Shown piece after piece: positions 1 to 64,000 of a stretch of DNA of 64,000 nucleotides. The position numbers were made by a program, and so were the translations under genes. The stretch covers positions 5,980-69,979 of the forward strand of contig JAFUIR010000008.1 in the NCBI GenBank assembly GCA_017468395.1, written 5' to 3'. This DNA comes from Lachnospiraceae bacterium. GTDB lineage: Bacteria; Bacillota; Clostridia; Lachnospirales; Lachnospiraceae. The stretch's first letter is position 1. Each line of letters begins with the position of its first letter. Under the pieces are notes generated by a model. That model saw only the letters and a list, made by a program, of their open reading frames with translations, was not told where the DNA came from and did no database searches.

Positions 1-777
1 GTACTTATGAACAATAAGCAGATGAAAGAGAATACTCTGGAATACACCACAAACTTCTTAAATAACTGTGATATTTACGGTTACTGCCCCGTTCTTTGGG
101 ATTGTAACGACATGTACAGCAGAACAGATTGCAAGATTGTAGACCAGGGAATGGCTGATTTGTTCACGGAACACAGTTATGCAGTACAGTCCACCAAAAA
201 CAAAGAGGATTTGATTGCTAAGGCTAAAACGGAGAATGCCGCAGCCCTTGAGGCAGCTCCTGAGGCAGCAGGTGTGGACGACAGAACTGCAAAAGCGTGG
301 ATTATGTATACAAGTAGTGACTGGAGTATCCAGTACAGCGTGGGTGATACATATGATCCCGGCTCAGCAACAGCAGGAATTGTTGCTACAGATGTAGAGA
401 TTACCGGAGAGGGAACTTACACAGTTGCCCTTGACTTTACAGGAACTTCCGCGGGATTTGCAAACAGCACCACATTTGCAGCGGTAGGTATTGCAAACGG
501 TGAAGCATTATATCCGGGTTATGCTATTAACATTAAGGAAATTCTGGTGAACGGAGAGCCGTACAAGATCTCAGGCGGCAGACCATATACCTGTAGTGAT
601 GACGGCTTGTGCACACGCGTAAACCTGTATAATGCCTGGGTAACAGCAGTTGACCCCGAAAAAGCCCGTGTGGCAAGTGGTCCGAAGATGTATTTGTCTC
701 CTACCATTATGGATGCGGCTAATCTGGGTAACGTAGAAACTATTTCCGTAACCTTTGATTATGTGGCAGGAAACTAA
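1..777 (+). CDS. C-terminal part of a probable GH5 endoglucanase-like protein with an accessory beta-rich C-terminal domain (5' end probably outside the window)
   Basis: The frame is open from base 1. CPVLWD resembles the last beta-strand (W-D/N) of GH5 barrels. It is followed by an Ala-rich linker and an aromatic-rich domain (AWIMYTSSDWSIQY...GEGTYTVALDF). Confidence 0.5.
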   Translation, partial: VLMNNKQMKENTLEYTTNFLNNCDIYGYCPVLWDCNDMYSRTDCKIVDQGMADLFTEHSYAVQSTKNKEDLIAKAKTENAAALEAAPEAAGVDDRTAKAWIMYTSSDWSIQYSVGDTYDPGSATAGIVATDVEITGEGTYTVALDFTGTSAGFANSTTFAAVGIANGEALYPGYAINIKEILVNGEPYKISGGRPYTCSDDGLCTRVNLYNAWVTAVDPEKARVASGPKMYLSPTIMDAANLGNVETISVTFDYVAGN

Positions 778-790
778 ATAAATATGAGTG

Positions 791-823
791 AAGCGGCCGG
801 GAGATTGTTCCCGGCCGTTTTTT
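791..823 (+). terminator. Intrinsic terminator
   Basis: CGGCCGGGA-loop-TCCCGGCCG followed by a T run. Confidence 0.85.
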
Positions 824-986
824 GCATTTAAAAAATTTGAAAGTATTATGGTAAAAACCCCGGCTTTGGGTGCCCATTGTTGCTGAATAATTAAAAAAGT
901 AGTACAATAACTCTAATTGAGGTAATTGCATGTTTATGTTGGCAAATACTCATAATGAAAAGAAAAAATACACGGGATAGGGAAAG

Positions 987-2450
987 ATGATAAAAGCGGC
1001 AACGGAAAATAAGAAAATAGAATATGAAAAAATAGCGGCAATTATAGCACTTGTGTTGCTTATTTGTTGTCTGGTTCCCGTAATGTGGGTAGGACACTAC
1101 AATCACCCCGTAGGAGACGATTTTTATTATGGTGTGGATGCCCATCTGGTGTGGGAAGAAACGGGAAATATTTTTGAAACCATTGCAGAGGCCTGTAAAG
1201 GCGTGGTTTTGGAATACAACCGTTGGCAGGGAACGTATTCTGCCATGTTTTTGTTTTATATGGCTCCCAATGTTTTTTCTGAAAAGGCTTACGGCTTTGT
1301 GGCAACGATTATGTTGTCATTGCTTACAGGAGGAATTTTTTATTTCTTAAAGCCACTGGTATGCAAAATAGCCGGAGCAGGTAAGTGGCTGTGGTGCATA
1401 ATTTCTTCTGTTTTGACCTTGCTTTGTGTGCAGAACGTTCCTTCGCAGGCGGAGACTTTCTTTTGGTACAACGGTTCTGTCTACTATACGGGTTTTTTTG
1501 CACTGACATTGGTGTTTTGGGGGATGGTTATCCGATATTTGTTAAGCCAAAATCATTGGTATCTCCCGGGATTGTGGGTGCTGGCAATTATTTTGGCAGG
1601 GGGAAATTATGTTTCTCTTTTGCCCGCTATGATACTTCTGTTTTGCCTCTTAGGGGCACTGGTGTTTTTCAAAAAGAAAAAATTTATATTGGGCATATCA
1701 GGTACTTTTTTGTGGATGATGGTAGGATTTGTTGTCAGTGCCATGGCTCCGGGAAATGCCATCCGGCAAAGCGATATGTGGCAGATACCGGCTTGGAAGG
1801 CTATTGCCAAATCCCTTTTGCAAGGAGTGAGGTACGTGTTTGCCTGGACAGACGGTTGGTGGTTTTTGGCGGCACTTATATTGATTCCTTTTATGTGGAT
1901 GAGTTATGGCCGTTTGCAGTACCGATTTAAATATCCGTTTATTGTAATCGGATTTACTTATGGCATTTTTTGTTCTATGTCGTGTCCCTTGTTTTATACC
2001 ATGAATTCTACCGGACCCGCCAGAGCAGTTGCCATTGTTTATTATGCGTATGTGTTATCTACTTTTTTTTGTCTGTATTATTTTCTGGGCTATATTCACA
2101 GGATACTTACGGAGAAAAATCGGGATATGAAAAAAATAGATATGTTTGCTTGGGCAGGGCTACCGGTGTTGTTGTTTGTGATATTGATTGCCTCGGGCAA
2201 TTCGTCTCGGCTGACTACCGTGAAGGCTATAGGTCTTTTGCATAGCGGGGAAGCAAAAGCATATCATCAAGAGTTTTTGGAAAGACTGGAGATATTACAG
2301 GACGAAACGGTTTTGGATGTGGAGTTTGAAGCCTATAAGAACAGGCCGGATATGTTGTATGTGGGAGATTTTCACGATGACCCGGAGCATTTCAACAACC
2401 AGAAAGTAGCAGAGTTTTATCATAAAAATACTGTGCGGGTAAAAAATTAG
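987..2450 (+). CDS. Polytopic membrane protein, DUF6056-like / GT-C-fold glycosyltransferase candidate
   Basis: About 11-12 hydrophobic segments, acidic GDDF motif after TM1, W-Q-G-T-Y motif, soluble C-terminal tail. Confidence 0.55.
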   Translation: MIKAATENKKIEYEKIAAIIALVLLICCLVPVMWVGHYNHPVGDDFYYGVDAHLVWEETGNIFETIAEACKGVVLEYNRWQGTYSAMFLFYMAPNVFSEKAYGFVATIMLSLLTGGIFYFLKPLVCKIAGAGKWLWCIISSVLTLLCVQNVPSQAETFFWYNGSVYYTGFFALTLVFWGMVIRYLLSQNHWYLPGLWVLAIILAGGNYVSLLPAMILLFCLLGALVFFKKKKFILGISGTFLWMMVGFVVSAMAPGNAIRQSDMWQIPAWKAIAKSLLQGVRYVFAWTDGWWFLAALILIPFMWMSYGRLQYRFKYPFIVIGFTYGIFCSMSCPLFYTMNSTGPARAVAIVYYAYVLSTFFCLYYFLGYIHRILTEKNRDMKKIDMFAWAGLPVLLFVILIASGNSSRLTTVKAIGLLHSGEAKAYHQEFLERLEILQDETVLDVEFEAYKNRPDMLYVGDFHDDPEHFNNQKVAEFYHKNTVRVKN

Positions 2451-2481
2451 TGGAAAATTGGAAAAGTGCTGGAGGCGCAAT

Positions 2482-3486
2482 ATGGGAAAAGGCAGGATTA
2501 ATTATTTAAAGTGGATAAAACTCAGTATTGCGGCACCTTTATCTATGATTATAGCAGGTGTGCTGGGACTTAATTATGCTACATCAGCAGCCACCATTAC
2601 TCTTCTTACAGTGCAGGATACAAAGAAAGATACTCTGGAAATTTCCATAAAAAGAATTTTGGCTTTTGCAGTTATGACAGGGCTTTGTTTTCTTCTCTTT
2701 CCTTTAATCGGTTACAATGTTTTGGCATATGCGGCTTTTTTGTGCATTTTTCTTTTGCTGTGTTATATAGCGGGATTGGAGAGTGGAATTACCATGAATG
2801 CAGTGCTGGCCGGACACTATTTGGGAGTCGGCGAAATGAGCCTTGCAGCAGTGGGAAATGAGGCGGCCATTCTTTTTATTGGGGCAGGAATGGGAATTCT
2901 GGCAAATTTGATTATGCCGGAAAATCTACAAAAAATCCGCAAAGACCAGCGCCAGATAGATGGGGCTATGAAAAGAATTTTGGAGAGAATGTCTGTTTAT
3001 TTGTGTCAGGAAGATAGGAGTGATTATACCGGCGAGTGTTTTGAGCAGGTAGATAAACTGTTAGAGTCCATGGAGAGAGAAGCCAAACTTCGGATTCGCA
3101 ATACCTTTACAAAAGGTGATACTTATTTTATTTCATATATGCAGATGCGTATGCGGCAGTGTGAGGTGTTAAAATCGGTGTATGGGAGCATCATGCAGTT
3201 AACAGTAATTCCTATGCAGGCAGAGATTTTAAGCCGGTTTTTAAAGGAAGTCAGCGACAGTTTCCACGAGACAAATAACGCAGAGAGACTATTGGAAAGT
3301 CTGGCTCAAATGCGGAGCGGATTTAAGATAAGCGACCTTCCCAAAAGCAGGGAGGAATTTGAAAACAGAGCGGTTCTGATGCAGATAGCAAAGGATTTGG
3401 AGCAATTTTTAAAGATAAAGAGTAAGTTTGTGGCACAGCTGTCAAAAGAAGAACAGCAGAAATACTGGACGGACAATGAACAGTAA
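2482..3486 (+). CDS. Aromatic acid exporter family protein (ArAE_1/DUF939-like)
   Basis: N-terminal TM bundle (SAATITLLTVQDTKKDT) and C-terminal helical domain (REEFENRA). RBS GGAGG precedes ATG 2482. Confidence 0.75.
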   Translation: MGKGRINYLKWIKLSIAAPLSMIIAGVLGLNYATSAATITLLTVQDTKKDTLEISIKRILAFAVMTGLCFLLFPLIGYNVLAYAAFLCIFLLLCYIAGLESGITMNAVLAGHYLGVGEMSLAAVGNEAAILFIGAGMGILANLIMPENLQKIRKDQRQIDGAMKRILERMSVYLCQEDRSDYTGECFEQVDKLLESMEREAKLRIRNTFTKGDTYFISYMQMRMRQCEVLKSVYGSIMQLTVIPMQAEILSRFLKEVSDSFHETNNAERLLESLAQMRSGFKISDLPKSREEFENRAVLMQIAKDLEQFLKIKSKFVAQLSKEEQQKYWTDNEQ

Positions 3487-3502
3487 AGAAACGGATAATA
3501 AT

Positions 3503-3536
3503 AAAAGGGAGTTAGAATTATTTCTAACTCCCTTTT
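3503..3536. terminator. Bidirectional terminator between convergent genes
   Basis: AAAAGGGAGTTAGAA-TTAT-TTCTAACTCCCTTTT. Confidence 0.85.
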
Positions 3537-3545
3537 GCCATTATT

Positions 3546-5588
3546 TTAGATTTTAAACTGTCTCAGAAGTTCGGAAAGTTTTTCGGAACGTTTCTGCATA
3601 TTATTTGCTTCATTTTCCAAAGTGGTAATGGCAGATAACTGTTCATCGGTTGTCTGGTACACTGCGGAAGCACATGCAGCGGTTTCTGTTGCAATGGATG
3701 CAATACTTTCCATTGCTTCCAGAGTGGTTTTGCGGTTACCTTCCATATCTTCCATGTTTGCGGTTATTTCTTCCAGAGCAGCCACAAGACTGTCAACCTG
3801 GTCACGGATATCCCGGAAGGAAGATGCGGTAATTTGAACGGCGTCTTTCTGGTTGGCAACAATTTCTTCGGATTGTTTTGCAACGGCAACAGCCTGATCT
3901 GTATTACCGATAATCTCTTCAATAATTTTCGTTACTTCATCGGATGCGGCAATAGACTGATTGGCAAGTCGCTTAATCTGTTCGGCCACAACGGTGAACC
4001 CTCTGCCTGCTTCTCCGGCTCTGGCTGCCTCGATAGAAGCATTTAAGGAGAGAAGGCTTGTTTCCTCAGCAATATTGTTCATTGTTACAATGATTTCGCC
4101 GATAGACTTTGATTTTTCTGCCAGTGCTTCTATGGAAGCAATGACATTTTGAGTGATTTCGAATGTTGAAACTGCGCTTTCATTTAATTTCTGTACGGAA
4201 TCTGTACCGGTCACAATAGCATTTCCGGCAGCCATAGCCAAATCCTGAATTTGGGTGGTGTTGTCGGAAACCTGTGTAATCTGCTGTGACAGGGAATCCA
4301 TCTGGTTCAAACAATCATCGGTATCGGTGTCCAGCTTCTGGGAACCGGTTTCAATCTCAGACACAGAAGACTGGATGGTTTCGGATGTTTGCAAAAAGGT
4401 TTCGGAAGTCTGGGAAACCTGTGCAGATACCACATTCAATTCTTCCGATACTTCCAAAATACCGGAGAGCAAGTCTTTCATGTGATCGGTCATACTGTTA
4501 ATACCGTTTCCAAGAAGAGAAAACTCATCTTTTCGTGTGGTTTTAACGGAAATAGTCAAATCACCGGAAGAAATGCTGTTAAGATTTTGAACAAATCTTT
4601 TAATAGTTGTGCTGTAAGATCTGGCAATCAGTGTTCCAAGCAGACCTGCAAGAACACTGGCAATTACAGTAATTGCAATAGTAAGAATGCGGATTTCTGA
4701 TGCCTGGGCAGTAATGGTTGAGTTGGGAATCAGGGAAACCAACATAGCATTTCTGCCATCAATTTTGGAATACAGGAACAAGAAATCCCGGTTCATAAAA
4801 TCCACGCGTTCCATTCCTTCCTTTGCATCGGAAGAAGCAGCGCTTTGATAAAAAGAAGTTTCAGTCAAATTTACATCTGTAGCACCATTGGAATAAAATT
4901 CCGTGCCGTCACAGGTAATCAGTCCAACGTAACTGCCCTCTCCGCAATCCATGGTTTCAAGGGTATCTTGTACAACGCTGTGGGCAAGGTCAACAATCAT
5001 AACGGAAGAGGAGCCGGTTAAGTGTCTGGCCAGTCGCAAACTGTATTTACTGCTGTCAGTCTGTAACGCTGTATCTGCATCACACCGGTTACCAAAAAGG
5101 AAATAACTGTATTTATCCTTTACAACCATAGCACCCTGCTCAGAGTTTTTGAAAGTGGTGTAGAGATTTTTCTCTTTGGTCATGGTAGTAACGATAGGTT
5201 CATGGGCATCTGACAAAAAGAAAACGTTAGACAACAAATCATCTGTTGTAATGCCACTGCTAAAGGAAGTGTAATAACTGGTACGCGTGTTTGCCTTCAA
5301 AATACTGTCGTTGTCATAAATTCCTTTAAAATAGTAATTGAGTTCCTCATCGGATAAGTATCCTTTGTAAGCAGCCTGAACACTGTCTACCGCCAATGTT
5401 ATGTATTGGTTCATGGAACTCATGGTTTGCAAGGAAGTATTTTTGTAGTTAGTGGTAATAGCATCCTCTGCTTTTTTGTAGGAAATGGTTCCTAGGACAA
5501 TCAAAAAGCAGACAGGAATCATAAAGCACAGGGTCAGTTTAAATCCGATTTTTTTAAAAAAAGGTACCTTTACTAAATTTTTATTCAT
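3546..5588 (-). CDS. Methyl-accepting chemotaxis protein (Cache-like sensor, HAMP, signalling domain)
   Basis: Two TMs, HAMP ([11 protein letters not shown]), signalling hairpin [31 protein letters not shown]. Confidence 0.95.
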
Positions 5589-5803
5589 TTATAATCCTCC
5601 GAAAGAGTTTGTAGCGTCATATAGTAATATAGTAATATAGTACTACAAATTGTAAGAAAAGGGTAGACGAAAAGCGGAAAAAAATAAAAGTCTATGTTTT
5701 GCACAAAAAATGCGCAAAAAGGTTGCCTGAAGATAGTTATAGTATGGTCTTTTAATTTAAAAAATGATAAAATAGAAAGAACAAACAAAAAGGAGTATCA
5801 GGC

Positions 5804-7015
5804 ATGCAAAAGAAAATAAGTCTGCTTCTTTCGGTTTTACTGGTTGTAACTGTAGCATTGGCGGCCGGATGTGTGTTGTATATGAAAAACCGCCCAACCC
5901 GCCAAAATGCCATAGAATCAACACAGGAAACGGAAATGATATCAGTCACGGCATCGGAAACAAAAACTTCTGTTACAGAGCAAATAGAAGAGACAGAAAG
6001 CGGCTTTGAAACGGAAGCGGAAAGTGAGCCGGTGATAGCAGAGACCGAAACAAAGGAAGATGAGATTGTCACAATAACCATATCGGCGGCAGGGGACGTG
6101 ACATTGGGAACTTTGCATAACCATGGATATGAGTTGTCTCTTACAGAGGTGTATGATAACCATACACCGGCATATTTTTTCGAGAATGTGAAGCCTATTT
6201 TTGAGGCAGATGACATGACCCTTGTTAATTACGAGGGGGTGTTGACCTTATCCGATGAGCGCGTAGAGAAAAAATATAATATGAAGGGCGATCCGGAATA
6301 TGTACATATATTGACGGAAGGTGATATCGAGGCAGTAAGTTTTGCCAACAATCATCGCATGGATTACGGACAACAGGGCAGTGATGACACGGTGGCAGCT
6401 TTTGAGAGTGTAGGAATCACCTACGCTTATGATACGATTGTAGGATATTATGAGACGAAGGGTATTACCATCGGGTACATTTCCTTTAATGAAGTCTATG
6501 ACGGGGAAGCCGTAGAGGAATTCATACGCAGCGGAATGGAAGAACTGAAAGCTGCGGAGGTTGACTTGATTATTGCCTGCGGTCACTGGGGAAAGGAATT
6601 GCACCATTATCCTCAGGAATACCAGACCCAATTGGCACATATGTGTATTGATTTGGGGGCAGATTTGGTAGTGGGTCATCACCCGCATGTACTTCAGGGT
6701 GTAGATATTTATAACGGAAAATATATCGTGTATAGTCTTGGAAATTTTTGTTTCGGAGGAAATAAAAATCCAAAGGACAAGGACTCCATGATTTTTCAGC
6801 AGACCTTTACTTTTGTAAATGGCGAGCATGTGCAGGACGATAACATTAAAATCATACCGGTGCGTATCAGTTCCGTGTCCCATATAAATGATTATAAACC
6901 TACGCCGGCGCAAGGCGATGAGGCAAAGAATATCATTGATAGGGTGAACGAATACAGTGCAGGTTTTGGTTTGCAATTTGATTATGAAGGAAATATATTA
7001 AAGGAAAAGGAGTAG
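5804..7015 (+). CDS. CapA/PGA_cap family metallophosphatase-like membrane-anchored protein
   Basis: N-terminal TM, acidic linker, motifs AAGD, NYEG, ANNHRMDYG, HWG, GHHPHVLQ, YSLGNF. Confidence 0.9.
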   Translation: MQKKISLLLSVLLVVTVALAAGCVLYMKNRPTRQNAIESTQETEMISVTASETKTSVTEQIEETESGFETEAESEPVIAETETKEDEIVTITISAAGDVTLGTLHNHGYELSLTEVYDNHTPAYFFENVKPIFEADDMTLVNYEGVLTLSDERVEKKYNMKGDPEYVHILTEGDIEAVSFANNHRMDYGQQGSDDTVAAFESVGITYAYDTIVGYYETKGITIGYISFNEVYDGEAVEEFIRSGMEELKAAEVDLIIACGHWGKELHHYPQEYQTQLAHMCIDLGADLVVGHHPHVLQGVDIYNGKYIVYSLGNFCFGGNKNPKDKDSMIFQQTFTFVNGEHVQDDNIKIIPVRISSVSHINDYKPTPAQGDEAKNIIDRVNEYSAGFGLQFDYEGNILKEKE

Positions 7016-7024
7016 GTGTCAAAT

Positions 7025-8626
7025 ATGAAGAAAAGACTTTTATCTGTTTTATGTGTATTGGTACTGACATTGTCCGCTTGCGGTAACCAGCAATCGGAAG
7101 GTAATCCGGCGTCGGGAGAATCTGTGGAGGCAGAGGGTGGCTCTGCAGAAGCCGGAAATGAAACGAATAAGGATACGGTAGAAGGAAATCAGGAAGTTTG
7201 GGTACCTAAGGAAGCACCGGCTGTCAGAAATAAGATTTCCGAAGAAGAGAGAAATAAAAAGCAGACAGAGATTTTGGAAAAAGGAACGTTTCTTTTTTCC
7301 GGCAAGACGGATAAAGGCTATTATCCCGGAGATATTTCATGGCTGACTTCAGCTCAAAAAGAAGATGCTTTGGGTCTGGTTTATGCCTGTGATGATGTGA
7401 CCCACGGCGGTTGGGGCGTATTGGGTCTGGGCGGAAATGTAGGCGGTAAATATGTGAAAATGCAGGATATCGCCGCAGTATCGGACCAACCGCAAAAAGA
7501 GCGTCTGATGATTATTACTGTGGAAGAAATGTTGGCAATGGCCAAAACAGACAGTGCTGCTGATTTTGAAGGTTTTTCTCTGGGGGCATGGAACGGTGGA
7601 AGAATCGCCGGACTTTATTTCCTGACGGGGGACGTGGTAAAAGAATTGAGTGATTATTTGGCAGAAGTAGAAAAAGAAGAGCAGATTATACATACTTATA
7701 CAGGGGAGTTATCCAATGAAAATTCCATTGAAAATGCCCAGAGAGTGTATGATTATTTGCAGGATGTGTACGGAACGGTCTGCCTGACAGGACAGATGGA
7801 ATCTACATGGATGGGTTCCCCGGATTATGAAATGAAATTCATTGAAAAAAATACAGGAAAACTGCCTGCAATCCGTGGGCTTGATTTCATGCACAATGAT
7901 TTTCAGGGTGTTACCAACAGATCTAAGGAATGGTGGGAAAAAGGCGGTATCCCTACTATCTGCTGGCATACCGGTGCAGATTTTAACAGCGGCTATAATG
8001 AAAGTAAAGACCATAACATCAATTGGGATGAAGCTTTTGTTCCCGGTTCGGAGACATACAACAAACTTTTGGAAGGTATGGACAGAGCTGTTCCTTATTT
8101 GCAACAGTTGGAAGATGCAGGTGTACCGGTTCTTTGGAGACCTTTCCATGAACTGGACGGAGGCTGGTTCTGGTGGAGTAAGGGTGGCAGTGAAAATTTC
8201 GTTAAACTGTGGCAGTTGATGTATAGCCGCTACACAGATTATTGGGGATTGGACAACCTGATTTGGGTATATGGTTATTCAGGAAACGGCGGTAATATGG
8301 CAGCATGGTATCCCGGAGATGATTATGTAGATTTGCTTGGTGCGGACAGTTATACACCCGGACCGAATCAAAAACTTTTTGAAGAATGTGAGACACTGAT
8401 TCCCGAAGGTATGCCCATTGTGTTCCACGAATGCGGAACCATTCCTACAGAAAAAGAGATGACGGATGCAGGGGCAACTTGGTCTTTCTTTATGGTTTGG
8501 CATACAGAATATTTGACAGAGTCTAAAAATAATACAGTGGAGTCTTTGAAAGAAATTTATAACAGTGACTATTTTATTACTTTGGACGAACTGCCCGAAC
8601 TTTCCGAATACGAGAAACTGAAATAA
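7025..8626 (+). CDS. GH26 beta-mannanase, lipoprotein with an extra N-terminal domain
   Basis: Lipobox LSAC; WRPFHELDGGWFWW (acid/base Glu), YPGDDYVD, FHECG (nucleophile Glu). Confidence 0.9.
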   Translation: MKKRLLSVLCVLVLTLSACGNQQSEGNPASGESVEAEGGSAEAGNETNKDTVEGNQEVWVPKEAPAVRNKISEEERNKKQTEILEKGTFLFSGKTDKGYYPGDISWLTSAQKEDALGLVYACDDVTHGGWGVLGLGGNVGGKYVKMQDIAAVSDQPQKERLMIITVEEMLAMAKTDSAADFEGFSLGAWNGGRIAGLYFLTGDVVKELSDYLAEVEKEEQIIHTYTGELSNENSIENAQRVYDYLQDVYGTVCLTGQMESTWMGSPDYEMKFIEKNTGKLPAIRGLDFMHNDFQGVTNRSKEWWEKGGIPTICWHTGADFNSGYNESKDHNINWDEAFVPGSETYNKLLEGMDRAVPYLQQLEDAGVPVLWRPFHELDGGWFWWSKGGSENFVKLWQLMYSRYTDYWGLDNLIWVYGYSGNGGNMAAWYPGDDYVDLLGADSYTPGPNQKLFEECETLIPEGMPIVFHECGTIPTEKEMTDAGATWSFFMVWHTEYLTESKNNTVESLKEIYNSDYFITLDELPELSEYEKLK

Positions 8627-8649
8627 AAAAATACAGTAATTACAGGAGC

Positions 8650-9792
8650 ATGTATATGGAAAAGAGAAGGTTAGAGAAACTTGGATTGGAAACATCCCTT
8701 TTGGGTTTTGGCTGCATGAGATTTCCGACTACACTGGAAGGCAAAATTGATGAGCCGGAAGCAGAAAAAATGTTGGATAAGGCTATTGCTGCAGGGGTAA
8801 ATTATATTGATACCGCATATCCTTATCACGGTGGAGATAGTGAACCGTTTGTGGGTCGTGCACTGAAAAAATATGACAGGGCGTCTTTGTATCTGGCAAC
8901 CAAACTGCCTGTGTGGTTGGTGAAAACTTTGGAAGATGCCAAGAAACTTTTTGAGGAGCAATTGGAAAGATTGCAGACCCCCTATATTGATTTTTATCTG
9001 CTTCATGCCATGAATAAAAGCCGCTGGGACGAGATGTTACAACTAGGTGTGGTGAATTATCTGGAGCAGTTACAAAAAGAAGGGAAAATCCGAAATCTGG
9101 GTTTTTCTTTCCATGATTCTTATGAAGTATTTGAAGAAATCATTAACTATAGAGACTGGGATTTTTGCCAGATTCAGTTAAACTATATGGATGTGGACGA
9201 GCAGGCAGGGATGAAGGGCTATAAACTGGCGGAAGAAAAGCAGGTTCCTTTAGTAATTATGGAGCCCATTAAAGGCGGTACTTTGGCGGCTTTTGCGGAA
9301 GATATTACCTCGAAATTCCGTGCCCATGATCCTAACGCCAGCACAGCATCCTTTGCTCTTCGCTGGGTGGGAAGTCTGCCGGGAGTAAAGGTAATTTTGA
9401 GCGGAATGTCCACCATGGAGCAAGTGGAAGATAACCTGAATACCTTCGGTGAGTTTAAGCCGTTAACGGAGGCAGAACAACAGACTGTCAAAGAGGTGGT
9501 AGAAACGCTTCGGGGAAGAGTACAGAATGGCTGTACGGGCTGCAGGTATTGCATGCCTTGTCCGGCGGGAGTCAATATTCCCGGCAACTTCAAACTTTGG
9601 AACACTTACCATACTTACCAGAATTACAATGTAGTAAAGTGGTCCTGGGAGCAGGAACTGGGCGACAAAGGTCAGGCCAAGAACTGTGTGGAATGTGGTA
9701 AATGTGAAAAAGAATGTCCTCAAAAAATTTCTATCCGGGAAGATTTAAAGAAAGTTCAGGCGGATTTGGACAAAAAAGAAATGATTTTGTAA
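8650..9792 (+). CDS. Aldo/keto reductase with C-terminal 4Fe-4S dicluster
   Basis: LGFGCMRF, IDTAYPY, LATKLP; CTGCRYCMPC and CVECGKCEKECP. Confidence 0.92.
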   Translation: MYMEKRRLEKLGLETSLLGFGCMRFPTTLEGKIDEPEAEKMLDKAIAAGVNYIDTAYPYHGGDSEPFVGRALKKYDRASLYLATKLPVWLVKTLEDAKKLFEEQLERLQTPYIDFYLLHAMNKSRWDEMLQLGVVNYLEQLQKEGKIRNLGFSFHDSYEVFEEIINYRDWDFCQIQLNYMDVDEQAGMKGYKLAEEKQVPLVIMEPIKGGTLAAFAEDITSKFRAHDPNASTASFALRWVGSLPGVKVILSGMSTMEQVEDNLNTFGEFKPLTEAEQQTVKEVVETLRGRVQNGCTGCRYCMPCPAGVNIPGNFKLWNTYHTYQNYNVVKWSWEQELGDKGQAKNCVECGKCEKECPQKISIREDLKKVQADLDKKEMIL

Positions 9793-9823
9793 GAGAAGTA
9801 TTTGCAGAGTGGGAGGCGGCAGT

Positions 9824-10723
9824 ATGGAAAAAGCGTATAAGTTGGCTTTCGAGAATGACAGGCGCGGAAGTTTATATGTAAATTGTTGCGGCTGTTCCAA
9901 GACAGAGCCCCTGCACAGTTTCGGACCTGCCGCAAAACCTCACTATTTGATTCATTATGTACTAAGCGGAAAAGGGATTTTCCGGTTTGGCGACAAAGAG
10001 TATTCATTGGAAGCCGGTTACGGTTTTTTGATTTGGCCGGAGGAACTGGCTTTTTACCAGGCTGACGAGAAAGACCCCTGGACGTATCTTTGGGTAGGGT
10101 TTGGAGGCAGTGAGGCAGCAGCCTACTTGGATGCAATGGGCTTGTCGGAGCGACATCCGGTGTTTGCCTGTGATCAGCCGGAGGAACTTTATGCTGTGAT
10201 TCGTGATATGATGGATCATAACACCTTCGGTATGGCCAACGATCTTCGCAGAAACGGGCAGTTGGGGGTTTTTTTATCCATTATTGCTGACAGTGCAGAT
10301 GTGGTGGAAAAACAGGATTCGGACAAAGGAAATGAGTATGTACGCAAAGCAGTATCTTTTATCCAGAGCAACTATTGTAACCCTATTAAAGTAACGGATG
10401 TGGCAGAATATGTCTGTATCAATCGCAGTTATTTGTACACGTTGTTCCAAAATTCCCTCGGAATGTCACCTCAGCAGTTTCTGACGGCATTCCGCATTGC
10501 AAAAGCGAAGGAACTTTTGGAATCTACAGCCTATCCTATTGAAAGTATCGCACTTTCCTGTGGTTACAGTGATGCGCTGGTGTTTACAAAGGCATTTCAT
10601 AACATGCGGGGAATGTCACCTTCGGCTTACCGAAAAGAAGTACAGAAAGAAGGAAATAAGCACGGCAAGGAGCATTTACAGGAAATAGAGGAATTGATTG
10701 CAAGGGCTGTGAGCGGAACATAA
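9824..10723 (+). CDS. AraC family regulator (cupin + HTH), likely regulator of galKT
   Basis: HYLIHYVLSGKG cupin; C-terminal CGYSDALVFTKAF..GMSPSAYR; RBS GGAGG before ATG 9824. Confidence 0.9.
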   Translation: MEKAYKLAFENDRRGSLYVNCCGCSKTEPLHSFGPAAKPHYLIHYVLSGKGIFRFGDKEYSLEAGYGFLIWPEELAFYQADEKDPWTYLWVGFGGSEAAAYLDAMGLSERHPVFACDQPEELYAVIRDMMDHNTFGMANDLRRNGQLGVFLSIIADSADVVEKQDSDKGNEYVRKAVSFIQSNYCNPIKVTDVAEYVCINRSYLYTLFQNSLGMSPQQFLTAFRIAKAKELLESTAYPIESIALSCGYSDALVFTKAFHNMRGMSPSAYRKEVQKEGNKHGKEHLQEIEELIARAVSGT

Positions 10724-10742
10724 ATTTAACATTTTGACAGGT

Positions 10743-10788
10743 AAAGAAAACAAATCGATATAGAAATCGGTTTGTTTTTTTATATAAT
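10743..10788 (+). promoter_or_regulatory. Inverted repeat (terminator or operator) overlapping the galK promoter region
   Basis: AAACAAATCGAT-N6-ATCGGTTTGTTT plus T run. TATAAT at 10783-10788 has no good -35, consistent with activator dependence. Confidence 0.45.
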
Positions 10789-10867
10789 AAAGGCATAACG
10801 ACAGGAAACGAGCGGCGCAAGTAAGGCCCGTGATTAAGAAAAAACGAAGAGGAAGAAGGAGAAGGGT

Positions 10868-12031
10868 ATGAAAAACAAAGTATTGGCAAAGTTTGCAGAA
10901 GTTTTTGGGGATGCGGAAGGTGCAAAAGTGTATTTTGCTCCCGGACGTGTAAATTTGATTGGTGAGCATACCGACTATAACGGCGGTCATGTATTTCCCT
11001 GCGCACTTACCATCGGTACTTACGGTGTGGCAAGAAAAAGAGAAGATAATAAGTTAAGATTTTATTCCATGAACTTTGAAAATTTGGGTGTTATCGAATC
11101 TTCCCTTGACGATTTGAAACCTTATAAAGAGGCGGATTGGACCAATTATCCCAAGGGAGTAATGTGGGCTTTTGGCGAGAAGGGAATGAAGGTACCTTCC
11201 GGCATGGATTTGCTTTTAAACGGTAATATTCCCAACGGTTCCGGTCTTTCTTCTTCTGCTTCCGTGGAAGTGCTCACAGGTGCTATTCTTCGTGATATGT
11301 TCGGTTTTGAAGTAAGCAATCAGGATTTAGCTTTAATCGGACAGTTCTCTGAAAATAAATTTAATGGTGTAAATTGCGGTATCATGGATCAGTTTGCGAT
11401 TGCCATGGGAAAACAGGATAACGCTATTTTCCTTGATACAGCGGATTTATCTTTTGAATATGCGCCCATCAAATTGGAAGGTGCCAAAATTGTGATTGCA
11501 TGCAGCAATAAAAAACGCGGTTTGGGTGATTCAAAATATAACGAAAGACGCAGTGAGTGCGAAGAAGCTCTGGCAGAACTTCAGAAAAAAGTAGACATTA
11601 AAACATTGGGTGACTTAAGCGAAGAAGAGTTTGAATCAGCGAAAGAAGTTATTGCAAGTGATGTCAGAATAAAGCGTGCAAAACATGCTGTGTATGAGAA
11701 CCAGAGAACCATTAAGGCAGTGCAGGCGTTGAAGGAAAATAATATTGCATATTTCGGCCAGCTCATGAATGCATCCCATGTATCACTCCGTGATGATTAT
11801 GAAGTCACCGGTGTGGAACTGGATACTTTGGTTGAAGAAGCGTGGAAAGTGGAAGGTGTTATCGGTTCCCGTATGACCGGTGCGGGTTTTGGCGGATGTA
11901 CGGTAAGCATTGTGAAGGATGAAGCAATTGATAACTTTATTGAAAAAGTAGGTGAAGCATATTTGGCAAAAATCGGCTACGCAGCAGATTTTTATGTGGT
12001 TGAAATCGGCAACGGACCGGTTGTGCTGTAG
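10868..12031 (+). CDS. galK: Galactokinase
   Basis: GRVNLIGEHTDY, PNGSGLSSSA, GSRMTGAGFGGC. Confidence 0.97.
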   Translation: MKNKVLAKFAEVFGDAEGAKVYFAPGRVNLIGEHTDYNGGHVFPCALTIGTYGVARKREDNKLRFYSMNFENLGVIESSLDDLKPYKEADWTNYPKGVMWAFGEKGMKVPSGMDLLLNGNIPNGSGLSSSASVEVLTGAILRDMFGFEVSNQDLALIGQFSENKFNGVNCGIMDQFAIAMGKQDNAIFLDTADLSFEYAPIKLEGAKIVIACSNKKRGLGDSKYNERRSECEEALAELQKKVDIKTLGDLSEEEFESAKEVIASDVRIKRAKHAVYENQRTIKAVQALKENNIAYFGQLMNASHVSLRDDYEVTGVELDTLVEEAWKVEGVIGSRMTGAGFGGCTVSIVKDEAIDNFIEKVGEAYLAKIGYAADFYVVEIGNGPVVL

Positions 12032-12065
12032 CCCGGGTTTTTGATGGAGAGGTGTTAAAGCAATT

Positions 12066-13571
12066 ATGATACAAAATGATATTAAGAAACTGGTTACCTA
12101 TGGTTTGCAGACAGGTCTGGTAGCACCGGAGGATGAAATTTACACAATAAACCGTTTGTTGGAATTATTTGAGTTGGACGGTCTTGAGGAAGAATTTGAA
12201 GAGACAGTATCCGTTCAAGCAGAAGATTTGGAAAATATTTTAAGCAGCATGATGGATTATGCGGTGGAAAAGGGAATTATGGTTGAAGACGGCATCGTAT
12301 ACAGGGATTTGTTTGATACCAAAATCATGAGCGTTCTTATGCCCAGACCCAGCGAGGTAATCAAGACTTTTTGGAGCCTTTATGAGGAAAAGTCTCTGGA
12401 AGCGGCTACTGATTATTATTACAAATTAAGTCAGGATTCTGATTACATCCGCAGATACCGTATTGCAAAAGATATGAAGTGGATAACCAAAACGGCTTAT
12501 GGTGACTTGGATATTACCATAAATCTTTCTAAACCGGAAAAAGACCCCAAGGCCATTGCGGCGGCGAAAAATGCAAAACAGTCCGGTTATCCCAAATGTT
12601 TGCTTTGCGTAGAAAATGAAGGCTACGCCGGAAGAGTAAATCACCCTGCAAGACAAAATCACCGAATTATTCCCGTGACTATCAACGAGAGTAAGTGGGG
12701 ATTTCAATATTCTCCTTATGTATATTATAACGAGCATTGCATTGTGTTCAACAGCCGGCATATACCGATGAAGATTGAGCATGCAACTTTTTGCAAATTA
12801 TTTGATTTTGTAAAACAGTTTCCTCACTACTTTGTGGGTTCCAATGCGGATCTTCCTATTGTAGGTGGTTCCATATTGAGCCATGACCACTTCCAAGGCG
12901 GTCACTATGAATTTGCCATGGCGAAAGCACCTATAGAGAAGGCATTTTCCGTAAAAGGTTTTGAGGATGTTCAGGCAGGAATTGTAAACTGGCCTATGTC
13001 TGTAATCAGACTTAGCGGAGAAAATACAGACAGAATCATTGAACTGGCAGATATGATTTTAAATAAATGGAGAGGTTATACAGATGAAGAGGCATTTATT
13101 TATGCGGAAACTGACGGCGAGCCTCACAACACTATTACCCCTATCGCAAGAAAGCGCGGAGATTTGTACGAACTGGATTTGGTTTTGAGAAATAATATTA
13201 CTACCAAGGAACATCCTTTGGGAGTATATCACCCTCATGCAAAACTTCATCACATCAAGAAAGAAAACATTGGTCTGATTGAAGTTATGGGATTGGCGGT
13301 GCTTCCGGCCCGTCTGAAAGAAGAAATGGCACAACTGAAAAAGGCAATGCTTCAGGGCGCAGACCTGCGTGCTGATGAAGTGCTTGAAAAACATGCTGAC
13401 TGGGTAGAGGAATTTACTGTAAAATACGAGAAAATCGATGCATCAAATATTGATAAAATTGTAGAAGAAGAAATTGGCCTTGTGTTTATGCAGGTACTGG
13501 AAGATGCCGGTGTTTACAAAAGGACAGAGTCAGGCAGACTGGCCTTCGATAGATTTGTAAAGAGTATTTAA
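12066..13571 (+). CDS. galT: Galactose-1-phosphate uridylyltransferase (type II)
   Basis: INLSKPEKDPK, YPKCLLC, SILSHDHFQGG, HHIKKENIGLIEVMG. Confidence 0.96.
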   Translation: MIQNDIKKLVTYGLQTGLVAPEDEIYTINRLLELFELDGLEEEFEETVSVQAEDLENILSSMMDYAVEKGIMVEDGIVYRDLFDTKIMSVLMPRPSEVIKTFWSLYEEKSLEAATDYYYKLSQDSDYIRRYRIAKDMKWITKTAYGDLDITINLSKPEKDPKAIAAAKNAKQSGYPKCLLCVENEGYAGRVNHPARQNHRIIPVTINESKWGFQYSPYVYYNEHCIVFNSRHIPMKIEHATFCKLFDFVKQFPHYFVGSNADLPIVGGSILSHDHFQGGHYEFAMAKAPIEKAFSVKGFEDVQAGIVNWPMSVIRLSGENTDRIIELADMILNKWRGYTDEEAFIYAETDGEPHNTITPIARKRGDLYELDLVLRNNITTKEHPLGVYHPHAKLHHIKKENIGLIEVMGLAVLPARLKEEMAQLKKAMLQGADLRADEVLEKHADWVEEFTVKYEKIDASNIDKIVEEEIGLVFMQVLEDAGVYKRTESGRLAFDRFVKSI

Positions 13572-13579
13572 TAAATGTG

Positions 13580-13729
13580 ATGAATATTCAAAAAGGATAT
13601 TCAACAACTGAGATTGTAGATTTTTTGGAGGAACCGGAAGAAAAAATAAAGCAAATAGCAGGTTTCATTGCTCAAGGACTGGATGATGATGAAATCTGTA
13701 AAAAATATATAGAGGAAAAGAGAGGTTAA
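13580..13729 (+). CDS. Small 49-aa ORF resembling the helical C-terminal tail of Rpn/PD-(D/E)XK-type proteins (not in the ORF track)
   Basis: Hand translation MNIQKGYSTTEIVDFLEEPEEKIKQIAGFIAQGLDDDEICKKYIEEKRG; fills the galT-Dabb gap; no clear RBS. Confidence 0.4.
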   Translation: MNIQKGYSTTEIVDFLEEPEEKIKQIAGFIAQGLDDDEICKKYIEEKRG

Positions 13730-13733
13730 AAAC

Positions 13734-14036
13734 ATGGTATATCACATCGTAATGTGGAATTTCAAAGAAGAAGTAAAAGAGCAGGAACGGGCAGGTCTGA
13801 AAAGAGAAATGGCAACAAATCTCAAGGCGCTTGTGGGCAAGGTACCCGGTCTTCTGTCGGTAGACTTTATCGAAAATCCGGTAAGTTCCAGTACCCATGA
13901 CATGGCACTGTTGACAACTTTTGAAAAAGTGGAAGATATAAAAAATTATGCCGTACATCCGCAGCATGTGTATGTTGCAGATACTTATGTGCGTCCTTAT
14001 ACTTGTGGCCGTGCATGTTTGGACTATGAATTATAG
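13734..14036 (+). CDS. Dabb family stress-responsive A/B barrel protein
   Basis: MVYHIVMWNFK...YAVHPQHV...CLDYE. Confidence 0.9.
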   Translation: MVYHIVMWNFKEEVKEQERAGLKREMATNLKALVGKVPGLLSVDFIENPVSSSTHDMALLTTFEKVEDIKNYAVHPQHVYVADTYVRPYTCGRACLDYEL

Positions 14037-14071
14037 TTGACATAACAAAGAAAAGGCTGTTTTTTAAAGTA

Positions 14072-14099
14072 ACAAAATCCTCTTCACTGACATAGCATA
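14072..14099 (+). promoter_or_regulatory. Sigma-K-like sporulation promoter
   Basis: AC (14072-73), 17-nt spacer, CATAGCATA; matches AC-N17-CATANNNTA. Confidence 0.45.
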
Positions 14100-14125
14100 G
14101 AGTAATCAATGTAGGAGAGTGAAAG

Positions 14126-14839
14126 ATGGCTTTTTGTAGAACAACGATACATGTAGTACAGCCGGGCGACACTTTTTACCGTCTGGCGCAGCGATACCAG
14201 ACTACGGTACCGGAAATTATTATGAAAAATCCCGGGATAAATCCATATAATTTACAAGTAGGTACCAGATTAACCATTTGCAGTGGGCAGGGAAACAATA
14301 CTGCGATGCAGGATGAGGTCCAGTTGAATAATGATATGAGAAAGTCGTGGTTGCAGCATATTTTTTGGGCAAGAATGCTTATGACCAGTTTATTTGAGAA
14401 TCTGGAAGATATGGATGCAGTAGAGGCCAAGACTATGCGAATACCGGAGGATATTGCAGAGGTATTTGTGAGATTTTATCCCAAAGCGCAGATGGAGCAG
14501 TTGACAAGATTGTTGGCAGAGCATACGGATTTGACAAGTCAGATGATGAGCGCCATGAAGTCAGAAGATATGCAAAGAATGGATCAAATGGAGCGTCTGT
14601 GGTATCAGAATGCTGAAAAACTTGCAGCGCTTCTCAGTAGCATGAACAGAGCGTATTCGTATGAAGATTTGTTGCAGTCTTTCGGAAAACATTTGGATAT
14701 GTTAAAAAGACAAATGTCGGCAGCCTTGGATGGAAATCACGAGGAAGAGATTCGGATTTTTGAGGAAAATGAAAACCAGTTAATGGAGTTGGCGGACTAT
14801 TTGACAGAAGGGCTGTTGCAACAGTTTTATAGGTCATAA
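14126..14839 (+). CDS. LysM domain protein with C-terminal helical-bundle domain (probably spore-associated)
   Basis: HVVQPGDTFYRLAQRYQTTVPEIIMKNPGINPYNLQVGTRLTI is a canonical LysM; C-terminal WLQHIFWAR helical domain. Confidence 0.8.
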   Translation: MAFCRTTIHVVQPGDTFYRLAQRYQTTVPEIIMKNPGINPYNLQVGTRLTICSGQGNNTAMQDEVQLNNDMRKSWLQHIFWARMLMTSLFENLEDMDAVEAKTMRIPEDIAEVFVRFYPKAQMEQLTRLLAEHTDLTSQMMSAMKSEDMQRMDQMERLWYQNAEKLAALLSSMNRAYSYEDLLQSFGKHLDMLKRQMSAALDGNHEEEIRIFEENENQLMELADYLTEGLLQQFYRS

Positions 14840-14844
14840 AAAGC

Positions 14845-14883
14845 AGGGGCGGTTACATTTATTGTGTCGCCCCTATCTTTTTT
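14845..14883 (+). terminator. Intrinsic terminator
   Basis: AGGGGCGG...TCGCCCCT followed by a T run. Confidence 0.75.
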
Positions 14884-14938
14884 GCGCAGATACTGGTAAA
14901 ATAATAGGGGTTTAAAATAACGTGAAAAGGTGATAGGG

Positions 14939-15790
14939 ATGAAACTTGCAGTAATCAGTGATGTGCATGGAAATTATAAAGCCTTGGAGGCATTTATTGC
15001 GTATATTGAAAAAGAAAAACCGGATGGAATTATCGGATTGGGAGATTATGTGACTGACAGCCCGTATCCGCAAAGGACGCTGAAAATGCTATATATGTTG
15101 ATGAGAAAGTACCCTTTTTATATGGTCAGGGGAAACAGGGAAGAATACTTAATTCAAAACTACCATGAGCCCCAAGGGTGGAAACCATCATCTGCAAATG
15201 GTGCGTTGTATTATACCGCCATGAACATCACACCGCAAGACATAGATTTCTTTGAGAATTTGAAAATCAGTGAAAAAATAGAGATAGAAGATTATCCCGT
15301 TCTCACAATTTGTCACGGGACACCGGATGACAGTCGTGGTAACTTCTTGACAGATGAGAGTTTGAGAGATAAAACCATGGAAAAATTGGACACGGAATAT
15401 CTTTTGGGCGGACACAGTCATAATCAGGAAGTATATGAGTATTGTGGGAAAGTGTATTTAAATCCGGGGTCTTTGGGAGTAGCCATAGACGGTATCGGCA
15501 GAAGGGCGCAGTTTGCCATGTTATGCGGCGTAGAAAAAGAGGAGAAAAAGGTTTGGGAACCAAAGTTGCTTAGTATCGATTATGATGTGGATGGTTTTCT
15601 TGCAGATTATGCGGGAAGCGGACTGGACGGATATGGGATGGTTTTAACCAGAGCCCTCAAAAAAACACTTCTTACGGGCATAAATTATTTTTATCTGGCT
15701 GTAGTAGAGGCGTGGAAAATATCAGGAAAACCGGTGGCGGAAACACCGGAAGAAGTATGGAACCAAGTAGCGGAAAAGTTGGAGGTCTGA
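14939..15790 (+). CDS. Calcineurin-like metallophosphoesterase
   Basis: ISDVHGN, GLGDYV, VRGNRE, CHG, GGHSH, NPGS. Confidence 0.9.
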   Translation: MKLAVISDVHGNYKALEAFIAYIEKEKPDGIIGLGDYVTDSPYPQRTLKMLYMLMRKYPFYMVRGNREEYLIQNYHEPQGWKPSSANGALYYTAMNITPQDIDFFENLKISEKIEIEDYPVLTICHGTPDDSRGNFLTDESLRDKTMEKLDTEYLLGGHSHNQEVYEYCGKVYLNPGSLGVAIDGIGRRAQFAMLCGVEKEEKKVWEPKLLSIDYDVDGFLADYAGSGLDGYGMVLTRALKKTLLTGINYFYLAVVEAWKISGKPVAETPEEVWNQVAEKLEV

Positions 15791-15791
15791 A

Positions 15792-17537
15792 ATGAAGTTT
15801 TTACTGACGGCAGTAAATGCAAAATACATTCATTCTAATCCTGCAGTGTATAGTTTACGCGGATTTGTGGAAGAAAAAAAGCGTGCCCATGTAGAGATAG
15901 CGGAATATACTATTAATCATCGTTTGGAAGACATTTTGGGCGATATATATAGGCAGAAGCCGGATGTGGTGGCCTTTTCCTGTTATATTTGGAATTGGGA
16001 AATGATTCAGGATATTATTTTAGAACTTAATAAAATACTACCGGAAGTTCCTATTTGGTTGGGAGGACCGGAGGTTTCTTTCGATGCGCCCCAAATTTTA
16101 GAGCGTTTTCCTATGGTAACAGGGATTATGGTGGGGGAAGGTGAGCAGACTTTTTGTGAACTGCTAGAATATTATGTAAACCAAGGAACAAGTCAGAAGG
16201 GATTATTGAATTTACAAGACATTCCCGGTTTGGTGTTACATTCCGGAGCTACAGCAGAAAGAGAAATGACAAGGTTGTCAGAAATTCCTTTTCTGTATCA
16301 TGATATGGCGCCCTTTGAAAATCGTATTATTTATTACGAATCCTCCAGAGGATGTCCTTACAGATGCAGTTATTGCCTTTCTTCTATTGACAAAAAATTG
16401 CGGCTTCGGGATATTGAGATTGTGAAAAAGGAATTGCAGTTTTTCTTGGAACAAAAAGTCCCGCAGGTAAAATTTGTGGACAGGACTTTTAACTGTGACC
16501 ATAATCATGCGATGGCTATCTGGCAATACATTACGGATAATGACAATGGTGTCACAAATTTTCATTTTGAAATTTCTGCAGATATTTTGCGGGCGGATGA
16601 GATAGAATTGCTGGGAAAAATGCGTCCCGGTCTGGTGCAGTTGGAAATCGGTGTACAGACTACCAATCCTCAAACATTGAAGGAAATCCGCAGAAACATG
16701 GATTTGGAAAAATTGGAAACAAATGTAGCGAAAATTCATGAGGGCGGCAATATCCATCAGCACTTGGATTTGATTGCAGGGCTTCCTTATGAAGACTATG
16801 AAAGTTTTAAAAATTCTTTTAACAGGGTTTATAGAATGAAGCCCCAGCAGTTGCAGTTAGGATTTCTCAAGGTACTAAAAGGTTCTTACATGCATGAAAA
16901 GGCAGAAGATTACGGGTTAGTGTACCGATCCAAGCCGCCTTATGAAGTTCTTTATACAAACTGGCTGACATATGGGGATGTTTTACGTTTGAAAAAAATC
17001 GAAGAGATGGTGGAACTATATTATAACAGCAATCAGTTTACCCATACCCTGCCCATCCTTGAGCAGGCCTTTGAAAGTCCTTTTATGCTCTTTGAAAAAC
17101 TGGCTGATTTTTATGAGGAAAAAGGTTACTTTGTAAGTAGTCCTGCCAGAGCCTACCGTTATCAGGTGCTCCTTGATTTTGCCGTAGAAAAAGATGCTTC
17201 GCAGGAAGATTTGTATAAAGAGTCACTGACGTACGATATGTATTTGCGGGAAAATTTGAAAAGCAGACCCGGATTTGCAGCTGATTTGACTGCCCGAAAG
17301 GATGAAATCCGCAGTTTTTATAAAGCGGAGGAAGAAAGCAGAACCTATTTGCCGTCCTATGGCCAATATGATTCAAAGCAACTTTCCAAAATGACCCATT
17401 TAGAAGTGTTTAGGTATCCTGTCTGGGATTCAAACGTAGAAGCAGATGGGCAGACATATTATGTTCTTTTTGATTACCGGGAGAGAAGTCCTTTGACCGG
17501 AGAAGCCCGAACCGTTTTGGTGGAACTGCCGGGATAA
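15792..17537 (+). CDS. B12-binding radical SAM protein (DUF4080-type C-terminus)
   Basis: N-terminal B12-binding Rossmann domain (FSCYIWN, LGGPEVS, GEGE); CPYRCSYC. Confidence 0.9.
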   Translation: MKFLLTAVNAKYIHSNPAVYSLRGFVEEKKRAHVEIAEYTINHRLEDILGDIYRQKPDVVAFSCYIWNWEMIQDIILELNKILPEVPIWLGGPEVSFDAPQILERFPMVTGIMVGEGEQTFCELLEYYVNQGTSQKGLLNLQDIPGLVLHSGATAEREMTRLSEIPFLYHDMAPFENRIIYYESSRGCPYRCSYCLSSIDKKLRLRDIEIVKKELQFFLEQKVPQVKFVDRTFNCDHNHAMAIWQYITDNDNGVTNFHFEISADILRADEIELLGKMRPGLVQLEIGVQTTNPQTLKEIRRNMDLEKLETNVAKIHEGGNIHQHLDLIAGLPYEDYESFKNSFNRVYRMKPQQLQLGFLKVLKGSYMHEKAEDYGLVYRSKPPYEVLYTNWLTYGDVLRLKKIEEMVELYYNSNQFTHTLPILEQAFESPFMLFEKLADFYEEKGYFVSSPARAYRYQVLLDFAVEKDASQEDLYKESLTYDMYLRENLKSRPGFAADLTARKDEIRSFYKAEEESRTYLPSYGQYDSKQLSKMTHLEVFRYPVWDSNVEADGQTYYVLFDYRERSPLTGEARTVLVELPG

Positions 17538-17575
17538 ATGAAATAGGACAAGTGAAACAGAAAGGCACTTATTAT

Positions 17576-18310
17576 ATGAAAAAGACTGACACTTATGTGT
17601 GTATTGATTTAGAAACGACGGGTCTTAATCCCAAGACAGACCGTATCATTGAAATTGGTGCGGTAAAAGTAGAAAACGGAGTAATAACGGATGTTTTTGA
17701 GACCTTTGTTTCCCCCGGAAGAACACTGGAAGAGTATGTAGTGCAACTGACGGGAATTAAAGATGAAGATTTGGAAGGTGCACCGGATATAAAAGAAGTA
17801 TTACCGCAATTTCTGGAATTTGCAGGCGATAAGATATTGCTTGGTCACAGCGTACTTTTTGATTTTTCTTTTGTGAAAAAGGCGGCGGTAAACCAGAAAC
17901 TTAACTTTGAAAGAGAGGGAATAGATACCCTAAAGATTTCCAGAAAATATTTGGCCGGTTTAGAGAGCAGAAGTTTGGGATTTTTGTGTGAGTACTATCA
18001 AATCCCTCATCAGGCACATCGGGCGCTGGAAGACGCGAAAGCCACGGTTACGTTATATGAAAAATTGACACAGCAGTTTTTGAGTAGCGAAACCGAGAAA
18101 GATTTTCAACCCCAAAAACTCATATATCAGGCTAAAAGAGACACTCCTGCCACAAAGGCGCAGATGGAGCGGTTATATAAATTGTTGGAAAAGCATAATA
18201 TTAATAGTGAGGAATTGCCCAAAGGTGTTCCGGCTAAACTTCCCACTAATTTAACCCGCAGTGAGGCTAGCCGTTATACGGATTTGATTCTTGCAAAGTT
18301 CGGACGATAG
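17576..18310 (+). CDS. DEDDh 3'-5' exonuclease (DnaQ/PolC-exo-like) with small C-terminal domain
   Basis: IDLETTG, GHSVLFDFSF, HRALEDA; C-terminal PATKAQ...LTRSEAS. Confidence 0.9.
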   Translation: MKKTDTYVCIDLETTGLNPKTDRIIEIGAVKVENGVITDVFETFVSPGRTLEEYVVQLTGIKDEDLEGAPDIKEVLPQFLEFAGDKILLGHSVLFDFSFVKKAAVNQKLNFEREGIDTLKISRKYLAGLESRSLGFLCEYYQIPHQAHRALEDAKATVTLYEKLTQQFLSSETEKDFQPQKLIYQAKRDTPATKAQMERLYKLLEKHNINSEELPKGVPAKLPTNLTRSEASRYTDLILAKFGR

Positions 18311-18884
18311 AATTTTTTAGGGCGGAATTTAAAGTACCCGCAACGTCTATAAGATGCTGGATTTTCTCGGGCTGCTCCTTTTGTTTGTAAATATCCGCAA
18401 GAAGGTAATAACTTTTGCTGACATCGGTTTTGGTGGAAATGGCAAACTCCAAAATAGTCTGTGTTTCGTCCACATATCCGTTTTCGTAAAGGACAACGGC
18501 CCATTTTTGCAGGGTGCGTGCCAACAGGGTATAGTTTTGGTCGTATTCCGTGAGCAAATTAATATTGGGAGCGCCGTACATCAGCTTCAAGTCGGTGTTG
18601 GAAATGCCGGTAAAATTCACAATCTTCTGGGAACAAAGTTCCTGAAGAATTTGCAGGCAATCGGCAACGGTTTCATCTTCCGGCATAAGGTTTGTGGGAA
18701 AAGTATCCAGGGGAATGGAGATATATTCCAAATCATCCAGCGATTTCCGGCGGACGTTGTTGGCCTCCCGCTCCTTGGCCCAGAAGGATTTTTCCTGATT
18801 ATTATGCATTTTTTTGTGCTTTTTGTTCTCGTAGGCGATAAGTCCGCAAAAGAGAATTAAACTTGCCAAAACTAGAGGTTTCAT
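18267..18884 (-). CDS. Hypothetical protein with N-terminal membrane anchor
   Basis: 205-aa ORF with normal composition; 3' end overlaps the exonuclease 3' end by 44 nt. Confidence 0.75.
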   Translation of the reverse strand: MKPLVLASLILFCGLIAYENKKHKKMHNNQEKSFWAKEREANNVRRKSLDDLEYISIPLDTFPTNLMPEDETVADCLQILQELCSQKIVNFTGISNTDLKLMYGAPNINLLTEYDQNYTLLARTLQKWAVVLYENGYVDETQTILEFAISTKTDVSKSYYLLADIYKQKEQPEKIQHLIDVAGTLNSALKNSIVRTLQESNPYNG

Positions 18885-18947
18885 ATATAATATCCTTTCA
18901 GTAGTTTTTGTTTTGGTTGGTTTTAATTTAGAAAGGTTGGTACCGAA

Positions 18948-19052
18948 ATGTTTAATATGAATAATAAAAAAACCAAACGTATTGCATCTGCGATTCTTGT
19001 CTTGTTTTTAGTGCTTGCAATGATTGTTCCTATGTTAAGTTACATTATAATA
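18948..19052 (+). CDS. Small single-TM membrane peptide (34 aa; DUF4044-like; not in the ORF track)
   Basis: RBS GAAAGG; MFNMNNKKTKRIASAILVLFLVLAMIVPMLSYII has a basic N-terminus followed by a hydrophobic helix. Confidence 0.65.
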
Positions 19053-19106
19053 TAAGAAAAATCTTCTGTAAATGGAAGTGCAATCAGATTGTGAAAGGAT
19101 TATAGA

Positions 19107-20585
19107 ATGAAAAAAAGCAATTTCCGATTTAAGGCCCTTATGTTATCTGTGGCCTTTAGTGGATTGCTTCTGTCTGTGACGGAAGTGCAGGCGAAAGATG
19201 AAGAGCAGTTAAAGAACGGAATTCAGGTTGGTGTGACACAGGAAGAGGGGATTTTGGACCTGTCCGGCATGACTGCTATGGAAGCGGAAAATACTATCAC
19301 CGATTATGTAGATAGTTTAAAAGAAAAAGAATTGATTTTCATTACCAGTGGCGGAAATAAGATTAGCACTACCGCCGGAACGCTGGGGCTGTCGTGGGGG
19401 AATCCTGAAATTATTGAAGAGGCGTTGACTTTAGGAAAAAACGGCAATGTTATCCAGCGCTATAAATTATTAAAAGACTTAGAATACGACAAAAAAGTTT
19501 TTGTCTTGGAACTTGACGCAGATAAGGAAGAAATTCTCTCGTTTTTGAACGAACAGTGTACCGGTTATGATGTGGAAGCAGTCAATTTTTCTTTGATAAA
19601 AGAGGGAGATGCTTTTAGCGTTGTGGACGGCAGGCCGGGAGCGGTGCTGAATATAGAATCTTCGGTGGAACTTGTCTATGATTTTTTGACCGGAGAGTGG
19701 AATCATGAAGAGACAGAAATTGCGTTGGATGTTACAACGCTGGAACCTAAAGGAAGTGCGGAGGAACTGGCCCGGGTAAAAGATGTGTTGGGAACTTTTT
19801 CTACATCATTTGCAACTTCCAGTGCTAACAGGCAGGGAAATATTAAAGTGGGAAGTTCCAAAATGAGCGGAATGACTTTGTATCCCGGGGAAGAATTTTC
19901 TGCCATAGAAGCCGGTGGACCGTTTGGAGAAAGTAACGGATACTTACAGGCAGGTGCCTTTTTAAACGGCAGAGTAGTGGATAGTTTTGGCGGTGGTATC
20001 TGTCAGGTTACCACGACCTTGTATAATGCGGTGCTCCGGGCGGAACTGGATGTGACCATGCGTTATAACCACTCCATGGTGGTAAGTTATGTAGAACCTG
20101 CAGAGGATGCGGCCATAGCATCTTCCGCCGGAAAAGATTTTAAGTTTGTAAATAATACAGAATATCCCATTTATATAGATGCTTACACCACAGATGATAA
20201 ACAATTGGTCTACAGTATCTATGGTGTGGAGACCAGAAATCCTTCCAGAACCGTGGAATATGTGACAGAGATTTTGGAAACTATAGAGCCTGCCGCAGAA
20301 AAGGTTTATGCAGATGATACGAAGCATTTGGGCTACATTAATGTAGATTCTGCCCACACCGGCTACAAATCAAAATTGTGGAAAGTGGTAAAAGAAGACG
20401 GTGTGGAAGTAAGCAGGGAATTGATAAATAAAAGCAATTATAAAATGGTGCCCAGAACGGCAACAGTAGGTGTTGTCACAAGCGACCCGAATGCGTATAA
20501 TGAGATTGTGGCAGCCGTTGGCACCCAGAATATCCAACATGTGAAAAATGTAATTGCCATATTAACTGCTCCGCCTGCAAATTAG
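19107..20585 (+). CDS. VanW family cell-wall protein (PG-binding_4 + VanW + G5-like)
   Basis: Signal peptide; GGGICQVTTTLYNAVLRAEL, RYNHS, DAAIA, DFKFVNN. Confidence 0.9.
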   Translation: MKKSNFRFKALMLSVAFSGLLLSVTEVQAKDEEQLKNGIQVGVTQEEGILDLSGMTAMEAENTITDYVDSLKEKELIFITSGGNKISTTAGTLGLSWGNPEIIEEALTLGKNGNVIQRYKLLKDLEYDKKVFVLELDADKEEILSFLNEQCTGYDVEAVNFSLIKEGDAFSVVDGRPGAVLNIESSVELVYDFLTGEWNHEETEIALDVTTLEPKGSAEELARVKDVLGTFSTSFATSSANRQGNIKVGSSKMSGMTLYPGEEFSAIEAGGPFGESNGYLQAGAFLNGRVVDSFGGGICQVTTTLYNAVLRAELDVTMRYNHSMVVSYVEPAEDAAIASSAGKDFKFVNNTEYPIYIDAYTTDDKQLVYSIYGVETRNPSRTVEYVTEILETIEPAAEKVYADDTKHLGYINVDSAHTGYKSKLWKVVKEDGVEVSRELINKSNYKMVPRTATVGVVTSDPNAYNEIVAAVGTQNIQHVKNVIAILTAPPAN

Positions 20586-20645
20586 GAACCCCGGCAGTAA
20601 GAGGTACAGAAAGGTATCGCATCGGTAATGCGGTAAGAACGGAAT

Positions 20646-21650
20646 ATGAAAGTCGGTAAAATTTCAGAGAGCGTATTGAAACGTTCAGTGCTGAAACAGA
20701 TAAAAGTAAATAAAGATTCCAAAATGCTTAGTGGCGCATCTGTAGGGGCAGACTGCGCCATTTTTTCTTTTTCCGGCGCCGGTTTTTCCAATATTATGAC
20801 ATGTGTGCAAGAGGCTGCAGTCGCCGGAAAGGCGGATATGGAGCGTATTTTGCACAAAACCGCCAATGGCGTGGCCTGTGCAGGAGCGGTTCCCATAGCC
20901 GCCATGATTAGTTTAATGCTTCCGGAAAGTATGGAAGAAGCAAAATTGCAAGAATTAATGTGCGAAGCCCGGAGAGTTTGTGATAAAATAGGTATGGCTC
21001 TCGCAGGAGGACAGACTAATGTGTGGGCAGATATTTTAAAGCCCCATGTGTCTGTGACTGTGCTGGGAACTGTCGCAGGGGAGAAAACTATCCTGCCGGG
21101 CAGGGCAAAGCCGGGACAAGACATTGTTATCAGCAAATGGATCGCTTTGGAAGGGACGGCTATGATTGCCAAAACGTTGGGAGAGCAGATGACAGCCCGT
21201 TATCCTCTATATTTTATCGAGGAGGCGGCTTCTTTCGGAAAATACATATCGGTGTTGCCGGAAGCCCAAATTGCGGCAGATAAAGGTGTGAGCGCCATGC
21301 ATGACGTTTCTGAGGGCGGAATTTTCAGAGCCCTTTGGGAGATTGCGGAAAGTGCCGGAACGGGTTTAAATGTGGATTTGAAAAAAATTCCTATCCGGCA
21401 AGAGACAGTGGAAGTTTGTGAGTTCTTTCAGATAAGTCCTTACGAACTGTTGTCGGGAGGAAGTCTCATTATGGTCGCGGATGATGGAGAAGGTCTGACG
21501 GAAGCCTTGTTAGAGGCGGGAATTCCTGCCGCTGTGGTGGGCAAACTTACTGCAGGCAATGACCGGGTGATTGTAAACGAAGAGGAAACCAGATTTTTGG
21601 ACAGACCCAGAACCGATGAAATTTATAAAGTGGAAGCATTGTGGAAATAA
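20646..21650 (+). CDS. AIR synthase/PurM-like family protein (HypE-related)
   Basis: GADCA, GGQT, AMHDVSEGG, SGGSL. Confidence 0.8.
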   Translation: MKVGKISESVLKRSVLKQIKVNKDSKMLSGASVGADCAIFSFSGAGFSNIMTCVQEAAVAGKADMERILHKTANGVACAGAVPIAAMISLMLPESMEEAKLQELMCEARRVCDKIGMALAGGQTNVWADILKPHVSVTVLGTVAGEKTILPGRAKPGQDIVISKWIALEGTAMIAKTLGEQMTARYPLYFIEEAASFGKYISVLPEAQIAADKGVSAMHDVSEGGIFRALWEIAESAGTGLNVDLKKIPIRQETVEVCEFFQISPYELLSGGSLIMVADDGEGLTEALLEAGIPAAVVGKLTAGNDRVIVNEEETRFLDRPRTDEIYKVEALWK

Positions 21651-21688
21651 AAAGGCTAGATAGCCGTTAAAGAAAAGGAGATACAGCT

Positions 21689-22171
21689 ATGAGAAATGAA
21701 TTGTTATCCATTATTGAGAAAAACAGCCGCATTGATTTAAAAGAACTGGCGGCAATGCTTGGAGTGGGAGAAATAGAGGTAGCCAATGAAATGGCTGCTA
21801 TGGAAAGAGAAGGCATTATCTGCGGATATCACACACTGATTAACTGGGAAAATACTTCCGATGAGAAAGTAACGGCACTGATTGAAGTATCCGTAACACC
21901 TCAGACCGGACAGGGATTTGATACAATCGCAGAAAAAATTTACAAATATTCCGAGGTTCGCAGTGTTTATCTGATTTCCGGAAAATATGACCTGATGGTA
22001 ATTTTGGAAGGCAAGAGTTTGAGGGAAGTTTCCAATTTTGTTTCGGAAAAACTTTCTGCACTGGATGCTGTACTTAGCACGGCAACTCATTTTATTTTGA
22101 AAAAGTATAAGGATCATGGTACTATTTTCAAGACGAAAACGGACGACGAAAGAGAGATGATTACACCATGA
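21689..22171 (+). CDS. Lrp/AsnC family transcriptional regulator
   Basis: N-terminal HTH; C-terminal RAM domain VYLISGKYDL. Confidence 0.9.
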   Translation: MRNELLSIIEKNSRIDLKELAAMLGVGEIEVANEMAAMEREGIICGYHTLINWENTSDEKVTALIEVSVTPQTGQGFDTIAEKIYKYSEVRSVYLISGKYDLMVILEGKSLREVSNFVSEKLSALDAVLSTATHFILKKYKDHGTIFKTKTDDEREMITP

Positions 22172-23343
22172 GAAATCCCTTATCAAATGCAGTAACAGAA
22201 ATTAAACCTTCCGGCATCCGTAAATTTTTTGATATTGTAAGTGAGATGAAAGATGCCATTTCTTTGGGCGTTGGTGAGCCGGATTTTGACACCCCTTGGC
22301 ATATCCGGGCAGAGGGAATCCACTCCTTGGAAAAAGGAAAAACCTTCTATACTTCCAATTCCGGGTTGATGGATCTTCGCCGTGAAATATGCAATTATCT
22401 GAAAAGAAAACAAGGCATTACTTATGATCCGGCAAAGGAAGTGTTGATTACAGTAGGTGGTAGTGAAGCCATTGACATCGGACTTCGCGCAATGCTTGAT
22501 CCCGGAGATGAGGTGCTGATACCCCAGCCCAGTTATGTGTCCTATGAGCCGTGCACCGTACTGGCAGGCGGTGTTCCTGTGGTGATTAATTTAAAGGCAG
22601 AAAATGAATTCCGTCTTACCGCCAAGGAGCTAGAAGATGCCATTACAGAAAAAACCAAGGTACTGATTTTGCCTTTCCCCAACAATCCTACCGGCGCCAT
22701 TATGGAAAAGGAGGATTTGGAGGCCATTGCCGAGGTAGTAATTAAACATGATATTTTTGTAATGTCAGATGAAATCTACTCCGAACTTACATATAAGGGA
22801 GAGCATGTTTCCATCGCCGCTTTGCCGGGAATGCAGGAAAGAACCATTCTCATCAATGGTTTTTCCAAGGCTTATGCCATGACGGGATGGAGACTCGGAT
22901 ATGCATGCGGTCCCAGAGTGATTTTACAGCAAATGACCAAAATCCATCAATTTGCCATTATGTGTGCGCCGACCACCAGTCAGTATGCAGCAATCGAGGC
23001 TCTGAAAAATGGTGACGACGACGTGAAAATGATGCGCGATGCATATAACCAGAGAAGAAGATTTTTGGTAAACGCATTCCGTGAGATGGGGCTGGAATGT
23101 TTTGAACCTTATGGTGCTTTTTATGTATTTCCTTGTATTAAGGAATTTGGTATGACCAGTGATGAATTTGCCACCAGATTTTTGGAGGAAGAAAAGGTAG
23201 CTGTAGTACCCGGAACTGCTTTTGGCGACTGCGGCGAAGGTTTCTTGCGAATTTCCTATGCCTATTCCTTAGAAAATCTGAAGGTTGCCATCGGCAGATT
23301 TGAGCGGTTCGTGAAGAAACTTCGCGAAGAGCAAAATAAGTAA
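22168..23343 (+). CDS. Class I/II PLP-dependent aminotransferase
   Basis: LGVGEPDF, FPNNPTG, SDEIY, GFSKAYAMTGWRLGY (PLP Lys). Confidence 0.95.
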   Translation: MRNPLSNAVTEIKPSGIRKFFDIVSEMKDAISLGVGEPDFDTPWHIRAEGIHSLEKGKTFYTSNSGLMDLRREICNYLKRKQGITYDPAKEVLITVGGSEAIDIGLRAMLDPGDEVLIPQPSYVSYEPCTVLAGGVPVVINLKAENEFRLTAKELEDAITEKTKVLILPFPNNPTGAIMEKEDLEAIAEVVIKHDIFVMSDEIYSELTYKGEHVSIAALPGMQERTILINGFSKAYAMTGWRLGYACGPRVILQQMTKIHQFAIMCAPTTSQYAAIEALKNGDDDVKMMRDAYNQRRRFLVNAFREMGLECFEPYGAFYVFPCIKEFGMTSDEFATRFLEEEKVAVVPGTAFGDCGEGFLRISYAYSLENLKVAIGRFERFVKKLREEQNK

Positions 23344-23364
23344 AACTCCGAAGGGAGAAACAGT

Positions 23365-23853
23365 ATGCATATTGTATTACATCAGCCGGAGATACCGGCA
23401 AATACAGGTAACATCGGCAGAACATGCGTGGCCACCGGCACATCATTACACCTGATTGAGCCGCTGGGATTTCGGTTGGACGAAAAATCAATTAAAAGAG
23501 CCGGAATGGATTATTGGCAACATTTGGATGTGAACAGATACATTAATTTTGAAGACTTTAAAAAGCAGCATCCGGGAGCGAAAATCTGGTATGCTACCAC
23601 AAAGGCAAAAAATGTATACACCGATGTAAAATACGGTCCCGATGATTTCATTATGTTTGGGAAAGAAAGTGCGGGCATCCCGGAAGAAATTCTGGTGGAA
23701 AACGAAGACAGTTGTATCCGTATTCCGATGCTTTCCGAAATCCGTTCATTGAATTTGTCCAATTCCGTGGCAGTGGTTCTCTACGAGGCTCTTCGCCAAC
23801 AAAATTTTGAACAAATGCAACTGCAGGGACAACTTCACAGGCTTCACTGGTAA
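23365..23853 (+). CDS. trmL: tRNA (cytidine/uridine 34-2'-O)-methyltransferase
   Basis: PEIPANTGNIGRTC, RAGMDYW, FGKESAG, RSLNLSN. Confidence 0.95.
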   Translation: MHIVLHQPEIPANTGNIGRTCVATGTSLHLIEPLGFRLDEKSIKRAGMDYWQHLDVNRYINFEDFKKQHPGAKIWYATTKAKNVYTDVKYGPDDFIMFGKESAGIPEEILVENEDSCIRIPMLSEIRSLNLSNSVAVVLYEALRQQNFEQMQLQGQLHRLHW

Positions 23854-23896
23854 AATGAAATCGCAAAATAAAATCGAATAGAAACGGATAAAATGT

Positions 23897-23932
23897 AAAG
23901 ACTGTTACTGAAAGATAAGTAACAGTCTTTTT
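23897..23932 (+). terminator. Intrinsic terminator
   Basis: AAAGACTGTTACT-loop-AGTAACAGTCTTTTT. Confidence 0.85.
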
Positions 23933-23943
23933 CTATACGCGCA

Positions 23944-23972
23944 TTGATTTTGAAAGGGTTTAACTCTATAAT
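23944..23972 (+). promoter_or_regulatory. Sigma-A promoter of the fructose PTS operon
   Basis: TTGATT-N17-TATAAT. Confidence 0.65.
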
Positions 23973-24017
23973 GAAAGTGCAGACGGTGCAAGGAAATCAG
24001 TAGCGGGAGGCTAAGTT

Positions 24018-24926
24018 ATGATTTATACGATTACATTCAATCCGGCGTTGGACTACATTGTTTCCGTAGAGGATTTTAAACTGGGAATGACAAACCGCAC
24101 TTTTGAGGAAAAGATGCTTCCCGGCGGTAAAGGTATCAATGTTTCCATGGTTTTAAAAAATCTGGGATATGAGAGTACTGCTTTGGGATTTATCGCAGGA
24201 TTTACCGGAGAGGAAATCAAAAGCCGGGTGGAAGAAACCGGATGTAAAGCAGAGTTTATTTGTCTTCCCAAAGGAATGAGCAGAATCAATATGAAACTGA
24301 AATCCATAGACGGAACGGAAATCAACGGAATGGGACCGGATATTGATAAAGACAGCCTTTCTTTGCTTATGTCGCGCTTAGAGCGTCTGCAAAAGGGAGA
24401 TATTCTGGTATTGGCCGGCAGTATTCCCAAAAGTTTGCCAAGTTCCATTTACAGTGAAATTATGGCTAGGCTTAGGGAAAAGGAAATTCTTTTTGTAGTG
24501 GATGCAACAAAGGATTTGCTGGTGGAGGCTTTGACGTACAAGCCTTTTTTGGTAAAGCCTAATCATCATGAGATTGGTGAAATATTCGGTGTCAAACTGC
24601 AAAAAAGAGAAGAAGTGATTCCTTATGCCAAAAGATTGCAGGAAATGGGAGCAACAAACGTATTGGTTTCCATGTCCGGGGAAGGAGCTGTGCTTGCGGC
24701 AGCAGACGGTAATATTTATCATTCGCCTGCGCCGGAGGGAAAACTAATCAATGCAGTGGGAGCCGGGGATTCCATGGTTGCCGGATTTTTGGCAGGATTT
24801 TTGGAAACCGGAGAGTATAAAAAAGCACTTTCCATGGGACTTGCAACGGGTAGTGCCAGCGCTTTTTCAGAAAATTTGGCAACAAGGCCGGAGGTGGAAG
24901 TGCTTTTAAAACAGATGGAGGGATAA
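24018..24926 (+). CDS. fruK: 1-phosphofructokinase
   Basis: NPALDY, GGKGINVS, KPNHHE, VGAGDSMVAGF. Confidence 0.95.
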   Translation: MIYTITFNPALDYIVSVEDFKLGMTNRTFEEKMLPGGKGINVSMVLKNLGYESTALGFIAGFTGEEIKSRVEETGCKAEFICLPKGMSRINMKLKSIDGTEINGMGPDIDKDSLSLLMSRLERLQKGDILVLAGSIPKSLPSSIYSEIMARLREKEILFVVDATKDLLVEALTYKPFLVKPNHHEIGEIFGVKLQKREEVIPYAKRLQEMGATNVLVSMSGEGAVLAAADGNIYHSPAPEGKLINAVGAGDSMVAGFLAGFLETGEYKKALSMGLATGSASAFSENLATRPEVEVLLKQMEG

Positions 24927-24928
24927 TA

Positions 24929-26893
24929 ATGAGAATAACAGAACTGCTGAGCTGGGAAAGTATTGAACTTCGGGCCGGCCCCGCAGATAAAAAAGAGGCT
25001 TTGGACATGGCAATCCGGCTCATGGAAAAGAGCGGAAAAATCAGTGATGTAGAAAGTTACCGAAAGCAGGTATATGCCAGAGAGGAAGAAGGAACCACGG
25101 GAATCGGAGAGGGAATCGCCATTCCCCACGGAAAAGGCGACGGTGTAAAGGCTCCGGGACTTGCGGCTATGGTGATTCCTGACGGGGTGGATTTTGATTC
25201 ACTGGACGGAAAGCCGGTTCACTTGATTTTTTTGATTGCGGCACCAAATACAAAAGAAAATGTACATTTAGAGGTACTGAGCAAATTGTCTGTGCTTTTG
25301 ATGGATCAGGACTTTGTGTGGCGTCTCAGATGCGCCACAAACAGAGACGAATTTATAAATATCATCAATGTTGCAGACCGGAAGACAAAGGCAGAAGAAG
25401 CCAAAAAGGCAGAGCCTGTTGCAGTAGAGGAAGTTATACTGCGGGGAAATGTCTTGGCAGTGACATCCTGTCCCACAGGTATTGCCCATACTTATATGGC
25501 GGCGGAGGGACTGGAAAAAGCGGCAAGGGCAAAAGGCTGTGCCATCAAAGTAGAGACAAGAGGCTCAGGCGGGGCAAAAAATGTACTGACAGAAAAGGAA
25601 ATCGAAGAGGCAGACTGCATTATTGTGGCAGCGGATGCAAAAGTTCCCATGGAGCGATTTGTGGGTAAGCCGGTAATAGAATGTCAGGTTTCCGATGGCA
25701 TCAGTAAAGCAGAGCAGTTAATAGATAGAGCGCTCAGTGGGGAGGTATCTCCTTATAGAGTGGGGCAGCCGAGGTCAAACAGTTTTGCAGAAACTAAAAA
25801 AGAGAGAGAAGACTACCGTGAAAAAGGTGCGTCTATAGGGCATAAAATTTATACCCATTTGATGAACGGTGTATCCCATATGCTTCCCTTTGTAGTAGGC
25901 GGGGGCATCTTGATTGCTCTGGCTTTTCTGATAGATTCTTTAAGCGTGGATATGGAAACTTTACCGGCGGATATAAGAGCAAATTTTGGCTCCATTACCT
26001 CTGCTGCCGCCGTGCTGAAGGGAATCGGGGATGCTGCTTTTGGATTTATGCTGCCGATACTTGCCGGTTTTATTGCAGCAAGCATTGGGGACAGACCGGG
26101 ACTTGCGGTAGGATTTGTGGGAGGCTTTATTGCGGCAAACGGCAAATCCGGATTTTTGGGTGCTTTGGCAGCCGGCTTTATTGCGGGTTACCTGATTGCA
26201 GGACTTCGCAAACTATTTGAAAAATTGCCGGAAATAGTAGAAAAATTAGCCCCTGTACTGCTATATCCTTTTTTTGGTATACTGTTGATAGGGTTGATAA
26301 TGACATTTTTAATTGAGCCTCCTATTGGCACCTTGAATACGGCGCTAAACGATGCTTTGACCCGGATGGGAGGCAGTAGCAAAGTACTTTTGGGTGCAGT
26401 TGTGGCAGGCATGATGGCTATTGACATGGGAGGACCTTTCAATAAGGCGGCCTATGTATTCGGAACCGCATCCATTGTGGCGGGAAATTATGATATTATG
26501 GCGGCGGTAATGGTGGGCGGTATGGTTCCTCCTTGTGCCATCGCTTTGGCAACATTGATATTCAGAAATAAATTTACAAAAGAGCAGAGAGAATCGGGAC
26601 CTGCCAATTTTATCATGGGATTGGCTTTTATTACAGAGGGAGCGATTCCCTTTGCGGCATCGGATCCCTTGCGGGTGCTTCCTTCCTGTATTTTGGGCAG
26701 CGCTGTGGCTGGGGCAATGTCTATGCTTTTTGGGTGCACGCTGATGGCACCCCATGGTGGAATCTTTGTGTTCCCTGTGGTGGAAAATCCCCTTATGTAC
26801 CTGGTTTCTCTGATTGTGGGAACAGTAGTAGCGGCCTTTGTACTGGGGCTGTTGAAAAAGAAGTTAGAGGGAGATTATTATGAAGCAACTTAG
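24929..26893 (+). CDS. fruA: PTS fructose transporter IIABC
   Basis: IIA GIAIPHG, IIB SCPTGIAHT, IIC DMGGPFNK and ITEGAIPFA. Confidence 0.95.
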   Translation: MRITELLSWESIELRAGPADKKEALDMAIRLMEKSGKISDVESYRKQVYAREEEGTTGIGEGIAIPHGKGDGVKAPGLAAMVIPDGVDFDSLDGKPVHLIFLIAAPNTKENVHLEVLSKLSVLLMDQDFVWRLRCATNRDEFINIINVADRKTKAEEAKKAEPVAVEEVILRGNVLAVTSCPTGIAHTYMAAEGLEKAARAKGCAIKVETRGSGGAKNVLTEKEIEEADCIIVAADAKVPMERFVGKPVIECQVSDGISKAEQLIDRALSGEVSPYRVGQPRSNSFAETKKEREDYREKGASIGHKIYTHLMNGVSHMLPFVVGGGILIALAFLIDSLSVDMETLPADIRANFGSITSAAAVLKGIGDAAFGFMLPILAGFIAASIGDRPGLAVGFVGGFIAANGKSGFLGALAAGFIAGYLIAGLRKLFEKLPEIVEKLAPVLLYPFFGILLIGLIMTFLIEPPIGTLNTALNDALTRMGGSSKVLLGAVVAGMMAIDMGGPFNKAAYVFGTASIVAGNYDIMAAVMVGGMVPPCAIALATLIFRNKFTKEQRESGPANFIMGLAFITEGAIPFAASDPLRVLPSCILGSAVAGAMSMLFGCTLMAPHGGIFVFPVVENPLMYLVSLIVGTVVAAFVLGLLKKKLEGDYYEAT

Positions 26894-27137
26894 ATATGTG
26901 ATTACCGATCCGGAGGGGATTCATGCCAGACCGGCGGCACTTTTGATTAAACTTACCACAGGTTTTTCCTCTGTGATTACTATGGAAAAAGGCGGAAAAA
27001 GTGGTGACGCAAAGCGCATTTTCGCAGTTATGGGGCTTGGAGTAAAACAAGGGGAAGAAGTTTTAATTACCGCCCAGGGACCGGACGAAGACCGGGCTAT
27101 AAAAGAAATTGAAGATTTTTTGAAGGAAAATCTGTAG
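26880..27137 (+). CDS. HPr-family phosphocarrier (His15 present, Arg at position 46)
   Basis: GIHARPA with His15; DAKRIF in place of LKSIM. Confidence 0.92.
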   Translation: MKQLRYVITDPEGIHARPAALLIKLTTGFSSVITMEKGGKSGDAKRIFAVMGLGVKQGEEVLITAQGPDEDRAIKEIEDFLKENL

Positions 27138-27146
27138 GAGAGAAGT

Positions 27147-28775
27147 ATGCTGACATTCCATGGAAAAAGCGTATTTGGCGGCATAGCCATCGGAAAAATT
27201 TATGTTTACCAAAAGGATAACCGATTAATAAAACGGGAAAAAATTACGGACCCGGAGTCTGAGATTGCCCGCTTTCAGAAGGCAAGGAAAGAGGCAGTAG
27301 AGCAGTTGGGAGAATTGTACCAGTCTTCCTTACGGAAAATCGGTAAATCGGAAGCGGCTATTTTTGAAGTGCATCAAATGATGTTGGAGGATTTGGATTA
27401 TGTGCAGTCCATAGAAAACATTATTGAAGGCCAAAAGGTAAATGCGGAATATGCTGTGGCAACTACGGCGGATAACTATGCCTGTATGTTTGCTTCCATG
27501 GATGATGCATATATGAAAGAAAGAGCGGCAGATGTCAAAGATGTGTCAGAGCGGGTAATCAATGTCCTTATGGGAAATAAGGACAGCAGCCCGGAAATGA
27601 CAGAGCCGGTCATTATTGTGGCGGAGGATTTGGCCCCCAGTGAAACAGTGCAGTTGGATAAAGATAAAGTGTTGGCCTTTGTGACCAGACTTGGTTCATC
27701 CAATTCCCACACGGCCATTCTGGCAAGAACCATGGGAATCCCGGCACTCATCGGTGTGGATGCGGATTTTAAAAAACTCCATGGGAAATTAGGTGTGGTG
27801 GACGGATTTAAAGGCGTTTTTTACACGGAACCGGAAGAAAGTGTTTTGCAGGAACTTGAAGAAAAAAAGCGTCAGGAAGAGGAAAAGAAAAATCTTCTTT
27901 TGTCGCTTAAAGGAAAGGCGAACGTAACATTGGACGGAAGAGAAATCAAACTGTATGCTAATATCGGAAACATCAAGGACTTAGCCTTGGTAAAGCAAAA
28001 TGATGCAAGCGGAATCGGTTTGTTCCGCAGTGAATTTTTGTATTTGGAAAAAGATAATTACCCAAGCGAAGAAGAGCAGTTCCAAGTATATAAAACAGTG
28101 GCACAGTCCATGGCAGGTAAACAGGTAATTATCCGTACGCTTGATATCGGAGCAGATAAACAGGCAGATTATTTTGATATTCCACAAGAGGAAAATCCCG
28201 CTATGGGTTATCGCGCCATCCGCATTTGTCTGGACAGACCGGAAATTTTCAAGACACAGCTTCGGGCGATTTTCCGGGCAACCGTTTATGGTAATCTTGC
28301 TATTATGTATCCCATGATTATTTCCCTGGACGAAGTGCATCAGATTCAAAAACTGGTGGCACAGGTAAAGGACGAACTTAAGGAGCAGGGGATTGCTTAC
28401 AAGGATGTAGAAGAAGGGATTATGATTGAAACCCCTGCTGCGGTTATGATGAGCGGGGAACTGGCAAAGGAAGTGGATTTTTTCAGCATTGGAACCAACG
28501 ACCTGACCCAGTATACTCTGGCCATTGACAGGCAAAATCCGAAATTGGACGATTTGTACGATGCAAAGCATCCCGCTGTCCTCAAGATGATTCAGATGGT
28601 TGTGGATAACGCCCACAAAGCAGGCATATGGGTGGGGATATGTGGCGAGTTAGGGGCAGATACAGACCTGACTGAAGAATTTCTGAAAATGGGAATTGAC
28701 GAGTTGTCCGTATCTCCGGGGAAAGTGTTGCCGGTTAGGAAAAAAATAAGAGAGATAAATCTTGATAAGAAATAA
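27147..28775 (+). CDS. ptsI: PTS enzyme I
   Basis: SHTAILAR (phospho-His), GLFRSEF, RTLDIGADK, IGTNDLTQY. Confidence 0.95.
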   Translation: MLTFHGKSVFGGIAIGKIYVYQKDNRLIKREKITDPESEIARFQKARKEAVEQLGELYQSSLRKIGKSEAAIFEVHQMMLEDLDYVQSIENIIEGQKVNAEYAVATTADNYACMFASMDDAYMKERAADVKDVSERVINVLMGNKDSSPEMTEPVIIVAEDLAPSETVQLDKDKVLAFVTRLGSSNSHTAILARTMGIPALIGVDADFKKLHGKLGVVDGFKGVFYTEPEESVLQELEEKKRQEEEKKNLLLSLKGKANVTLDGREIKLYANIGNIKDLALVKQNDASGIGLFRSEFLYLEKDNYPSEEEQFQVYKTVAQSMAGKQVIIRTLDIGADKQADYFDIPQEENPAMGYRAIRICLDRPEIFKTQLRAIFRATVYGNLAIMYPMIISLDEVHQIQKLVAQVKDELKEQGIAYKDVEEGIMIETPAAVMMSGELAKEVDFFSIGTNDLTQYTLAIDRQNPKLDDLYDAKHPAVLKMIQMVVDNAHKAGIWVGICGELGADTDLTEEFLKMGIDELSVSPGKVLPVRKKIREINLDKK

Positions 28776-28780
28776 ACTAT

Positions 28781-28831
28781 AAAAAGAGCCATTGTAAAAA
28801 GTGTTGGATACTTATTTACATTGGCTCTTTT
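28781..28831. terminator. Bidirectional terminator
   Basis: AAAAGAGCCA...TGGCTCTTTT between convergent genes. Confidence 0.75.
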
Positions 28832-28836
28832 GGGTT

Positions 28837-29964
28837 TTAAGCGCCCAAAATTTGCGCTAAATATTCAGTTAATACTTTTGCGGCACGTTCGTGGGATTTT
28901 ACACCGGGATGGAAGCGGCAGCCCACGGTTTCTTCCGTAGTGTTGGGTAACTGCAGGAAGAAAGTTTTGATGTCACCGCTTTCTTTGCGGAAAGTGTTGA
29001 TGGCATTTGTAATAGGTAAACTCAAATCATATCCAAGCATGCCGTAAACCCATACAATGTGGGAATCGGGATTGTTGCGTCTGAGCATATAAAGGAAATC
29101 CACCACTGCCTTTTCAAAGCGGGCAGCGTCCTCTGTCACAAAAGAACCATCGGAATTTAAGTGTTGTTTAAATGTTTCGCCGGTGTCCGGGTCTTCCCAC
29201 TGAGGCTGATTAAAAGCGCTGCAATCATTAGTTCCTAAATTTACAACAATAGCATCCGGTTTCCATTCAGCAAAGTCGTGAGGTTTCTGTGCACCGATTT
29301 TTTCATTAAATTCCCCTAAACCAAGACCGCAAATTTTTTCATAACAGGAAGGAATGTTATGATGAGGGTTGTTATCCCAACCGCACAAAACGCCCCAGCC
29401 ACCTTGGGAAATCAGTCGGAAATCCGCATCCAGAGCCTTTGCAGTCATATTTGCATAGTTTCGGCTGGAACTCATAAACATGGAAATCCAAGGCTGGTCG
29501 CCGTTTGGACCATAAGTTCCTTCGCCGGAAGTAATACTGTCGCCGATAAATTCCAATTTAAAACGCTTGTCCGCCACAGGATAGAACTCTCCGTCCGTGC
29601 GGAAGCCGCGAATCAAAACATGGCAGGAATCGTCTTCGGACATTGCCTGCAATTCTCTGTAGAAACGCACATTTTTAACGGCGTCCAAGGTCATATTGCG
29701 GAAAAGACATAGTGAATAACTGCCGGGCATCAGCATTTGTCTGCTCATAAATGCACCGTCAATATCTGTTCCTACCCAAGGTTCAAAGGTGTCAAAATCT
29801 ACGTCAATATCAATCCAAAGTTCGGTTCCGCTCACATTGACTTCAATGGCACTTCCGTTCCAAAAAAGGGGAAGCGGGTACTGGCTGTAGTCAGTTCTGC
29901 CGTGAACTTTGTAATAAGGGGTTTCTTTTAAAGAATAGGTTTTTAAATTTGTGTTTTGATACAT
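28837..29964 (-). CDS. CE2-like SGNH acetyl esterase
   Basis: N-terminal beta domain; GDSITSG, SQGGWG, NLGTND, GCRFHP. Confidence 0.85.
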   Translation of the reverse strand: MYQNTNLKTYSLKETPYYKVHGRTDYSQYPLPLFWNGSAIEVNVSGTELWIDIDVDFDTFEPWVGTDIDGAFMSRQMLMPGSYSLCLFRNMTLDAVKNVRFYRELQAMSEDDSCHVLIRGFRTDGEFYPVADKRFKLEFIGDSITSGEGTYGPNGDQPWISMFMSSSRNYANMTAKALDADFRLISQGGWGVLCGWDNNPHHNIPSCYEKICGLGLGEFNEKIGAQKPHDFAEWKPDAIVVNLGTNDCSAFNQPQWEDPDTGETFKQHLNSDGSFVTEDAARFEKAVVDFLYMLRRNNPDSHIVWVYGMLGYDLSLPITNAINTFRKESGDIKTFFLQLPNTTEETVGCRFHPGVKSHERAAKVLTEYLAQILGA

Positions 29965-29981
29965 AAGTTATTCCCTTTCTT

Positions 29982-30650
29982 TTAATGGGATTTTCGGCTT
30001 TTATTTAATTGCAGACGTTCTTTTATCGTAATATATCTGTCTAAGCCAATTACTTTTGCATTCAGTTTACATCCGTAAACGGTACTTCCATTTTCCAGTT
30101 TGTAATTTCTGACAATAATTCCCGTCAAATGAAATGTATAGTTTTCGTTTCGCTCCTGTATGTAATCCGTAAGAACTACGTGGGCAATAGCGCCGGGCTT
30201 AAATTCTCTTGCCGTGGCAGGAAGAATAAATGAAAAACCGGTGACACTGACGTCTTTAATAGTTGTGTCAAGGGCTGTGTTGTTTACCCCTATCTGGACG
30301 GAAGAGTAAAGTCCGAGAAAACAACGGAAAGCGCCTCGCCTGTTAAATTCTTTGCTGGGTCCGAGTGTGGAGATAAAATAGCAGAAATTTCCTGAATCGG
30401 ACTTTAATGTTTGAACTGTCACATTATAAAAAATGTGTGGCTTTGCATCATCAAAAGCCACAATTAAATGGGTTAAAATACCCGATGCCTTAAAGGAGAG
30501 AACTTTTTCATCCTTCATAATAGCATTAGTGTAAATACCATGTTTTTTGGGAACAACCTCCATAATTGTCAAAGGAAATTCCAATTGTTCGGAATTAATT
30601 ACTATTTGGAGAGTAAGTTTCTGCCCCATGACTAATTCTTCAATACGCAT
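29982..30650 (-). CDS. PilZ-domain c-di-GMP receptor (YcgR/DgrA-like architecture)
   Basis: RRGAFR (RxxxR) and DVSVTG (DxSxxG). Confidence 0.85.
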   Translation of the reverse strand: MRIEELVMGQKLTLQIVINSEQLEFPLTIMEVVPKKHGIYTNAIMKDEKVLSFKASGILTHLIVAFDDAKPHIFYNVTVQTLKSDSGNFCYFISTLGPSKEFNRRGAFRCFLGLYSSVQIGVNNTALDTTIKDVSVTGFSFILPATAREFKPGAIAHVVLTDYIQERNENYTFHLTGIIVRNYKLENGSTVYGCKLNAKVIGLDRYITIKERLQLNKSRKSH

Positions 30651-30794
30651 AAATACCATACCTTTTCTAAACTCTAGATATAGAATACTTGATAATTAGC
30701 CGTTGGTCAATTAAATTTGTAGAGATTACATGAATTTAACAAAAATTTTACGTATTTTTTGTAGTAAGTGTTGATAAGAAAAGCGGACCAAATA

Positions 30795-30832
30795 AATAAA
30801 ACCGAAACTTTGTAACAAGCTTCGGTTTTATT
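30795..30832 (-). terminator. Terminator of leuA
   Basis: AATAAAACCGAA...TTCGGTTTTATT directly after the stop codon. Confidence 0.75.
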
Positions 30833-30836
30833 GAGA

Positions 30837-32828
30837 TTATTTTTCATTACGGAATTGATTAGGTGTAATGCCATATTCTTTTTTGAATACACGGTTGAAA
30901 TGTTCTACACTTTCGTATCCTACATTTTCAGCAATGGATTCAATTTTCTGGCTGGTTTCTTTCAATAAACGGCAGGCTTTTTTTAAACGGGCATTTTTTA
31001 CTGCGTCTTGGAAAGTCATGCCGGACTTATCTTTAATATATTTGGAAAGATAAGTTTTGGAAAGATTGAAATGCTCGGCAAGTTCCTCTAAAGTAACATT
31101 TTTATAGTCAGACTGGATGTAATTCATAATATCCACGATGCGCTCTTCGCGTCCTTCAGATACATTCTCGCTCTGGGCAAGTTTGTTAGCAGCGGATACG
31201 AGAGCAGCGATGGAACTCTTAATAATATCCTCGTCTACGCCGACGCCCCAGAAAAGTTTTCCGTCTTTTTTGATGCCCACATAAGAAGCCGCTTTGGAGT
31301 GTGAACCTGTGGAAATAGCATGCTCTTCATAAATGGAAAGTTCGTAGGTAATGCCAAAATAGGTTTTAATGGCATTGCTGACTGCATCCAGACGTCCGTT
31401 ACCGCCAGCGGCAATAGTACGTTTTTCGCCGGACTGCTCAATGATTACCTCTGCCTGAATACCGTCCACTTGTTTGAAGTGACATTCAGGGATGCCAAAT
31501 ACATCGTGCTGATTAATGTATGTTTCTTCAAAAATCTGATAAATATCTGCAGGAGCCAATTCCTGATGGCGGTGGTCGGAAACACCTTTTACAAGGTAGC
31601 CAACTTCTTCACGCATTTTGTCGGGAAGAGTGAAGCCAAAGTTTTGTTTCAGGATAAAGGCAATGCCGCCCTTACCGGACTGGCTGTTAATGCGGATAAC
31701 ATCGGATTCGTATTCTCTGCCAAGATCCTGAGGATCGATAGGAAGATAGGGTACATCCCATCTTTCGCCGCTCTTGCCTTCGTTTCTCCAAGCCATACCT
31801 TTGGAAATGGCATCCTGATGGGAACCGGAGAAAGCAGTGAATACCAGATCACCGGCATAAGGTGCTCTTTCATATACTCTCATGCGGGTCAGATTTTCAT
31901 ATGTTTCACGGATTTTGGCAATGTTGGAAAAATCAAGTTGGGGATCTACGCCATGGCAAACCATGTTCATTGCTACGGTGATAATGTCTACGTTACCGGT
32001 TCTTTCACCGTTTCCGAAAAGAGTACCCTCGATACGGTCTGCGCCGGCAAGTACGCCGAATTCTGCGTCACTGACGCCGCAGCCCCTGTCGTTGTGAGGA
32101 TGGACACTGATGGAAACAGCGTCGCGATATTTCAGGTTTTTATGTATATACTCCACCTGACAGGCGAATACATGAGGCATAGCCACCTGAACAGTGGTGG
32201 GAATATTGATGATGACTTTGTTATCCGGAGTGGGCTGCCATACGTCCAAAACAGCGTTACAAACTTCCAAAGCATAGTCTACTTCTGTGCCGGGGAAACT
32301 TTCCGGACTATATTCAAAGGTAAAGTTACCGTCGGTTTCATCAGCAAGTTTCTTTAAAAGTTTTGCCCCATCAATAGCCAACTGTTTTACTTCTTCTTTG
32401 GATTTTTTAAATACCTGTTCTCTCTGTGCCACGGAAGTAGAGTTGTAAAGGTGAACAATGGCATGGGGTGCACCTTCCAGAGCTTCAAAAGTTCTCTTAA
32501 TAATATGTTCTCTGGCCTGAGTTAAAACCTGAATGGTTACATCTGCAGGAATCATATTCCGCTCAATGAGTGCACGTACAAAATTATATTCAGTTTCGGA
32601 AGAAGCAGGGAAGCCTACTTCAATTTCCTTGAAGCCGATATCTACCAGCATTTGGAAAAACTCCAGTTTTTCTTCCAAACTCATGGGCTCGATTAATGCC
32701 TGATTTCCGTCGCGAAGGTCTACGCTGCACCAGATAGGAGCCTTGTCGATGGTTTCTTTCTGAACCCAGTCATAGGTTACAACAGGCGGCATAAAATAAG
32801 GTTTCACATACTTTTCTTTGATATTCAT
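30837..32828 (-). CDS. leuA: 2-isopropylmalate synthase (LeuA2 type) fused to a C-terminal AraC HTH domain
   Basis: [28 protein letters not shown], intact regulatory domain, then in frame [11 protein letters not shown]...[33 protein letters not shown] before ATG at 32828. Confidence 0.95.
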
Positions 32829-32841
32829 ATTACCCTCCATT

Positions 32842-33125
32842 AAAAAAGTCCCTACAAAAATGTAAACTAACATTTTTATAGAGACGCAAACTACGTTTAC
32901 GCGGTACCACTCTATTTCGTGATGGTCATCACGCTCTCATCGGCACTTATATGCCTAAGCCCTTTTACGGCGGCAAGTCCGTCTGTACTTACTGGGATAT
33001 CCAAACACCGGAAATCCGTTGGGCCAGCAGCTCCAAGGCCAGTTCACCATTTACATCTGACTGCCTTGCACCAACCGGCAGTTCTCTGTTGTCCAGCAAA
33101 TCGCTACTATTCCTCTTCAACGCAT
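32842..33125 (-). ncRNA. T-box riboswitch, Leu (CUG specifier)
   Basis: Minus strand: AGUA motif, AGAGA...GGUG distal loop, GAA-CUG specifier (33040-33042), T-box AGAGUGGUACCGCG, terminator GUCUCUAUAAAAAUG/CAUUUUUGUAGGGAC plus U run. Confidence 0.9.
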
Positions 33126-33239
33126 TTCTTATTCATTTTTGTAAATAGTACCATAGTTTTGTATAAGAAGCAATAGGTAAAATGAAAATTTATCAATTTT
33201 ATTGATTTATTTTGCTTTTAAAAAGGATAGGTGCGTGTA

Positions 33240-33872
33240 TTATTCGTTCATAAGTTGTGCCAGTTTGCCCAGCAGTTCCAGTTTCTCTGACAGAGAAAGG
33301 GTGTCTAAATACTCCAAAAGTTTTTCCTGCAGAAAAGTACCGTCTTTTAAAGATTCTTCTGTGACAACAATATCTTCGTCTCCAAGGAAATCAGAGATTT
33401 CTTCTACGGTGATATTAAGTGCATCTAAGGTTTCCTGATAATTTTCCAACACGGAAATTAGCGTTTCATGGTCAATAGTGATAGTATCGATTCCCTGACT
33501 TTCCGCATCACTTTGGGGTTTTGTGGGAGAGGAATCTTCCTCAATCTTTGTTTTGCTTTCCGGCACGGTCCCGGTCTTGGTTTCCGGCACAACTTTTGTT
33601 TCTGCTTCCGGTGCAGGCAATACCTGTGATACAGCTTCACTTTTAGGAGTGACTTCAGACTTAGGGGCTGTTTCCACTTCAGGCAATGCATTAACTTCTC
33701 TTTCTGCCTTGATTTCTTCGTCCATAACAATGTTCGGTACAGTTTCCGGTTCTGCTGTCATTTCTGTTTCAATTTCGACGGGGGTATCTGAAAGTTTGTC
33801 TTCTTTTTTTCCGCAGGCGCTAATGGTAAATACTGATATAATTAATAAACACAATAATACTATTTTCTTCAT
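33240..33872 (-). CDS. Hypothetical lipoprotein with Pro/Glu/Thr-rich linker
   Basis: MKK...ISAC lipobox; low-complexity middle; acidic helical C-terminus. Confidence 0.75.
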   Translation of the reverse strand: MKKIVLLCLLIISVFTISACGKKEDKLSDTPVEIETEMTAEPETVPNIVMDEEIKAEREVNALPEVETAPKSEVTPKSEAVSQVLPAPEAETKVVPETKTGTVPESKTKIEEDSSPTKPQSDAESQGIDTITIDHETLISVLENYQETLDALNITVEEISDFLGDEDIVVTEESLKDGTFLQEKLLEYLDTLSLSEKLELLGKLAQLMNE

Positions 33873-33977
33873 AAAAAACCTCTCCATTTTGTATTCCTCT
33901 TATTTATGTTATGAGACAAGAGAGGCTTTTATTCTTGTTTGGTAATGAAAGTAGAAAATAGCCCGAAATTTATTTAT

Positions 33978-34009
33978 AAAAAAGCGGATACTCCATGAAT
34001 ACCCGCTTT
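33978..34009 (-). terminator. Terminator after tRNA-Pro
   Basis: AAAGCGGGTATTC...GAGTATCCGCTTTTTT on the minus strand. Confidence 0.8.
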
Positions 34010-34012
34010 CCG

Positions 34013-34086
<74 letters not shown>

Positions 34087-34234
34087 CAATATGAACCGGT
34101 CAAAACCGGCAACAGTAAGATAATACACTACGGGCAAAAGAATGTCAAGATTTTTGCAACTGATAGTGGAAAGTTAAGGAAAAGAGAAGTAAAATGAAAG
34201 GTAGTTAACATAGAAAGAAAGGAACAGACAGCAA

Positions 34235-35437
34235 ATGTATAACGCTATCGTTACACTTAAAAAAGGAGAGGGTCGCACCATTAAAGCGGGCGGTGCCTGG
34301 GTGTATGACAATGAAATTTCCAGTATTATGGGCAGTTTTGAGGATGGAGATATTGTCACAGTGCAGGATTTTGACGGATATTTTATGGGATATGGATTTA
34401 TTAACAGAAAGTCCAAGATTACCATTCGCCTTATGTCACGCAAGAAGGATGCGGTTATTGATGAAAACTTTATCCGCATGCGTGTAAAAAATGCGTGGGA
34501 ATACCGTAAGCAGACCATTGATACTTCCAGTTGCAGGGTAATTTTCGGGGAGGCGGATTTCTTACCGGGAATTGTGGTGGACAAGTTTTCGGATGTGCTT
34601 GTGGTGGAGTCCCTGGCGCTTGGTATTGATAAGTGGAAACTTACTATATTAAATTGCTTGAAGGAAGTGTTGGCCGAGGATGGAATTGAAATCCGCGGTA
34701 TTTATGAGAGAAGTGATGCAAAGGTGCGTTTGCAAGAAGGAATGGAAAGGGTAAAAGGATTTATCGGCGAGCCCTTCGATACAAAAGTGGAAATTGTGGA
34801 AAACGGCGTCCATTATATGGTGGATGTGGAAGACGGGCAGAAAACCGGATTTTTCCTGGACCAGAAAAACAACCGCGCATCTATTCAAAAGATTTGCAAA
34901 GGAAAGAAGGTTTTGGATTGCTTTACCCATACGGGCTCCTTTGCTTTAAATGCGGGTATTGCCGGAGCGGAAAGTGTGCTGGGCGTGGATGCTTCCGAAC
35001 TTGGAGTGGAGCAGGCAAGAGAAAATGCAAGACTGAACGGTTTGGAAGGAAAGGTGCAGTTTGTATGTGCTGATGTGTTTGATTTACTTCCGCAGTTGGA
35101 GGAAAAGGGAGAAAAGTTTGATGTGGTCATTTTGGACCCGCCGGCTTTTACTAAGTCCAGAAGTTCTATAAAAAATGCAGTAAAGGGCTACCGTGAAATT
35201 AATCTGCGGGGACTTAAACTGGTAAAAGAGGGTGGTTTTTTGGCAACTTGTTCCTGCTCGCATTTTATGGACCCGGATTTGTTCCAAAAGACAATTCAGG
35301 AGGCTGCAAGGGGAGCACATAAAAGGCTGCGTCAGGTAGAATTCCGCACTCAGGCCTGTGACCATCCCATTTTGTGGGCGGCAGACCAGTCTTACTATTT
35401 AAAATTTTACATTTTCCAAGTTTGCTCAGAGATGTAA
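34235..35437 (+). CDS. rlmI: 23S rRNA m5C methyltransferase, RlmI/YwbD-like
   Basis: N-terminal PUA domain, GQKTGFFLDQ, VILDPPAF, TCSCS. Confidence 0.85.
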   Translation: MYNAIVTLKKGEGRTIKAGGAWVYDNEISSIMGSFEDGDIVTVQDFDGYFMGYGFINRKSKITIRLMSRKKDAVIDENFIRMRVKNAWEYRKQTIDTSSCRVIFGEADFLPGIVVDKFSDVLVVESLALGIDKWKLTILNCLKEVLAEDGIEIRGIYERSDAKVRLQEGMERVKGFIGEPFDTKVEIVENGVHYMVDVEDGQKTGFFLDQKNNRASIQKICKGKKVLDCFTHTGSFALNAGIAGAESVLGVDASELGVEQARENARLNGLEGKVQFVCADVFDLLPQLEEKGEKFDVVILDPPAFTKSRSSIKNAVKGYREINLRGLKLVKEGGFLATCSCSHFMDPDLFQKTIQEAARGAHKRLRQVEFRTQACDHPILWAADQSYYLKFYIFQVCSEM

Positions 35438-35452
35438 TGTGGAGGGAAAAGG

Positions 35453-36496
35453 ATGAAATTTTATGATATTACGCAGGAGCCAATTAAAATATATGGGTTA
35501 TCTGTTGTAGATGGAAAAGAGCGTAAATTTTGGAGACTTCCGGGGGAAATGATGGAGAAGATGCCCGGGCTGGATTATTTGGGAAAACGTTGCACCGGCG
35601 GCAGAGTCAGATTTTGCACGGATGCTGCCGAGTTTGTGATCCGTATGACCTTGAAAGAGGCGGCGGAGGATATAAACTTTCCTACTGCCGGTTCTGCGGG
35701 GGCGGATGTGTACTTCGGAAGGGGAACGGAGTCTGTCTATGGCGGTTATATTGCGCCGTGGAATCATTCTCAGGAGGAAATTACCATAGAGAAAACTTTT
35801 TTTAAGCCGGCGGGAATGGAAAATGTGACTATTAATTTGCCCAGAAGCGACCATTTGCTTGGAATGGAAATCGGATTGCCGGAGGATGCGGTACTTGCGC
35901 CGCCGGAGGAATATACTTTGCAGGCGCCCATAATTTACTATGGTTCATCCATTACAGAGGGAGGGTGCGTCAGCAGAGTGGGCTGTGCATACACCAGTAT
36001 TTTAAGCCGTTGGCTGGATGCGGATTATCGTAACTATGGTTTTTCGGGATGTGCCAAAGGGGAAGAAGAGTTTGCCCGGTTTTTGGCAGAGCATAAGGAG
36101 ATTTCGGCTTTTGTTTATGACTATGACCACAATACCCCCAGCATAGACCATTTGCAGGCAACCCATGAAAAATTCTTTGAAATTTTCCGGAAGGCTCATC
36201 CGGGTGTACCGGTTTTGATGTTGTCCAGACCGGATGTAGATCCTTACACCGATGATATTCAGCAGTTGCGGGATATTGTTTGCCGGACTTATCAAAATGC
36301 CCGTGCAAAAGGCGATAAGAATGTGTATTTCATTGACGGCAGACAGTACTTCGGAGATTTGGGAAGAGCTGAGTGCACGATTGATGGTGTGCATCCTACG
36401 GCACTGGGGATGATGCGTATGGCAGAAACCATATATCCTGTGTTGAGAAAAATGTGCTATCCTGCTAAAAGTGCAGAGATATCCCCTTTTTGCTAA
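35453..36496 (+). CDS. SGNH/GDSL hydrolase with N-terminal beta domain
   Basis: YGSSITEG, GFSG, DYDHN, DGVHP. Confidence 0.85.
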   Translation: MKFYDITQEPIKIYGLSVVDGKERKFWRLPGEMMEKMPGLDYLGKRCTGGRVRFCTDAAEFVIRMTLKEAAEDINFPTAGSAGADVYFGRGTESVYGGYIAPWNHSQEEITIEKTFFKPAGMENVTINLPRSDHLLGMEIGLPEDAVLAPPEEYTLQAPIIYYGSSITEGGCVSRVGCAYTSILSRWLDADYRNYGFSGCAKGEEEFARFLAEHKEISAFVYDYDHNTPSIDHLQATHEKFFEIFRKAHPGVPVLMLSRPDVDPYTDDIQQLRDIVCRTYQNARAKGDKNVYFIDGRQYFGDLGRAECTIDGVHPTALGMMRMAETIYPVLRKMCYPAKSAEISPFC

Positions 36497-36515
36497 AAAT
36501 TTCTTGAAAAAGTTA

Positions 36516-36573
36516 TTGACTTTTGAAATGAATATGATATATTTCTAAATGCAAATGCTTAGCATTTGCATTT
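36516..36573 (+). promoter_or_regulatory. Sigma-A promoter plus a perfect 13-1-13 operator (probable Fur/Zur-family site)
   Basis: TTGACT-N16-TATATT with TG extension; AAATGCAAATGCT-T-AGCATTTGCATTT at 36547-36573. Confidence 0.75.
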
Positions 36574-36626
36574 TCATTTGCGAATTTCCGGTATGAAAAC
36601 CGAAGGAAAACATAGGAGGAACCCTC

Positions 36627-37478
36627 GTGTTTGAAATTATTGAACATACTTTATTAGATGCTGTTAGTTTGGTGCCGTTCTTATTTTTAACATATTTGGT
36701 AATGGAGTGGCTGGAACATAAAGCAGGAAAGAAAGCACAGAAGTTTATGGAAAAAAGCGGTCAGTACGGGCCGGTTTGGGGAAGCGTACTCGGCGCCATT
36801 CCCCAGTGCGGATTTTCCGCAGCCGCAGCCAATTTGTATGCCGGACGTGTTATTACCATGGGTACGCTGGTTGCAATTTATCTTTCCACTTCTGATGAGA
36901 TGATTCCCATTATGATTTCGGAAGCGGTAGATCCTGTAACAATTGTGAAGATTGTAGCTTTAAAGATTGTGATTGGTATGGCTGCCGGTTTGCTGTTGGA
37001 TTTTATGTTGCCGGATAAACACGACGAGCATAATCATATTCATGAGATGTGTGAACATGAGCATTGTCATTGTGGGGAAGGCAAGGGCATTGTACGCTCT
37101 GCCATTACTCATACATTGAAGATTACGGTATTTATTTTACTGATTACTTTTATTTTGAATCTTATCCTACACAACGGCGGCGAGGATGTGATAGCTGACT
37201 TCCTTATGAATAAACCCGTAATCGGCCCTTTGGTTGCAGGCATTGTGGGATTAATTCCAAACTGTGTTTCTTCTGTGGTTATTACAAGATTGTACATAGA
37301 AGGTGCAATGAGTTTTGGCGCGCTGATGTCAGGTTTACTTGTGAATGCGGGTGTAGGTATGCTGGTGCTGCTTCGTTCTAATGCGGACAGAAAGGAAGCG
37401 CTCAAAATTATAGGTATTGCGTGTGGTATAGGTATGGTTGCAGGTATTATTATCGATTTCATGCAGGTAGCGTTTTAA
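36627..37478 (+). CDS. Putative divalent-metal (Mn/Zn/Co) transporter, ArsP_2/DUF2899-like, with His-rich loop
   Basis: PQCGFS, LSTSDE and PNCVSS motifs; DKHDEHNHIHEMCEHEHCHC loop; GTG start with GGAGG RBS. Confidence 0.8.
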   Translation: MFEIIEHTLLDAVSLVPFLFLTYLVMEWLEHKAGKKAQKFMEKSGQYGPVWGSVLGAIPQCGFSAAAANLYAGRVITMGTLVAIYLSTSDEMIPIMISEAVDPVTIVKIVALKIVIGMAAGLLLDFMLPDKHDEHNHIHEMCEHEHCHCGEGKGIVRSAITHTLKITVFILLITFILNLILHNGGEDVIADFLMNKPVIGPLVAGIVGLIPNCVSSVVITRLYIEGAMSFGALMSGLLVNAGVGMLVLLRSNADRKEALKIIGIACGIGMVAGIIIDFMQVAF

Positions 37479-37492
37479 AGAGGAGATTTACA

Positions 37493-37930
37493 ATGCACAA
37501 TCATGTGTGTGATACAACAACTTCATATCCTGCGGGGATGAAATGGACCAAACAGCGTAAAGATGTCTATCATGTGTTGGCTCATGCCCACGAGCCTATG
37601 AGTGCGGTTCAGATTTATCAGCAGATAGAAAAGGAAGAGAGTGCAGGATATGCGCTTTCCACAATTTATCGGATTTTAACAGCTTTTGAGGAAAAAGGCT
37701 ATGTGTCCAAATCCACTTTTATGGGAGATGGAACAGTCGTTTATGAATGGAACAAAGGCGAGCATACCCATTACGCTCTTTGCCTTTCCTGCCATAAGAG
37801 GGTGGCGCTTCCGTCTTGCCCCTTTGAGCATGTGCATTTGGAAAGCGATGCCGGAGATTTTACTGTAACGGGACATAAACTGGAACTTTACGGGTACTGT
37901 AAAGACTGCGAAAAGCAGAAACTGTCGTAA
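37493..37930 (+). CDS. Fur family regulator (Zur/PerR-like, two CxxC)
   Basis: KWTKQR, STIYRIL, HTHYALCLSC, GYCKDC. Confidence 0.92.
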   Translation: MHNHVCDTTTSYPAGMKWTKQRKDVYHVLAHAHEPMSAVQIYQQIEKEESAGYALSTIYRILTAFEEKGYVSKSTFMGDGTVVYEWNKGEHTHYALCLSCHKRVALPSCPFEHVHLESDAGDFTVTGHKLELYGYCKDCEKQKLS

Positions 37931-37965
37931 ATGTAGAAAGTTTTTCAATTTTTGCAAAAAACCCC

Positions 37966-37994
37966 TTGCAAATGAAAACACTATGTACTATAAT
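37966..37994 (+). promoter_or_regulatory. Sigma-A promoter of tRNA-Lys
   Basis: TTGCAA-N17-TATAAT. Confidence 0.75.
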
Positions 37995-38026
37995 AACTTT
38001 TGCGTTGTAAAACGCTTTATATATAT

Positions 38027-38099
38027 GCGCCTCTAGCTCAGTTGGTAGAGCACCTGACTCTTAATCAGGGTGTCCAGGGTTCGAACCCCTGGAGGCGCA
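38027..38099 (+). tRNA. tRNA-Lys(CTT), CCA not encoded
   Basis: GCGCCTC/GAGGCGC acceptor stem, anticodon arm CCTGA-CTCTTAA-TCAGG, GGTTCGAACCC. Confidence 0.97.
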
Positions 38100-38104
38100 C
38101 TTCG

Positions 38105-38152
38105 AAGAACTGTTTTTGAGGACATAGGAGCCTTGGGGACGGTTCTTTTTTT
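38105..38152 (+). terminator. Terminator after tRNA-Lys
   Basis: AAGAACTGT...ACGGTTCTT followed by a T run. Confidence 0.7.
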
Positions 38153-38162
38153 CACGTTTGGC

Positions 38163-38330
38163 TGAAGCCGTGCAACGAAATAGGCATGTGCACTTCGAGG
38201 GAGTTTGCTCACAGAGAAGTGCACATGCCTGTTTTGTTATAGGGCGAAGCCCGTGACCTCGCGACTTTGTCGCGAGGTGTACGGCTTCATTGATGCAAAT
38301 GACTCTTGTTGCTTACTTCGGTAGCCGCCT
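38163..38330 (+). repeat. Nested multi-hairpin element (REP/MITE-like or ncRNA)
   Basis: A 12-bp closing stem encloses three hairpins (22-bp stem, GGGCGAAGCCC, CCTCGCGAC-TTT-GTCGCGAGG); a cUUCGg hairpin lies downstream. Confidence 0.65.
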
Positions 38331-38340
38331 TAAAATTTAC

Positions 38341-38398
38341 TTGACAACAAATGGGTAATATGTTACCATTTATCCCAAGAAAGGTAACATGTTACCTT
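38341..38398 (+). promoter_or_regulatory. marR promoter with two palindromic operators
   Basis: TTGACA-N17-TACCAT; GGTAATATGTTACC (38354-67) and perfect AAGGTAACATGTTACCTT (38381-98). Confidence 0.75.
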
Positions 38399-38411
38399 GT
38401 TGGAGGTGCCT

Positions 38412-38882
38412 ATGAATTTTGATGAAGTTATGAAACATGAGAATATAGACTTTAGCGGTATAGAAACGTCTTATTTTCTCTTAGGATTACTTAGCGCATT
38501 TGACAACCGGTTTCAGGCGGTGGCAGATAAACTCATTGGGGAAATCAGTTGGAAACAGTTTTTTGCAATTATTTGCATTAATCTCTGTAAAGAAAGCCCC
38601 ACTATAAAGGAACTGGCGGCAATCATGGGTAGTTCCCATCAAAATGTAAAACAAATTCTCTTAAAACTTGAGAAAAAAGGTTTTGTGGCTATATCCGTAG
38701 ACCGGGAGGACAAGAGAAAACAAAGGGTTGAACTTACGCAGAAATGCTTGGAGTTTTGTAATGAGAATGACGGGAAAAGTAATATGGCAGTTACTGCCAT
38801 GTTTGCAGGCATTTCAGAAGAACAACTTCGCATAACAATACAGACGATTATGCAGATGGAAGATAATTTAAAAAAATTGTAA
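38412..38882 (+). CDS. MarR family regulator
   Basis: SWKQF, TIKELA, SHQNVKQILLKLEKKGFV, DKR. Confidence 0.9.
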   Translation: MNFDEVMKHENIDFSGIETSYFLLGLLSAFDNRFQAVADKLIGEISWKQFFAIICINLCKESPTIKELAAIMGSSHQNVKQILLKLEKKGFVAISVDREDKRKQRVELTQKCLEFCNENDGKSNMAVTAMFAGISEEQLRITIQTIMQMEDNLKKL

Positions 38883-38892
38883 GGAGATTACC

Positions 38893-39420
38893 ATGGGAAA
38901 AGGGATTATTTTATATCAATCAAAATATGGCGCCACGAAGAAATACGCAGAGTGGTTGAAGGAAGCAACTCAGTTTGATTGCATAGAGACGAAGAGCGCC
39001 GACATTAAAAAAGTGCAGGAATATGATGTGATTATTCTTGGCGGCGGTGTTTATGCATCCGGAATTGCAGGGCTGTCATTTTTGAAAAAGAACATACAAA
39101 ATTTAAAAGATAAGAAAATTGCAGTATTTTGCGTAGGCGCATCTCCCTACGATGAAGATGCACTGGCAGAAGGGTATAAACATAACTTTAAAGAAGCACT
39201 TCAAGGGCTTCCTTGTTTTTATTGTCGCGGTGCATGGAATGAAGATGCCATGTCTTTTACAGACAGAACGTTATGCAAGATGCTTAAGAAAGCAGTTGCG
39301 AAGCAGGACCCGTCCACATATGAACCATGGCAAAAGGCATTGATGAGTGCAGTGGGACAAAATTGCGATTGGACGGACAGAAAATATATCGCGCCCATAT
39401 TAGAGTACATAAAAGAATAA
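38893..39420 (+). CDS. Flavodoxin-domain protein (Flavodoxin_5/HemG-like)
   Basis: YQSKYGATKKYAEW, GGGVYA, FCVG, DWTD. Confidence 0.88.
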   Translation: MGKGIILYQSKYGATKKYAEWLKEATQFDCIETKSADIKKVQEYDVIILGGGVYASGIAGLSFLKKNIQNLKDKKIAVFCVGASPYDEDALAEGYKHNFKEALQGLPCFYCRGAWNEDAMSFTDRTLCKMLKKAVAKQDPSTYEPWQKALMSAVGQNCDWTDRKYIAPILEYIKE

Positions 39421-39443
39421 GATTGTTGTTTTGCAAAAACGAA

Positions 39444-39472
39444 TTGACGAATAAAAATAAATGTGATAATAT
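39444..39472 (+). promoter_or_regulatory. Sigma-A-like promoter upstream of the Rpn-like fragment
   Basis: TTGACG-N17-TAATAT with TG extension. Confidence 0.5.
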
Positions 39473-39567
39473 ACACCCAAAGCATAAATTTCTAGTATTC
39501 TTATGTATGAAAATACATTGTACACATAGGTGTAGTTCTATTTAAGCCGTTCGGCGTTCTGAAATCA

Positions 39568-40008
39568 ATGCTTTTAATCCCAAAACGAAAAGAAAAGCAG
39601 GAGTTCAGAAAGCCAAATGCGGATAAGGTGCGAAGTTATGCAAAGAAAATGGAACTGGAATTGGCAGTGGAGTTGGCAATCGAAGACTGTATTGCAGAAA
39701 ATGTTTTGAGGGATTTTCTGGTGTCGCAGAGAGCGGAGGTAACTATGGTAAGTATTTTCGAGTATGATGAAGAGCGGGAATTGAGACTTATTAGAGAAGA
39801 CGAACGAGAAATTGGAAGAGAAATCGGAAGACAGGAAATGCAGGAAGAAAACCGGAAAGTACAAGCAGAACACATAAAGTCTGTAATTTCCCTATGCAGG
39901 GAGTTTGGTTGCAATGATGAGCAGATTGTAGAGAAACTGATGGAGCAGTGCCATCTGAGCAAAGAAGAAGCCAAAACAGTCATCAAAGCGTTCATAGGCT
40001 GCCAATAA
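39568..40008 (+). pseudogene. N-terminally truncated Rpn/PD-(D/E)XK-family remnant with an internal RBS+ATG (39745..40008, 87 aa)
   Basis: AIEDCIAENVLRDFL...RAEV..SIFEYDEE...EREIGREIG is typical of such C-termini; nuclease domain absent; GGAGGT at 39735-40 precedes an in-frame ATG at 39745. Confidence 0.6.
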
Positions 40009-40014
40009 GAGAGA

Positions 40015-40054
40015 AGTCCCATCACTTTGGAGTTAGAAGTGATGGGACTGTTTT
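40015..40054. terminator. Terminator between convergent genes
   Basis: AGTCCCATCACTT-N9-AAGTGATGGGACT. Confidence 0.8.
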
Positions 40055-40089
40055 GTGTTGTCAATTATTAGGTTATAAATTGTTGAAGC

Positions 40090-41607
40090 CTATTCAAAAT
40101 ACTTCATGGGGTCAACCGCAACATTATCTACGAAGACTCCAAAGGAAAGGTTTGGTCCGGTTGCCATGCCTGTGGCACCTACATGACCGATAATAGTTCC
40201 GGCAGATACTTCATCTCCTGCGGAAACCAGAACATCTTGCAAGTGACCGTAAATGACAAGGGTATCGTCTGCACCTGCAACGGAGATGTAGATGCAGTTA
40301 CCGTTATGGGGGCTATAAAGGGTCTCAGTAACAATACCTGCTACTGCGGAATAAACATCGTCCCCTTTTTCACCAGCAATATTAATGTGATCCACAGTTT
40401 TGTTTTCGCCGGTAACAGGATGGACACGGGTACCGAAGGTACTGGAAATGGTGGAACTTTCTGTAGGCCAAGTCCATAAATCTATCTGTATAGCGTCGGT
40501 ATTCTTGTCTGTGCCGGTAACAGGATTGGCCACAGGGGGATTTTCTGCTTCGGTATTCGCAGGTATCTCGGTGGCAACAGCATCTGCAATTTCTGTGCTG
40601 TCGGTGTTTTGCTGAGATTGTGCCCTATTACTGTCATCCGGTTCGGCAGCATTTGCTGATGTCAGGAAACAAGTGCCGATGCACAAAATCAGTGCAAAGG
40701 CAGCAATGCCGCCAAACAGCGTAAACTTTTTAGGTTTCATAATGGCTATAATCCTTTCTTCAATTGTGTTTTTGCTAAAACTATTGAAGAGAAGCGTAGG
40801 AACAGACCGTTGCTCCTCCATGCTGACAAGGGTTCGGGCATAACCGGTCCTGGATTCTGTGCCGGATTTTCTTACCACAGCCTCGTCACAGGATAGTTCT
40901 AAGTCCCGGTTGAAAAGAAAATACATAATCCAAACCAAAGGATTGAACCAGTGGAGGCAGAGGGTGATAATCATGAGTAATTTTGCCACCGGGTCAAAAC
41001 GGCGGATGTGAATGTACTCATGCAGGAAAATATAATTTAGTTGCTCCCTATTATCTAAATCTACTGTCTTTGGCAGCAAAATCACAGGGCGGATAAAGCC
41101 ATACGTCAGAGGGGATGAAATAAGGTCTGACCGGCGGATGCTGATTTCACGCCTTGCGGGGTGTTCCCTTAGCCACTTCTCTGTATAGTTCGTAGAAACA
41201 GGTAAGGAGGTTTTGTAATTTCTAAGGCATGTTATGTAACATATTGCAAAGAAGACCGCAAAGAACATAAATCCCACAAACCATGTAATTTCCCAAGGAA
41301 AAGTGTTATTACCGGCATTTGTTACCGGGGCTGTATCGTGGAAACCCATGGTTTCGAAAGGTAACAAAGGCAGCGCAGTTGCGAGCGGGGACTCTGTGAT
41401 AACGTCCTGCACTTTTTCATTTCTGCCAAAGAGTGAGTACACGCTAAAGGCTGAGGGGATAGAAAAAGGCAGTATCAAACGGACCAGTGCAATGCCCCAT
41501 AGAGAAAGGAAAAATCCTTTGGGAAAGCGGTTAATGAACAGCGTCCGAATGAGCGCAATTACCGCAATGAGTACTGCGCCGGACAAACTCATTTGTAATA
41601 AATTCAT
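40090..41607 (-). CDS. BlaR1/MecR1-type M56 metallopeptidase receptor with a C-terminal degenerate M23/LytM domain
   Basis: SPLTYG, HEYIH (HExxH), HWFNPLVW, ELSCD; then TM, linker and an M23 fold with VDHIN and GPNLSF. Confidence 0.9.
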   Translation of the reverse strand: MNLLQMSLSGAVLIAVIALIRTLFINRFPKGFFLSLWGIALVRLILPFSIPSAFSVYSLFGRNEKVQDVITESPLATALPLLPFETMGFHDTAPVTNAGNNTFPWEITWFVGFMFFAVFFAICYITCLRNYKTSLPVSTNYTEKWLREHPARREISIRRSDLISSPLTYGFIRPVILLPKTVDLDNREQLNYIFLHEYIHIRRFDPVAKLLMIITLCLHWFNPLVWIMYFLFNRDLELSCDEAVVRKSGTESRTGYARTLVSMEEQRSVPTLLFNSFSKNTIEERIIAIMKPKKFTLFGGIAAFALILCIGTCFLTSANAAEPDDSNRAQSQQNTDSTEIADAVATEIPANTEAENPPVANPVTGTDKNTDAIQIDLWTWPTESSTISSTFGTRVHPVTGENKTVDHINIAGEKGDDVYSAVAGIVTETLYSPHNGNCIYISVAGADDTLVIYGHLQDVLVSAGDEVSAGTIIGHVGATGMATGPNLSFGVFVDNVAVDPMKYFE

Positions 41608-41617
41608 ACCGCTCACC

Positions 41618-41977
41618 TCACTCTAAATCACCGATAATCTGTTTAAGTTGCTCAATCTGCTTTGCAGAAAGTTTCTTGCGTCCAAGGAGAGCGGCAAACA
41701 ATTTATCTTCGCAGCCATCATAAATTTTGTTGATGAGTTCGTTTGTCTCTGCCTCTTGAACTTCTTCCTTTTGGATAAGAGCATGACACATAAAATTTGG
41801 TTCAGACCGCAAAATGGCGCCTTTTCCAATGCACCTTTTAATCAGAGTGTAGGTGGTGTTCATATTCCAGCCCACTTCTTCCTTAAGCACATCGGAAATA
41901 TGTTTTGCGGTACAGTCGCCTTCGCGCCAAAGGACGTCCATAACCTTAAGTTCAGAATCAAATAATTTTTCAGTCAT
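41618..41977 (-). CDS. BlaI/MecI/CopY family repressor
   Basis: LFDSELKVMDVLW, WNMNTTYTLIKRC, IYDG. Confidence 0.93.
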   Translation of the reverse strand: MTEKLFDSELKVMDVLWREGDCTAKHISDVLKEEVGWNMNTTYTLIKRCIGKGAILRSEPNFMCHALIQKEEVQEAETNELINKIYDGCEDKLFAALLGRKKLSAKQIEQLKQIIGDLE

Positions 41978-41992
41978 ACTGTGTCCTCCTTC

Positions 41993-42064
41993 AAACTACT
42001 CGAGTAGTTTACATCTACATACTACCGCAGTAGTTTCGATTTGTCAATACACTACTGGAGTAGT
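41993..42064 (-). promoter_or_regulatory. blaI promoter with three ACTAC-N4-GTAGT operators
   Basis: Sites at 41993-42010 (perfect palindrome), 42021-34 and 42051-64; minus-strand TTGACA (42042-47)-N17-TAGTAT. Confidence 0.8.
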
Positions 42065-42209
42065 TTGGTGCAAAATTTTATGAAAAGTAAATTTTTACGA
42101 TTTTCTGGATAAAGAGGATTTACCGGAAACAAAAAAAGAGATATGCTAAAAATGAAAGATTTGTTATGAAAAAGTTATTGTTAAAAATTGTAATCGGGAG
42201 GATGTGTTT

Positions 42210-44048
42210 ATGGCAAAAAATTGGGACACGGGCATAGATAAAAGAAAGACATTTTTCAATCTGGAAGATTTTTCTTTAGGAGATGTACAACTTTTAGATG
42301 AATATGAAGTGAATGCCTTTGCTTTGGAAGTGAAGTATTTGAAGTCTATTGATGCGGACAGATTGATTAGGGGATTTCAGGATATCGCAGGAATCTCGTC
42401 GGCGAACCCGCTCTATGGCGGATGGGAGACTTCAAATATTCAGGGGCATACACTGGGACATTATATGACAGCGGTGTCACAAGCCTATGGTGCCACCAAA
42501 GATGAAGAACTTTTGAATATTATTAATCATATGGCAGATGTTTTGGCACAGTGCCAAAATGCGAAGACGGGCTATCTGGCGGCAATTCCGGAAAGCCACT
42601 ATGCGCAAATTGAAAATGGAAAACCTGACGGGACATGGGTGCCTTGGTATTCTATGCACAAAATCATGTCCGGTCTGATAGCGGCATATGAAAAAGCGGG
42701 TAGCAAGAAAAGTCTGGAAGTGGCAGGTAAACTGGGGGACTGGGTGTACTCCAGAACTTCTAAGTGGACGCCGGAAATGCAAACGGTAGTGTTAAATGTG
42801 GAATACGGCGGAATGAACGACTGTCTGTACCAGTTATATAAGCACACAAAATCCGAAAAACATTTATCGGCGGCTCATAGTTTTGATGAACTATCCCTGT
42901 TTGATGCACTTTATGAGGGAAAGGATGTATTGAAAGACAAACATGCCAACACCACTATCCCCAAGATTATGGGTGCCTTAAACAGATATATAGCGCTGGG
43001 TAAGGGAGAAGAATATTATCTCCGGGTGGCAGAAAATTTCTGGGAAATCGTGATAAAGAGCCACACCTATATTACCGGCGGCAACAGCGAGTGGGAACAT
43101 TTCGGGGAGCCGGGTATTTTGGATGCAGAAAGAACCAACTGCAACTGCGAGACATGCAACACCTATAATATGCTGAAACTTACCAGAGAACTGTTTAAGA
43201 TTACGGGAAAGTCTAAATATGCGGACTACTATGAGAATACATTTATTAATGCTATTCTTTCTTCCCAAAATCCGCAAACCGGCATGACTACTTATTTCCA
43301 GCCCATGGCAACAGGGTTTTTTAAGGTGTACAGTTCCGCTTTCGACCATTTTTGGTGCTGTACGGGTTCCGGCATGGAGAATTTCTCCAAACTGGGAGAC
43401 AGCATTTATTATAAGGACAAAAACAGTATTTATGTGACACAATTTGTTTCTTCCAAAGTCACATGGAAGGAGAAGGGCTTGCTGATTACGCAGGAAAGTT
43501 ATATTCCTGAAACGGATGTCACAAAATTTACCGTGGAAACATTGTCAGGGGAAACCGTAGAAGCGGATATTGTGCTGCGCGTGCCGGATTGGTGCGCAAA
43601 GTCTGCCACTGTGAAAATAAACGGCGCCGAAGCGGAAGCCAAAATAGAGAATGGTTTTTTGTGTGTATCCCGTGATTGGAATAGCGGCGACGTGCTGGAA
43701 TATAGCATTCCTATGGAAGTGGTGGCATATGACTTGCCGGATAACAAAAATGCGGTTGCTTTTAAGTATGGTCCCGTAGTTTTGAGTGTCAATTTGGGCT
43801 CGGAGGATATGAGAACGGATGTTACGGGAGTGAATGTTACCATTCCCACCTGTTCTGTGCCGGTAAATGATGTGATTAAAGTTACAAGGGGAAGGCCTCA
43901 AGAATGGCTTGCAAACGTAAGCGGTAATGTAGTAAGAAGGGAAGGGAAACTGGCTTTTATTTTGAAGGATACCGATAGGGATTTGGTGTTTACACCTCAT
44001 TATATGCAGCATCAAAACAGATATGGCATTTATTTCCGTTTGGAATAG
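42210..44048 (+). CDS. Beta-L-arabinofuranosidase, GH127/GH146 family (no signal peptide)
   Basis: GHTLGHY, EYGGMND, HANTTIP, ETCNTYNMLKL, FWCCTGSGMEN. Confidence 0.9.
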   Translation: MAKNWDTGIDKRKTFFNLEDFSLGDVQLLDEYEVNAFALEVKYLKSIDADRLIRGFQDIAGISSANPLYGGWETSNIQGHTLGHYMTAVSQAYGATKDEELLNIINHMADVLAQCQNAKTGYLAAIPESHYAQIENGKPDGTWVPWYSMHKIMSGLIAAYEKAGSKKSLEVAGKLGDWVYSRTSKWTPEMQTVVLNVEYGGMNDCLYQLYKHTKSEKHLSAAHSFDELSLFDALYEGKDVLKDKHANTTIPKIMGALNRYIALGKGEEYYLRVAENFWEIVIKSHTYITGGNSEWEHFGEPGILDAERTNCNCETCNTYNMLKLTRELFKITGKSKYADYYENTFINAILSSQNPQTGMTTYFQPMATGFFKVYSSAFDHFWCCTGSGMENFSKLGDSIYYKDKNSIYVTQFVSSKVTWKEKGLLITQESYIPETDVTKFTVETLSGETVEADIVLRVPDWCAKSATVKINGAEAEAKIENGFLCVSRDWNSGDVLEYSIPMEVVAYDLPDNKNAVAFKYGPVVLSVNLGSEDMRTDVTGVNVTIPTCSVPVNDVIKVTRGRPQEWLANVSGNVVRREGKLAFILKDTDRDLVFTPHYMQHQNRYGIYFRLE

Positions 44049-44144
44049 GTCTGGGAAAAAAGTGGGTGTCAAAGAGAAAGAAAGTATGTTACAATAAAAA
44101 GGAAACTAAAATAATTCATGAGATAAGTGAAAAATGGTGATTGG

Positions 44145-46424
44145 ATGAAGATATTATTAGCAACCATATTAACCGTGGCATTAGTTGTAATAGGCATATG
44201 TATTTTTAAAACCTACAAGGAGAAGCATAGACTGGCGAAGATTGTCAGAAATATTTTGCTGACAGGGCTTTTGATTGTATTGTTTAATCTGGTGTCTTTG
44301 CTGACAAGGTTTGAACCGGTCTGTCTTGTGGCTTACAGTGCTTATTTTGTGGCTTCGGATTGGTTGCTATATTTTTTGTTGCAATTTTCACTGGAATATA
44401 TCGGCAATGATTTTGAGAAGCATGTAAAGAAGAAATATATGTGTTTGCTCCTGTTGGCGGATTCGGCAAATATTCTTCTGAATAATGTGTTTGAGCATCT
44501 TTACACTTTGAAACATGTCAGTCTTTTTGGCGGGGAAAGTTACTACGAACTGGTTGTTTACTGGCCTTTTGCGGTACATTATTTTATCATTCTCATGGTG
44601 GCTGCTTTTTGTCTTATCAGCCTGTTTTACGGAGCCTTAAAAGCACCGGTGTTCTACCGGAAAAAATACATGACTATTGCGGTCATTATGGTAGTACTTA
44701 TAGTTTTATATTTCATTACGTTCAAATCGGCAATTGACGTTTCCGTAATCGGTTACGTTATAGAAGGAATATGTATTTATTACTGTGCCTTTGTATATAC
44801 ACCCCAGAGGTTGTTGCAAAAGACTCTGTTCCAAGTGACGCAGGATATGTCTGTTGCTTTGTTTGTGATGGACATAGAGGGCAAAAATTTGTATAGCAAT
44901 AAATATGCGGAAGAATTGTTCGATACGGAAAGTCCTCTTGTGAATAAAGAGGGTATCACACTGGAACAGTGGTGCCGTGATGCTTACATGAATCAAGAGG
45001 AAGAATTTACAAAGCAGCAGACTTTTTATCGCGGCGATGAAGAACTGATTTTAAAAATACAGTTACAGAGAATGGTAGACGCCCACAAGCAACTGCAGGG
45101 CGGATATTTCGTGGTGCAGGACCGCACGGAAGAAATTATTGCATTGAGAAAAGAACGGTATCTGGCTACCCATGACAGTTTGACCGGTTTATACAATAAA
45201 CAGCGGTTTTATGAAAAGTGTGAAAAGTATATTAACAGGCATGCCGACAAAGAGTTGCTGATGATTTGTACGGATATCAAAGAATTTAAGATGATTAATG
45301 ATTTCCTGGGAACTAAAACGGGAGATCTTGTGCTACAAAATATTGCTATTATGTTGAAAGAACAGGTAACCAAGGCGATTTACTACGGACGCCTTGGAAA
45401 TGATGTTTTCAGTATATTGATGGCGAAAGAAGACTTTAGCGAAGCACTTTTTGCAAAAGAAGAGCAGGGAGCATATTTCTCGGGAATGACGAGAGATGTA
45501 TCATTCCCTATCATTAATTATATCGGTGTTTACGAGATTACGGAGCGCACACTGCCGGTTTCTGTAATGTGTGACCGTGCAAGGATGGCGATTGCAAAGA
45601 TTAAAGGCGATTATCACAAGCGTATTTCTTATTATGATAATGTGATGCGTGATACTATTTTGCATGAACAGGAATTGATTAGTGACTTGAATACTGCCAT
45701 TTCGGATGGACAACTGAAAATGTATCTTCAGCCCCAGACATCTGTAAGCGGTGAACTTCTGGGAGCGGAGGCGTTGGTGCGTTGGATACATCCGGAAAAA
45801 GGTTTTATCATGCCGGGAGATTTTATTCCCGTTTTTGAGAAAAACGGACTGATTTCCGATGTGGACAGGTATATATGGGAGGTTGCCTGCAAACAACTTC
45901 GCAAATGGAAAGAGGAAGGTCGGGAAGATTTGTATATCTCGGTAAATATTTCTCCCAGAGACTTCTATTTCCTGAACATTTATCAGATATTTACGGAATT
46001 GGTGGAAAAGTATGATATTGCTCCCCAGAATATTAAACTGGAGATTACGGAAACGGCTATTGTAATGGATTTCAAACGTCAGATGGAATTGATTAGCAGA
46101 CTGCGCCGCACGGGATTTGTGGTAGAGATGGATGACTTTGGAAGCGGCTATTCCTCTTTGAATATGCTAAAAGATATTCATGTAGACGTGCTGAAAATTG
46201 ATATGGCGTTCCTGAAAAAGGCCGAAGATGAGGAACGCAGTAAAAAGATTTTGCAAATGATTATCAGTCTTTCCAAAGAACTTGGAATGCCCGTGATTAC
46301 GGAAGGTGTTGAAAATGCGGAGCAGGCAAAGTTCTTGTCGGAAATGGGATGTGAAATGTTCCAGGGATACTATTTTGCAAAACCTATGACAGTGGAAGAA
46401 TTTGAAAACAGATATTTGAGATAA
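44145..46424 (+). CDS. Membrane sensor + PAS-like + degenerate GGDEF + EAL; probable c-di-GMP phosphodiesterase
   Basis: About 7 TMs; HDSLTGLYN; GNDVF at the GGDEF site; EALVRW, DDFGSGYSS, EGVE. Confidence 0.9.
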   Translation: MKILLATILTVALVVIGICIFKTYKEKHRLAKIVRNILLTGLLIVLFNLVSLLTRFEPVCLVAYSAYFVASDWLLYFLLQFSLEYIGNDFEKHVKKKYMCLLLLADSANILLNNVFEHLYTLKHVSLFGGESYYELVVYWPFAVHYFIILMVAAFCLISLFYGALKAPVFYRKKYMTIAVIMVVLIVLYFITFKSAIDVSVIGYVIEGICIYYCAFVYTPQRLLQKTLFQVTQDMSVALFVMDIEGKNLYSNKYAEELFDTESPLVNKEGITLEQWCRDAYMNQEEEFTKQQTFYRGDEELILKIQLQRMVDAHKQLQGGYFVVQDRTEEIIALRKERYLATHDSLTGLYNKQRFYEKCEKYINRHADKELLMICTDIKEFKMINDFLGTKTGDLVLQNIAIMLKEQVTKAIYYGRLGNDVFSILMAKEDFSEALFAKEEQGAYFSGMTRDVSFPIINYIGVYEITERTLPVSVMCDRARMAIAKIKGDYHKRISYYDNVMRDTILHEQELISDLNTAISDGQLKMYLQPQTSVSGELLGAEALVRWIHPEKGFIMPGDFIPVFEKNGLISDVDRYIWEVACKQLRKWKEEGREDLYISVNISPRDFYFLNIYQIFTELVEKYDIAPQNIKLEITETAIVMDFKRQMELISRLRRTGFVVEMDDFGSGYSSLNMLKDIHVDVLKIDMAFLKKAEDEERSKKILQMIISLSKELGMPVITEGVENAEQAKFLSEMGCEMFQGYYFAKPMTVEEFENRYLR

Positions 46425-46459
46425 GCAGATGGAGCATTTTGACAGCTAAAGGAGAGACT

Positions 46460-47227
46460 ATGATTTTTGAAACCCATGCTCATTATGATGATGACGCATT
46501 TGATGAAGACAGAGAATTGCTGCTGGAACAATTGCCAAAGCAGGGAATAGGCCGTGTGGTAAATATCGGTGCCAGTTTGAAATCCTGCCAAAAGACGCTG
46601 GATCTGATGGAAAAGTATGATTATATTTACGGAGCCATCGGTGTGCATCCAAATGAAACAGGAGAATTAAATGAAGAGAATTTTGCATGGCTAAAAAAAC
46701 AGTGTGAACACAAAAAATGTGTGGCGGTTGGTGAAATCGGTCTGGATTATTACTGGGACGAGCCGGAGCGGCAAGTGCAAAAAGAATGGTTTCGCAGGCA
46801 ACTTCGGCTGGCAAAGGAAATGGATTTGCCGGTGGTAATACATTCCAGGGATGCGGCGCAGGATACCATACAGATTATGAAGGAAGAACATGCGGAGGAA
46901 ATCGGCGGAGTCGTACATTGTTTTGCTTACACGAAGGAGACTGCGCAGATTTTTCTGGATATGGGTTTTTACATCGGTGTAGGTGGTGTAATTACTTTTA
47001 AAAACGGCAAGAAGTTGAAAGAGGCGGTGGAAGACATTCCTTTGGAGCGCATTGTGCTGGAAACAGACAGCCCTTATTTGTCTCCGGAGCCTTATAGGGG
47101 AAAGCGCAATTCATCTTTGAATCTTCCCTTTGTAGTAGAGCAGATTGCGAGTATCAAGAATGTGACCCCGGAAGAGGTCGAAAGGGTCACATATGAAAAC
47201 GCATTAAAATTATATAGATTATCATAG
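46460..47227 (+). CDS. tatD: TatD family nuclease
   Basis: ETHAHY, GVHP, VGEIGLDY, IHSRDA, VHCF, LETDSPY. Confidence 0.95.
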   Translation: MIFETHAHYDDDAFDEDRELLLEQLPKQGIGRVVNIGASLKSCQKTLDLMEKYDYIYGAIGVHPNETGELNEENFAWLKKQCEHKKCVAVGEIGLDYYWDEPERQVQKEWFRRQLRLAKEMDLPVVIHSRDAAQDTIQIMKEEHAEEIGGVVHCFAYTKETAQIFLDMGFYIGVGGVITFKNGKKLKEAVEDIPLERIVLETDSPYLSPEPYRGKRNSSLNLPFVVEQIASIKNVTPEEVERVTYENALKLYRLS

Positions 47228-47240
47228 TAAAAGAGATTGG

Positions 47241-47271
47241 AAGTGCACTTCATTTTTGGAGTGCGCTTTTT
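47241..47271 (+). terminator. Intrinsic terminator
   Basis: AAGTGCACTTC-loop-GGAGTGCGCTT followed by a T run. Confidence 0.75.
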
Positions 47272-47306
47272 CTGTGATTGCTAAAGAGTATTTTAAAAAA
47301 AGGGTA

Positions 47307-47360
47307 TTGACAAATATGTCTAATGGTATTAGACTAAAGTTGTCTAAAGGCATTAGACAA
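47307..47360 (+). promoter_or_regulatory. Second blaI promoter with two GTCTAA-N5-TTAGAC operators
   Basis: TTGACA-N17-TAGACT; sites at 47318-34 and 47342-58. Confidence 0.8.
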
Positions 47361-47418
47361 AACGACAAGAAGTAACGCATATGCAGTATTTCATAAATAA
47401 AGGGAGGTATGGTAAGAC

Positions 47419-47790
47419 ATGGAGCAGTTTAAATTGGGAGAAATGGAGCAACGGTTGGCGGATTTGATTTGGGGGCACGAGCCGCTCAGTTCGGGGGAAC
47501 TTGTAAAATTATGTGAAGGAGCTTTTGACTGGAAGAGGACTACGACTTACACCATGCTCAAGAGACTTTGCGAGAGAAATATTTTTGCGAACGAAAACGG
47601 TACAGTGGTGGCGTTGATGTCCAAGGAGGAATTTCAGGCTGCCAGAGGGGAACAGTTTATTAATGATAATTTTGAGGGCTCTCTGCCACAGTTTTTGGCG
47701 GCCTTTTCCCGCAGAAAAAAATTGGGGGAAAAAGAAATTCTTGAACTGAAACGATTGATTGATGAATATGAGGAGGGGGACAATGATTGA
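47419..47790 (+). CDS. BlaI/MecI/CopY family repressor
   Basis: LGEMEQRLADLIW, WKRTTTYTMLKRL, FEGSLPQFLAAF. Confidence 0.93.
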   Translation: MEQFKLGEMEQRLADLIWGHEPLSSGELVKLCEGAFDWKRTTTYTMLKRLCERNIFANENGTVVALMSKEEFQAARGEQFINDNFEGSLPQFLAAFSRRKKLGEKEILELKRLIDEYEEGDND

Positions 47791-50350
47791 AGGGGCTTTT
47801 ATAAGTATTGTGAATATGAGCCTGACGGCAACAGTGGCAATCTTGGCGGTTTTATTAGCGAGAACGATGCTGCGCAGAGCGCCGAAGATTTTTTCCTACA
47901 TACTGTGGGTGGTGGTACTGTTCCGTCTGGTTTGTCCGGTTTCTTTTACCGCGGACTTTTCCATTTATAGTTTGTTGCCTGTTTCAGTTTTGCAACAAAC
48001 CGGAGAAATCCGTCAGGAAAGTGTGAACAGACCTTATGGGGATAATATGGATTTTGTGCAAATCATAGATGGACTGTCTGTACAAGAAGAGCCGCATCTA
48101 AATACTATAGGTAGTGATGCAGCGGAAAATTTAGTGACCGGCAAAGAGGCACAAAGCCAGATGCTGAGTGCGCAGGAAAACCCCAAGAGTCCTGCAGAGT
48201 TGTTTATGCAAATCGGAAGTATTGTTTGGCTTTCAGGCGTGGGGATTTTGGTATTATATAGTTTTGTGACATTTGTGTCACTTAAGAAAAGCCTTAGGAA
48301 CGCAGTACATGTGCGGGACAATGTATATACAACATACAACCTGATAACTCCCTTTGTATGCGGTGTTATCCGTCCACGGATTTATTTGCCCGCAGGACTT
48401 AGGGAAGAGGAAAAAAGATACATTTTGCTGCACGAGCAGATACATATCAGAAGAGGCGACCATCTGGTGAAACTTATGAGTTTCGCGGCGCTTTGCCTGC
48501 ATTGGTTTAATCCGTTTGCATGGCTGGCTTTTTTCCTTAGTGGGAAAGACATGGAGATGTCCTGTGACGAGGCTGTTATCCGAAAACTGGGTAGCGGTGT
48601 GAAAAAAGAGTATTCGTCCTCTCTTTTGGCACTGGCTACGGGCAGGCGGATTATCAGCGGTGTACCCTTGGCCTTTGGCGAGGGTGACACCGGCTCCCGC
48701 ATTAAGAATGTGCTCCGATATAAAAAACCGGCGGTGATTCTGGTGGGCGTGGCAACAGTGCTACTTATCGTGATGTGCGGTATGCTTTTGGCGAATCCCG
48801 CTGCAAAGGATAACCAAGACCTTAAATGGGGTCAGACCGCCATGTATGGGGTAATTGTGGAAGTGGATGTGCTTGGCGACGGAACGCTTCAACAGGTAGT
48901 GAGTATTCCCGGAAACGGCGAAGTAGAGATACCAAAGGCAAAAGAAGTGGTGTCTTATGTGGATAAGAAAAATTTTCGGGGCTTAGAGACAGGAGATGTG
49001 GTCCGCATTGTGTTCTCCTGGGGGAAAGATACTTCTATTATGGAGACTTATCCCGGTAGATTTTCTGTAGAAGCAGAAAAAATTGAGGTGTACGCAAAAG
49101 GCTACAGTCTGGCTTATCAAGGCCAAAATAAATATCATTTTACCATACCTGCATCAGAAATTCCCGGCTGGGAAGAAGCGGTAGCGGGAGATATGTTGAC
49201 CATTTATGATAAAGCTTACCTTTCCGGCGAGGAGTCGGAGGCTTTGGTAGAGGCGAAGGTGCTGACCGTCACAGAAGCGGAGGAATCCGGTGATGCAGCC
49301 TTTATAGCAGAGGTGGCTATGCAGGATATGGGTAAGGTGTTACAGGCCTTCCCTTACGGCGTGACCTATTCTGTCGGCAAAATACCTTGGTATGAGGCTT
49401 CCAACGGCACCTACTTTCTGGAGATATTGGAGTATTCCAAAGAAGACAAAACCATTGAGAAATATAGGTGGTTAAATAGGGATGATAAAGAGGAGAGAGA
49501 AATAAGTACGGATGAGCCCATTTACATTGGGGACTGTCATATTGGTCTGTATGAAGGAATACAGGAAATAGAGAATGTTTACTATGAAAAGAATCTGACC
49601 AAATTCGTCCGCTGTATGGAACTTGGCTCCGAGGAAGTACCTAAAATGTGCTTAATCGATATTTGGGACGGAAAGGTAGACCATGTTGGGCTGATGGAAC
49701 CCTATGCGGGCGTGGGAATCCGGACCGGACAAGCAGCCTATAGAAATGTGGGTGCAGGAGAAGATACATGGTATGAAGATATTCGGCAGTTAGAAGGAGA
49801 AGATGTGCTGGATAAATATTATACACTTGCCCATACAGAAAGTTTGAATGTGGCTACAGAGCCCGGCGATGAACTGATAGAAGTTTATACCGGAAACATC
49901 GGAGACGGAGACAGCGGAGTGGTATTGTTTAAAGATGTGGATGGTAATCTGCTGCATGACCTTTCAGCCCATACCGCCAGAGCGGGTTGGAATAATATTT
50001 ATGTGGGCACCATAGGAAGTGAGACTTCCGGAAAATATGGTAAGGATACTTCTTTTATTATGATAGTCCATATTGAGAACCGGGATACTTATGGCGAATA
50101 TAGTTATGCATTATATAAACTGACAAAGGATGGAAAATCCTATATGGAAATGTCCTCCTTTACCTTCGGGGAACCCTATGAATATGATGAGGAATATTTT
50201 AAACAATGGGTAAATGGTTTGGAATATTATCTTGTTAACAGTCATTTGCTTCTCAGTACACAGGATGGAGAAGTCCGCACCGGTTGGGTAAATGATGTGG
50301 TAAGATACAATTATGAAACCCTCCGCCCTACGGGAGTGATAACAAAGTAA
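47783..50350 (+). CDS. BlaR1-type M56 receptor with a large non-penicillin-binding ectodomain
   Basis: HEQIH, HWFNPFAW, EMSCDE, RIKNVL, TM, then about 500 aa with no SxxK. Confidence 0.88.
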   Translation: MIEGAFISIVNMSLTATVAILAVLLARTMLRRAPKIFSYILWVVVLFRLVCPVSFTADFSIYSLLPVSVLQQTGEIRQESVNRPYGDNMDFVQIIDGLSVQEEPHLNTIGSDAAENLVTGKEAQSQMLSAQENPKSPAELFMQIGSIVWLSGVGILVLYSFVTFVSLKKSLRNAVHVRDNVYTTYNLITPFVCGVIRPRIYLPAGLREEEKRYILLHEQIHIRRGDHLVKLMSFAALCLHWFNPFAWLAFFLSGKDMEMSCDEAVIRKLGSGVKKEYSSSLLALATGRRIISGVPLAFGEGDTGSRIKNVLRYKKPAVILVGVATVLLIVMCGMLLANPAAKDNQDLKWGQTAMYGVIVEVDVLGDGTLQQVVSIPGNGEVEIPKAKEVVSYVDKKNFRGLETGDVVRIVFSWGKDTSIMETYPGRFSVEAEKIEVYAKGYSLAYQGQNKYHFTIPASEIPGWEEAVAGDMLTIYDKAYLSGEESEALVEAKVLTVTEAEESGDAAFIAEVAMQDMGKVLQAFPYGVTYSVGKIPWYEASNGTYFLEILEYSKEDKTIEKYRWLNRDDKEEREISTDEPIYIGDCHIGLYEGIQEIENVYYEKNLTKFVRCMELGSEEVPKMCLIDIWDGKVDHVGLMEPYAGVGIRTGQAAYRNVGAGEDTWYEDIRQLEGEDVLDKYYTLAHTESLNVATEPGDELIEVYTGNIGDGDSGVVLFKDVDGNLLHDLSAHTARAGWNNIYVGTIGSETSGKYGKDTSFIMIVHIENRDTYGEYSYALYKLTKDGKSYMEMSSFTFGEPYEYDEEYFKQWVNGLEYYLVNSHLLLSTQDGEVRTGWVNDVVRYNYETLRPTGVITK

Positions 50351-50380
50351 ATAGGAAATGTGTTTTGGTGCAAAAGGAAA

Positions 50381-50410
50381 AATTCCGGGATGAGTGTCCC
50401 GGATTTTTTT
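50381..50410 (+). terminator. Intrinsic terminator
   Basis: TCCGGGAT-GAGT-GTCCCGGA followed by a T run. Confidence 0.8.
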
Positions 50411-50521
50411 CTCATTTCCCCTCTGTTTGTCAAAAATATTAAGAAATATGTAAAATATAGTTGACAAAATGTCGCAAGGGATGTATTGTGAACGTACAAA
50501 GTAAAAATGTGAGGTGGCAAA

Positions 50522-51544
50522 ATGAAAAAGAAAATATTAATTGTATCCGTTGCCGTTGTGGCAATATTAGCGATATTCGGGTTTATGGCATATTTTTTAA
50601 CAGACAAATATGTTATGGAGATGGAATTTGAAAAGGAAATCTCGGTTGTAGACAGTATTGTGCAGCAGGAAGAGGAAATGTACCAAATTGAGATTCCAAA
50701 AGATGGTAGTTATCTGTTCCATGCCAAGTGGGAGACAAATCCGGAAGGATTTATAACCGGTTGCCAAATTATCAGTGAAAGTGGAGAAGTGGTTTTTTGG
50801 TCAACAGCAGACTGGTGTGACATGTACTCGAATCCCATTGAAATGAAGAAGGGAACCTATACAGTGGCATTTTTCTTTATCACAAACGATGAGCAGTGGG
50901 ATTCGTTTTTTAAAGAAGCAAAGGTTGAAGATGAGTTGTGGAATGTTCCTCCTGATTTGAATTATGATTTTGTGTCTGACGGTACGTTTACTGCCCACTA
51001 TGAATTCGACCTGAAAGAGGAAAAACCCATTCGGGGAGTTGCCGTTGTATGCGGAATGTTGATGGGGTGTATATTGATAGTAATTATGGTAGCGTTGGCC
51101 CAAAAAGGCGAAGGCATTAAAGCGAAATATGATGAGAGGCAAGAGTTAGTCCGTGGAAGAGGATTTAAATATGCATTTTTTAGTATGCTTATCCTGAATA
51201 TTGTATTTTTCGGGCTGGGAGCAGCAGAAGTAACAATTCCCATGGATGCGGGTATTGCTTCGATGCTTAGTGCTCTTTTGGGTGCTTGTGTCTATGCATC
51301 TTATTGTGTTTGGAATGACGGATACTTTGCATTGAATCAAAGATTAGGTATGGTTATGATATTTCTTATCATCATGGGTATTTTGAATTTGGTTTTGGGT
51401 ATCAATGCCTTTGTGGAGGGCAGGGCTTGGTATAACGGCGAATTAACTTTCCACAGTATCAATCTGTTTTGTGCTATTATTATGTTAGTGATTTTCGGAA
51501 CCATGCTTCTGAAAAAAATCGTCAGGGATGGAAAGGAAGAGTAG
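50522..51544 (+). CDS. Membrane protein (N-terminal anchor, beta-sandwich-like ectodomain, C-terminal multi-TM YDERQ domain)
   Basis: KYDERQELVRGRGFKYAF followed by 4 TMs; adjacent to an XRE gene; sigma-A promoter TTGACA at 50461. Confidence 0.75.
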   Translation: MKKKILIVSVAVVAILAIFGFMAYFLTDKYVMEMEFEKEISVVDSIVQQEEEMYQIEIPKDGSYLFHAKWETNPEGFITGCQIISESGEVVFWSTADWCDMYSNPIEMKKGTYTVAFFFITNDEQWDSFFKEAKVEDELWNVPPDLNYDFVSDGTFTAHYEFDLKEEKPIRGVAVVCGMLMGCILIVIMVALAQKGEGIKAKYDERQELVRGRGFKYAFFSMLILNIVFFGLGAAEVTIPMDAGIASMLSALLGACVYASYCVWNDGYFALNQRLGMVMIFLIIMGILNLVLGINAFVEGRAWYNGELTFHSINLFCAIIMLVIFGTMLLKKIVRDGKEE

Positions 51545-51545
51545 G

Positions 51546-51752
51546 ATGAAAAATTTGAAGTTAAAATCGGCCAGGGCAGCATTGGACTTGTCCCAGCAGG
51601 ATTTGGCGGAAAAGGTCGGCGTATCACGTCAGACCATAAATGCCATCGAAAAGGGAGATTACAATCCTACCATCAATTTATGCCGGGCTATTTGTAAAGT
51701 ACTTGGAAAAACATTGGATGAACTGTTCGGAGAAGAGGAAGAGACCTGCTAG
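51546..51752 (+). CDS. XRE/Cro family HTH regulator
   Basis: LSQQDLAEKVGVSRQTINAIEKGDYNP. Confidence 0.92.
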   Translation: MKNLKLKSARAALDLSQQDLAEKVGVSRQTINAIEKGDYNPTINLCRAICKVLGKTLDELFGEEEETC

Positions 51753-51767
51753 TGCGGGTCTCTTTTT
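51739..51767 (+). terminator. Intrinsic terminator overlapping the stop codon
   Basis: AAGAGACC...GGTCTCTTTTT. Confidence 0.7.
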
Positions 51768-51823
51768 GCGTGAACGAATTAAATTTTTTAAATTTTATGG
51801 GCCAAATTCGGGTTTCAATAAAT

Positions 51824-51913
51824 ATTTATCGAAAATCAATAAAAATATATTGACTTTCGATTTCGAAGGTGGTATATTCGAGTCAAGCGAAATGGTAGAT
51901 GCTACCATTTCGC
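51824..51913 (+). promoter_or_regulatory. Promoter, upstream imperfect palindrome and leader hairpin of the DUF2975 operon
   Basis: TTTATCG-N5-CAATAAA (51825-43); TTGACT-N17-TATATT; GCGAAATGGTAG-ATG-CTACCATTTCGC (51887-913). Confidence 0.6.
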
Positions 51914-51935
51914 ATATGGCAGGAGGACGTGAAGG

Positions 51936-52385
51936 ATGAAAAAAGAAACAGTGACAAAGATTACAAAGTGGCTTATGGATTTTATGTTTTTTGCAGGAAT
52001 CATAGTGACACTGACTTTGCCCTTATCCATTAAATGGGTGGGACAGTACGTGGAAGGCTTTGCAGAACATTATGCAGAGATAGTAGTGATTTATTTTATC
52101 TTGGGTATTTTGGCAGTGTTGATTATCGGGGAACTGCGGAAAATGTTCCGTACGGTTGTGGCAGACGATTGTTTTGTCTATGAAAATGTGGTGAGCCTTC
52201 AGCGCATGGGAACCTACAGTTTTGTCATTGCACTGATGGCACTGGTGAGAAGTATTGTCTACATGACACCGGCCATGGGAGTAGTGATTTTGGTATTCAT
52301 CATAGCAGGCCTTTTCAGTAAGGTGTTATCCTTTGTGTTTGACAAGGCTGTGCAATACAAAGACGAAAATGATTTGACAATTTAG
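51936..52385 (+). CDS. DUF2975 membrane protein
   Basis: Four TMs, FVYENVVSL, C-terminal KAVQYKDENDLTI. Confidence 0.85.
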   Translation: MKKETVTKITKWLMDFMFFAGIIVTLTLPLSIKWVGQYVEGFAEHYAEIVVIYFILGILAVLIIGELRKMFRTVVADDCFVYENVVSLQRMGTYSFVIALMALVRSIVYMTPAMGVVILVFIIAGLFSKVLSFVFDKAVQYKDENDLTI

Positions 52386-52394
52386 GAGGCGGTT

Positions 52395-52616
52395 ATGGCG
52401 ATTATTATTAATTTAGACGTTGTAATGGCACAGCGCAAAAAAGGTCTGACGGAATTGGCGGGAGAAGTGGATATCACGCTGGCAAATCTTTCCATATTGA
52501 AAAATAACAAAGCGAAAGCGGTGCGTCTTTCCACTTTAGATGCCATTTGTAAGGCACTGAATTGTCAGCCGGGGGATATTTTGCAATATGTGCCGGATGA
52601 AGAGATTGAGGAATAG
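52395..52616 (+). CDS. XRE-family regulator (YozG/HTH_26-like)
   Basis: ITLANLSILKNNKAKAVRLSTLDAICKALNCQPGDIL. Confidence 0.92.
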   Translation: MAIIINLDVVMAQRKKGLTELAGEVDITLANLSILKNNKAKAVRLSTLDAICKALNCQPGDILQYVPDEEIEE

Positions 52617-52654
52617 ATACCGGAAAGAACCGGAGATTAGAAAGGAGATTAATA

Positions 52655-54136
52655 ATGGATGGAATGAATATGGTAAAACCGGAGACGAGGCAATCATGCC
52701 TTCGACGGGAGAAGTTTGGGCACTTAGGAGTGGTCACGGGGATTTATGCGCTTTTTTACACCCTTTGCATGTACCGTAACACCGCAGGAGTTACTTACCC
52801 TTTTTTTATCGCAGGAAGTCTCTTCTTTTTCTGCTACTGTATGCGAAAACTAGAGATTACTATAAAAAGAGGGAGCACCTTTTACATGGGGGCGATGATA
52901 CTTCTGGGGATTTCAACGGTGTGCACTGCTGATGGGCGCATCGTTTTTTTTAACCATTTGGGAGTGCTTTTACTCATGATTAGTTTCTTGCTGCACCAGT
53001 TTTACGATGACAGTAAGTGGGGATTTGGGAAGTATTTGGCGTCCATGATTGCTACGCTCTTTGGAAGCATTGGAGAGGTGACAAAGCCTTTTACGGATTT
53101 TATGCATTACCGTAGCCGGAATGGTAAAAAGAGTGGAAAAGGTATTTATGTTCTTGTTGGAGCATGTGTCTCGGTTCCTATGGTGTTGGTGGTTTGGTTC
53201 CTGCTCATGAGTGCGGACCGGGTGTTCATGGATATGTCCGAGGGGCTGTTTGATGCTATTAATCCGGACAATATCTTTGGTATGGTATGCAGTTTCGTGC
53301 TGATGTTTCTGGCGGCCTACGGTGTGCTGGCTTATTTGGGCGAAAAACACCTTGGCGAAGAAGTCAAAGAAGTGAAGCGGATGGAGAGCGCCCTGGCTAT
53401 TACGGTAATGGTGCCGCTGACCCTTCTCTATATTGTGTTCTGCGGTGTACAGGTATTTTGCCTTTTTCTTGGAAATGTAGAGTTGACCAATATGACTTAT
53501 GCAGAGTACGCAAGACAAGGATTTTTCCAGTTGCTCTTTATCTGCATACTGAATCTGATAATGGTGCTGGTGGGCAGACATTACTTCAAAGAAAGTAAAG
53601 TGTTAAAAGGAATTATGACAGTTGTGTCAGTATGTACCTACATTATGATTTTTTCCTCTGCCTTCCGCATGGTGCTTTATATCAAGCATTATTATCTGAC
53701 TTTCCTTCGAATATTGGTATTGTGGGCGTTAGCGGTGATATTTATGTTGCTGACGGGAGTGCTGATTAGCATTTATGTGCGGAAGTTTCCACTGTTTCGG
53801 TATGGGGTCATAGTGGTTTCGGTGTGCTATATTGCACTGTCGTTCTCGAAACCGGATTATTGGATTGCAACTTGTAATCTGGGTAATGTGGAGAAAGCGG
53901 AGGAAAGTTTCTTTGATGCGGATGCCTATCAGGATTACCGCTATTTGAGTGAACTTAGTGCCGATGCAGCACCGGCTATTTTGCCTTACCTTGAGGAAAA
54001 GGGGTACAATATTGCAGAGGGGACTTGGGGATATCGCTATCTGAAGGATTTGCGTGAAAGCGTAGAAGATATGAGTTTCCGTGAATGGAATTTTTCCAAG
54101 TATATGGCAGTGAAGAATTTGCAGCAGTATGAGTGA
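52655..54136 (+). CDS. DUF4153/DUF4173 membrane protein
   Basis: Multi-TM; LLMSAD..F, YAEYARQGFFQL, LTFLR, YLSELSADA. Confidence 0.85.
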   Translation: MDGMNMVKPETRQSCLRREKFGHLGVVTGIYALFYTLCMYRNTAGVTYPFFIAGSLFFFCYCMRKLEITIKRGSTFYMGAMILLGISTVCTADGRIVFFNHLGVLLLMISFLLHQFYDDSKWGFGKYLASMIATLFGSIGEVTKPFTDFMHYRSRNGKKSGKGIYVLVGACVSVPMVLVVWFLLMSADRVFMDMSEGLFDAINPDNIFGMVCSFVLMFLAAYGVLAYLGEKHLGEEVKEVKRMESALAITVMVPLTLLYIVFCGVQVFCLFLGNVELTNMTYAEYARQGFFQLLFICILNLIMVLVGRHYFKESKVLKGIMTVVSVCTYIMIFSSAFRMVLYIKHYYLTFLRILVLWALAVIFMLLTGVLISIYVRKFPLFRYGVIVVSVCYIALSFSKPDYWIATCNLGNVEKAEESFFDADAYQDYRYLSELSADAAPAILPYLEEKGYNIAEGTWGYRYLKDLRESVEDMSFREWNFSKYMAVKNLQQYE

Positions 54137-54204
54137 TGGAAGCAAACAGAATAAGAGACATAAGAAACCGCACGGTGCCAATGGTTGCATCGTGCGGTCT
54201 TTGC

Positions 54205-55761
54205 TTAGAATACCTTAGTGGTCCATTTGGTGCAGTCCCAGACCTGCGTTGCCAGTCCTTCATAAAATTCGGGTTCATGGCAAACCATAAGGATACTGCC
54301 CTTATATTCTTTTAACGCTCTTTTCAGTTCGTCTTTGGCATCCACGTCTAAGTGGTTGGTAGGCTCGTCCAAAAGAAGTACGTTTGTATCGCGGTTCATG
54401 AGTTTGCAGAGACGCACCTTTGCCTGCTCGCCACCGCTGAGTACTTTGACTTTGCTTTCGATGTGCTTAGTGGTCAGTCCGCATTTTGCCAGAGCAGAGC
54501 GTACTTCGTACTGGGTAAAACCGGGGAATTCTTTCCAGATTTCCTCGATGCAGGTAGTTTCGACGTCGGGGCTCATTTCTTGTTCAAAGTAACCGATGTA
54601 GAGGTAGTCGCCTTGCTCCACACCGCCGTCCAGTGGCTTAATCAGCCCAAGGATACTCTTAAGCAATGTGGTTTTTCCGATACCGTTGGCGCCGGTAAGG
54701 ACAATTTTTTCGCCCCGCTCCATTTCCAGATTCAAGGGCTTGGAAAGAGGCTCATTATAACCGATAATCAAATCTTTTGTCTGGAAAATGTATCTGCCGG
54801 GAGTGCGGGCCTCACGGAAGTTAAATTCCGGCTTGGGTTTTTCCGCAGCCAGTTCAATCACATCCATTTTATCCAATTTCTTCTGCCTGGACATAGCCAT
54901 GTTACGGGTGGAAACGCGGGCTTTATTGCGGGCCACAAAGTCTTTCAGGTCAGCGATTTCCTTTTGCTGTCTGTTGTACGCTGCTTCCAACTGGGACTTT
55001 TTCATAGCGTAAACTTCTTGAAATTTATCATAGTCGCCCACATAGCGGGTAAGTTGTCTGTTATCCATGTGATAAATCAAGTTGATAACGCTGTTTAAAA
55101 AAGGAATGTCGTGGGAAATCAAAATAAAAGCATTTTCATATTCATTTAAATATCTTTTCAGCCATTCGATGTGTTCCACGTCCAGATAGTTGGTAGGCTC
55201 GTCCAAAAGCAAAATGTCCGGTTTTTCCAAAAGGAGTTTTGCCAGGAGAACCTTGGTACGCTGTCCGCCGCTAAGTTCCGTGACATCCCGCTCCAAGCCT
55301 AAATCCGCAAGTCCGAGAGCCTTACTTACTTCCTCTACCTTTGCATCAATCATGTAAAAGTCGTGCATGGTAAGCAAATCCTGAATGGTTCCCAGTTCCT
55401 CCATGTAGGCTTCCAGTTCTTCGGGAGTGGCATCCCCCATCTTATCGCAAAGGTCATTCATGCGTTCTTCCATCTCGAAGAGAAACTGAAACGCGGAAGC
55501 CAGAACCTCCCGGATGGTCATACCTTTTTCAAGCACAGTATGCTGGTCCAAATATCCCACGCGGACATTTTTGGCCCATTCAATCTTTCCTTCGTCGGGC
55601 ATCAGTTTTCCGGTAATAATATTCATGAAAGTAGATTTTCCTTCTCCGTTGGCACCAATCAGACCGATATGTTCACCTTTCAGCAGACGGAAAGAAACGT
55701 CCTCAAAAATAGCGCGGTCACCAAAGCCGTGAGTCAGGTTTTCTACGTTTAATATGCTCAT
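54205..55761 (-). CDS. ABC-F ATPase (YfmM-like)
   Basis: Two ABC cassettes (GANGEGKST/LSGGQ/LLDEPTN; GANGIGKT/LSGGE), no TMs; RBS GGAGG before ATG 55761. Confidence 0.93.
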   Translation of the reverse strand: MSILNVENLTHGFGDRAIFEDVSFRLLKGEHIGLIGANGEGKSTFMNIITGKLMPDEGKIEWAKNVRVGYLDQHTVLEKGMTIREVLASAFQFLFEMEERMNDLCDKMGDATPEELEAYMEELGTIQDLLTMHDFYMIDAKVEEVSKALGLADLGLERDVTELSGGQRTKVLLAKLLLEKPDILLLDEPTNYLDVEHIEWLKRYLNEYENAFILISHDIPFLNSVINLIYHMDNRQLTRYVGDYDKFQEVYAMKKSQLEAAYNRQQKEIADLKDFVARNKARVSTRNMAMSRQKKLDKMDVIELAAEKPKPEFNFREARTPGRYIFQTKDLIIGYNEPLSKPLNLEMERGEKIVLTGANGIGKTTLLKSILGLIKPLDGGVEQGDYLYIGYFEQEMSPDVETTCIEEIWKEFPGFTQYEVRSALAKCGLTTKHIESKVKVLSGGEQAKVRLCKLMNRDTNVLLLDEPTNHLDVDAKDELKRALKEYKGSILMVCHEPEFYEGLATQVWDCTKWTTKVF

Positions 55762-55889
55762 GTGTAATTCCTCCGTAAATCCGCCATGTTGTACAATGGC
55801 ATGCACTTTATACTAACATAAAAGAAAGAAGATGTAAAACTCAAAAAAATAGTGTATAATCAATGCATTAAGTAGCAGGAGGCACCGGA

Positions 55890-56477
55890 ATGAATGTTGC
55901 AGGGCAGATGCAATTTAAAAATGCAGTAGAGCGGATACTTCATGTGCCGGGAAATTATACCGGCGGTATTTTGGAGATGGCGCTGGTTTGCGATTATCAT
56001 ATGCCGCAAGAACAGCTGTGCCAAATTTCCGCAGAATTGATAGATTGCCTGAAAAGGAATGGAGAAGTGTTCCGCAATGTGAGATTAAATCTGGTAAAGT
56101 GGGTAGATGATTCGCGGATTATCAAAGAAATCGTGCCCATGACTTATGTGCGGATGGGAAGGGTTTTTGAGGATTATGCCCTTTTATGTAGTAATTCAGG
56201 CGTGGTAAAAGGTGCGCTGGACATGGTAGGTCTCTCTGAAGTTGTGGAGGAAATTGTAAAAAGTCCTAAAACCATGCAGGAATTAACGAGGCAGTTAAAA
56301 CTTTTTTATGCCAGAAGCAAAGTGATTATTGTCATCACCGATGGCAGTTACGAAGTGGGAGATAAAGGAAAAACAAGAGAGAATTTACATCCTTTTTTAT
56401 ACCGTAAACTTCTCTTTTGCCAGAATGAAAAAGTAATTACGGGTATGGAGTGGATGAGAAATGAATGTAATATTTGA
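55890..56477 (+). CDS. Hypothetical protein, possibly a degenerate vWA-like fold
   Basis: EMALVCD strand and IIVITDG motif. Confidence 0.6.
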   Translation: MNVAGQMQFKNAVERILHVPGNYTGGILEMALVCDYHMPQEQLCQISAELIDCLKRNGEVFRNVRLNLVKWVDDSRIIKEIVPMTYVRMGRVFEDYALLCSNSGVVKGALDMVGLSEVVEEIVKSPKTMQELTRQLKLFYARSKVIIVITDGSYEVGDKGKTRENLHPFLYRKLLFCQNEKVITGMEWMRNECNI

Positions 56478-57111
56478 TATGGATGGCGTGCTCTTTGACA
56501 CGGAAAGAGTTTACGCTGAAATATATGAAGAGATAGCAAAAGAGTGGGGACTTGGCGATGTGCGGGAGGCAGTGCTTGGCTGTATCGGGCGAAATTCTAA
56601 TGACTCCAGACAGTTCTTTTTCCAATGCATGGGGCCGAATTTCCCTTATGATGAATATGTGGGGGAAACCATTGCCAGATACAAGGCGAGGGAGGCAAAA
56701 GAAGGTTTACCCATGAAAAAGGGAGTGGTAGAACTGCTTTCTTATTTGAAGCAGGAAAACTGTCACATCGGACTTGCCTCTTCCACAAGAAGAGAAAAAG
56801 TGCAGATGTATATAGAAAGAGCCGGCATTGCTGATTATTTTGAGGTAGTAATAGGCGGTGACATGGTGGAACATAGCAAGCCCCGGCCGGACATTTACCT
56901 GATAGCCTGCAAGGAACTGGGAAGCAAACCGGAGGAAACCTACGCTATTGAGGATTCTCCCAACGGAATCCGGGCAGCTTACGGTGCGGGAATGAAAGCC
57001 ATCATGGTGCCGGATATGATTCAGCCGGAAAAAGAAATCACAGAAATGACTTGCAACATATGTAGGGATTTGTTAGAAGTAAAGAACTACCTAAAGGAAG
57101 AGAGGATATAG
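56461..57111 (+). CDS. HAD-family phosphatase
   Basis: IFDMDGVLFDTE, LASST, KPRPDIY, IEDSPNG. Confidence 0.92.
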   Translation: MNVIFDMDGVLFDTERVYAEIYEEIAKEWGLGDVREAVLGCIGRNSNDSRQFFFQCMGPNFPYDEYVGETIARYKAREAKEGLPMKKGVVELLSYLKQENCHIGLASSTRREKVQMYIERAGIADYFEVVIGGDMVEHSKPRPDIYLIACKELGSKPEETYAIEDSPNGIRAAYGAGMKAIMVPDMIQPEKEITEMTCNICRDLLEVKNYLKEERI

Positions 57112-57113
57112 TT

Positions 57114-57971
57114 ATGGCGAATCTGGGAATACCACAGAATACCATTGCAGTTTTGCAGAAATACAATTTTAATTTTCAAAAAAGATTCGGACAAAATTTC
57201 CTGATTGATACTTCTGTGCTGGATAGAATTATTTCGGCGGCGGAAATTACCAAGGATGATTGTGTACTGGAAATCGGTCCCGGAATCGGAACCATGACAC
57301 AATACCTGGCAGAAAGTGCAAGAGAAGTGGTGGCGGTGGAGATTGATAAAAATCTGATTCCCATTTTAGAGGATACACTGTCCGAATACGATAACGTGAC
57401 AGTGATTAATGAGGATATTTTGAAGGTGGACATTGCCAAAATCGTGGAGGAGCGAAACGGCGGAAAGCCTATTAAAGTAGTGGCAAATCTGCCTTATTAT
57501 ATTACCACACCCATTATTATGGGGTTGTTTGAAAGTCATGTACCTTTAAAAAGTATTACCATCATGGTACAAAAAGAAGTGGCTGACCGGATGCAGGTGG
57601 GCCCCGGAACAAAAGATTACGGCGCTCTTTCTTTGGCGGTACAGTATTATGCCAAGCCGGAAATTGTGGCAAATGTGCCCCCCAACTGTTTTATTCCCAG
57701 GCCAAGCGTAGGCAGTGCGGTTATCAGGCTGACCAGATTTGAAAATCCGCCGGTGGAAGTGAATGATGAGAAGTTTATGTTTGCCCTCATCCGTGCATCT
57801 TTTAACCAAAGAAGAAAAACTCTGGTAAACGGTCTCACAGGTGCAGGAGATTTGCATCTTACAAAGGAGCAGGTAATTGCAGCATTGGAAAGAATGAAAT
57901 TATCGCCTCAAGTGCGCGGAGAGGCGCTGACTTTGGAACAGTTTGCGCTGCTTAGCAGAGAGTTAGACTGA
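57114..57971 (+). CDS. rsmA: 16S rRNA dimethyladenosine transferase
   Basis: FGQNFLID, EIGPGIG, VANLPYYIT, QRRKTL. Confidence 0.97.
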   Translation: MANLGIPQNTIAVLQKYNFNFQKRFGQNFLIDTSVLDRIISAAEITKDDCVLEIGPGIGTMTQYLAESAREVVAVEIDKNLIPILEDTLSEYDNVTVINEDILKVDIAKIVEERNGGKPIKVVANLPYYITTPIIMGLFESHVPLKSITIMVQKEVADRMQVGPGTKDYGALSLAVQYYAKPEIVANVPPNCFIPRPSVGSAVIRLTRFENPPVEVNDEKFMFALIRASFNQRRKTLVNGLTGAGDLHLTKEQVIAALERMKLSPQVRGEALTLEQFALLSRELD

Positions 57972-57976
57972 GGATT

Positions 57977-58005
57977 GAAGGAAAGGTTTCGGCCTTTCCT
58001 TTTTT
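57977..58005 (+). terminator. Intrinsic terminator
   Basis: GAAGGAAAGG-loop-CCTTTCCTT followed by a T run. Confidence 0.85.
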
Positions 58006-58152
58006 GCTTATATTGCTTAAGAATTTATTAAAAGGTACAATATCTTGTATTTTTTCTACATTTTTCCACTATATTTTTTTGACATGATATGTACTGTTGT
58101 GATAAACTTAGATAAAGTATGGGTTGGTGTCGGCAGTAAGGAGTATGCAGTC

Positions 58153-58722
58153 ATGGGGTTGTTTGATAACGATATTAAAATTGAAGCACTCAAAACCTTA
58201 ATTACACGGAAAAAGTATGAAGAAGCCGTGGAATTGGCAGATGAAATCAGATGGGGACGCGTAAAAGATGTACGGCTGCTTTGTACCATCAGTGATCTCT
58301 ATAAAAAGAGCAGACGATTTGAGGACAGTAGAGATTTGCTTCTTGTGGCAAAAAAGAGACATCCCGAGGAAAAGGCTATTGTGTCGTCTTTATGTGAACT
58401 TTGTATTAGATTGGGCGATATCGAGGACGCGGAAGAATATTACAAAGAATTTATGGATATAGCACCGGATGACAGCGGTTCTTATGTGCTGAAATATAAG
58501 TTGTCAGAAGCAAAAGAAGCGGGTGCGGAAGAGAAAATTACTATATTGGAAGAATTGAAAGAAAAGAAACCTACGGCAAGATGGCTGTATGAATTGGCGA
58601 AAATGTACGGACAATCAGGAATGACTGAAAAATGTGTGACACAATGTAATGAACTTGTGGAGCAATTTGGCGAGAGTAAGTATGCGGCCAGGGCGGTGGA
58701 GTTAAAAAATAAAGTAGGTTAG
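58153..58722 (+). CDS. Stand-alone TPR-like helical protein, paralog of the N-terminus of the next gene
   Basis: RBS AGGAG before ATG 58153; ungapped alignment to residues 1-189 of the next protein; promoter TTGACA-N18-TAAACT at 58079-58108. Confidence 0.85.
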   Translation: MGLFDNDIKIEALKTLITRKKYEEAVELADEIRWGRVKDVRLLCTISDLYKKSRRFEDSRDLLLVAKKRHPEEKAIVSSLCELCIRLGDIEDAEEYYKEFMDIAPDDSGSYVLKYKLSEAKEAGAEEKITILEELKEKKPTARWLYELAKMYGQSGMTEKCVTQCNELVEQFGESKYAARAVELKNKVG

Positions 58723-58749
58723 TTTCAGCAGATGAGGGAGCGAACAACC

Positions 58750-61464
58750 GTGGATAAGTACGAATATAAGATAAGAACGGAAGAAATAAAGACTTTGATT
58801 GCAAAGGGAAAATATGCGGAAGCGGCAGATGTTGCGGACGGAATTGATTGGCGCCGTGTGAAAAGCGTGATGATGCTTTGTACTATCAGTGATCTTTATA
58901 AAATGAACAGAAGATTTGAAGACAGCAAAGATTTGCTTCTTTTGGCATACGACAGACATCCGGGCGGAAGGTCTATCGTTTATTCGTTGTGTGAATTATC
59001 CATTAAAATGGGAGAATTTGTGCAGGCGGTGGAATATTACAAAGAGTTTGTGCAAGTGGCGCCCAGAGACAACGGACGCTATGTTTTACAGTATAAATTA
59101 TATGAAGCGCAGGATGTCAGTTTGGAAGAGCGCATAGCGGTTTTAGAAGAACTGAAATCCAGAGAATATCTGGAAAAGTGGGCTTATGAACTGGCTTACT
59201 TGTATCACAGAGTGGGTCTTGCTACCAAATGTGTAGAAGAGTGTGATGAACTGATTTTATGGTTCGGCAAAGGTAAATATGTTATGAAGTCTATGGAACT
59301 GAAAATGCTTCATGAGCCTTTGACGCCGGCCCAGCAGGAAAAGTATGACATGGCGAAAGGTTTGCTCCGTGGCATGTCAGAAGAGGAAGAGACTCCATCC
59401 CAGGAGAATGATGAAAACGCTAATTTGATGGATGCACCTACTTTGGAAATGCCCGCAAAAGAGTTGGATATCCAAGTAAAGGTTATGGGTGTGGGCCAGT
59501 ATGACACCATCAATATGCAAAAGGAACTTGCAGAGCAGTTGAAAGAACTGTGGGAGGGTACGGAAGCCGGAGAAGAAAACAGTCAAGAAGATAGTGAAGA
59601 AAACGGCGAAGTAAGTCAGGATACCAAAGTGTTTTTGACTAGAGAAACCGGCGAATTGTCGCTTCCTGATGAAGAAATGCAGGAAGAGGAAATTTCTCGG
59701 GAAGAAGAACCTCAGCAAAAGGAAGAAGTTCAAGAGGAAGAAGTTCAGGAAGAAGAACTGCAGGAAGAAATCCCGCAGGAAGAAATCCCACAGGAACAAA
59801 ACTTACAAGAAGAACGGCCGGAAACAGAAGAAAGCAAAGTGGAAGTGTTCTTTGGGGAAACTGCGGAACTGGACACCACTGCCAGTCAGGTAATGGAGGC
59901 GATGAAAAATGAAACCTCCGGTCAGTTGGCTTTTGGCATAGAAGCCGATTCCGGCGACATAAAAGAAATTACGGTGGAAACAACAACGGATGAAACACCG
60001 TCAGAAACTGTGGCGACAGAGGAGAAACCCCGAAATACACATCGTGCATACGATAAAATACTTGGAATGGAGTATGACGGTCAGATTAGCATGTTGCTTC
60101 CGGAATCTGAGCAGATTGAAAAGCAGATCACCGGTCAGATAAAGTTGGAAGACGTTCTTATCGAATGGGAAAGAATGAAAAAAGAAAGTGAACAGAAACG
60201 CAGAGAGGCAGTGGAGCAGAGAGTGCTTCAGCAGACAGGCGCCATGTTTACTGAGTTTGAGGCTTCCATCAGGGATGGCTTACTGGAACAACTGGAAAGA
60301 GAAAAAAATGCAGACGAAGATGCGGAACCCGAATCTGAAGTTGCAGAAGAATTATACGAAGCCGAAGAACCGGAAGAAATCGAAGAGCCGGAAGAAGTCG
60401 AAGAGCCGGAAGAAGTCGAAGAGCCGGAAGAAACTGAAGAAGTCGAAGAACTGGAAGAGATAGAGGAACCGGAAGAAGTCGAAGAGCCGGAAGAGATAGA
60501 GGAACCGGAAGAAGTCGAAGAACCGGAAGAAACCGAAGCGCCGGAAGAAACCGAAGAGCCGGAAGAAACCGAAGAGCCGGAAGAAACTGAAGAAGTCGAA
60601 GAACTGGAAGAGATAGAGGAACCGGAAGAAGTCGAAGAGCCGGAAGAAACCCAAGAGCCGGAAGAAACCCAAGGCGCCGGTCAGGTTCCCGTTGAACTGC
60701 AGAAAAAAGAAAAGACCCTACGTCCACTGTCCCCGGAAGAACTGGAATTATTCAGTGCTTATACTCACAGTCCGAAGAGCAAAGAACAGATTATCAATGC
60801 TATCGATACTATTTCCATGGCATCTTACACCGGAAACGTGATTATTACCGGTGATGAAAATATGGATACTTTGACCTTGGCAAAAAATCTGGTAAAAGAG
60901 GTGCAAAATACAGACAGCAATTTCTCCGGAAAAATTGCCAAAATATCCGGTGCATCTTTGAACCAGAAAGATGTGGAAGAAACTTTGGATAAGATGGCCA
61001 ACGGCGCATTAATTGTACAGCGGGCGGCAGGTATCAATAAAGACACGGTAACTAAGTTGCACAAAGTTTTGGAACAGGAAGAAAGAGGCGTTATTGTTCT
61101 TTTAATTGACACAAAGAAAACAATGACTCATTTCCTGAAAGAAAATCCTATGCTGAAAGAAAGTTTTACCATCCGTGTGGACGTGGAAGCCCTGAGCAAT
61201 GATGCACTGGTAGAATATGGCAAAAAGTATGCCCGTGAGTTGGAATACAGCATAGATGACATGGGCGTGTTGGCCCTTCATACCGTGATTTCTGACCGGC
61301 AGACCAGTGAACACGCGGTAACAGCCCAGGAGGTACAGGAAATCATCGATGATGCAATCCGCAGCGCAAACAGAAAGACCATAGCACATTTCTTTGACCT
61401 CCTTATTGCAAAGCGATATGATGATGAAGATATGATTATTCTGCGGGAAAAAGACTTTATGTAA
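58750..61464 (+). CDS. TPR domain + long acidic disordered region + degenerate SpoVK/CbbX-type AAA+ domain
   Basis: GTG start with GAGGGAG RBS; C-terminus aligns by eye to the SpoVK-like fold with Walker A GDENMDT, Walker B LIVQR and NPMLKESF. Confidence 0.75.
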   Translation: MDKYEYKIRTEEIKTLIAKGKYAEAADVADGIDWRRVKSVMMLCTISDLYKMNRRFEDSKDLLLLAYDRHPGGRSIVYSLCELSIKMGEFVQAVEYYKEFVQVAPRDNGRYVLQYKLYEAQDVSLEERIAVLEELKSREYLEKWAYELAYLYHRVGLATKCVEECDELILWFGKGKYVMKSMELKMLHEPLTPAQQEKYDMAKGLLRGMSEEEETPSQENDENANLMDAPTLEMPAKELDIQVKVMGVGQYDTINMQKELAEQLKELWEGTEAGEENSQEDSEENGEVSQDTKVFLTRETGELSLPDEEMQEEEISREEEPQQKEEVQEEEVQEEELQEEIPQEEIPQEQNLQEERPETEESKVEVFFGETAELDTTASQVMEAMKNETSGQLAFGIEADSGDIKEITVETTTDETPSETVATEEKPRNTHRAYDKILGMEYDGQISMLLPESEQIEKQITGQIKLEDVLIEWERMKKESEQKRREAVEQRVLQQTGAMFTEFEASIRDGLLEQLEREKNADEDAEPESEVAEELYEAEEPEEIEEPEEVEEPEEVEEPEETEEVEELEEIEEPEEVEEPEEIEEPEEVEEPEETEAPEETEEPEETEEPEETEEVEELEEIEEPEEVEEPEETQEPEETQGAGQVPVELQKKEKTLRPLSPEELELFSAYTHSPKSKEQIINAIDTISMASYTGNVIITGDENMDTLTLAKNLVKEVQNTDSNFSGKIAKISGASLNQKDVEETLDKMANGALIVQRAAGINKDTVTKLHKVLEQEERGVIVLLIDTKKTMTHFLKENPMLKESFTIRVDVEALSNDALVEYGKKYARELEYSIDDMGVLALHTVISDRQTSEHAVTAQEVQEIIDDAIRSANRKTIAHFFDLLIAKRYDDEDMIILREKDFM
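60361..60672 (+). repeat. Coding tandem repeat (9/18-nt units, EEPEE[V/I/T]) with an exact 77-nt higher-order duplication
   Basis: 60418-60494 is identical to 60571-60647. Confidence 0.9.
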
Positions 61465-61501
61465 GAAGAAGTTATTTGCTTTTTCCTATTATCACAAGGG
61501 T

Positions 61502-61528
61502 TAAGAAAATTCATAATATAACCGAAAT
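61502..61528 (+). promoter_or_regulatory. Sigma28 (FliA/SigD)-like promoter
   Basis: TAAG-N15-ACCGAAAT versus consensus TAAA-N15-GCCGATAA. Confidence 0.6.
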
Positions 61529-61580
61529 AGAAGGTGAACAGGACGTTCATCTTCTATTTTTATTTCTTGGAGACAGGTGT

Positions 61581-64000
61581 ATGAGAATTAGTTTTGAAGA
61601 ACACACACACAATGTCGACCGGGCTACAAATGAATATAACCGCAACCGGACGGAAAAAACGAAGCGTACCGATTGCTATGCATTAGACATTTCTGGCACA
61701 GTTATGGATAACACTGCTTACGGGGTTCAGGGAAGAACCGCAGAGGACGTGATGCGTGAAGCAGCTGCAACAGATGCAGATGTACTTCGTGACTATATGA
61801 CAGTTATGTCTAATTCTATGTCTGAGGAGGATTTTGCGAAACTTCAAAAAGAAGGCTGTTCTCCTATGGACACGGATATTGAAGAAGTAGTTACCATTGT
61901 CGATAAAATAAAAGCTGAGCTTGCCAAAGCAGGTGTAGAGGTTGTAGGTTATACGGATACGTTGGATACAGAAACCTTGACAGAGATTGCAGGCAGTGAA
62001 ACCTATGCTCATGCCATAGAAAATGCTTTCCGAAAAGCGGATGTGCCCATGACGAAGGAAAATGTGACAGAAGCAGTAAATGCCGTGAATAAGGCAAAAG
62101 AATTGTCCGTTCCTACAGAGGGCGCAGAAAAGTATATGCTGGATAATCAGTTGGAACCTACCATTGATGATTTGTATCTGGCGGAATTTTCGGGGGCAGA
62201 CAGAAGTGCCAGACAGGCAAAAGGATATTATCGTGACGACACCGCCGGCTATTATGCCAAAAGAGCGGAAGCGGTGGATTTGGAAAGTTTAAAGGGCCAG
62301 ATAGAGCAGATTATTTTGCGGGAAGGTCTGGAATTAAATGAAGAAAATTTAAAGAATGCAGAATTTTTGCTGGAAAAGGGAATTCCCGTGACCGGCGAGA
62401 AAATAAGCCTTCTTGGAAGAATAAAAAGCACAAGGCTTCCGGCAGATGAAGATACTCTGTGGAAAGCGGTAGCAGCCGCACTGGCAGAGGGTAAACCGGC
62501 AGGAGATGCCAATCTTTATGACGGAAGAAGCGTCTATGAAAAAGCGGCATCCGCAGATAAAGATGTGGATGAACTGTTGGCACAGGCAGAAAGTTCCGGC
62601 AATGTGACCAGATACAGACAGTTGCAGGAAATCCGTCTGATGATGACGGTGGACGCCAATGTGAAACTTTTAAAGAGCGGTTTTTCCATTGATACGGGAA
62701 AATTGGAAGAACTGGTAGATGCCCTGAAGGATTTGGAGCAGAAGCAGGCGGAAAATCTCTTTGGTGCCTCTGCAAATCCCATATCCGATTATCAGTTATA
62801 TAAAGAGAGCGTTGCAAAGGCAGCAGCGTTGCCAGCAATGCCTGCGGACGTCATCGGCAAAGTGGCAGGACGTATTGCTAAGGTGGGTATTGATGCCCTG
62901 TATGAAGAGGGGCTGGCAATCCAGAAGTCCTATCAGGAGGCTCAGAAAAGTTACGAAGCCTTAATGACGGCACCCAGAAGAGACATGGGTGACAATATTC
63001 AGACTGCGTTCCGTAACGTAGATAATATTTTGGCAGACATGGGTCTTTCCTTAACAGAGGAAAATCGCAGGGCAGTGCGTATATTGGGATATAACAGCAC
63101 AGAAATTACGCCGGAGAATCTGGCGGATGTAAAAGCCGCAGACAGAAGCGTTCAGCGTGTGGTAGATAAATTGACTCCTGCCAAAGTTCTTCAGATGATT
63201 CGCGATGGTATGAATCCTTTGGAAACGAGTTTGGCGGATGTGGAAGCGTATTTGGACGGACAGGAAAGCTATGATGAAGAGGCACAAAAGTACAGCAAGT
63301 ATCTGTACAGTCTGGAAAAATCCGGAAAAATAACCGACAGTGAAAAAGAAAGTTACATCGGTATTTACCGTATGCTCAGACAGATTGAAAAATCTGACGG
63401 GGCAGTGATTGGCAGCCTTTTGGAAAGCGGAGCACAGATTACTTTTGCAAATCTTTTGTCAGCTGTCCGCAGTAGTAAAGTAAAAGGCATTGACGTTTCA
63501 GTGGACGATAACTTTGGGGGATTGGAAGCCTTAAATACGAGGGGAATTTCCATTACAGAGCAGATTGCGGCAGGTTACACCAAAGGTTTAAGAGAAAATC
63601 TGGAAAAAGAAATAACGGACAGTTCTTATAATAAAGTTCTTTTGGACGAAGTGAGAAAACTGAAACAGATTACCGATGGTGATTTGGATATGTTAAAACA
63701 GATGGAAATTCCTGTGACGGTAGACTATCTGTTAGCTACGTCCATGCTCCGCAGCGATAGGGGTAGCGCAGTGCGCAAGTTGTGGCAAAAGAGGGATGCG
63801 GTAGAAGAACTGCCCAAAGCCATGGAACATATCCGTCAGTGGGAAGAACAATTGACAGACCGCGATAGTGCGAAAGCATCTTATCAGGAATATGTAAAGC
63901 AACTTACCCAAATAGCGGAGGAACTGACTTTCTCTGCAGCAGATACATCCATCGATGTGCGGGAAATGCAACTTATTCACAAGCAATTACATGTAGCCGG
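61581..64000 (+). CDS. DUF6240-like large protein (often labelled FliK-like), runs off the window end (not in the ORF track)
   Basis: Hand translation MRISFEEH...YALDISGTVMDNTAYGVQGRTAEDVM...MTVMSNSMSEEDFAKLQKEG...IVDKIKAELAKAG; its absence from the ORF track fits a frame with no stop in the window. Confidence 0.75.
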   Translation, partial: MRISFEEHTHNVDRATNEYNRNRTEKTKRTDCYALDISGTVMDNTAYGVQGRTAEDVMREAAATDADVLRDYMTVMSNSMSEEDFAKLQKEGCSPMDTDIEEVVTIVDKIKAELAKAGVEVVGYTDTLDTETLTEIAGSETYAHAIENAFRKADVPMTKENVTEAVNAVNKAKELSVPTEGAEKYMLDNQLEPTIDDLYLAEFSGADRSARQAKGYYRDDTAGYYAKRAEAVDLESLKGQIEQIILREGLELNEENLKNAEFLLEKGIPVTGEKISLLGRIKSTRLPADEDTLWKAVAAALAEGKPAGDANLYDGRSVYEKAASADKDVDELLAQAESSGNVTRYRQLQEIRLMMTVDANVKLLKSGFSIDTGKLEELVDALKDLEQKQAENLFGASANPISDYQLYKESVAKAAALPAMPADVIGKVAGRIAKVGIDALYEEGLAIQKSYQEAQKSYEALMTAPRRDMGDNIQTAFRNVDNILADMGLSLTEENRRAVRILGYNSTEITPENLADVKAADRSVQRVVDKLTPAKVLQMIRDGMNPLETSLADVEAYLDGQESYDEEAQKYSKYLYSLEKSGKITDSEKESYIGIYRMLRQIEKSDGAVIGSLLESGAQITFANLLSAVRSSKVKGIDVSVDDNFGGLEALNTRGISITEQIAAGYTKGLRENLEKEITDSSYNKVLLDEVRKLKQITDGDLDMLKQMEIPVTVDYLLATSMLRSDRGSAVRKLWQKRDAVEELPKAMEHIRQWEEQLTDRDSAKASYQEYVKQLTQIAEELTFSAADTSIDVREMQLIHKQLHVA

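What the first reader, a model, noticed from the sequence alone, without database searches (positions are those of the whole stretch)
30837..32828. 2-isopropylmalate synthase fused to an AraC DNA-binding domain: candidate leucine-sensing trigger enzyme
One continuous ORF runs from an intact LeuA (catalytic RD, HxH metal site, complete leucine-binding regulatory domain) through [14 protein letters not shown] into a full double-HTH AraC domain (about 30840-31160). There is no stop and no obvious internal start. LeuA is a dimer whose regulatory domain binds Leu, so it could replace the usual AraC effector/dimerisation domain, making the enzyme a Leu-responsive transcription factor, analogous to PutA. 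I recall similar fusions annotated in Lachnospiraceae but know of no functional study.
Basis: partly seen in the sequence, partly recalled or inferred. Interest (0 to 1): 0.75.

Follow-up and report, generated by a model that had tools for sequence, protein, structure and literature searches.

The report
Leucine enzyme fused to DNA-binding regulator
A gut Lachnospiraceae bacterium makes the first enzyme of leucine synthesis as one protein with an AraC-type DNA-binding domain, and comparative evidence (a gene-specific palindromic operator, strong selection on the DNA-binding part, and relatives that lost the enzyme but kept the sensor and DNA-binding parts) suggests it doubles as a leucine-sensing gene regulator that nobody has yet studied.

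Summary
Observation confirmed. Window 30837-32828 (minus strand) is one 663-aa ORF: a complete long-form 2-isopropylmalate synthase (catalytic R39-D40 and H243xH245 intact, LeuA_dimer regulatory domain), then an 8-residue linker and a full two-HTH AraC domain. It is not an artefact: four independent metagenome assemblies carry the same junction, and 78 of 78 complete species loci (Roseburia, Acetatifactor, Eisenbergiella, Waltera and others) have the same single ORF. The HTH is under purifying selection (dN/dS about 0.1).

New evidence. (1) A 29-bp palindromic element (TTAAAATAAATCAAT-AAA-ATTGATTAAAT) lies 6-7 nt upstream of the -35 in almost every orthologue. All 72 PWM hits in 1.5 Mb are at this gene. 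(2) The window gene also has a Leu (CUG) T-box, present in only about 30% of lineages. (3) Rare positional orthologues have lost the catalytic motifs, or the whole barrel (a 355-aa form), yet keep the Leu-pocket loops and the HTH, which becomes their best-conserved domain.

Best reading: a bifunctional enzyme and leucine-responsive autoregulator, probably with further targets. DNA binding, the Leu response, the sign of regulation and the regulon are all untested. No literature on it was found. New variant of the trigger-enzyme kind.

The parts
33187..33215 (-). Candidate operator: GCAAAATAAATCAATAAAATTGATAAATT, a palindrome (ATCAAT-AAA-ATTGAT). It is the only site of this kind in the 64-kb window.
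   Evidence: PWM built from 76 orthologous promoters. Window scan gives 31.3 bits here and no other site of 10 bits or more. All 72 hits of 18 bits or more in 1.5 Mb lie upstream of this gene family; shuffles give 0-1.
33145..33173 (-). Predicted sigma-70-type promoter: -35 TTGCTT (33168-33173), 17-nt spacer, TGn-extended -10 TACTAT (33145-33150, TG at 33152-33153). The operator-to--35 distance is 13 nt here, against 6-7 nt in 68 of 76 orthologues.
   Evidence: Read from the sequence; family-wide geometry. The transcription start was not determined experimentally.
32877..33129 (-). T-box leader with a Leu specifier codon CUG (33040-33042).
   Evidence: Rfam RF00230, 118.8 bits against a gathering score of 93. 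The specifier loop reads GAA-CUG-G in the alignment. Orthologues with a T-box have CUC or CUG.
32848..32885 (-). Terminator hairpin of the T-box, followed by a T-run.
   Evidence: Terminator scan; it overlaps the 3' end of the Rfam match.
30837..32828 (-). leuA-araC fusion CDS: 663 codons plus stop. RBS GGAGGG at 32833-32838.
31905..32738 (-). Catalytic TIM-barrel domain (residues 31-308) with R39-D40 and H243-x-H245.
   Evidence: Pfam HMGL-like, 244 bits. Motifs intact in 78 of 78 orthologues. dN/dS 0.07-0.08. AF2 pLDDT mostly 80-95.
31647..31850 (-). Accessory (post-catalytic) domain, residues 327-394.
   Evidence: Pfam IPMS_D2, 113 bits. Low AF2 confidence as a monomer, expected for a part that is domain-swapped in the dimer (PMC9860122).
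31170..31562 (-). Leucine-binding regulatory (dimerisation) domain, residues 423-553, with the G476-N-G478-x-L loop, the Y-E-E-H-A segment aligned to Mtb Y554-A558, and W527-G-V-G...I.
   Evidence: Pfam LeuA_dimer, 96 bits. Alignment to Mtb LeuA 1SR9/3FIG. These loops are invariant even in pseudoenzyme and short forms.
31146..31169 (-). Short linker (residues 554-561, ENVSEGRE) between the last helix of the regulatory domain and the first helix of the DNA-binding domain.
   Evidence: AF2 secondary structure: H535-553, then H562-573.
30840..31145 (-). AraC/XylS-type DNA-binding domain (residues 562-663): seven helices and two HTH motifs. Recognition helices are [15 protein letters not shown] and [14 protein letters not shown].
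   Evidence: Pfam HTH_18 at 81.6 bits and HTH_AraC at 60.5 bits. PDB sequence matches to YesN-type, XylR, Rns, AraC and MarA DNA-binding domains. AF2 pLDDT 85-92. dN/dS 0.09-0.12.
30795..30832 (-). Intrinsic-terminator-like hairpin 5 nt after the stop codon, making the gene monocistronic.
   Evidence: The next gene (PilZ, 29982-30659) starts 177 nt downstream.

Best explanation
The gene encodes a bifunctional protein: an active, leucine-inhibitable 2-isopropylmalate synthase whose C-terminus carries an AraC-type DNA-binding domain. Known IPMS enzymes are homodimers with the leucine site in the C-terminal regulatory domain. The fusion therefore places two DNA-binding domains, on 8-residue linkers, directly on the ligand-sensing dimer, the position that the sensor/dimerisation domain occupies in ordinary AraC regulators. 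I propose that the dimer binds the conserved palindromic operator just upstream of the -35 of its own promoter, and that leucine occupancy changes DNA binding or RNA-polymerase contact. Transcription of the first committed leucine gene would then follow free leucine. In the window's lineage a Leu T-box adds a second check on tRNA-Leu charging. Because relatives that lost catalysis and the operator still keep the sensor and HTH, the protein probably also controls other genes in trans. Shown here: the architecture, its conservation and selection, the operator and its exclusive association with this gene, and the decay series. Inferred: that this protein binds that operator, that leucine is the signal, and the sign of regulation. 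I lean towards net negative feedback. The usual site position looks activator-like, so leucine would switch activation off, but two species have a repressor-like layout.
For: - **Architecture:**
- **Not an artefact, and widespread:** the best 120 protein clusters all carry the fusion; about 115 more fused clusters in other clades; 78 of 78 complete species loci with intact motifs; four independent assemblies.
- **Selection:** HTH dN/dS 0.09-0.12.
- **Operator:** a 29-bp palindrome in about 70 of 76 promoters. All 72 PWM hits of 18 bits or more in 1.5 Mb are at this gene, against 0-1 in shuffles. It ends 6-7 nt before the -35 in 68 of 76 loci, and 59 have a 17-nt spacer and TGn -10. It is also present in the distant Mordavella (35.1 bits) and Aequitasia (29.5 bits) orthologues.
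- **Two units per promoter:** where the right arm is degenerate, a second left-arm unit lies 96-165 nt upstream (10 hits against about 0.1 expected). This fits a dimeric binder.
- **Decay series:** positional orthologues (synteny) lose RDGNQ and HxH. Catalytic identity falls to 26-44% while the HTH stays at 66-71%. A complete 355-aa LeuA_dimer+HTH_18 protein exists on four contigs.
- **Leu-pocket loops:** they align to Mtb LeuA and are invariant across all forms.
- **Literature:** the IPMS regulatory domain hosts the Leu site, and Leu rigidifies the accessory and regulatory domains (PMC9860122). An isolated PF08502 domain works as a ligand-responsive module in an engineered sensor (PMC13381585).
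Against: - No experiment links this protein to the operator, and another regulator could bind it.
- No covariation between the HTH and the operator could be seen, because the recognition helices hardly vary.
- AraC DNA-binding domains usually bind asymmetric 17-20-bp sites, so how two domains read this palindrome is unclear.
- The window's own operator is 13 nt, not 6-7, from the -35.
- The layout in L015/L019 (operator over the -10/+1 of a consensus promoter) implies repression, while the common layout looks like activation.
- No second target was found in the 64-kb window or in about 1.4 Mb of flanks.
- The metagenome-wide motif scan was uninformative.
- PF08502 domains bind different effectors in different enzymes (Ile in CimA), so the ligand of the decayed forms is not certain.
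Confidence: 0.55

Rival explanations
1. The HTH domain is a functional DNA-binding domain, but the conserved element upstream of the gene belongs to a different regulator, or is a specialised UP-element-like promoter feature. The fusion protein acts only on other, unidentified loci.
For: No direct link between protein and operator. No HTH-operator covariation. The element is A/T-rich and occupies the UP-element region (-70 to -42). The most decayed family members have no such element near them.
Against: The element has conserved C/G positions in a palindrome (1.8 bits at ATCAA). It is found at no other promoter in 1.5 Mb. It tracks the gene across lineages sharing only about 55-63% identity in the C-terminal domains. 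It is partly retained upstream of pseudoenzyme P0137. A two-unit site matches a dimer carrying two DNA-binding domains.
Confidence: 0.17
2. The protein binds its operator, but leucine is not the signal. LeuA merely supplies dimerisation, giving constitutive autoregulation or titration of enzyme level, or the signal is a substrate such as ketoisovalerate or acetyl-CoA acting through the catalytic domain.
For: Crystal structures of Mtb IPMS show little change on Leu binding (quoted in PMC9860122). Nothing here measures ligand response.
Against: Forms that have lost the catalytic barrel or its active-site motifs still keep the Leu-pocket loops invariant. The DNA-binding domain is attached by only 8 residues to the regulatory domain, not to the catalytic one. 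Leu is reported to rigidify the regulatory and accessory domains in solution.
Confidence: 0.15
3. The fusion is a neutral or decaying accident (a read-through of two once-adjacent genes, or an assembly or annotation artefact) and the HTH has no function.
For: Databases name the protein only '2-isopropylmalate synthase'. One MAG (L059) has an in-frame stop. The GC3 of the HTH part is lower in the window.
Against: Four independent assemblies. 78 of 78 intact species orthologues. HTH dN/dS about 0.1. The HTH is the best-conserved part of the pseudoenzyme relatives. There is no GC3 difference across the family.
Confidence: 0.02

Closest known systems
Trigger enzymes with a built-in DNA-binding domain (PutA, BirA, NadR; archaeal RbkR, PMC5397151)
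   Same: One polypeptide combines an active metabolic enzyme with a DNA-binding domain, and probably autoregulates its own pathway in response to a pathway metabolite.
   Different: Different enzyme fold, different DNA-binding family (AraC rather than RHH or winged HTH), and the DNA-binding domain is C-terminal. The proposed signal is the allosteric end-product bound to a dedicated regulatory domain rather than a substrate or redox state. Function here is only inferred.
AraC/XylS regulators with enzyme-derived N-terminal domains (Ada methyltransferase-AraC; DJ-1/PfpI-type AdpA/FtrA-like regulators; own knowledge, with the FtrA match)
   Same: The C-terminal two-HTH AraC domain follows an N-terminal sensor/dimerisation module of enzymatic origin. 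The site position next to the -35 resembles araI.
   Different: The N-terminal module is a complete, apparently active biosynthetic enzyme of about 550 residues. The sensor is a PF08502 LeuA regulatory domain, a combination for which I found no study.
BzdR (shikimate-kinase-like domain + HTH; 'missing link' study PMC3602430)
   Same: [quoted passage not shown]
   Different: For BzdR the intermediate was reconstructed in the laboratory. Here the active-enzyme fusion, pseudoenzyme fusions and a minimal sensor+HTH form all exist in nature, some as positional orthologues.
Canonical long-form 2-isopropylmalate synthase (M. tuberculosis LeuA, PDB 1SR9/3FIG; Faecalibacterium/Subdoligranulum-type leuA-leuCDB operon)
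   Same: The first 553 residues have the same domain order, catalytic motifs and Leu-pocket loops (511 bits to 1SR9).
   Different: It carries about 110 extra residues of DNA-binding domain. The gene stands alone rather than heading a leuACDB operon.
Leu T-box control of leucine genes in Firmicutes
   Same: The window gene has a bona fide Leu-specifier T-box.
   Different: The T-box is present in only about 30% of orthologues, whereas the operator is nearly universal. The T-box is therefore an added layer, not the defining control.

Membership tests
2-isopropylmalate synthase, long form (NCBIfam PRK03739 / LeuA 'yeast-Mtb' type) | HMGL-like TIM barrel with the substrate/metal motifs (R-D of DLRDGNQ and HxH of HPHNDRG) | tested here: met
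   Pfam 244 bits and NCBIfam 804 bits against a cutoff of 455. Motifs present in the window and in 78 of 78 orthologues.
2-isopropylmalate synthase, long form (NCBIfam PRK03739 / LeuA 'yeast-Mtb' type) | Accessory domain plus C-terminal LeuA_dimer regulatory domain with the leucine-pocket loops | tested here: met
   IPMS_D2 113 bits, LeuA_dimer 96 bits. GNGxL, the segment aligned to Mtb Y554-A558, and WGVG..I all align to Mtb residues 531-535, 554-558 and 619-627. Which residues contact Leu is taken from my memory of the Mtb structure.
2-isopropylmalate synthase, long form (NCBIfam PRK03739 / LeuA 'yeast-Mtb' type) | Catalyses acetyl-CoA + 2-ketoisovalerate condensation and is inhibited by leucine | not testable with these tools
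   Supported indirectly by the Leu T-box and by dN/dS of 0.07 on the catalytic domain.
AraC/XylS family transcription regulators | C-terminal DNA-binding domain of about 100 residues with two helix-turn-helix motifs | tested here: met
   HTH_18 81.6 bits (cutoff 33.6) and HTH_AraC 60.5 bits. Seven helices with pLDDT 85-92. Sequence matches to solved AraC-family DNA-binding domains.
AraC/XylS family transcription regulators | Sequence-specific DNA binding and control of transcription | not testable with these tools
   There is a candidate operator with a fixed promoter geometry but no binding data.
Trigger enzymes (enzyme that also controls gene expression in response to its metabolite) | The same protein is an active enzyme and a regulator | tested here: inconclusive
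   Both halves are intact and under purifying selection, but neither activity has been measured.
Trigger enzymes (enzyme that also controls gene expression in response to its metabolite) | Regulatory output depends on the availability of a pathway metabolite | not testable with these tools
   Inferred from the attachment of the DNA-binding domain to the Leu-binding domain and from retention of the pocket loops in non-catalytic relatives.
T-box leader (RF00230) | Covariance-model match above the gathering score, with specifier loop, T-box sequence and terminator | tested here: met
   118.8 bits against 93; specifier CUG (Leu); terminator 32848-32885.

The most novel reading that the evidence does not exclude
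LeuA-AraC is the leucine (branched-chain amino acid) master sensor of Lachnospiraceae. It would be a dimeric enzyme-regulator that reads free leucine through the enzyme's own allosteric site and controls, beyond its own promoter, a trans regulon. Extant lineages would then preserve the whole path from enzyme, through enzyme-regulator and pseudoenzyme-regulator, to a minimal PF08502-sensor AraC regulator, making PF08502 a previously unrecognised ligand-sensing domain of bacterial transcription factors.
Probability: 0.3. Interest if true: 0.85.

Novelty: new variant of a known kind. Interest (0 to 1): 0.72.

Why it matters
Lachnospiraceae (Roseburia, Acetatifactor, Eisenbergiella and relatives) are dominant butyrate-producing gut commensals, and how they sense amino acids is poorly known. 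If the model holds:

- The allosteric site of a biosynthetic enzyme is used directly as the sensor of a transcription factor, giving enzyme-level and transcription-level feedback from a single ligand-binding event.
- A concrete 29-bp operator and cultured hosts (Waltera hominis, Mordavella massiliensis, Aequitasia blattaphilus, Suilimivivens aceti) make this directly testable.
- The natural series from active enzyme fusion to pseudoenzyme to minimal sensor+HTH is a rare in-the-wild record of how an enzyme becomes a regulator.
- It suggests a ready-made leucine-responsive genetic switch for synthetic biology.
- Thousands of database entries named only '2-isopropylmalate synthase' would need re-annotation.

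Tried and rejected
1. **Assembly artefact or strain-specific fusion:** rejected.
2. **Separate HTH protein from an internal start:** the internal Met is not conserved, and there is no promoter or RBS signal above chance.
3. **Foreign origin of the HTH, suggested by its low GC:** GC3 is lower only in the window (0.34 against 0.43) and not across 78 loci.
4. **Conserved gene neighbourhood as a clue to the regulon:** synteny is not conserved among the 80 loci, and no leu or ilv genes lie within 10 kb.
5. **Metagenome-wide scan for the operator (AAATCAANNNNNTTGATTAAA):** Only L113 and L136 are family promoters.
6. **Reaching leuCDB promoters of fusion-bearing genomes through LeuC homologues:** the source contig turned out to be Faecalibacterium/Subdoligranulum, so none of the named hits was a Lachnospiraceae.
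7. **HTH-operator covariation:** no signal, because the recognition helices are nearly invariant.
8. **Metatranscriptome support for the transcript and its start:** a single run with about 5% of the words, uninformative.
9. **Several 'short forms' from the exhaustive search:** some are fragments on tiny contigs (P0143 is a fragment of the 571-aa P0278). Only P0279/P0124 was verified as a complete short gene.
10. **The count of 517 'relatives' in species genomes:** this cannot be read as 517 fusions, because the search pattern lies in the HTH. Only the 80 retrieved loci were verified.
11. **Literature:** six full-text searches found no study of this fusion.
Full report
**1.

The minus strand of the window holds one ORF, 30837..32873. 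The functional start is the ATG at 32828. It is preceded by GGAGGG, the upstream part of the longer ORF lies inside a terminator hairpin, and close homologues begin MNIKEKY. The 663-aa product has these Pfam domains:

| Domain | Residues | Score |
|---|---|---|
| HMGL-like | 31-308 | 244 bits |
| IPMS_D2 | 327-394 | 113 bits |
| LeuA_dimer | 423-550 | 96 bits |
| HTH_18 | 583-661 | 81.6 bits (cutoff 33.6) |
| HTH_AraC | 625-661 | 60.5 bits |

It scores 804 bits on NCBIfam PRK03739, 2-isopropylmalate synthase, against a cutoff of 455. The catalytic motifs DLRDGNQ (R39-D40) and HPHNDRG (H243, H245) are present. The closest solved structure is M. tuberculosis LeuA (1SR9/3FIG, 511 bits). The C-terminal 100 residues match solved AraC-family DNA-binding domains: YesN-type, XylR, Rns, AraC, MarA and SoxS. 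No PDB entry combines both parts.

An AlphaFold2 model (mean pLDDT 77) gives a confident barrel, a confident regulatory domain (beta-beta-beta-alpha twice, 445-553) and a confident seven-helix DNA-binding domain (562-661, pLDDT 85-92). These last two are joined by only about 8 residues, 554-561. The low-confidence stretch 320-390 is the accessory region, which is domain-swapped in the IPMS dimer (PMC9860122).

**2. It is not an artefact, not strain-specific and not decaying**

- Contigs from four runs of four different studies carry the same junction; one 4.6-kb contig spans the whole gene. By my own arithmetic from the variant table, all six variant positions inside the HTH part fall on third codon positions.
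- The 120 best protein clusters (79-94% identity) all have the fused architecture. They are named only '2-isopropylmalate synthase' from Lachnospiraceae or Roseburia. A later search surfaced about 115 further fused clusters from other clades, including the cultured Mordavella massiliensis and Aequitasia blattaphilus.
- In one-genome-per-species data I retrieved 80 loci. Apart from two bins mislabelled as Bacteroidales and Odoribacter and a few records titled only 'bacterium' or 'Clostridiales', all are named as Lachnospiraceae (Roseburia, Acetatifactor, Eisenbergiella, Waltera, Suilimivivens, Merdisoma, Lachnoclostridium). All 78 complete ones hold a single 662-677-aa ORF with both catalytic motifs intact. 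One low-coverage MAG has an in-frame stop.
- The tool's figure of 517 related species genomes cannot be taken as 517 fusions, because the search pattern lies in the HTH.

Nei-Gojobori dN/dS over 170 pairs (dS 0.05-1.2):

| Region | dN/dS |
|---|---|
| Catalytic domain | 0.07-0.08 |
| Regulatory domain | 0.12-0.16 |
| HTH | 0.09-0.12 |
| Whole gene | 0.09-0.11 |

Both recognition helices (LSKPYLSKYIKEKSG and VGYENVEHFNRLFKK) are at least 90% conserved.

**3. The surroundings**

The gene is monocistronic. A terminator-like hairpin follows the stop codon. Its neighbours are unrelated: a PilZ protein, SGNH hydrolases, a lipoprotein and a fructose-type PTS cluster. Synteny differs among species, and no leu or ilv gene lies within 10 kb in any locus. 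By contrast, the closest unfused LeuA I could place heads a classical leuA-leuC-leuD-leuB operon; by the names attached to its LeuC relatives, it is from Faecalibacterium or Subdoligranulum.

Upstream of the window gene lies a T-box leader (118.8 bits, gathering score 93) whose specifier loop reads GAA-CUG-G, a leucine codon. Only about 30% of orthologues have a T-box, always with a CUC or CUG specifier. Many others have short leaders with no Rfam match.

**4. A gene-specific operator**

Aligning the upstream regions revealed a 29-bp element with consensus TTAAAATAAATCAAT-AAA-ATTGATTAAAT, a palindrome of ATCAAT/ATTGAT. It is present in nearly every orthologue whether or not a T-box follows.

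- **Specificity.** A PWM scan of all 1.5 Mb held, on both strands, gave 72 hits of at least 18 bits. All 72 lie upstream of this gene family, and shuffles gave 0-1.
- **In the window.** It occurs exactly once, at 33187-33215, scoring 31.3 bits.
- **Rigid geometry.** The element ends 6-7 nt before the TTG of a weak -35 (cTTGc) in 68 of 76 loci. A 17-nt spacer and a TGn-extended -10 follow in 59 of them. It therefore occupies roughly -70 to -42, the zone used by AraC at araI (own knowledge).
- **Depth of the association.** The element is also strong in the distant Mordavella (35.1 bits) and Aequitasia (29.5 bits) orthologues, whose C-terminal domains are only 55-63% identical to the window's.
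- **Auxiliary sites.** In the clades whose right arm has degenerated, a second copy of the 14-bp left-arm unit lies 96-165 nt upstream: 10 hits where about 0.1 is expected. Each promoter thus offers two recognition units, as expected for a dimer carrying two DNA-binding domains.

Caveats:
- The window's own spacing to the -35 is 13 nt.
- In two Roseburia loci the element overlaps the -10/+1 of a consensus promoter, which is a repressor-like position.
- No HTH-operator covariation could be detected, because the helices hardly vary.

**5. Relatives that lost the enzyme but kept the regulator**

An exhaustive search with the C-terminal 264 residues found about 24 clusters (at 50% identity) covering both the regulatory domain and the HTH. 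Several long members have lost the catalytic motifs: RDGNQ becomes KDENQ, AYGSR or is deleted, and HPHND becomes QPFDE, RPKES or FQFNR. They also lose detectable HMGL or IPMS_D2 domains. BLAST identity of their N-terminal halves to the window falls from 48% to 24%.

P0137 and P0144 sit in the same syntenic slot (alaS ... metallophosphatase-scpA-scpB-[gene] ... M24 peptidase / Na+-decarboxylase operon) as the intact fusions of Mordavella and Aequitasia. They are therefore positional orthologues that decayed in place. The pattern of constraint is reversed:

| Comparison | Catalytic | Regulatory | HTH |
|---|---|---|---|
| Intact pairs | 79-85% | 55-74% | 63-85% |
| P0144 vs Mordavella | 26% | 48% | 71% |
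| P0137 vs Mordavella | 44% | 51% | 66% |

A complete 355-aa protein (P0279, on four contigs, starting 4 nt after a release-factor-like gene) keeps only vestiges of the barrel plus LeuA_dimer and HTH_18.

Across all these forms the loops that align to the Mtb leucine pocket (GNGxL, WGVG..D) and the recognition helices are invariant. P0137 retains a weakened operator with the same promoter layout (17.1 bits, the best hit in 22 kb). P0144, P0142 and P0278 have none, and follow scpB, rpoD or a sigma-factor gene closely enough to suggest co-transcription. A regulator kept under selection without an enzyme to autoregulate implies targets in trans.

These decayed lineages are rare, with one to four member sequences per cluster. 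Some apparent short forms are merely fragments.

**6. Mechanism proposed**

Established knowledge: IPMS is a homodimer whose C-terminal regulatory domain hosts the leucine site, and leucine rigidifies the accessory and regulatory domains (PMC9860122). An isolated PF08502 domain can act as a ligand-responsive module (PMC13381585).

Inference: the fusion puts two AraC DNA-binding domains on short tethers on that sensor dimer. The dimer binds the two-unit operator of its own promoter, and leucine occupancy alters binding or polymerase contact. This gives transcriptional feedback on the first committed step. In some lineages a Leu T-box adds a layer that reads tRNA charging.

The usual site position and weak -35 argue for activation that leucine turns off, while the L015/L019 layout argues for repression, so the sign is open. 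Confidence in the overall model is about 0.55.

Rivals:
- Another factor binds the operator (0.17).
- The protein binds DNA but leucine is not the signal (0.15).
- A functionless accident (0.02).

**7. Comparison with known systems, and novelty**

- **Logic:** it belongs with trigger enzymes that carry a DNA-binding domain (PutA, BirA, NadR, RbkR).
- **Architecture:** it belongs with AraC regulators whose N-terminal module derives from an enzyme (Ada, DJ-1/PfpI-type).
- **Evolution:** it parallels BzdR (PMC3602430), but here the intermediates survive in nature.

It meets the sequence-defined membership criteria of long-form IPMS, of the AraC family DNA-binding domain and of T-box leaders. The functional criteria (catalysis, DNA binding, metabolite response) cannot be tested with these tools.

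Six full-text searches found no study of this fusion or of PF08502 as a transcription-factor sensor.

Verdict: new variant of a known kind, with interest 0.72. It is widespread in important gut commensals, comes with a precise testable operator and cultured hosts, and offers a natural enzyme-to-regulator series.

Noticed in passing
window 24018-28775: Fructose-type PTS cluster on the plus strand: pfkB-family kinase, fused EIIA-EIIB-EIIC, an HPr-like ORF (26880-27137) and enzyme I (27147-28775).
   Followed up: partly
window 29982-30659 (-): A PilZ-domain protein gene lies directly downstream of the fusion gene, separated from it by the terminator. This adjacency is not conserved in other species.
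   Followed up: partly
window 34012-34086 (-) and 38027-38100 (+): tRNA-Pro(CGG) and tRNA-Lys(CTT) genes.
   Followed up: no
window 40090-41616 (-): BlaR1-like peptidase M56 fused to an M23 peptidase domain; a MarR-family gene lies nearby at 38397-38882.
   Followed up: no
window 33145-33215: The window's own operator is 13 nt from its -35, whereas 68 of 76 orthologues have 6-7 nt. This may be an insertion of about half a helical turn in this lineage.
   Followed up: partly
L015 and L019, about 40 nt upstream of the start codon: In two Roseburia species the operator overlaps the -10/+1 of a consensus TTGACA-17-TAAAAT promoter instead of lying upstream of the -35. This is a repressor-like layout.
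   Followed up: partly
L030, L038: Bins labelled Bacteroidales and Odoribacter splanchnicus carry a locus almost identical in sequence context to Waltera-type Lachnospiraceae. This is probably bin contamination.
   Followed up: no
P0009 (805 aa): A fused homologue with several internally duplicated segments. It is probably a mis-assembly rather than a real long variant.
   Followed up: partly
L059:21-2139: A single in-frame stop after ...EPMGL splits the fusion gene in a MAG with about 3.8x coverage. It is either a sequencing error or a recent pseudogene.
   Followed up: partly
L060:9809-9915: A c-di-GMP-I riboswitch (61.7 bits) a few kb from the fusion gene in an Acetatifactor MAG.
   Followed up: no
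P0129 and P0131; L211:5146-5666: Two divergent family members carry low-complexity repeat insertions (NNSQVEGLQD repeats in P0129; AKYSAEP-like repeats in P0131). A YoeB/RelB toxin-antitoxin pair lies upstream of the P0129 gene.
   Followed up: no
window 30840-31145: The HTH-coding part has lower GC (0.35) and GC3 (0.34) than the rest of the gene (0.45 and 0.43). Averaged over 78 orthologues there is no such difference.
   Followed up: yes
L111, L118, L119, L133, L141, L168: Six gut-metagenome contigs share the same chance match to the operator pattern. It appears to lie inside the coding sequence of an unrelated AraC-type gene (my reading of the downstream DNA; not checked with a tool).
   Followed up: no

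What the first reader, a model, noticed from the sequence alone, without database searches (positions are those of the whole stretch)
40090..41977. BlaR1-type receptor using a catalytically dead LytM/M23 domain as its sensor
The cytoplasmic M56 protease is intact (HEYIH), but the outer domain is not a penicillin-binding domain. It is an M23 fold in which HxxxD reads VDHIN (H to V, D to N; about 40381-40397) and GPHLHF reads GPNLSF (about 40141-40158). All three Zn ligands and one catalytic His are lost. Degenerate LytM domains (EnvC-type) act by binding rather than cutting. The inference is a one-component system that senses peptidoglycan cross-bridges, fragments or a partner protein and cleaves the adjacent BlaI.
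Basis: partly seen in the sequence, partly recalled or inferred. Interest (0 to 1): 0.7.

Follow-up and report, generated by a model that had tools for sequence, protein, structure and literature searches.

The report
BlaR1-type receptor with dead LytM sensor
A gut Clostridia bacterium carries a BlaI repressor and BlaR1-like membrane protease pair whose outer domain is a conserved, catalytically disabled cell-wall peptidase (LytM/M23) fold instead of a penicillin-binding domain, and the same dead domain also sits on putative anti-sigma factors, so it looks like a reusable sensor of unknown ligand.

Summary
The gene at 40090-41616(-) encodes a 508-aa protein: 4 TM helices, an intact M56 gluzincin domain (HEYIH plus E240), an acidic disordered linker, and an extracytoplasmic M23/LytM domain. 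In that domain HxxxD reads VDHIN and HxH reads NLS; the middle His is kept. A BlaI-family repressor gene lies immediately upstream. Three ACTACTnnAGTAGT palindromes overlap its promoter.

The degeneracy is old and selected, not recent decay. Of 74 M56+M23 fusions sampled, 54 are degenerate and form one sequence cluster. They carry a new 'DH' signature, and the last Zn-ligand His is always lost. dN/dS against the syntenic ortholog is about 0.12.

The same DH-type dead LytM domain also follows ECF sigma genes, as putative anti-sigma factors, and one follows a SEDS gene. That supports a portable extracytoplasmic input module.

The BlaI/operator unit recurs in about 75 Clostridia loci, paired with M56 proteins that mostly lack an M23 domain.

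Not shown: the ligand, BlaI cleavage, and the regulon. PG sensing remains inference. The M56+M23 architecture is already listed in databases and in one review, but it is functionally unstudied. Verdict: new variant of a known kind, moderately interesting.

The parts
41618..41977 (-). blaI-like repressor gene (119 aa, winged-helix BlaI/MecI/CopY family). It has no CopY-type C-terminal Cys motif.
   Evidence: PF03965 2.6e-21. Matches MecI 1sd6 at 9.4e-12. NCBIfam hits are all below their cut-offs.
40090..41616 (-). blaR1-like gene, 508 aa from the GTG start. The likely true start is the ATG at 41607, which is where the 505-aa homolog P0001 begins. The stop of blaI and this start are 1 nt apart.
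40741..41604 (-). TM1-TM3 plus the cytoplasmic M56 gluzincin domain (aa 5-292). TM helices are at aa 10-28, 35-53 and 113-131. The extracellular loop L2 spans aa 56-106.
   Evidence: Pfam; hydropathy and charge; match to BlaR1 8exp
41008..41022 (-). HEYIH zinc-binding/catalytic motif of M56 (H199, E200, H203). The third ligand E240 is at 40897-40899.
   Evidence: Aligned to BlaR1 H201/E202/H205/E242. Invariant in 44 homologs.
40657..40722 (-). TM4 (aa 299-320), ending in the conserved FxTSA motif
40477..40656 (-). Acidic, low-complexity extracellular linker (aa 321-380). It is predicted disordered and varies in length and sequence among homologs.
   Evidence: pLDDT <50; 12 D+E against 2 K+R; 40% identity with gaps to the ortholog
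40093..40476 (-). Degenerate LytM/M23 domain (aa 381-508), DH-type
40381..40395 (-). VDHIN, replacing HxxxD (H to V, D to N). D409-H410 is the clade signature, and H410 replaces the usual Gly between the two ligands.
40240..40251 (-). YGHL: the retained middle catalytic His (H458)
   Evidence: retained in 50 of 54 degenerate fusions
40141..40158 (-). GPNLSF, replacing GPHLHF (both His of HxH lost)
41995..42064 (.). Three palindromic operators ACTACTnnAGTAGT at 41995-42008, 42021-42034 (1 mismatch) and 42051-42064
   Evidence: The same triple with 26/30-nt spacing is present in L003, L006, L020 and L035; L077 has the triple at 26/28 nt.
42019..42047 (-). Sigma-70-like promoter TTGACA-17-TAGTAT of the blaI-blaR operon. 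The middle operator overlaps the spacer and the -10 element. RBS AGGAGG is at 41985-41990.
   Evidence: 10 of 12 consensus match
40015..40049 (.). 14-bp-stem hairpin between the convergent ends of blaR and ORF 39568-40008; a likely terminator

Best explanation
This is a two-gene, autorepressed signalling unit of the BlaI/BlaR1 type. The usual penicillin-binding sensor has been replaced by a non-catalytic LytM (M23) domain, held outside the membrane on a long flexible acidic tether.

Shown here:
- The scaffold (4 TM helices plus an intact cytoplasmic M56 zinc protease).
- The topology.
- The dead canonical M23 site.
- Clade-wide conservation of that state under purifying selection.
- Three conserved palindromic operators over the promoter of blaI-blaR.
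- Re-use of the same dead-LytM subtype on proteins encoded directly after ECF sigma genes.

Inferred mechanism:
1. In the resting state BlaI dimers occupy the operators and keep the operon low.
2. Binding or loss of a ligand in the degenerate LytM groove is transmitted through TM4 to the M56 domain.
3. The M56 domain then cleaves BlaI and derepresses the operon, together with any other operator-bearing genes elsewhere in the genome.

The most likely class of ligand is a peptide segment. It could be a peptidoglycan stem peptide or cross-link, because the nearest active relatives are MepM/ShyA-type DD-endopeptidases. It could instead be a loop or helix of a secreted or wall-bound protein such as a PG hydrolase, because all characterised dead LytM domains work by binding proteins. 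The unit would then report on cell-wall state or on hydrolase attack.
For: The dead site is shown.

Conservation:
- 54 of 74 M56+M23 fusions are degenerate.
- 50 of those 54 carry the DH signature, and the last Zn His is lost in all 54.
- DH-type domains form one cluster that contains no intact member.
- dN/dS against the syntenic ortholog is 0.12 for M23, 0.16 for M56, while the linker is free to vary.

Module re-use:
- P0129, P0140 and P0132 (cytoplasmic tail + TM + DH-type LytM) overlap the 3' end of ECF sigma genes.
- P0130 is translationally coupled to a SEDS FtsW/RodA gene and lies next to a Mur ligase gene.

Operators:
- locate them in the window.
- They are conserved in L003 and L006 despite unrelated flanks in L006.
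- The same operator plus a BlaI of 56-89% identity lies upstream of M56 genes with other C-terminal domains in about 75 Clostridia loci. Sensor domains are therefore swapped on a constant output unit.

Only the blaI-blaR pair is conserved across contexts.
Against: - No ligand, no binding data and no expression data exist. No RNA runs hold the locus.
- No target gene other than the operon itself was found in the 64-kb window, so the physiological output is unknown.
- The MecI/BlaI N-F cleavage pair is not conserved.
- AF2 gives no confident contact between the LytM domain and the extracellular loop L2. The L2 motif is common to M56 paralogs with other sensors, so there is no sensor-specific co-variation.
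- 20 of 74 fusions have an intact M23 site, so in part of the family the outer domain may act as an enzyme.
- The anti-sigma assignment of the ECF-linked proteins rests on gene position only (one search finds no anti-sigma domain).
Confidence: 0.6

Rival explanations
1. The LytM domain is not the input. It is a targeting or effector module: it docks the receptor at a particular wall site, or it activates or holds a PG hydrolase in the way EnvC and NlpD do. The signal itself would be perceived by the membrane part or by the L2 loop.
For: All characterised dead LytM domains (EnvC, NlpD, ActS, DipM, SpoIIQ) are protein-binding regulators, not receptors (established knowledge; fold match to EnvC and DipM). 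One DH-type LytM protein is coupled to a SEDS gene. The L2 motif is shared by all M56 paralogs regardless of C-terminal domain.
Against: The same BlaI/operator/M56 unit carries many different C-terminal domains, which is the pattern of exchangeable inputs. The same LytM subtype also sits on single-pass proteins after ECF sigma genes, where the outer domain is normally the sensor. The protein scores far below the EnvC, NlpD and ActS model cut-offs.
Confidence: 0.15
2. The old active site has been rebuilt, not simply lost. H410 (new, at the Gly position between the former ligands), H458 and a nearby Cys would form a new metal- or thiol-based site. The domain would then sense a metal or redox state, or keep some chemistry.
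For: The DH motif is present in 50 of 54 degenerate fusions and the middle His is kept in 50 of 54. At least one Cys occupies the former D or first-His position in 41 of 54, in a complementary pattern (N/C 13, C/N 12, T/C 9, C/C 3). The syntenic ortholog P0003 reads HDHID...HLS, with four potential ligands.
Against: The window protein itself has N412 and N489 and no Cys at the site, as do the ECF-linked relatives. The sequences are related, so the counts are not independent events.
Confidence: 0.12
3. The M23 part is a decaying remnant with no function, and the protein works as a sensor-less M56/BlaI pair like the mycobacterial BlaR.
For: The catalytic residues are gone. dN/dS to the 95%-identical relative is 0.66 for M23, although that rests on only 25 changes and M56 gives 0.59.
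Against: The fold is confidently predicted. The domain is about 63% identical to the ortholog with dN/dS 0.12, while the adjacent linker has diverged to 40% with indels. There are no frameshifts or truncations in 54 degenerate fusions. The clade-specific motif is conserved.
Confidence: 0.03
4. It is an ordinary beta-lactam sensor that controls a resistance gene.
For: The protein belongs to the M56/BlaI family, and blaR1_generic is its best NCBIfam hit.
Against: There is no penicillin-binding/transpeptidase domain. The blaR1_generic score is 107 against a cut-off of 400, and the match covers only the N-terminal 330 positions. No beta-lactamase or PBP gene lies next to the pair in the window or in L003, L004 or L006.
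Confidence: 0.02

Closest known systems
BlaR1 / MecR1 with BlaI / MecI (Staphylococcus aureus, Bacillus licheniformis)
   Same: It shares the four-TM scaffold and the cytoplasmic M56 gluzincin domain with HExxH plus Glu. The C-terminal domain is outside the cell. A BlaI-family repressor gene is adjacent, and palindromic operators overlap the promoter. The N-terminal 330 aa match the BlaR1 cryo-EM chains.
   Different: The outer domain is an M23 fold, not an acyl-enzyme penicillin-binding domain. Gene order is repressor first. No resistance gene is attached. The N-F cleavage pair is not conserved. It scores far below the BlaR1 equivalog cut-offs.
Degenerate LytM factors EnvC, NlpD, ActS, DipM (Proteobacteria) and SpoIIQ (Bacillus)
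   Same: They share an extracytoplasmic M23 fold lacking Zn ligands that acts by binding rather than cutting. The structural match to the EnvC and DipM LytM domains has TM 0.76-0.86.
   Different: The substitution pattern differs (DH motif, frequent Cys). There are no coiled-coil, LysM or FtsEX partners. The domain is fused to a signalling protease. All family models score below their cut-offs: NlpD 46 against 311, ActS 44.5 against 375, SpoIIQ 41 against 250, EnvC 22 against 270. The closest active relatives are MepM/ShyA/ShyC.
ECF sigma / anti-sigma pairs with enzyme-derived sensors (RsiV-lysozyme with sigmaV; PbpP with sigmaP, PMC8092216)
   Same: A cell-wall-enzyme-related outer domain serves as the input to regulated proteolysis of a transcription inhibitor. 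The same DH-type LytM domain is found on proteins encoded directly after ECF sigma genes.
   Different: In the window the output is M56/BlaI, not site-1/site-2 proteolysis of an anti-sigma factor. The RsiV comparison rests on my own knowledge and was not tested here.
'M23/M56 family metallopeptidase' (NCBI name) and the M23+M56 architecture listed in the M23 review PMC9662197
   Same: The domain pair is the same. Some members (e.g. P0036 from Defluviitaleaceae) carry this name. The review notes the architecture in under 1% of M23 proteins and states that no role for M56 in PG cleavage has been shown.
   Different: The name implies two active peptidases. In the window protein and in 54 of 74 sampled fusions the M23 part lacks the Zn ligands. 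No paper found treats the degenerate clade or its function.

Membership tests
Peptidase M56 (Pfam PF05569) | Profile match above the gathering score | tested here: met
   171.6 bits against a cut-off of 31, aa 5-292
Peptidase M56 (Pfam PF05569) | HExxH plus a downstream Glu as the zinc site | tested here: met
   H199/E200/H203/E240 align to BlaR1 H201/E202/H205/E242 and are invariant in 44 homologs.
BlaR1/MecR1 beta-lactam sensor-transducers (NCBIfam NF000326, NF033108, NF033109) | Full-length match above the curated cut-off | tested here: not met
   107 against 400, 45 against 1200 and 45 against 1200; the matches cover the N-terminal part only.
BlaR1/MecR1 beta-lactam sensor-transducers | C-terminal penicillin-binding (class D beta-lactamase-like) domain | tested here: not met
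   The C-terminal domain is Peptidase_M23.
BlaR1/MecR1 beta-lactam sensor-transducers | Adjacent BlaI/MecI-type repressor with palindromic operators at the promoter | tested here: met
BlaR1/MecR1 beta-lactam sensor-transducers | Signal-dependent cleavage of the repressor by the M56 domain | not testable with these tools
   This needs biochemistry. The N101-F102 pair of MecI aligns to A-L in this BlaI.
Peptidase M23 (Pfam PF01551), active enzymes | M23 fold / profile match | tested here: met
   68.4 bits against 28.7; rmsd 1.6 A to ShyA
Peptidase M23 (Pfam PF01551), active enzymes | HxxxD and HxH zinc/catalytic residues | tested here: not met
   VDHIN and NLS; only the middle His is kept.
Degenerate LytM regulators (EnvC/NlpD/ActS/DipM/SpoIIQ) | M23 fold without Zn ligands | tested here: met
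Degenerate LytM regulators (EnvC/NlpD/ActS/DipM/SpoIIQ) | Match to any of the family equivalog models above its cut-off | tested here: not met
   All are far below cut-off.
Degenerate LytM regulators (EnvC/NlpD/ActS/DipM/SpoIIQ) | Binds and regulates a partner protein (amidase, SpoIIIAH) | not testable with these tools
   No partner is encoded next to the gene in any of the loci inspected: the window, L003, L004 and L006.
BlaI/MecI/CopY repressors (PF03965) | Winged-helix Penicillinase_R profile | tested here: met
   76.5 bits against 22.6
CopY/TcrY copper repressors (TIGR02698) | Score above cut-off and a C-terminal CxCxxxxCxC metal motif | tested here: not met
   65.5 against 121.95. The sequence ends ...KQIIGDLE with no Cys cluster.

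The most novel reading that the evidence does not exclude
The DH-type dead LytM domain is a portable extracytoplasmic receptor module of gut Clostridia. It plugs into at least two unrelated signalling outputs: M56 protease/BlaI and ECF sigma/anti-sigma. It would report on peptidoglycan cross-link state or on the presence of a wall hydrolase. A rebuilt His/His/Cys pocket at the former zinc site may take part in ligand recognition. It would be the first case of a LytM fold used as a signal receptor rather than as an enzyme or an enzyme activator.
Probability: 0.35. Interest if true: 0.72.

Novelty: new variant of a known kind. Interest (0 to 1): 0.55.

Why it matters
BlaR1/BlaI is known almost only as a beta-lactam alarm. 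Here, and in about 75 related Clostridia loci, the same repressor/operator/protease unit carries other outer domains, so it appears to be a general signalling chassis in gut Firmicutes.

A LytM fold that has lost catalysis yet is conserved, and that is re-used on putative anti-sigma factors, would extend the roles of dead LytM domains from enzyme activators to receptors. It would also give a handle on how Gram-positive anaerobes monitor their wall.

It is also a caution for annotation. 'M23/M56 family metallopeptidase' suggests two active peptidases, and for most members that is probably wrong.

Tried and rejected
1. Recent decay or pseudogene: rejected on clade-wide conservation and dN/dS.
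2. A search for a conserved third gene or target next to the pair found none. The neighbours differ in L003, L004 and L006. The ABC-type cluster after P0015 has no operator and is separated by a small Cys-rich ORF and a hairpin.
3. An operator search in the window found only the three promoter sites, plus one 2-mismatch site at 57468 that is within chance. The regulon could not be defined. A single-site scan of the genome collection would be swamped by chance hits, so it was not run.
4. A test for an L2-loop motif specific to LytM-type receptors, which would mirror the loop-sensor contact in BlaR1, was negative. The 'FSVYSL...(D/E)xP...P' pattern is common to M56 paralogs with other sensors, and AF2 leaves L2 disordered.
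5. The AxA-like 'TSANA' after TM4 was considered as a signal-peptidase site. 'F(A/L)TSA' is a scaffold motif of the whole M56 subfamily, often without AxA, so cleavage is not supported.
6. dN/dS against the 95%-identical relative has too few changes to be informative.
7. RNA evidence: only DNA gut metagenome runs hold the locus.
8. Model coordinates are not exposed, so the geometry of H410/H458/Cys could not be measured.
9. The close-relative scan of GTDB genomes returned only two M56-only loci. The source species seems absent from that collection.
Full report
**What is in the sequence.**
Two ORFs lie head to tail on the minus strand. The first, 41618-41977, encodes a 119-aa BlaI/MecI/CopY-family repressor (PF03965, 2.6e-21). 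It matches MecI structures at about 1e-11.

The second starts one nucleotide after that stop. It spans 40090-41616 and encodes 508 aa from the GTG; the likely true start is the ATG at 41607, where the 99%-identical 505-aa P0001 begins. Pfam finds Peptidase_M56 at aa 5-292 (2.7e-50) and Peptidase_M23 at aa 411-503 (6.4e-19).

Hydropathy gives four strong TM segments (aa 10-28, 35-53, 113-131, 300-318). The short loop L1 and the M56 loop are K/R-rich. L2, the 60-aa linker (12 acidic against 2 basic residues) and the M23 domain are acidic. This is the BlaR1 topology, with M56 inside and the C-terminal domain outside.

AF2 (mean pLDDT 76) models the TM/M56 part and aa 381-508 above 90, and leaves L2 and the linker disordered. 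Foldseek matches the C-terminal part to ShyA (rmsd 1.6 A over 125 residues), LytM, DipM and the EnvC LytM domain. It matches the N-terminal part to the S. aureus BlaR1 cryo-EM chains.

**The active sites.**
HEYIH aligns with H201-E202-x-x-H205 of BlaR1, and E240 aligns with E242. These four residues are invariant in 44 fusion homologs, so the protease is intact.

In the M23 domain, phmmer alignments to ShyA and other solved M23 enzymes give three correspondences:
- V408-D-H-I-N412 lies opposite HxxxD.
- Y-G-H458-L lies opposite YxHL.
- G-P-N489-L-S491-F lies opposite GPHLHY.

All three zinc ligands and one of the two catalytic histidines are therefore replaced.

**Is the loss recent?**
No. A word-indexed search and an exhaustive representative search yielded 74 proteins with both domains. 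Of these, 54 lack at least one Zn ligand and 20 are fully intact.

The degenerate ones share a signature that intact M23 domains lack:
- Asp-His occupies positions +1/+2 of the old HxxxD in 50 of 54. The His replaces the usual Gly that sits between the two ligands.
- The last His of HxH is lost in all 54 (S 27, A 18, G 4, L 4, T 1).
- The middle His is kept in 50 of 54.
- The other former ligand positions vary freely.

In average-linkage clustering of 191 M23 domains, 62 of the 64 DH-type sequences fall in one cluster with no intact member. This points to a single old origin.

The syntenic ortholog is P0003 (locus L003, 62-64% identity, with GH127, Fur and ArsP_2 genes likewise nearby). It reads HDHID...Q...HLS, so it is degenerate in a different way. 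Against that ortholog the M23 domain has dN/dS about 0.12 and M56 about 0.16. dS is saturated, so these values are rough. The linker has dropped to 40% identity with indels. The domain is therefore maintained by selection without the canonical site.

**The same dead domain elsewhere.**
A profile of the degenerate domain (A2) found DH-type domains outside M56 proteins.
- P0129, P0140 and P0132 (219-228 aa) consist of a short cytoplasmic tail, one TM helix and a DH-type LytM domain of the N/N kind, like the window protein. Each is encoded immediately after an ECF sigma gene, and P0140 and P0132 overlap it by 14 nt. That is the classic place of an anti-sigma factor, although no anti-sigma Pfam domain is detected.
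- P0130 is translationally coupled to a SEDS (FtsW/RodA/SpoVE) gene and sits near a Mur ligase gene.
- P0124 is a secreted form next to a LytTR two-component system.

Re-use of one domain subtype on two unrelated transmembrane signalling outputs is the strongest argument here that it is an input module.

**The output side.**
Upstream of blaI there are three palindromes ACTACTnnAGTAGT, at 41995-42008, 42021-42034 (one mismatch) and 42051-42064. A TTGACA-17-TAGTAT promoter lies at 42047-42019, and the middle palindrome overlaps it.

The same triple with the same 26/30-nt spacing is present in L003 and in L006, whose flanking genes are unrelated. It is also present with that spacing in the LytM-type loci L020 and L035; L077 has the triple at 26/28 nt.

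tblastn shows that in about 75 Lachnospiraceae/Oscillospiraceae loci the palindromes precede a BlaI of 56-89% identity, followed by an M56 gene of 34-56% identity. Only four of those M56 genes carry an M23 domain. The repressor/operator/protease unit is thus a constant chassis with exchangeable outer domains.

In a few loci the operators directly precede an M56 gene without blaI (L052), or a 564-aa polytopic membrane protein (L029). In the window no further operator exists, so the regulon beyond autoregulation is unknown.

The window holds a second BlaI/M56 pair (47419-47790 and 47759-50350; 863 aa with an unassigned 520-aa outer region). It has a different operator, GTCTAA-N5-TTAGAC, present twice, so the two systems look insulated from each other.

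**How it most likely works.**
By homology with BlaR1/BlaI, the repressor holds the operon off, a change at the outer domain activates the M56 protease, and BlaI is cut. Here the outer domain is a tethered LytM fold that cannot perform the canonical M23 reaction. The step from ligand to protease, and the cleavage itself, are inferred. The N-F scissile pair of MecI aligns to A-L.

The ligand is unknown. Two readings are compatible with the data:
- A peptidoglycan peptide or cross-link, because the nearest active relatives by model score are the DD-endopeptidases ShyC, ShyA and MepM.
- A protein partner such as a wall hydrolase, because every characterised dead LytM domain binds a protein (established knowledge of EnvC, NlpD, ActS, DipM and SpoIIQ).

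The long acidic tether would let the domain reach into a thick wall. This last point is inference.

**What remains odd.**
In 41 of 54 degenerate fusions at least one Cys sits at the former Asp or first-His position, in a complementary pattern (N/C 13, C/N 12, T/C 9, C/C 3). It lies next to the conserved H410 and H458. This could be a rebuilt metal or thiol site. The window protein and the ECF-linked forms have Asn at both positions. I could not test the geometry because model coordinates are not exposed.

**Comparison and novelty.**
The M56+M23 architecture is already in databases under the NCBI name 'M23/M56 family metallopeptidase'. The M23 review PMC9662197 mentions it as under 1% of M23 proteins and states that no role for M56 in PG cleavage has been shown. 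Searches for M56 with LytM, for BlaR1-like sensor domains, and for anti-sigma with degenerate LytM found no functional study.

The protein is a member of Pfam M56 and M23. It is not a BlaR1/MecR1 equivalog (107 bits against a cut-off of 400, and no penicillin-binding domain). It is not a member of the EnvC, NlpD, ActS, DipM or SpoIIQ families, since all score below cut-off. I file it as a new variant of a known kind.

The source is a gut-metagenome Clostridia organism; the closest loci are Lachnospiraceae MAGs.

Noticed in passing
window 47419-50350 (promoter about 47307-47358): A second BlaI-like (123 aa) / M56 (863 aa) pair lies only 6 kb away. It is 28-30% identical to the first pair and has a 520-aa outer region with no Pfam match. 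It has its own operator GTCTAA-N5-TTAGAC twice (47318-47334 and 47342-47358), just after a TTGACA at 47307-47312.
   Followed up: partly
L029:5015-6779 and L052:936-3085: The ACTACTnnRGTAGT operator triple also precedes genes other than blaI. In L029 it precedes a 564-aa polytopic membrane protein with no Pfam match, followed by an M56 gene. In L052 it precedes a 701-aa M56 gene with no repressor gene. These are possible regulon members or orphan sensors of this BlaI subfamily.
   Followed up: partly
M23 positions equivalent to window aa 412 and 489 (nt 40381-40383, 40150-40152), in homologs: Cys occupies one or the other former active-site position in 41 of 54 degenerate fusions, in a complementary N/C versus C/N pattern. 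The window protein has Asn at both. This is unexplained.
   Followed up: partly
window 40657-40665 region (aa 317-321, 'LTSAN') and homologs: An 'F(A/L)TSA' motif at the outer end of TM4 is conserved across this M56 subfamily whatever the C-terminal domain. In some members it reads as an AxA signal-peptidase-like site.
   Followed up: partly
L132:2-1482: A membrane-anchored DH-type dead LytM protein (P0130) overlaps by 4 nt the end of a SEDS FtsW/RodA/SpoVE-family gene. A Mur ligase gene lies 1.3 kb downstream.
   Followed up: partly
L009:3052-7538 and L010: A secreted 165-aa DH-type LytM protein (P0124) sits between a LytTR/HATPase_c_5 two-component pair and a cluster of unknown genes that includes a sigma70 region-4 protein. 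A phage-type integrase gene is next to it in L009.
   Followed up: no
L004:4705-7149 and 9500-14424: The P0015 blaI-blaR(LytM) pair lies on a mobile element (resolvase, recombinase, TnpW, TnpV, small Cys-rich ORF). It is followed by four unknown genes and an ABC ATPase gene. Its operator is a different 19-mer, TATAAGACTGyrGTATTAT, in inverted pair.
   Followed up: partly
L013, L016, L019, L024 and other Burkholderia/Paraburkholderia loci: The double-palindrome pattern also hits many Burkholderia genomes at a fixed 32-nt offset, with no BlaI or M56 nearby. This is presumably an unrelated repeat or operator.
   Followed up: no
window 36627-37930 and 42204-44048: ArsP_2-type permease, Fur-family regulator and GH127 beta-L-arabinofuranosidase genes flank the pair. 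Genes of these three families also lie near the ortholog in L003. A MarR-like gene (38397-38882) and a flavodoxin-like ORF (38893-39420) lie between them in the window.
   Followed up: partly
window 39568-40049: A 146-aa ORF converges on blaR and has no Pfam match. It is followed by a 14-bp-stem hairpin (40015-40049) that probably terminates both transcripts.
   Followed up: no

What the first reader, a model, noticed from the sequence alone, without database searches (positions are those of the whole stretch)
58750..61464. TPR - acidic disordered region - pseudo-AAA+ protein: candidate scaffold or polar organiser
The C-terminal 200 aa align by eye with SpoVK/CbbX-type AAA+ domains, but Walker A is GDENMDT (no GKT), Walker B is LIVQR (no DE) and the Arg finger is lost (NPMLKESF versus NPGLxSRF). 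N-terminal TPR plus CbbX-type AAA+ is the EccA architecture of type VII secretion. Here it is ATPase-dead and has about 450 aa of Glu-rich linker, reminiscent of acidic landmark proteins such as HubP/FimV. It has no TM and lies directly upstream of a gene with a sigma28-like promoter.
Basis: partly seen in the sequence, partly recalled or inferred. Interest (0 to 1): 0.7.

Follow-up and report, generated by a model that had tools for sequence, protein, structure and literature searches.

The report
Catalytically dead TPR–AAA+ scaffold protein
This gene encodes a real, very acidic 904-residue protein (a TPR module, long disordered acidic linkers and an ATPase-like domain that has lost its catalytic residues) belonging to a large uncharacterised family of gut Lachnospiraceae; its structure is now well supported but its cellular role is still unknown.

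Summary
ORF 58750-61464 (+) encodes a 904-aa protein with no TM segment, pI 4.2 and net charge -150. AlphaFold2 and Foldseek show an N-terminal TPR solenoid (residues 1-212) and a C-terminal AAA+ fold (657-904; best match CbbX). About 370 residues between them are predicted disordered and acidic.

The AAA+ module matches SpoVK, CbbX and EccA models far below their cut-offs. It lacks the Walker A Lys (0 of 111 family representatives), the Walker B catalytic Glu, the Arg finger, the sensor-2 Arg and a pore-loop aromatic.

Three things are new. The "linker" holds two conserved modules. The family is large (at least 865 clusters at 50% identity; at least 577 species genomes). Its context does not tie it to flagella:
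- it has its own conserved sigma-A promoter;
- it uses a TTG or GTG start in every orthologue checked;
- a strong terminator separates it from the sigma-28-driven DUF6240 gene;
- in 76 of 85 related loci it sits about 16 nt upstream of glgB.

The best reading is a constitutively expressed, non-catalytic scaffold or adaptor derived from a SpoVK/EccA-type chaperone. The polar-organiser idea is untested. It is a new variant of a known kind, of moderate interest.

The parts
57977..58002 (+). Intrinsic terminator after rsmA (ksgA); marks the upstream boundary of the transcription unit
   Evidence: 11-bp stem plus T-run
58079..58108 (+). Sigma-A-type promoter with extended -10 (TTGACA, 18 nt, TG-n-TAAACT). 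It is the family-conserved promoter of the TPR-AAA gene; here it lies upstream of the small TPR paralogue.
   Evidence: The same motif lies upstream of the orthologue in 73 of 76 loci.
58153..58722 (+). Stand-alone TPR protein (189 aa), a tandem paralogue of the N-terminal TPR module of the big protein. It is probably co-transcribed with it.
   Evidence: 53% identity over 182 aa, E 6e-71. Pfam TPR_2 scores 35.7 bits, above its cut-off of 27. Found only in the window, L003 and L004. Metatranscriptome contigs span the gene junction 58597-58964.
58750..61464 (+). Gene for the 904-aa TPR / acidic IDR / pseudo-AAA+ protein (GTG start, TAA stop)
58750..59385 (+). TPR solenoid, residues 1-212 (12 helices). 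This is the most conserved module of the family (about 62-83% identity between the window protein and the representatives listed).
   Evidence: pLDDT 97-98. Foldseek hits to CTPR and OGT TPR. Conservation profile.
59455..59550 (+). Conserved module 'mid1', residues 236-267 (family consensus ELDIQVK..DVGxYNTINLQxELAE). A short motif inside the disordered region.
   Evidence: Conserved in 97 of 110 full-length representatives. Low pLDDT, with only a short helix at 256-265.
60052..60306 (+). Conserved module 'mid2', residues 435-519. It is a disordered but near-invariant DGQIS..P..EKQITGQ motif followed by a long helix (466-519).
   Evidence: Q459, G462 and Q463 are invariant. The helix has pLDDT 75-81. 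No significant PDB or Pfam match.
60358..60673 (+). Tandem DNA repeats (18-nt, 117-nt and 153-nt periods) that encode the (E-E-P-E-E-x) polyacidic tract of linker 3
   Evidence: Tandem Repeats Finder. Linker 3 is 56% Asp+Glu with net charge -73.
60718..61461 (+). Pseudo-AAA+ module, residues 657-904: bihelical hairpin, alpha-beta-alpha core and four-helix lid with a conserved C-terminal tail KRYDxEDMIILxEKDF
60850..60873 (+). P-loop remnant GDENMDTL (family consensus G-E-E-G-M-D-T-L). The Walker A lysine position is Thr.
   Evidence: Lys is present at this column in 0 of 111 sequences.
61009..61023 (+). Walker B remnant LIVQR. In the family the Asp position is Glu or Gln and the catalytic Glu position is Lys, Gly or Arg.
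61144..61167 (+). Arg-finger region remnant NPMLKESF, against NPGfRsRi in CbbX. Both arginines are lost.
61524..61560 (+). Strong intrinsic terminator ending the transcription unit
   Evidence: 16-bp stem plus T-run
61502..61529 (+). Sigma-28 (SigD)-like promoter of the downstream DUF6240 gene. Its -10 element overlaps the 5' arm of the terminator. It is not part of the TPR-AAA unit.
   Evidence: Sequence. A TAA[AG], N14-17, CCGA[AT]A site was found upstream of DUF6240 in 50 of 69 loci; every match listed reads CCGAAA at the -10, with a variable spacer.
61581..64000 (+). Downstream neighbour, a DUF6240 protein that runs off the window. It is followed by flagellin and FliS in relatives.
   Evidence: Pfam PF19753, E 4.6e-120..

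Best explanation
The gene encodes a cytoplasmic, non-enzymatic scaffold or adaptor. It descends from a SpoVK/CbbX/EccA-type substrate-specific AAA+ chaperone that has lost the ability to use ATP.

Shown here:
- A very conserved TPR solenoid.
- About 370 residues of polyacidic disordered sequence that vary freely in length and sequence between species, yet always contain two conserved modules: a short motif, and a motif followed by a long helix.
- A well-folded AAA+ core plus lid in which every residue class needed for ATP binding, hydrolysis, inter-subunit activation and substrate threading is replaced across the whole family.
- A conserved housekeeping-type (sigma-A) promoter and a weak TTG or GTG start codon.

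Inferred:
- The TPR module still binds a conserved client or partner, as N-terminal domains do in this AAA+ clade.
- The dead AAA+ module, whose strongest conservation is now in the lid and C-terminal tail, serves as a docking or oligomerisation surface rather than a motor.
- The acidic linkers act as flexible, highly charged spacers that present the two embedded motifs to further partners.
- The protein is made constitutively at a low level.

The cellular process it serves is not established. The tightest genomic link in relatives is to glgB, not to flagellar genes.
For: Folds: TPR pLDDT 97-98 and AAA+ pLDDT above 90; Foldseek finds CbbX first, plus consensus-TPR and OGT hits.

Clade: 50 of 51 family members hit the SpoVK model, 46 hit CbbX and 37 hit EccA. 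A bihelical hairpin precedes strand 1, as described for this clade in PMC11513918.

Loss of catalysis across 111 sequences:
- Walker A Lys position is Thr, Ala, Ser, Ile, Val or Pro (Lys 0 of 111).
- Walker B Glu position is Lys, Gly or Arg.
- First Arg-finger position is Lys, Ala, Glu or Leu (Arg 5 of 111).
- Sensor-2 NAR has become T-V-A.
- At most 6 of 111 sequences have an aromatic residue at any pore-loop column.

Purifying selection on a non-catalytic protein: at least 865 clusters at 50% identity with E below 1e-30, and at least 577 species genomes. The four-module architecture is kept in 97-110 of 110 full-length representatives.

Disorder and charge. No TM segment.

Expression signals: sigma-A promoter in 73 of 76 loci; TTG (59) or GTG (17) starts and no ATG; flanking terminators.

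PMC11513918 states that N-terminal domains of this clade, including the TPRs of EccA, recruit specific substrates.
Against: There is no direct evidence for any partner, oligomeric state or localisation. Pseudo-ATPases sometimes still bind nucleotide or another ligand. The partly conserved glycine pattern of the P-loop (G701 in 107 of 111, G704 in 80 of 111) and the highly conserved polar residues in the lid could mean ligand sensing rather than pure scaffolding. The tight linkage with glgB in most relatives suggests a specific metabolic role rather than a general scaffold. 'Scaffold' is also the default reading for any dead enzyme with TPRs.
Confidence: 0.5

Rival explanations
1. Glycogen-linked factor. 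The protein acts with the branching enzyme GlgB, for example by tethering or regulating it, or by organising glycogen (granulose) granules. Its lid domain may sense a sugar phosphate, as the CbbX lid binds RuBP.
For: In 76 of 85 related loci the gene is immediately upstream of, and co-directional with, glgB, with a median gap of about 16 nt. These loci include a divergent Butyrivibrio-like clade. Conservation in the AAA module is strongest in the lid and C-terminal tail. PMC11513918 notes that the CbbX lid binds RuBP and that the clade includes carbohydrate-metabolism chaperones.
Against: In the window itself, and in six other loci, glgB is absent from this position while the gene is intact. 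All the loci examined come from one bacterial family, so operon inheritance alone could explain the linkage. No glycogen-binding domain was detected.
Confidence: 0.15
2. Regulatory or adaptor partner of an active SpoVK-type AAA+ ATPase encoded elsewhere in the genome. The dead AAA+ module co-assembles with, or docks on, the active ring and brings TPR-bound clients to it, or inhibits it. This would tie it to sporulation or cell-envelope synthesis.
For: The closest HMM is SpoVK, in 50 of 51 members, with a best E of 2e-14. Dead AAA+ subunits in mixed rings are a known theme (for example clamp-loader delta and delta-prime; established knowledge). holA and holB models give weak hits in a few members.
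Against: The Arg finger is lost, so the protein could not activate a neighbouring subunit. The promoter is a sigma-A type, not a sporulation-sigma type. No active paralogue lies nearby, either in the window ORFs that were scanned or in the flanks of the few related loci whose genes were annotated.
Confidence: 0.1
3. One reading: a HubP/FimV-like acidic landmark that organises the cell pole or flagellar placement.
For: Polyacidic repeats and a TPR module. In most related loci a DUF6240-flagellin-FliS block with a conserved sigma-28-like promoter lies just downstream. The window's organism has chemotaxis and c-di-GMP genes.
Against: There is no membrane anchor, LysM or FimV domain. The gene has its own sigma-A promoter and is insulated from DUF6240 by a terminator. 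glgB usually lies between the two. The gene is retained where the flagellin block is missing at the locus (L006, L077).
Confidence: 0.08
4. Polyanionic chaperone or sink for very basic proteins such as ribosomal or nucleoid proteins, analogous to eukaryotic TPR-plus-acidic-tract chaperones. The acidic tracts would bind clients and the TPR would give specificity.
For: Net charge of -150, with acidic composition (not sequence) conserved in the linkers. The gene keeps a conserved position directly after the ribosome-biogenesis gene rsmA (and tatD) across the family.
Against: This is purely an analogy. rsmA is separated from the gene by a terminator and a separate promoter. Other genes are often inserted between rsmA and this gene.
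Confidence: 0.07
5. The domain is still an active NTPase that uses non-canonical residues.
For: The P-loop glycines and a Thr are partly conserved. A Glu occupies the Walker B Asp position in 60 of 111 sequences.
Against: No Lys at the Walker A position in any of 111 sequences. Acidic residues fill the P-loop (E/D702, E703, D706). The Arg finger and sensor-2 Arg are absent.
Confidence: 0.03

Closest known systems
EccA (type VII secretion AAA+ chaperone, Actinobacteria)
   Same: It has an N-terminal TPR module followed by a CbbX/SpoVK-type AAA+ module. The AAA module is detectably similar: the family profile hits EccA1 structure 9lur at E 5e-4, and 37 of 51 members hit TIGR03922.
   Different: It scores 21 bits against a cut-off of 467. 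The EccA model matches only the AAA part, so homology of the TPR modules was not detected. About 450 residues of acidic IDR with two extra modules lie between the domains. All catalytic motifs are lost. No T7SS genes were seen in the window ORFs that were scanned. The host is a Lachnospiraceae.
SpoVK (sporulation AAA+ chaperone that promotes MurG function, Bacillota; PMC11513918)
   Same: It is the best-matching curated model (E 1e-11 for the window protein; 50 of 51 members), covering the core from after Walker B to the end of the lid. It shares the bihelical hairpin before strand 1 and occurs in the same phylum.
   Different: It scores 44 bits against a cut-off of 423. SpoVK is about 320 aa with a short beta-rich N-terminal domain and is an active ATPase made only during sporulation. 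This protein is 904 aa with a TPR module and acidic IDR, is ATPase-dead, and sits behind a sigma-A-type promoter.
CbbX (red-type Rubisco activase)
   Same: It is the best structural match (Foldseek E 2e-10) and the best PDB sequence match (E 3e-4 with the family profile). Like CbbX, it has a well-conserved helical lid.
   Different: About 17% identity. There is no Walker A Lys, Walker B Glu, Arg finger or pore-loop aromatic. There is no Rubisco context.
HubP / FimV polar landmark proteins
   Same: Long acidic repeat region together with a TPR-type module.
   Different: HubP and FimV are membrane-anchored with a periplasmic LysM domain, and their TPR/FimV motif is C-terminal. Neither a TM segment nor LysM is present here. 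This is a resemblance of composition only.
Non-catalytic AAA+ modules (for example clamp-loader delta and delta-prime, or LAP1/LULL1, which activate torsins)
   Same: An AAA+ fold is kept for binding or assembly after loss of the nucleotide-site residues. Weak holA and holB hits occur in a few members.
   Different: No homology beyond the shared fold. Unlike LAP1/LULL1, it has no Arg finger to donate.

Membership tests
AAA+ superfamily (fold) | Alpha-beta-alpha P-loop core with strand order 5-1-4-3-2, plus a C-terminal helical lid | tested here: met
   AF2 pLDDT of 85.5 (domain alone) and above 90 (full-length model). Foldseek probability of 1.00 to CbbX, RuvB, spastin, RFC, p97 and ClpB.
Functional AAA+ ATPase | Walker A GxxGxGK[ST] | tested here: not met
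   GDENMDTL in the window. The Lys column holds T79, A7, S6, I5, V4, P3 and Lys 0 of 111.
Functional AAA+ ATPase | Walker B hhhhDE | tested here: not met
   LIVQR in the window. In the family the Asp column is E60, Q38, D3, and the Glu column is K51, G12, R11 and others.
Functional AAA+ ATPase | Arginine finger before strand 5 | tested here: not met
   NPMLKESF in the window. Column 803 holds K21, A20, E14, L12, S7, R5; column 805 is led by C29, N11, S10, L10, F10, V9, with no Arg among the six commonest residues.
Functional AAA+ translocase | Aromatic-hydrophobic-Gly pore loop 1 after strand 2 | tested here: not met
   At most 6 of 111 sequences have an aromatic residue at any column from 734 to 745. 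The position was assigned from the AF2 secondary structure and general AAA+ knowledge.
SpoVK-EccA-like clade (PMC11513918) | Bihelical hairpin upstream of Walker A | tested here: met
   Helices 662-668 and 675-687 directly precede strand 697-701.
SpoVK-EccA-like clade (PMC11513918) | GY signature in sensor 1 | tested here: not met
   The aligned columns 787-788 are D99/G12 and T71/S11/G6/N6/R5/V3; Tyr is not among the six commonest residues.
SpoVK-EccA-like clade (PMC11513918) | Asn four residues upstream of the first Arg finger | tested here: inconclusive
   N799 is present in the window and in 41 of 111 family members; elsewhere the residue is His, Tyr or Thr.
SpoVK-EccA-like clade (PMC11513918) | Sensor-2 arginine retained | tested here: not met
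   CbbX N-A-R aligns with T-V-A in the family and T-A-Q in the window.
SpoVK-EccA-like clade (PMC11513918) | Closest sequence similarity is to SpoVK, CbbX and EccA rather than to other AAA+ families | tested here: met
   These are the top three NCBIfam families: 50, 46 and 37 of 51 members. The only significant PDB sequence hits are CbbX and EccA1.
SpoVK equivalog (TIGR02881) | Score above the curated cut-off (423 bits) | tested here: not met
   41-44 bits, and only model positions 126-261 are matched.
EccA equivalog (TIGR03922) / T7SS component | Score above the cut-off (467 bits) and T7SS genes nearby | tested here: not met
   21 bits. No FtsK/EssC, WXG100 or other T7SS domain was found in the window ORFs that were scanned.
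TPR repeat proteins | Tandem helix-turn-helix repeats forming a solenoid; TPR profile match | tested here: met
   12 helices at pLDDT 97-98. Foldseek hits to 8-repeat consensus TPR (E 4e-7) and OGT TPR. Pfam TPR_2 scores only 14 bits for this protein, but the 53%-identical paralogue scores 35.7 bits, above the cut-off of 27.
HubP/FimV-type polar landmark | Membrane anchor plus periplasmic LysM domain plus FimV C-terminal motif; polar localisation | tested here: not met
   No TM segment (maximum KD19 of 1.13). No LysM or FimV hit. Localisation cannot be tested with these tools.

The most novel reading that the evidence does not exclude
The family is a previously unrecognised kind of cytoskeletal or organising hub of Gram-positive gut anaerobes: a 'fossil chaperone'. 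Its dead AAA+ ring or lid, TPR solenoid and polyanionic arms would nucleate a specific subcellular assembly, such as a glycogen (granulose) body, a flagellar or Tad-pilus pole, or a condensate. It would be functionally comparable to HubP or PopZ but evolutionarily unrelated to them.
Probability: 0.1. Interest if true: 0.75.

Novelty: new variant of a known kind. Interest (0 to 1): 0.5.

Why it matters
Lachnospiraceae are among the most abundant butyrate-producing gut bacteria, and their cell biology is almost unstudied. This protein is conserved in hundreds of their species. Its TPR module is about 62-83% identical between the window protein and the representatives listed. No Pfam family covers the protein, and no paper was found in the searchable literature. 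It would extend the recently defined SpoVK/CbbX/EccA clade of 'narrow-client' AAA+ chaperones with a widespread, catalytically dead branch. That is a natural case for asking what an AAA+ scaffold does once the motor is lost.

There is also a practical point. The acidic repeats break metagenome assemblies, so public databases hold mostly truncated 215-436-aa fragments of this family, one of which is mislabelled 'TonB'.

Tried and rejected
- Word-indexed homologue searches with the C-terminal domain, the TPR module and a Butyrivibrio-like C-terminus returned only short fragments and 'hypothetical protein' names. The fragments proved to be artefacts of N-gaps and contig breaks in the acidic repeats. 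The true lengths of 800-1380 aa came from the exhaustive representative search.
- Cluster look-up for organism names gave only one name, a Butyrivibrio sp. MAG.
- A combined alignment of N- and C-terminal fragments (A2) was misaligned and was discarded. Full-length representatives (A3) were used instead.
- The mid2 module was searched as a profile against the PDB and member by member against Pfam. Nothing was significant. A weak RA_2 hit in 15 of 22 members (best E 1e-3) is not interpretable.
- Literature searches for DUF6240, for Lachnospiraceae + TPR + AAA+ + flagella, and for inactive members of the SpoVK/EccA/CbbX clade found no description of this family.
- RNA evidence is thin. Only one gut metatranscriptome holds a few short contigs, enough to suggest transcription across the junction between the paralogue and the gene but not to define the operon.
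- A pseudogene or decaying gene is rejected, because the four-module architecture and the invariant columns are kept across at least 110 full-length representatives.
For that reason no flagellar or sporulation phyletic profile could be computed.
Full report
**1. The gene**

The mechanical ORF runs 58732-61464 on the + strand (910 aa). It follows the ribosome-binding site GAGGGAGCG. Orthologues begin MDKYEYK at the homologous codon, which is TTG in 59 and GTG in 17 of 76 related loci and never ATG. The product is 904 aa, with pI 4.24, 27% Asp+Glu and net charge -150. It has no hydrophobic stretch long enough for a membrane helix (maximum 19-residue Kyte-Doolittle score of 1.13).

**2. The two folded ends**

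A model of the last 252 residues, built with 50 homologues, has mean pLDDT 85.5. Its best PDB matches are the four CbbX chains (E 2e-10 to 9e-10), followed by RuvB, spastin, RFC, p97 and other AAA+ proteins, all with probability 1.00.

A full-length model built with 69 full-length representatives gives:
- pLDDT 97-98 for residues 1-212 (12 helices);
- pLDDT above 90 for residues 655-904;
- pLDDT 75-81 for one long helix, 466-519;
- pLDDT below 50 for residues 215-256, 268-463 and 521-651, which is 369 residues or 41% of the protein.

Foldseek with this model again finds CbbX first. It now also finds consensus-TPR proteins, the OGT TPR domain and SPINDLY TPRs for the N-terminus.

At sequence level, Pfam gives only a sub-threshold TPR_2 hit for this protein. 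The gene just upstream (58153-58722) is 53% identical to the TPR module and passes several TPR models.

The C-terminus hits NCBIfam SpoVK (E 1e-10 to 1e-11), CbbX (1e-8) and EccA (1e-4). Of 51 family members, 50 hit SpoVK, 46 hit CbbX and 37 hit EccA, all about ten-fold below the curated cut-offs. A family profile finds CbbX and EccA1 as the only significant PDB sequences.

**3. The ATPase is dead, family-wide**

I aligned the window protein with 110 full-length representatives and counted columns:
- The Walker A lysine column never holds Lys (T79, A7, S6, I5, V4, P3). The loop carries acidic residues: E/D702 in 95 of 111, and D706 in 58 of 111.
- The Walker B Asp column is Glu or Gln, and the catalytic Glu column is Lys, Gly or Arg.
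- Both arginines of the NPGxRxR segment are replaced.
- The CbbX sensor-2 N-A-R aligns with T-V-A.
- No column of the pore-loop-1 region has more than 6 aromatic residues in 111.

PMC11513918 defines the SpoVK-EccA-like clade. Measured against its synapomorphies:
- the bihelical hairpin before Walker A is present (helices 662-668 and 675-687);
- the sensor-1 GY is lost (now D-T);
- the Asn four residues before the Arg finger survives in the window and in 41 of 111 members;
- the sensor-2 Arg is lost.

So this is a degenerate offshoot of that clade. It is not a member of the SpoVK, CbbX or EccA families proper. What is most conserved in the module now is the lid and a C-terminal tail, KRYDxEDMIILxEKDF (R889, D891, E900, D902 and F903 invariant in alignment A3).

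**4. The 'linker' is more than a linker**

Conservation along the alignment shows four modules:
- The TPR module (1-195) is the most conserved part, at about 62-83% identity between the window protein and the representatives listed.
- mid1 (236-267) has the consensus ELDIQVK..DVGxYNTINLQxELAE.
- mid2 (435-519) has a near-invariant DGQIS..P..EKQITGQ motif followed by the long helix.
- The fourth module is the pseudo-AAA+ domain.

Between them lie three linkers. Their length varies from 3 to 412 residues among representatives. They stay acidic (median Asp+Glu of 23-35%) but do not keep their sequence. In the window the last linker is encoded by 18-, 117- and 153-nt tandem repeats (60358-60673). 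mid2 has no significant match in the PDB or Pfam.

**5. Family size and database artefact**

An exhaustive profile search found 865 clusters (at 50% identity) with E at or below 1e-30, with typical lengths of 800-1380 aa. The best 80 are mostly labelled Lachnospiraceae (Acetatifactor, Roseburia, Waltera); a few carry other or unresolved labels (Clostridium sp., Bacillota bacterium, 'bacterium', and single Bacteroidaceae, Odoribacter and Gastranaerophilales records). A more distant branch is labelled Butyrivibrio sp..

The word-indexed database returned only 215-436-aa fragments. Inspection showed that N-runs and contig breaks in the acidic repeats truncate the gene calls. No source gives the protein a functional name, and one calls it 'TonB'. 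No paper describing it was found.

**6. Context and expression signals**

In the window the gene is bracketed by terminators at 57977-58002 (after rsmA) and 61524-61560 (16-bp stem).

A near-consensus sigma-A promoter with an extended -10 (TTGACA...TRTGnTAAACT) lies upstream of the orthologue in 73 of 76 loci, with a median of 79 nt between the -10 and the start codon. In the window the same promoter (58079-58108) lies in front of the small TPR paralogue, so the paralogue and the big gene probably form one operon. Two exact metatranscriptome contigs span their junction (weak evidence).

The downstream gene is a DUF6240 protein. In relatives DUF6240 is followed by flagellin and FliS. That promoter belongs to DUF6240. 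Its -10 overlaps the 5' arm of the terminator, so transcripts that start there would lack the hairpin (inference).

In 76 of 85 related loci the gene directly downstream of the TPR-AAA gene is glgB, with a median gap of about 16 nt. In six loci and the window it is DUF6240, with a gap of about 100-180 nt. In three loci it is neither. In L006 a Tad-pilus cluster follows directly. In L077 glgB is followed by unrelated genes. The window ORFs that were scanned (about 44 in all, neighbours included) contain an MCP, a PilZ protein and a GGDEF-EAL protein, but no T7SS, sporulation or flagellar structural genes.

**7. Interpretation**

Shown: the architecture, the loss of catalytic residues, strong purifying selection, a housekeeping-type promoter and a weak start codon.

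Inferred: a constitutively expressed, low-abundance, non-catalytic scaffold or adaptor. The TPR module keeps the client-binding role that N-terminal domains have in this clade (PMC11513918). The dead AAA+ module is a docking or oligomerisation surface. The acidic linkers display two further binding motifs. I give this general reading 0.5.

More specific versions are rivals:
- GlgB or glycogen-linked (0.15), which has the best genomic support among relatives, although glgB is absent at this locus in the window;
- partner of an active SpoVK-type ATPase (0.10);
- polyanionic chaperone of basic proteins (0.07);
- still an active NTPase (0.03).

**8. Verdict**

The functional interpretation is plausible only in its generic form, and the flagellar hint is weakened.

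The family is a new variant of a known kind: a widespread, catalytically dead, TPR-fused branch of the SpoVK/CbbX/EccA AAA+ clade. Interest is moderate (0.5). It is a large, conserved, unannotated family in important gut bacteria with an unusual build, but there is as yet no evidence for what it does.

Noticed in passing
window 58153-58722 (+): A stand-alone 189-aa TPR protein that is a tandem paralogue (53% identity) of the big protein's TPR module. It is inserted between the family's conserved promoter and the big gene, and is present only in the window and its two closest relatives (L003, L004). It could compete with the big protein for the same partner.
   Followed up: partly
window 61502-61529 and 61581-64000; loci L001-L085: The DUF6240 gene has a phylogenetically conserved sigma-28-like promoter: a TAA[AG], N14-17, CCGA[AT]A site was found in 50 of 69 loci, and every match listed reads CCGAAA at the -10. 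It is followed by flagellin and FliS in relatives, so DUF6240, an uncharacterised Pfam family with no literature, is probably a flagellar-regulon protein.
   Followed up: partly
window 61522-61560: The -10 element of the sigma-28-like promoter overlaps the 5' arm of the strong terminator of the upstream gene. Transcripts that start there would lack the hairpin and read through, which is a compact terminator/promoter arrangement.
   Followed up: no
window 58750; 76 related loci: The family uses a non-ATG start throughout (TTG in 59, GTG in 17, ATG in 0 of 76) behind a conserved AGGGAGCG ribosome-binding site. A conserved AGTGGG-like motif lies in the roughly 80-nt leader, just downstream of the -10.
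   Followed up: partly
L001 5800-6000; L002 about 5900; database proteins P0001-P0120 and P0270-P0389: Public assemblies carry N-runs or contig ends inside the acidic repeats. Gene callers therefore report only 215-436-aa N- or C-terminal fragments of this family, and one is labelled 'TonB'.
   Followed up: yes
loci L001-L085, downstream of the TPR-AAA gene: glgB (the glycogen branching enzyme gene) follows the gene with a gap of about 16 nt in 76 of 85 related loci, but is missing from this position in the window.
   Followed up: partly
window 30837-32873 (-): An isopropylmalate-synthase-like protein (HMGL-like, IPMS_D2 and LeuA_dimer domains) is fused to a C-terminal AraC-type HTH domain. 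This is an unusual enzyme-regulator fusion.
   Followed up: no
window 40090-41616 (-) and 47759-50350 (+): Two BlaR1-type M56 peptidase sensor proteins, one of them fused to an M23 peptidase domain.
   Followed up: no
window 3546-5588 (-), 29982-30659 (-), 44127-46424 (+): An MCP chemoreceptor, a PilZ-domain protein and a 7TM-GGDEF-EAL protein. Together they indicate a motile organism that uses c-di-GMP signalling.
   Followed up: no
window 55890-56477 (+): A 195-aa ORF with no Pfam hit lies upstream of the HAD hydrolase gene. It was also detected in about a dozen of the related loci, upstream of the HAD/rsmA genes.
   Followed up: no
L006 11600-18000; L083 and L084 17700-20800: A Tad-type pilus cluster (prepilin peptidase, TadZ-like protein, CpaF-type ATPase, T2SSF) lies just beyond the flagellin-FliS block. 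In L006 it directly follows the TPR-AAA gene.
   Followed up: partly
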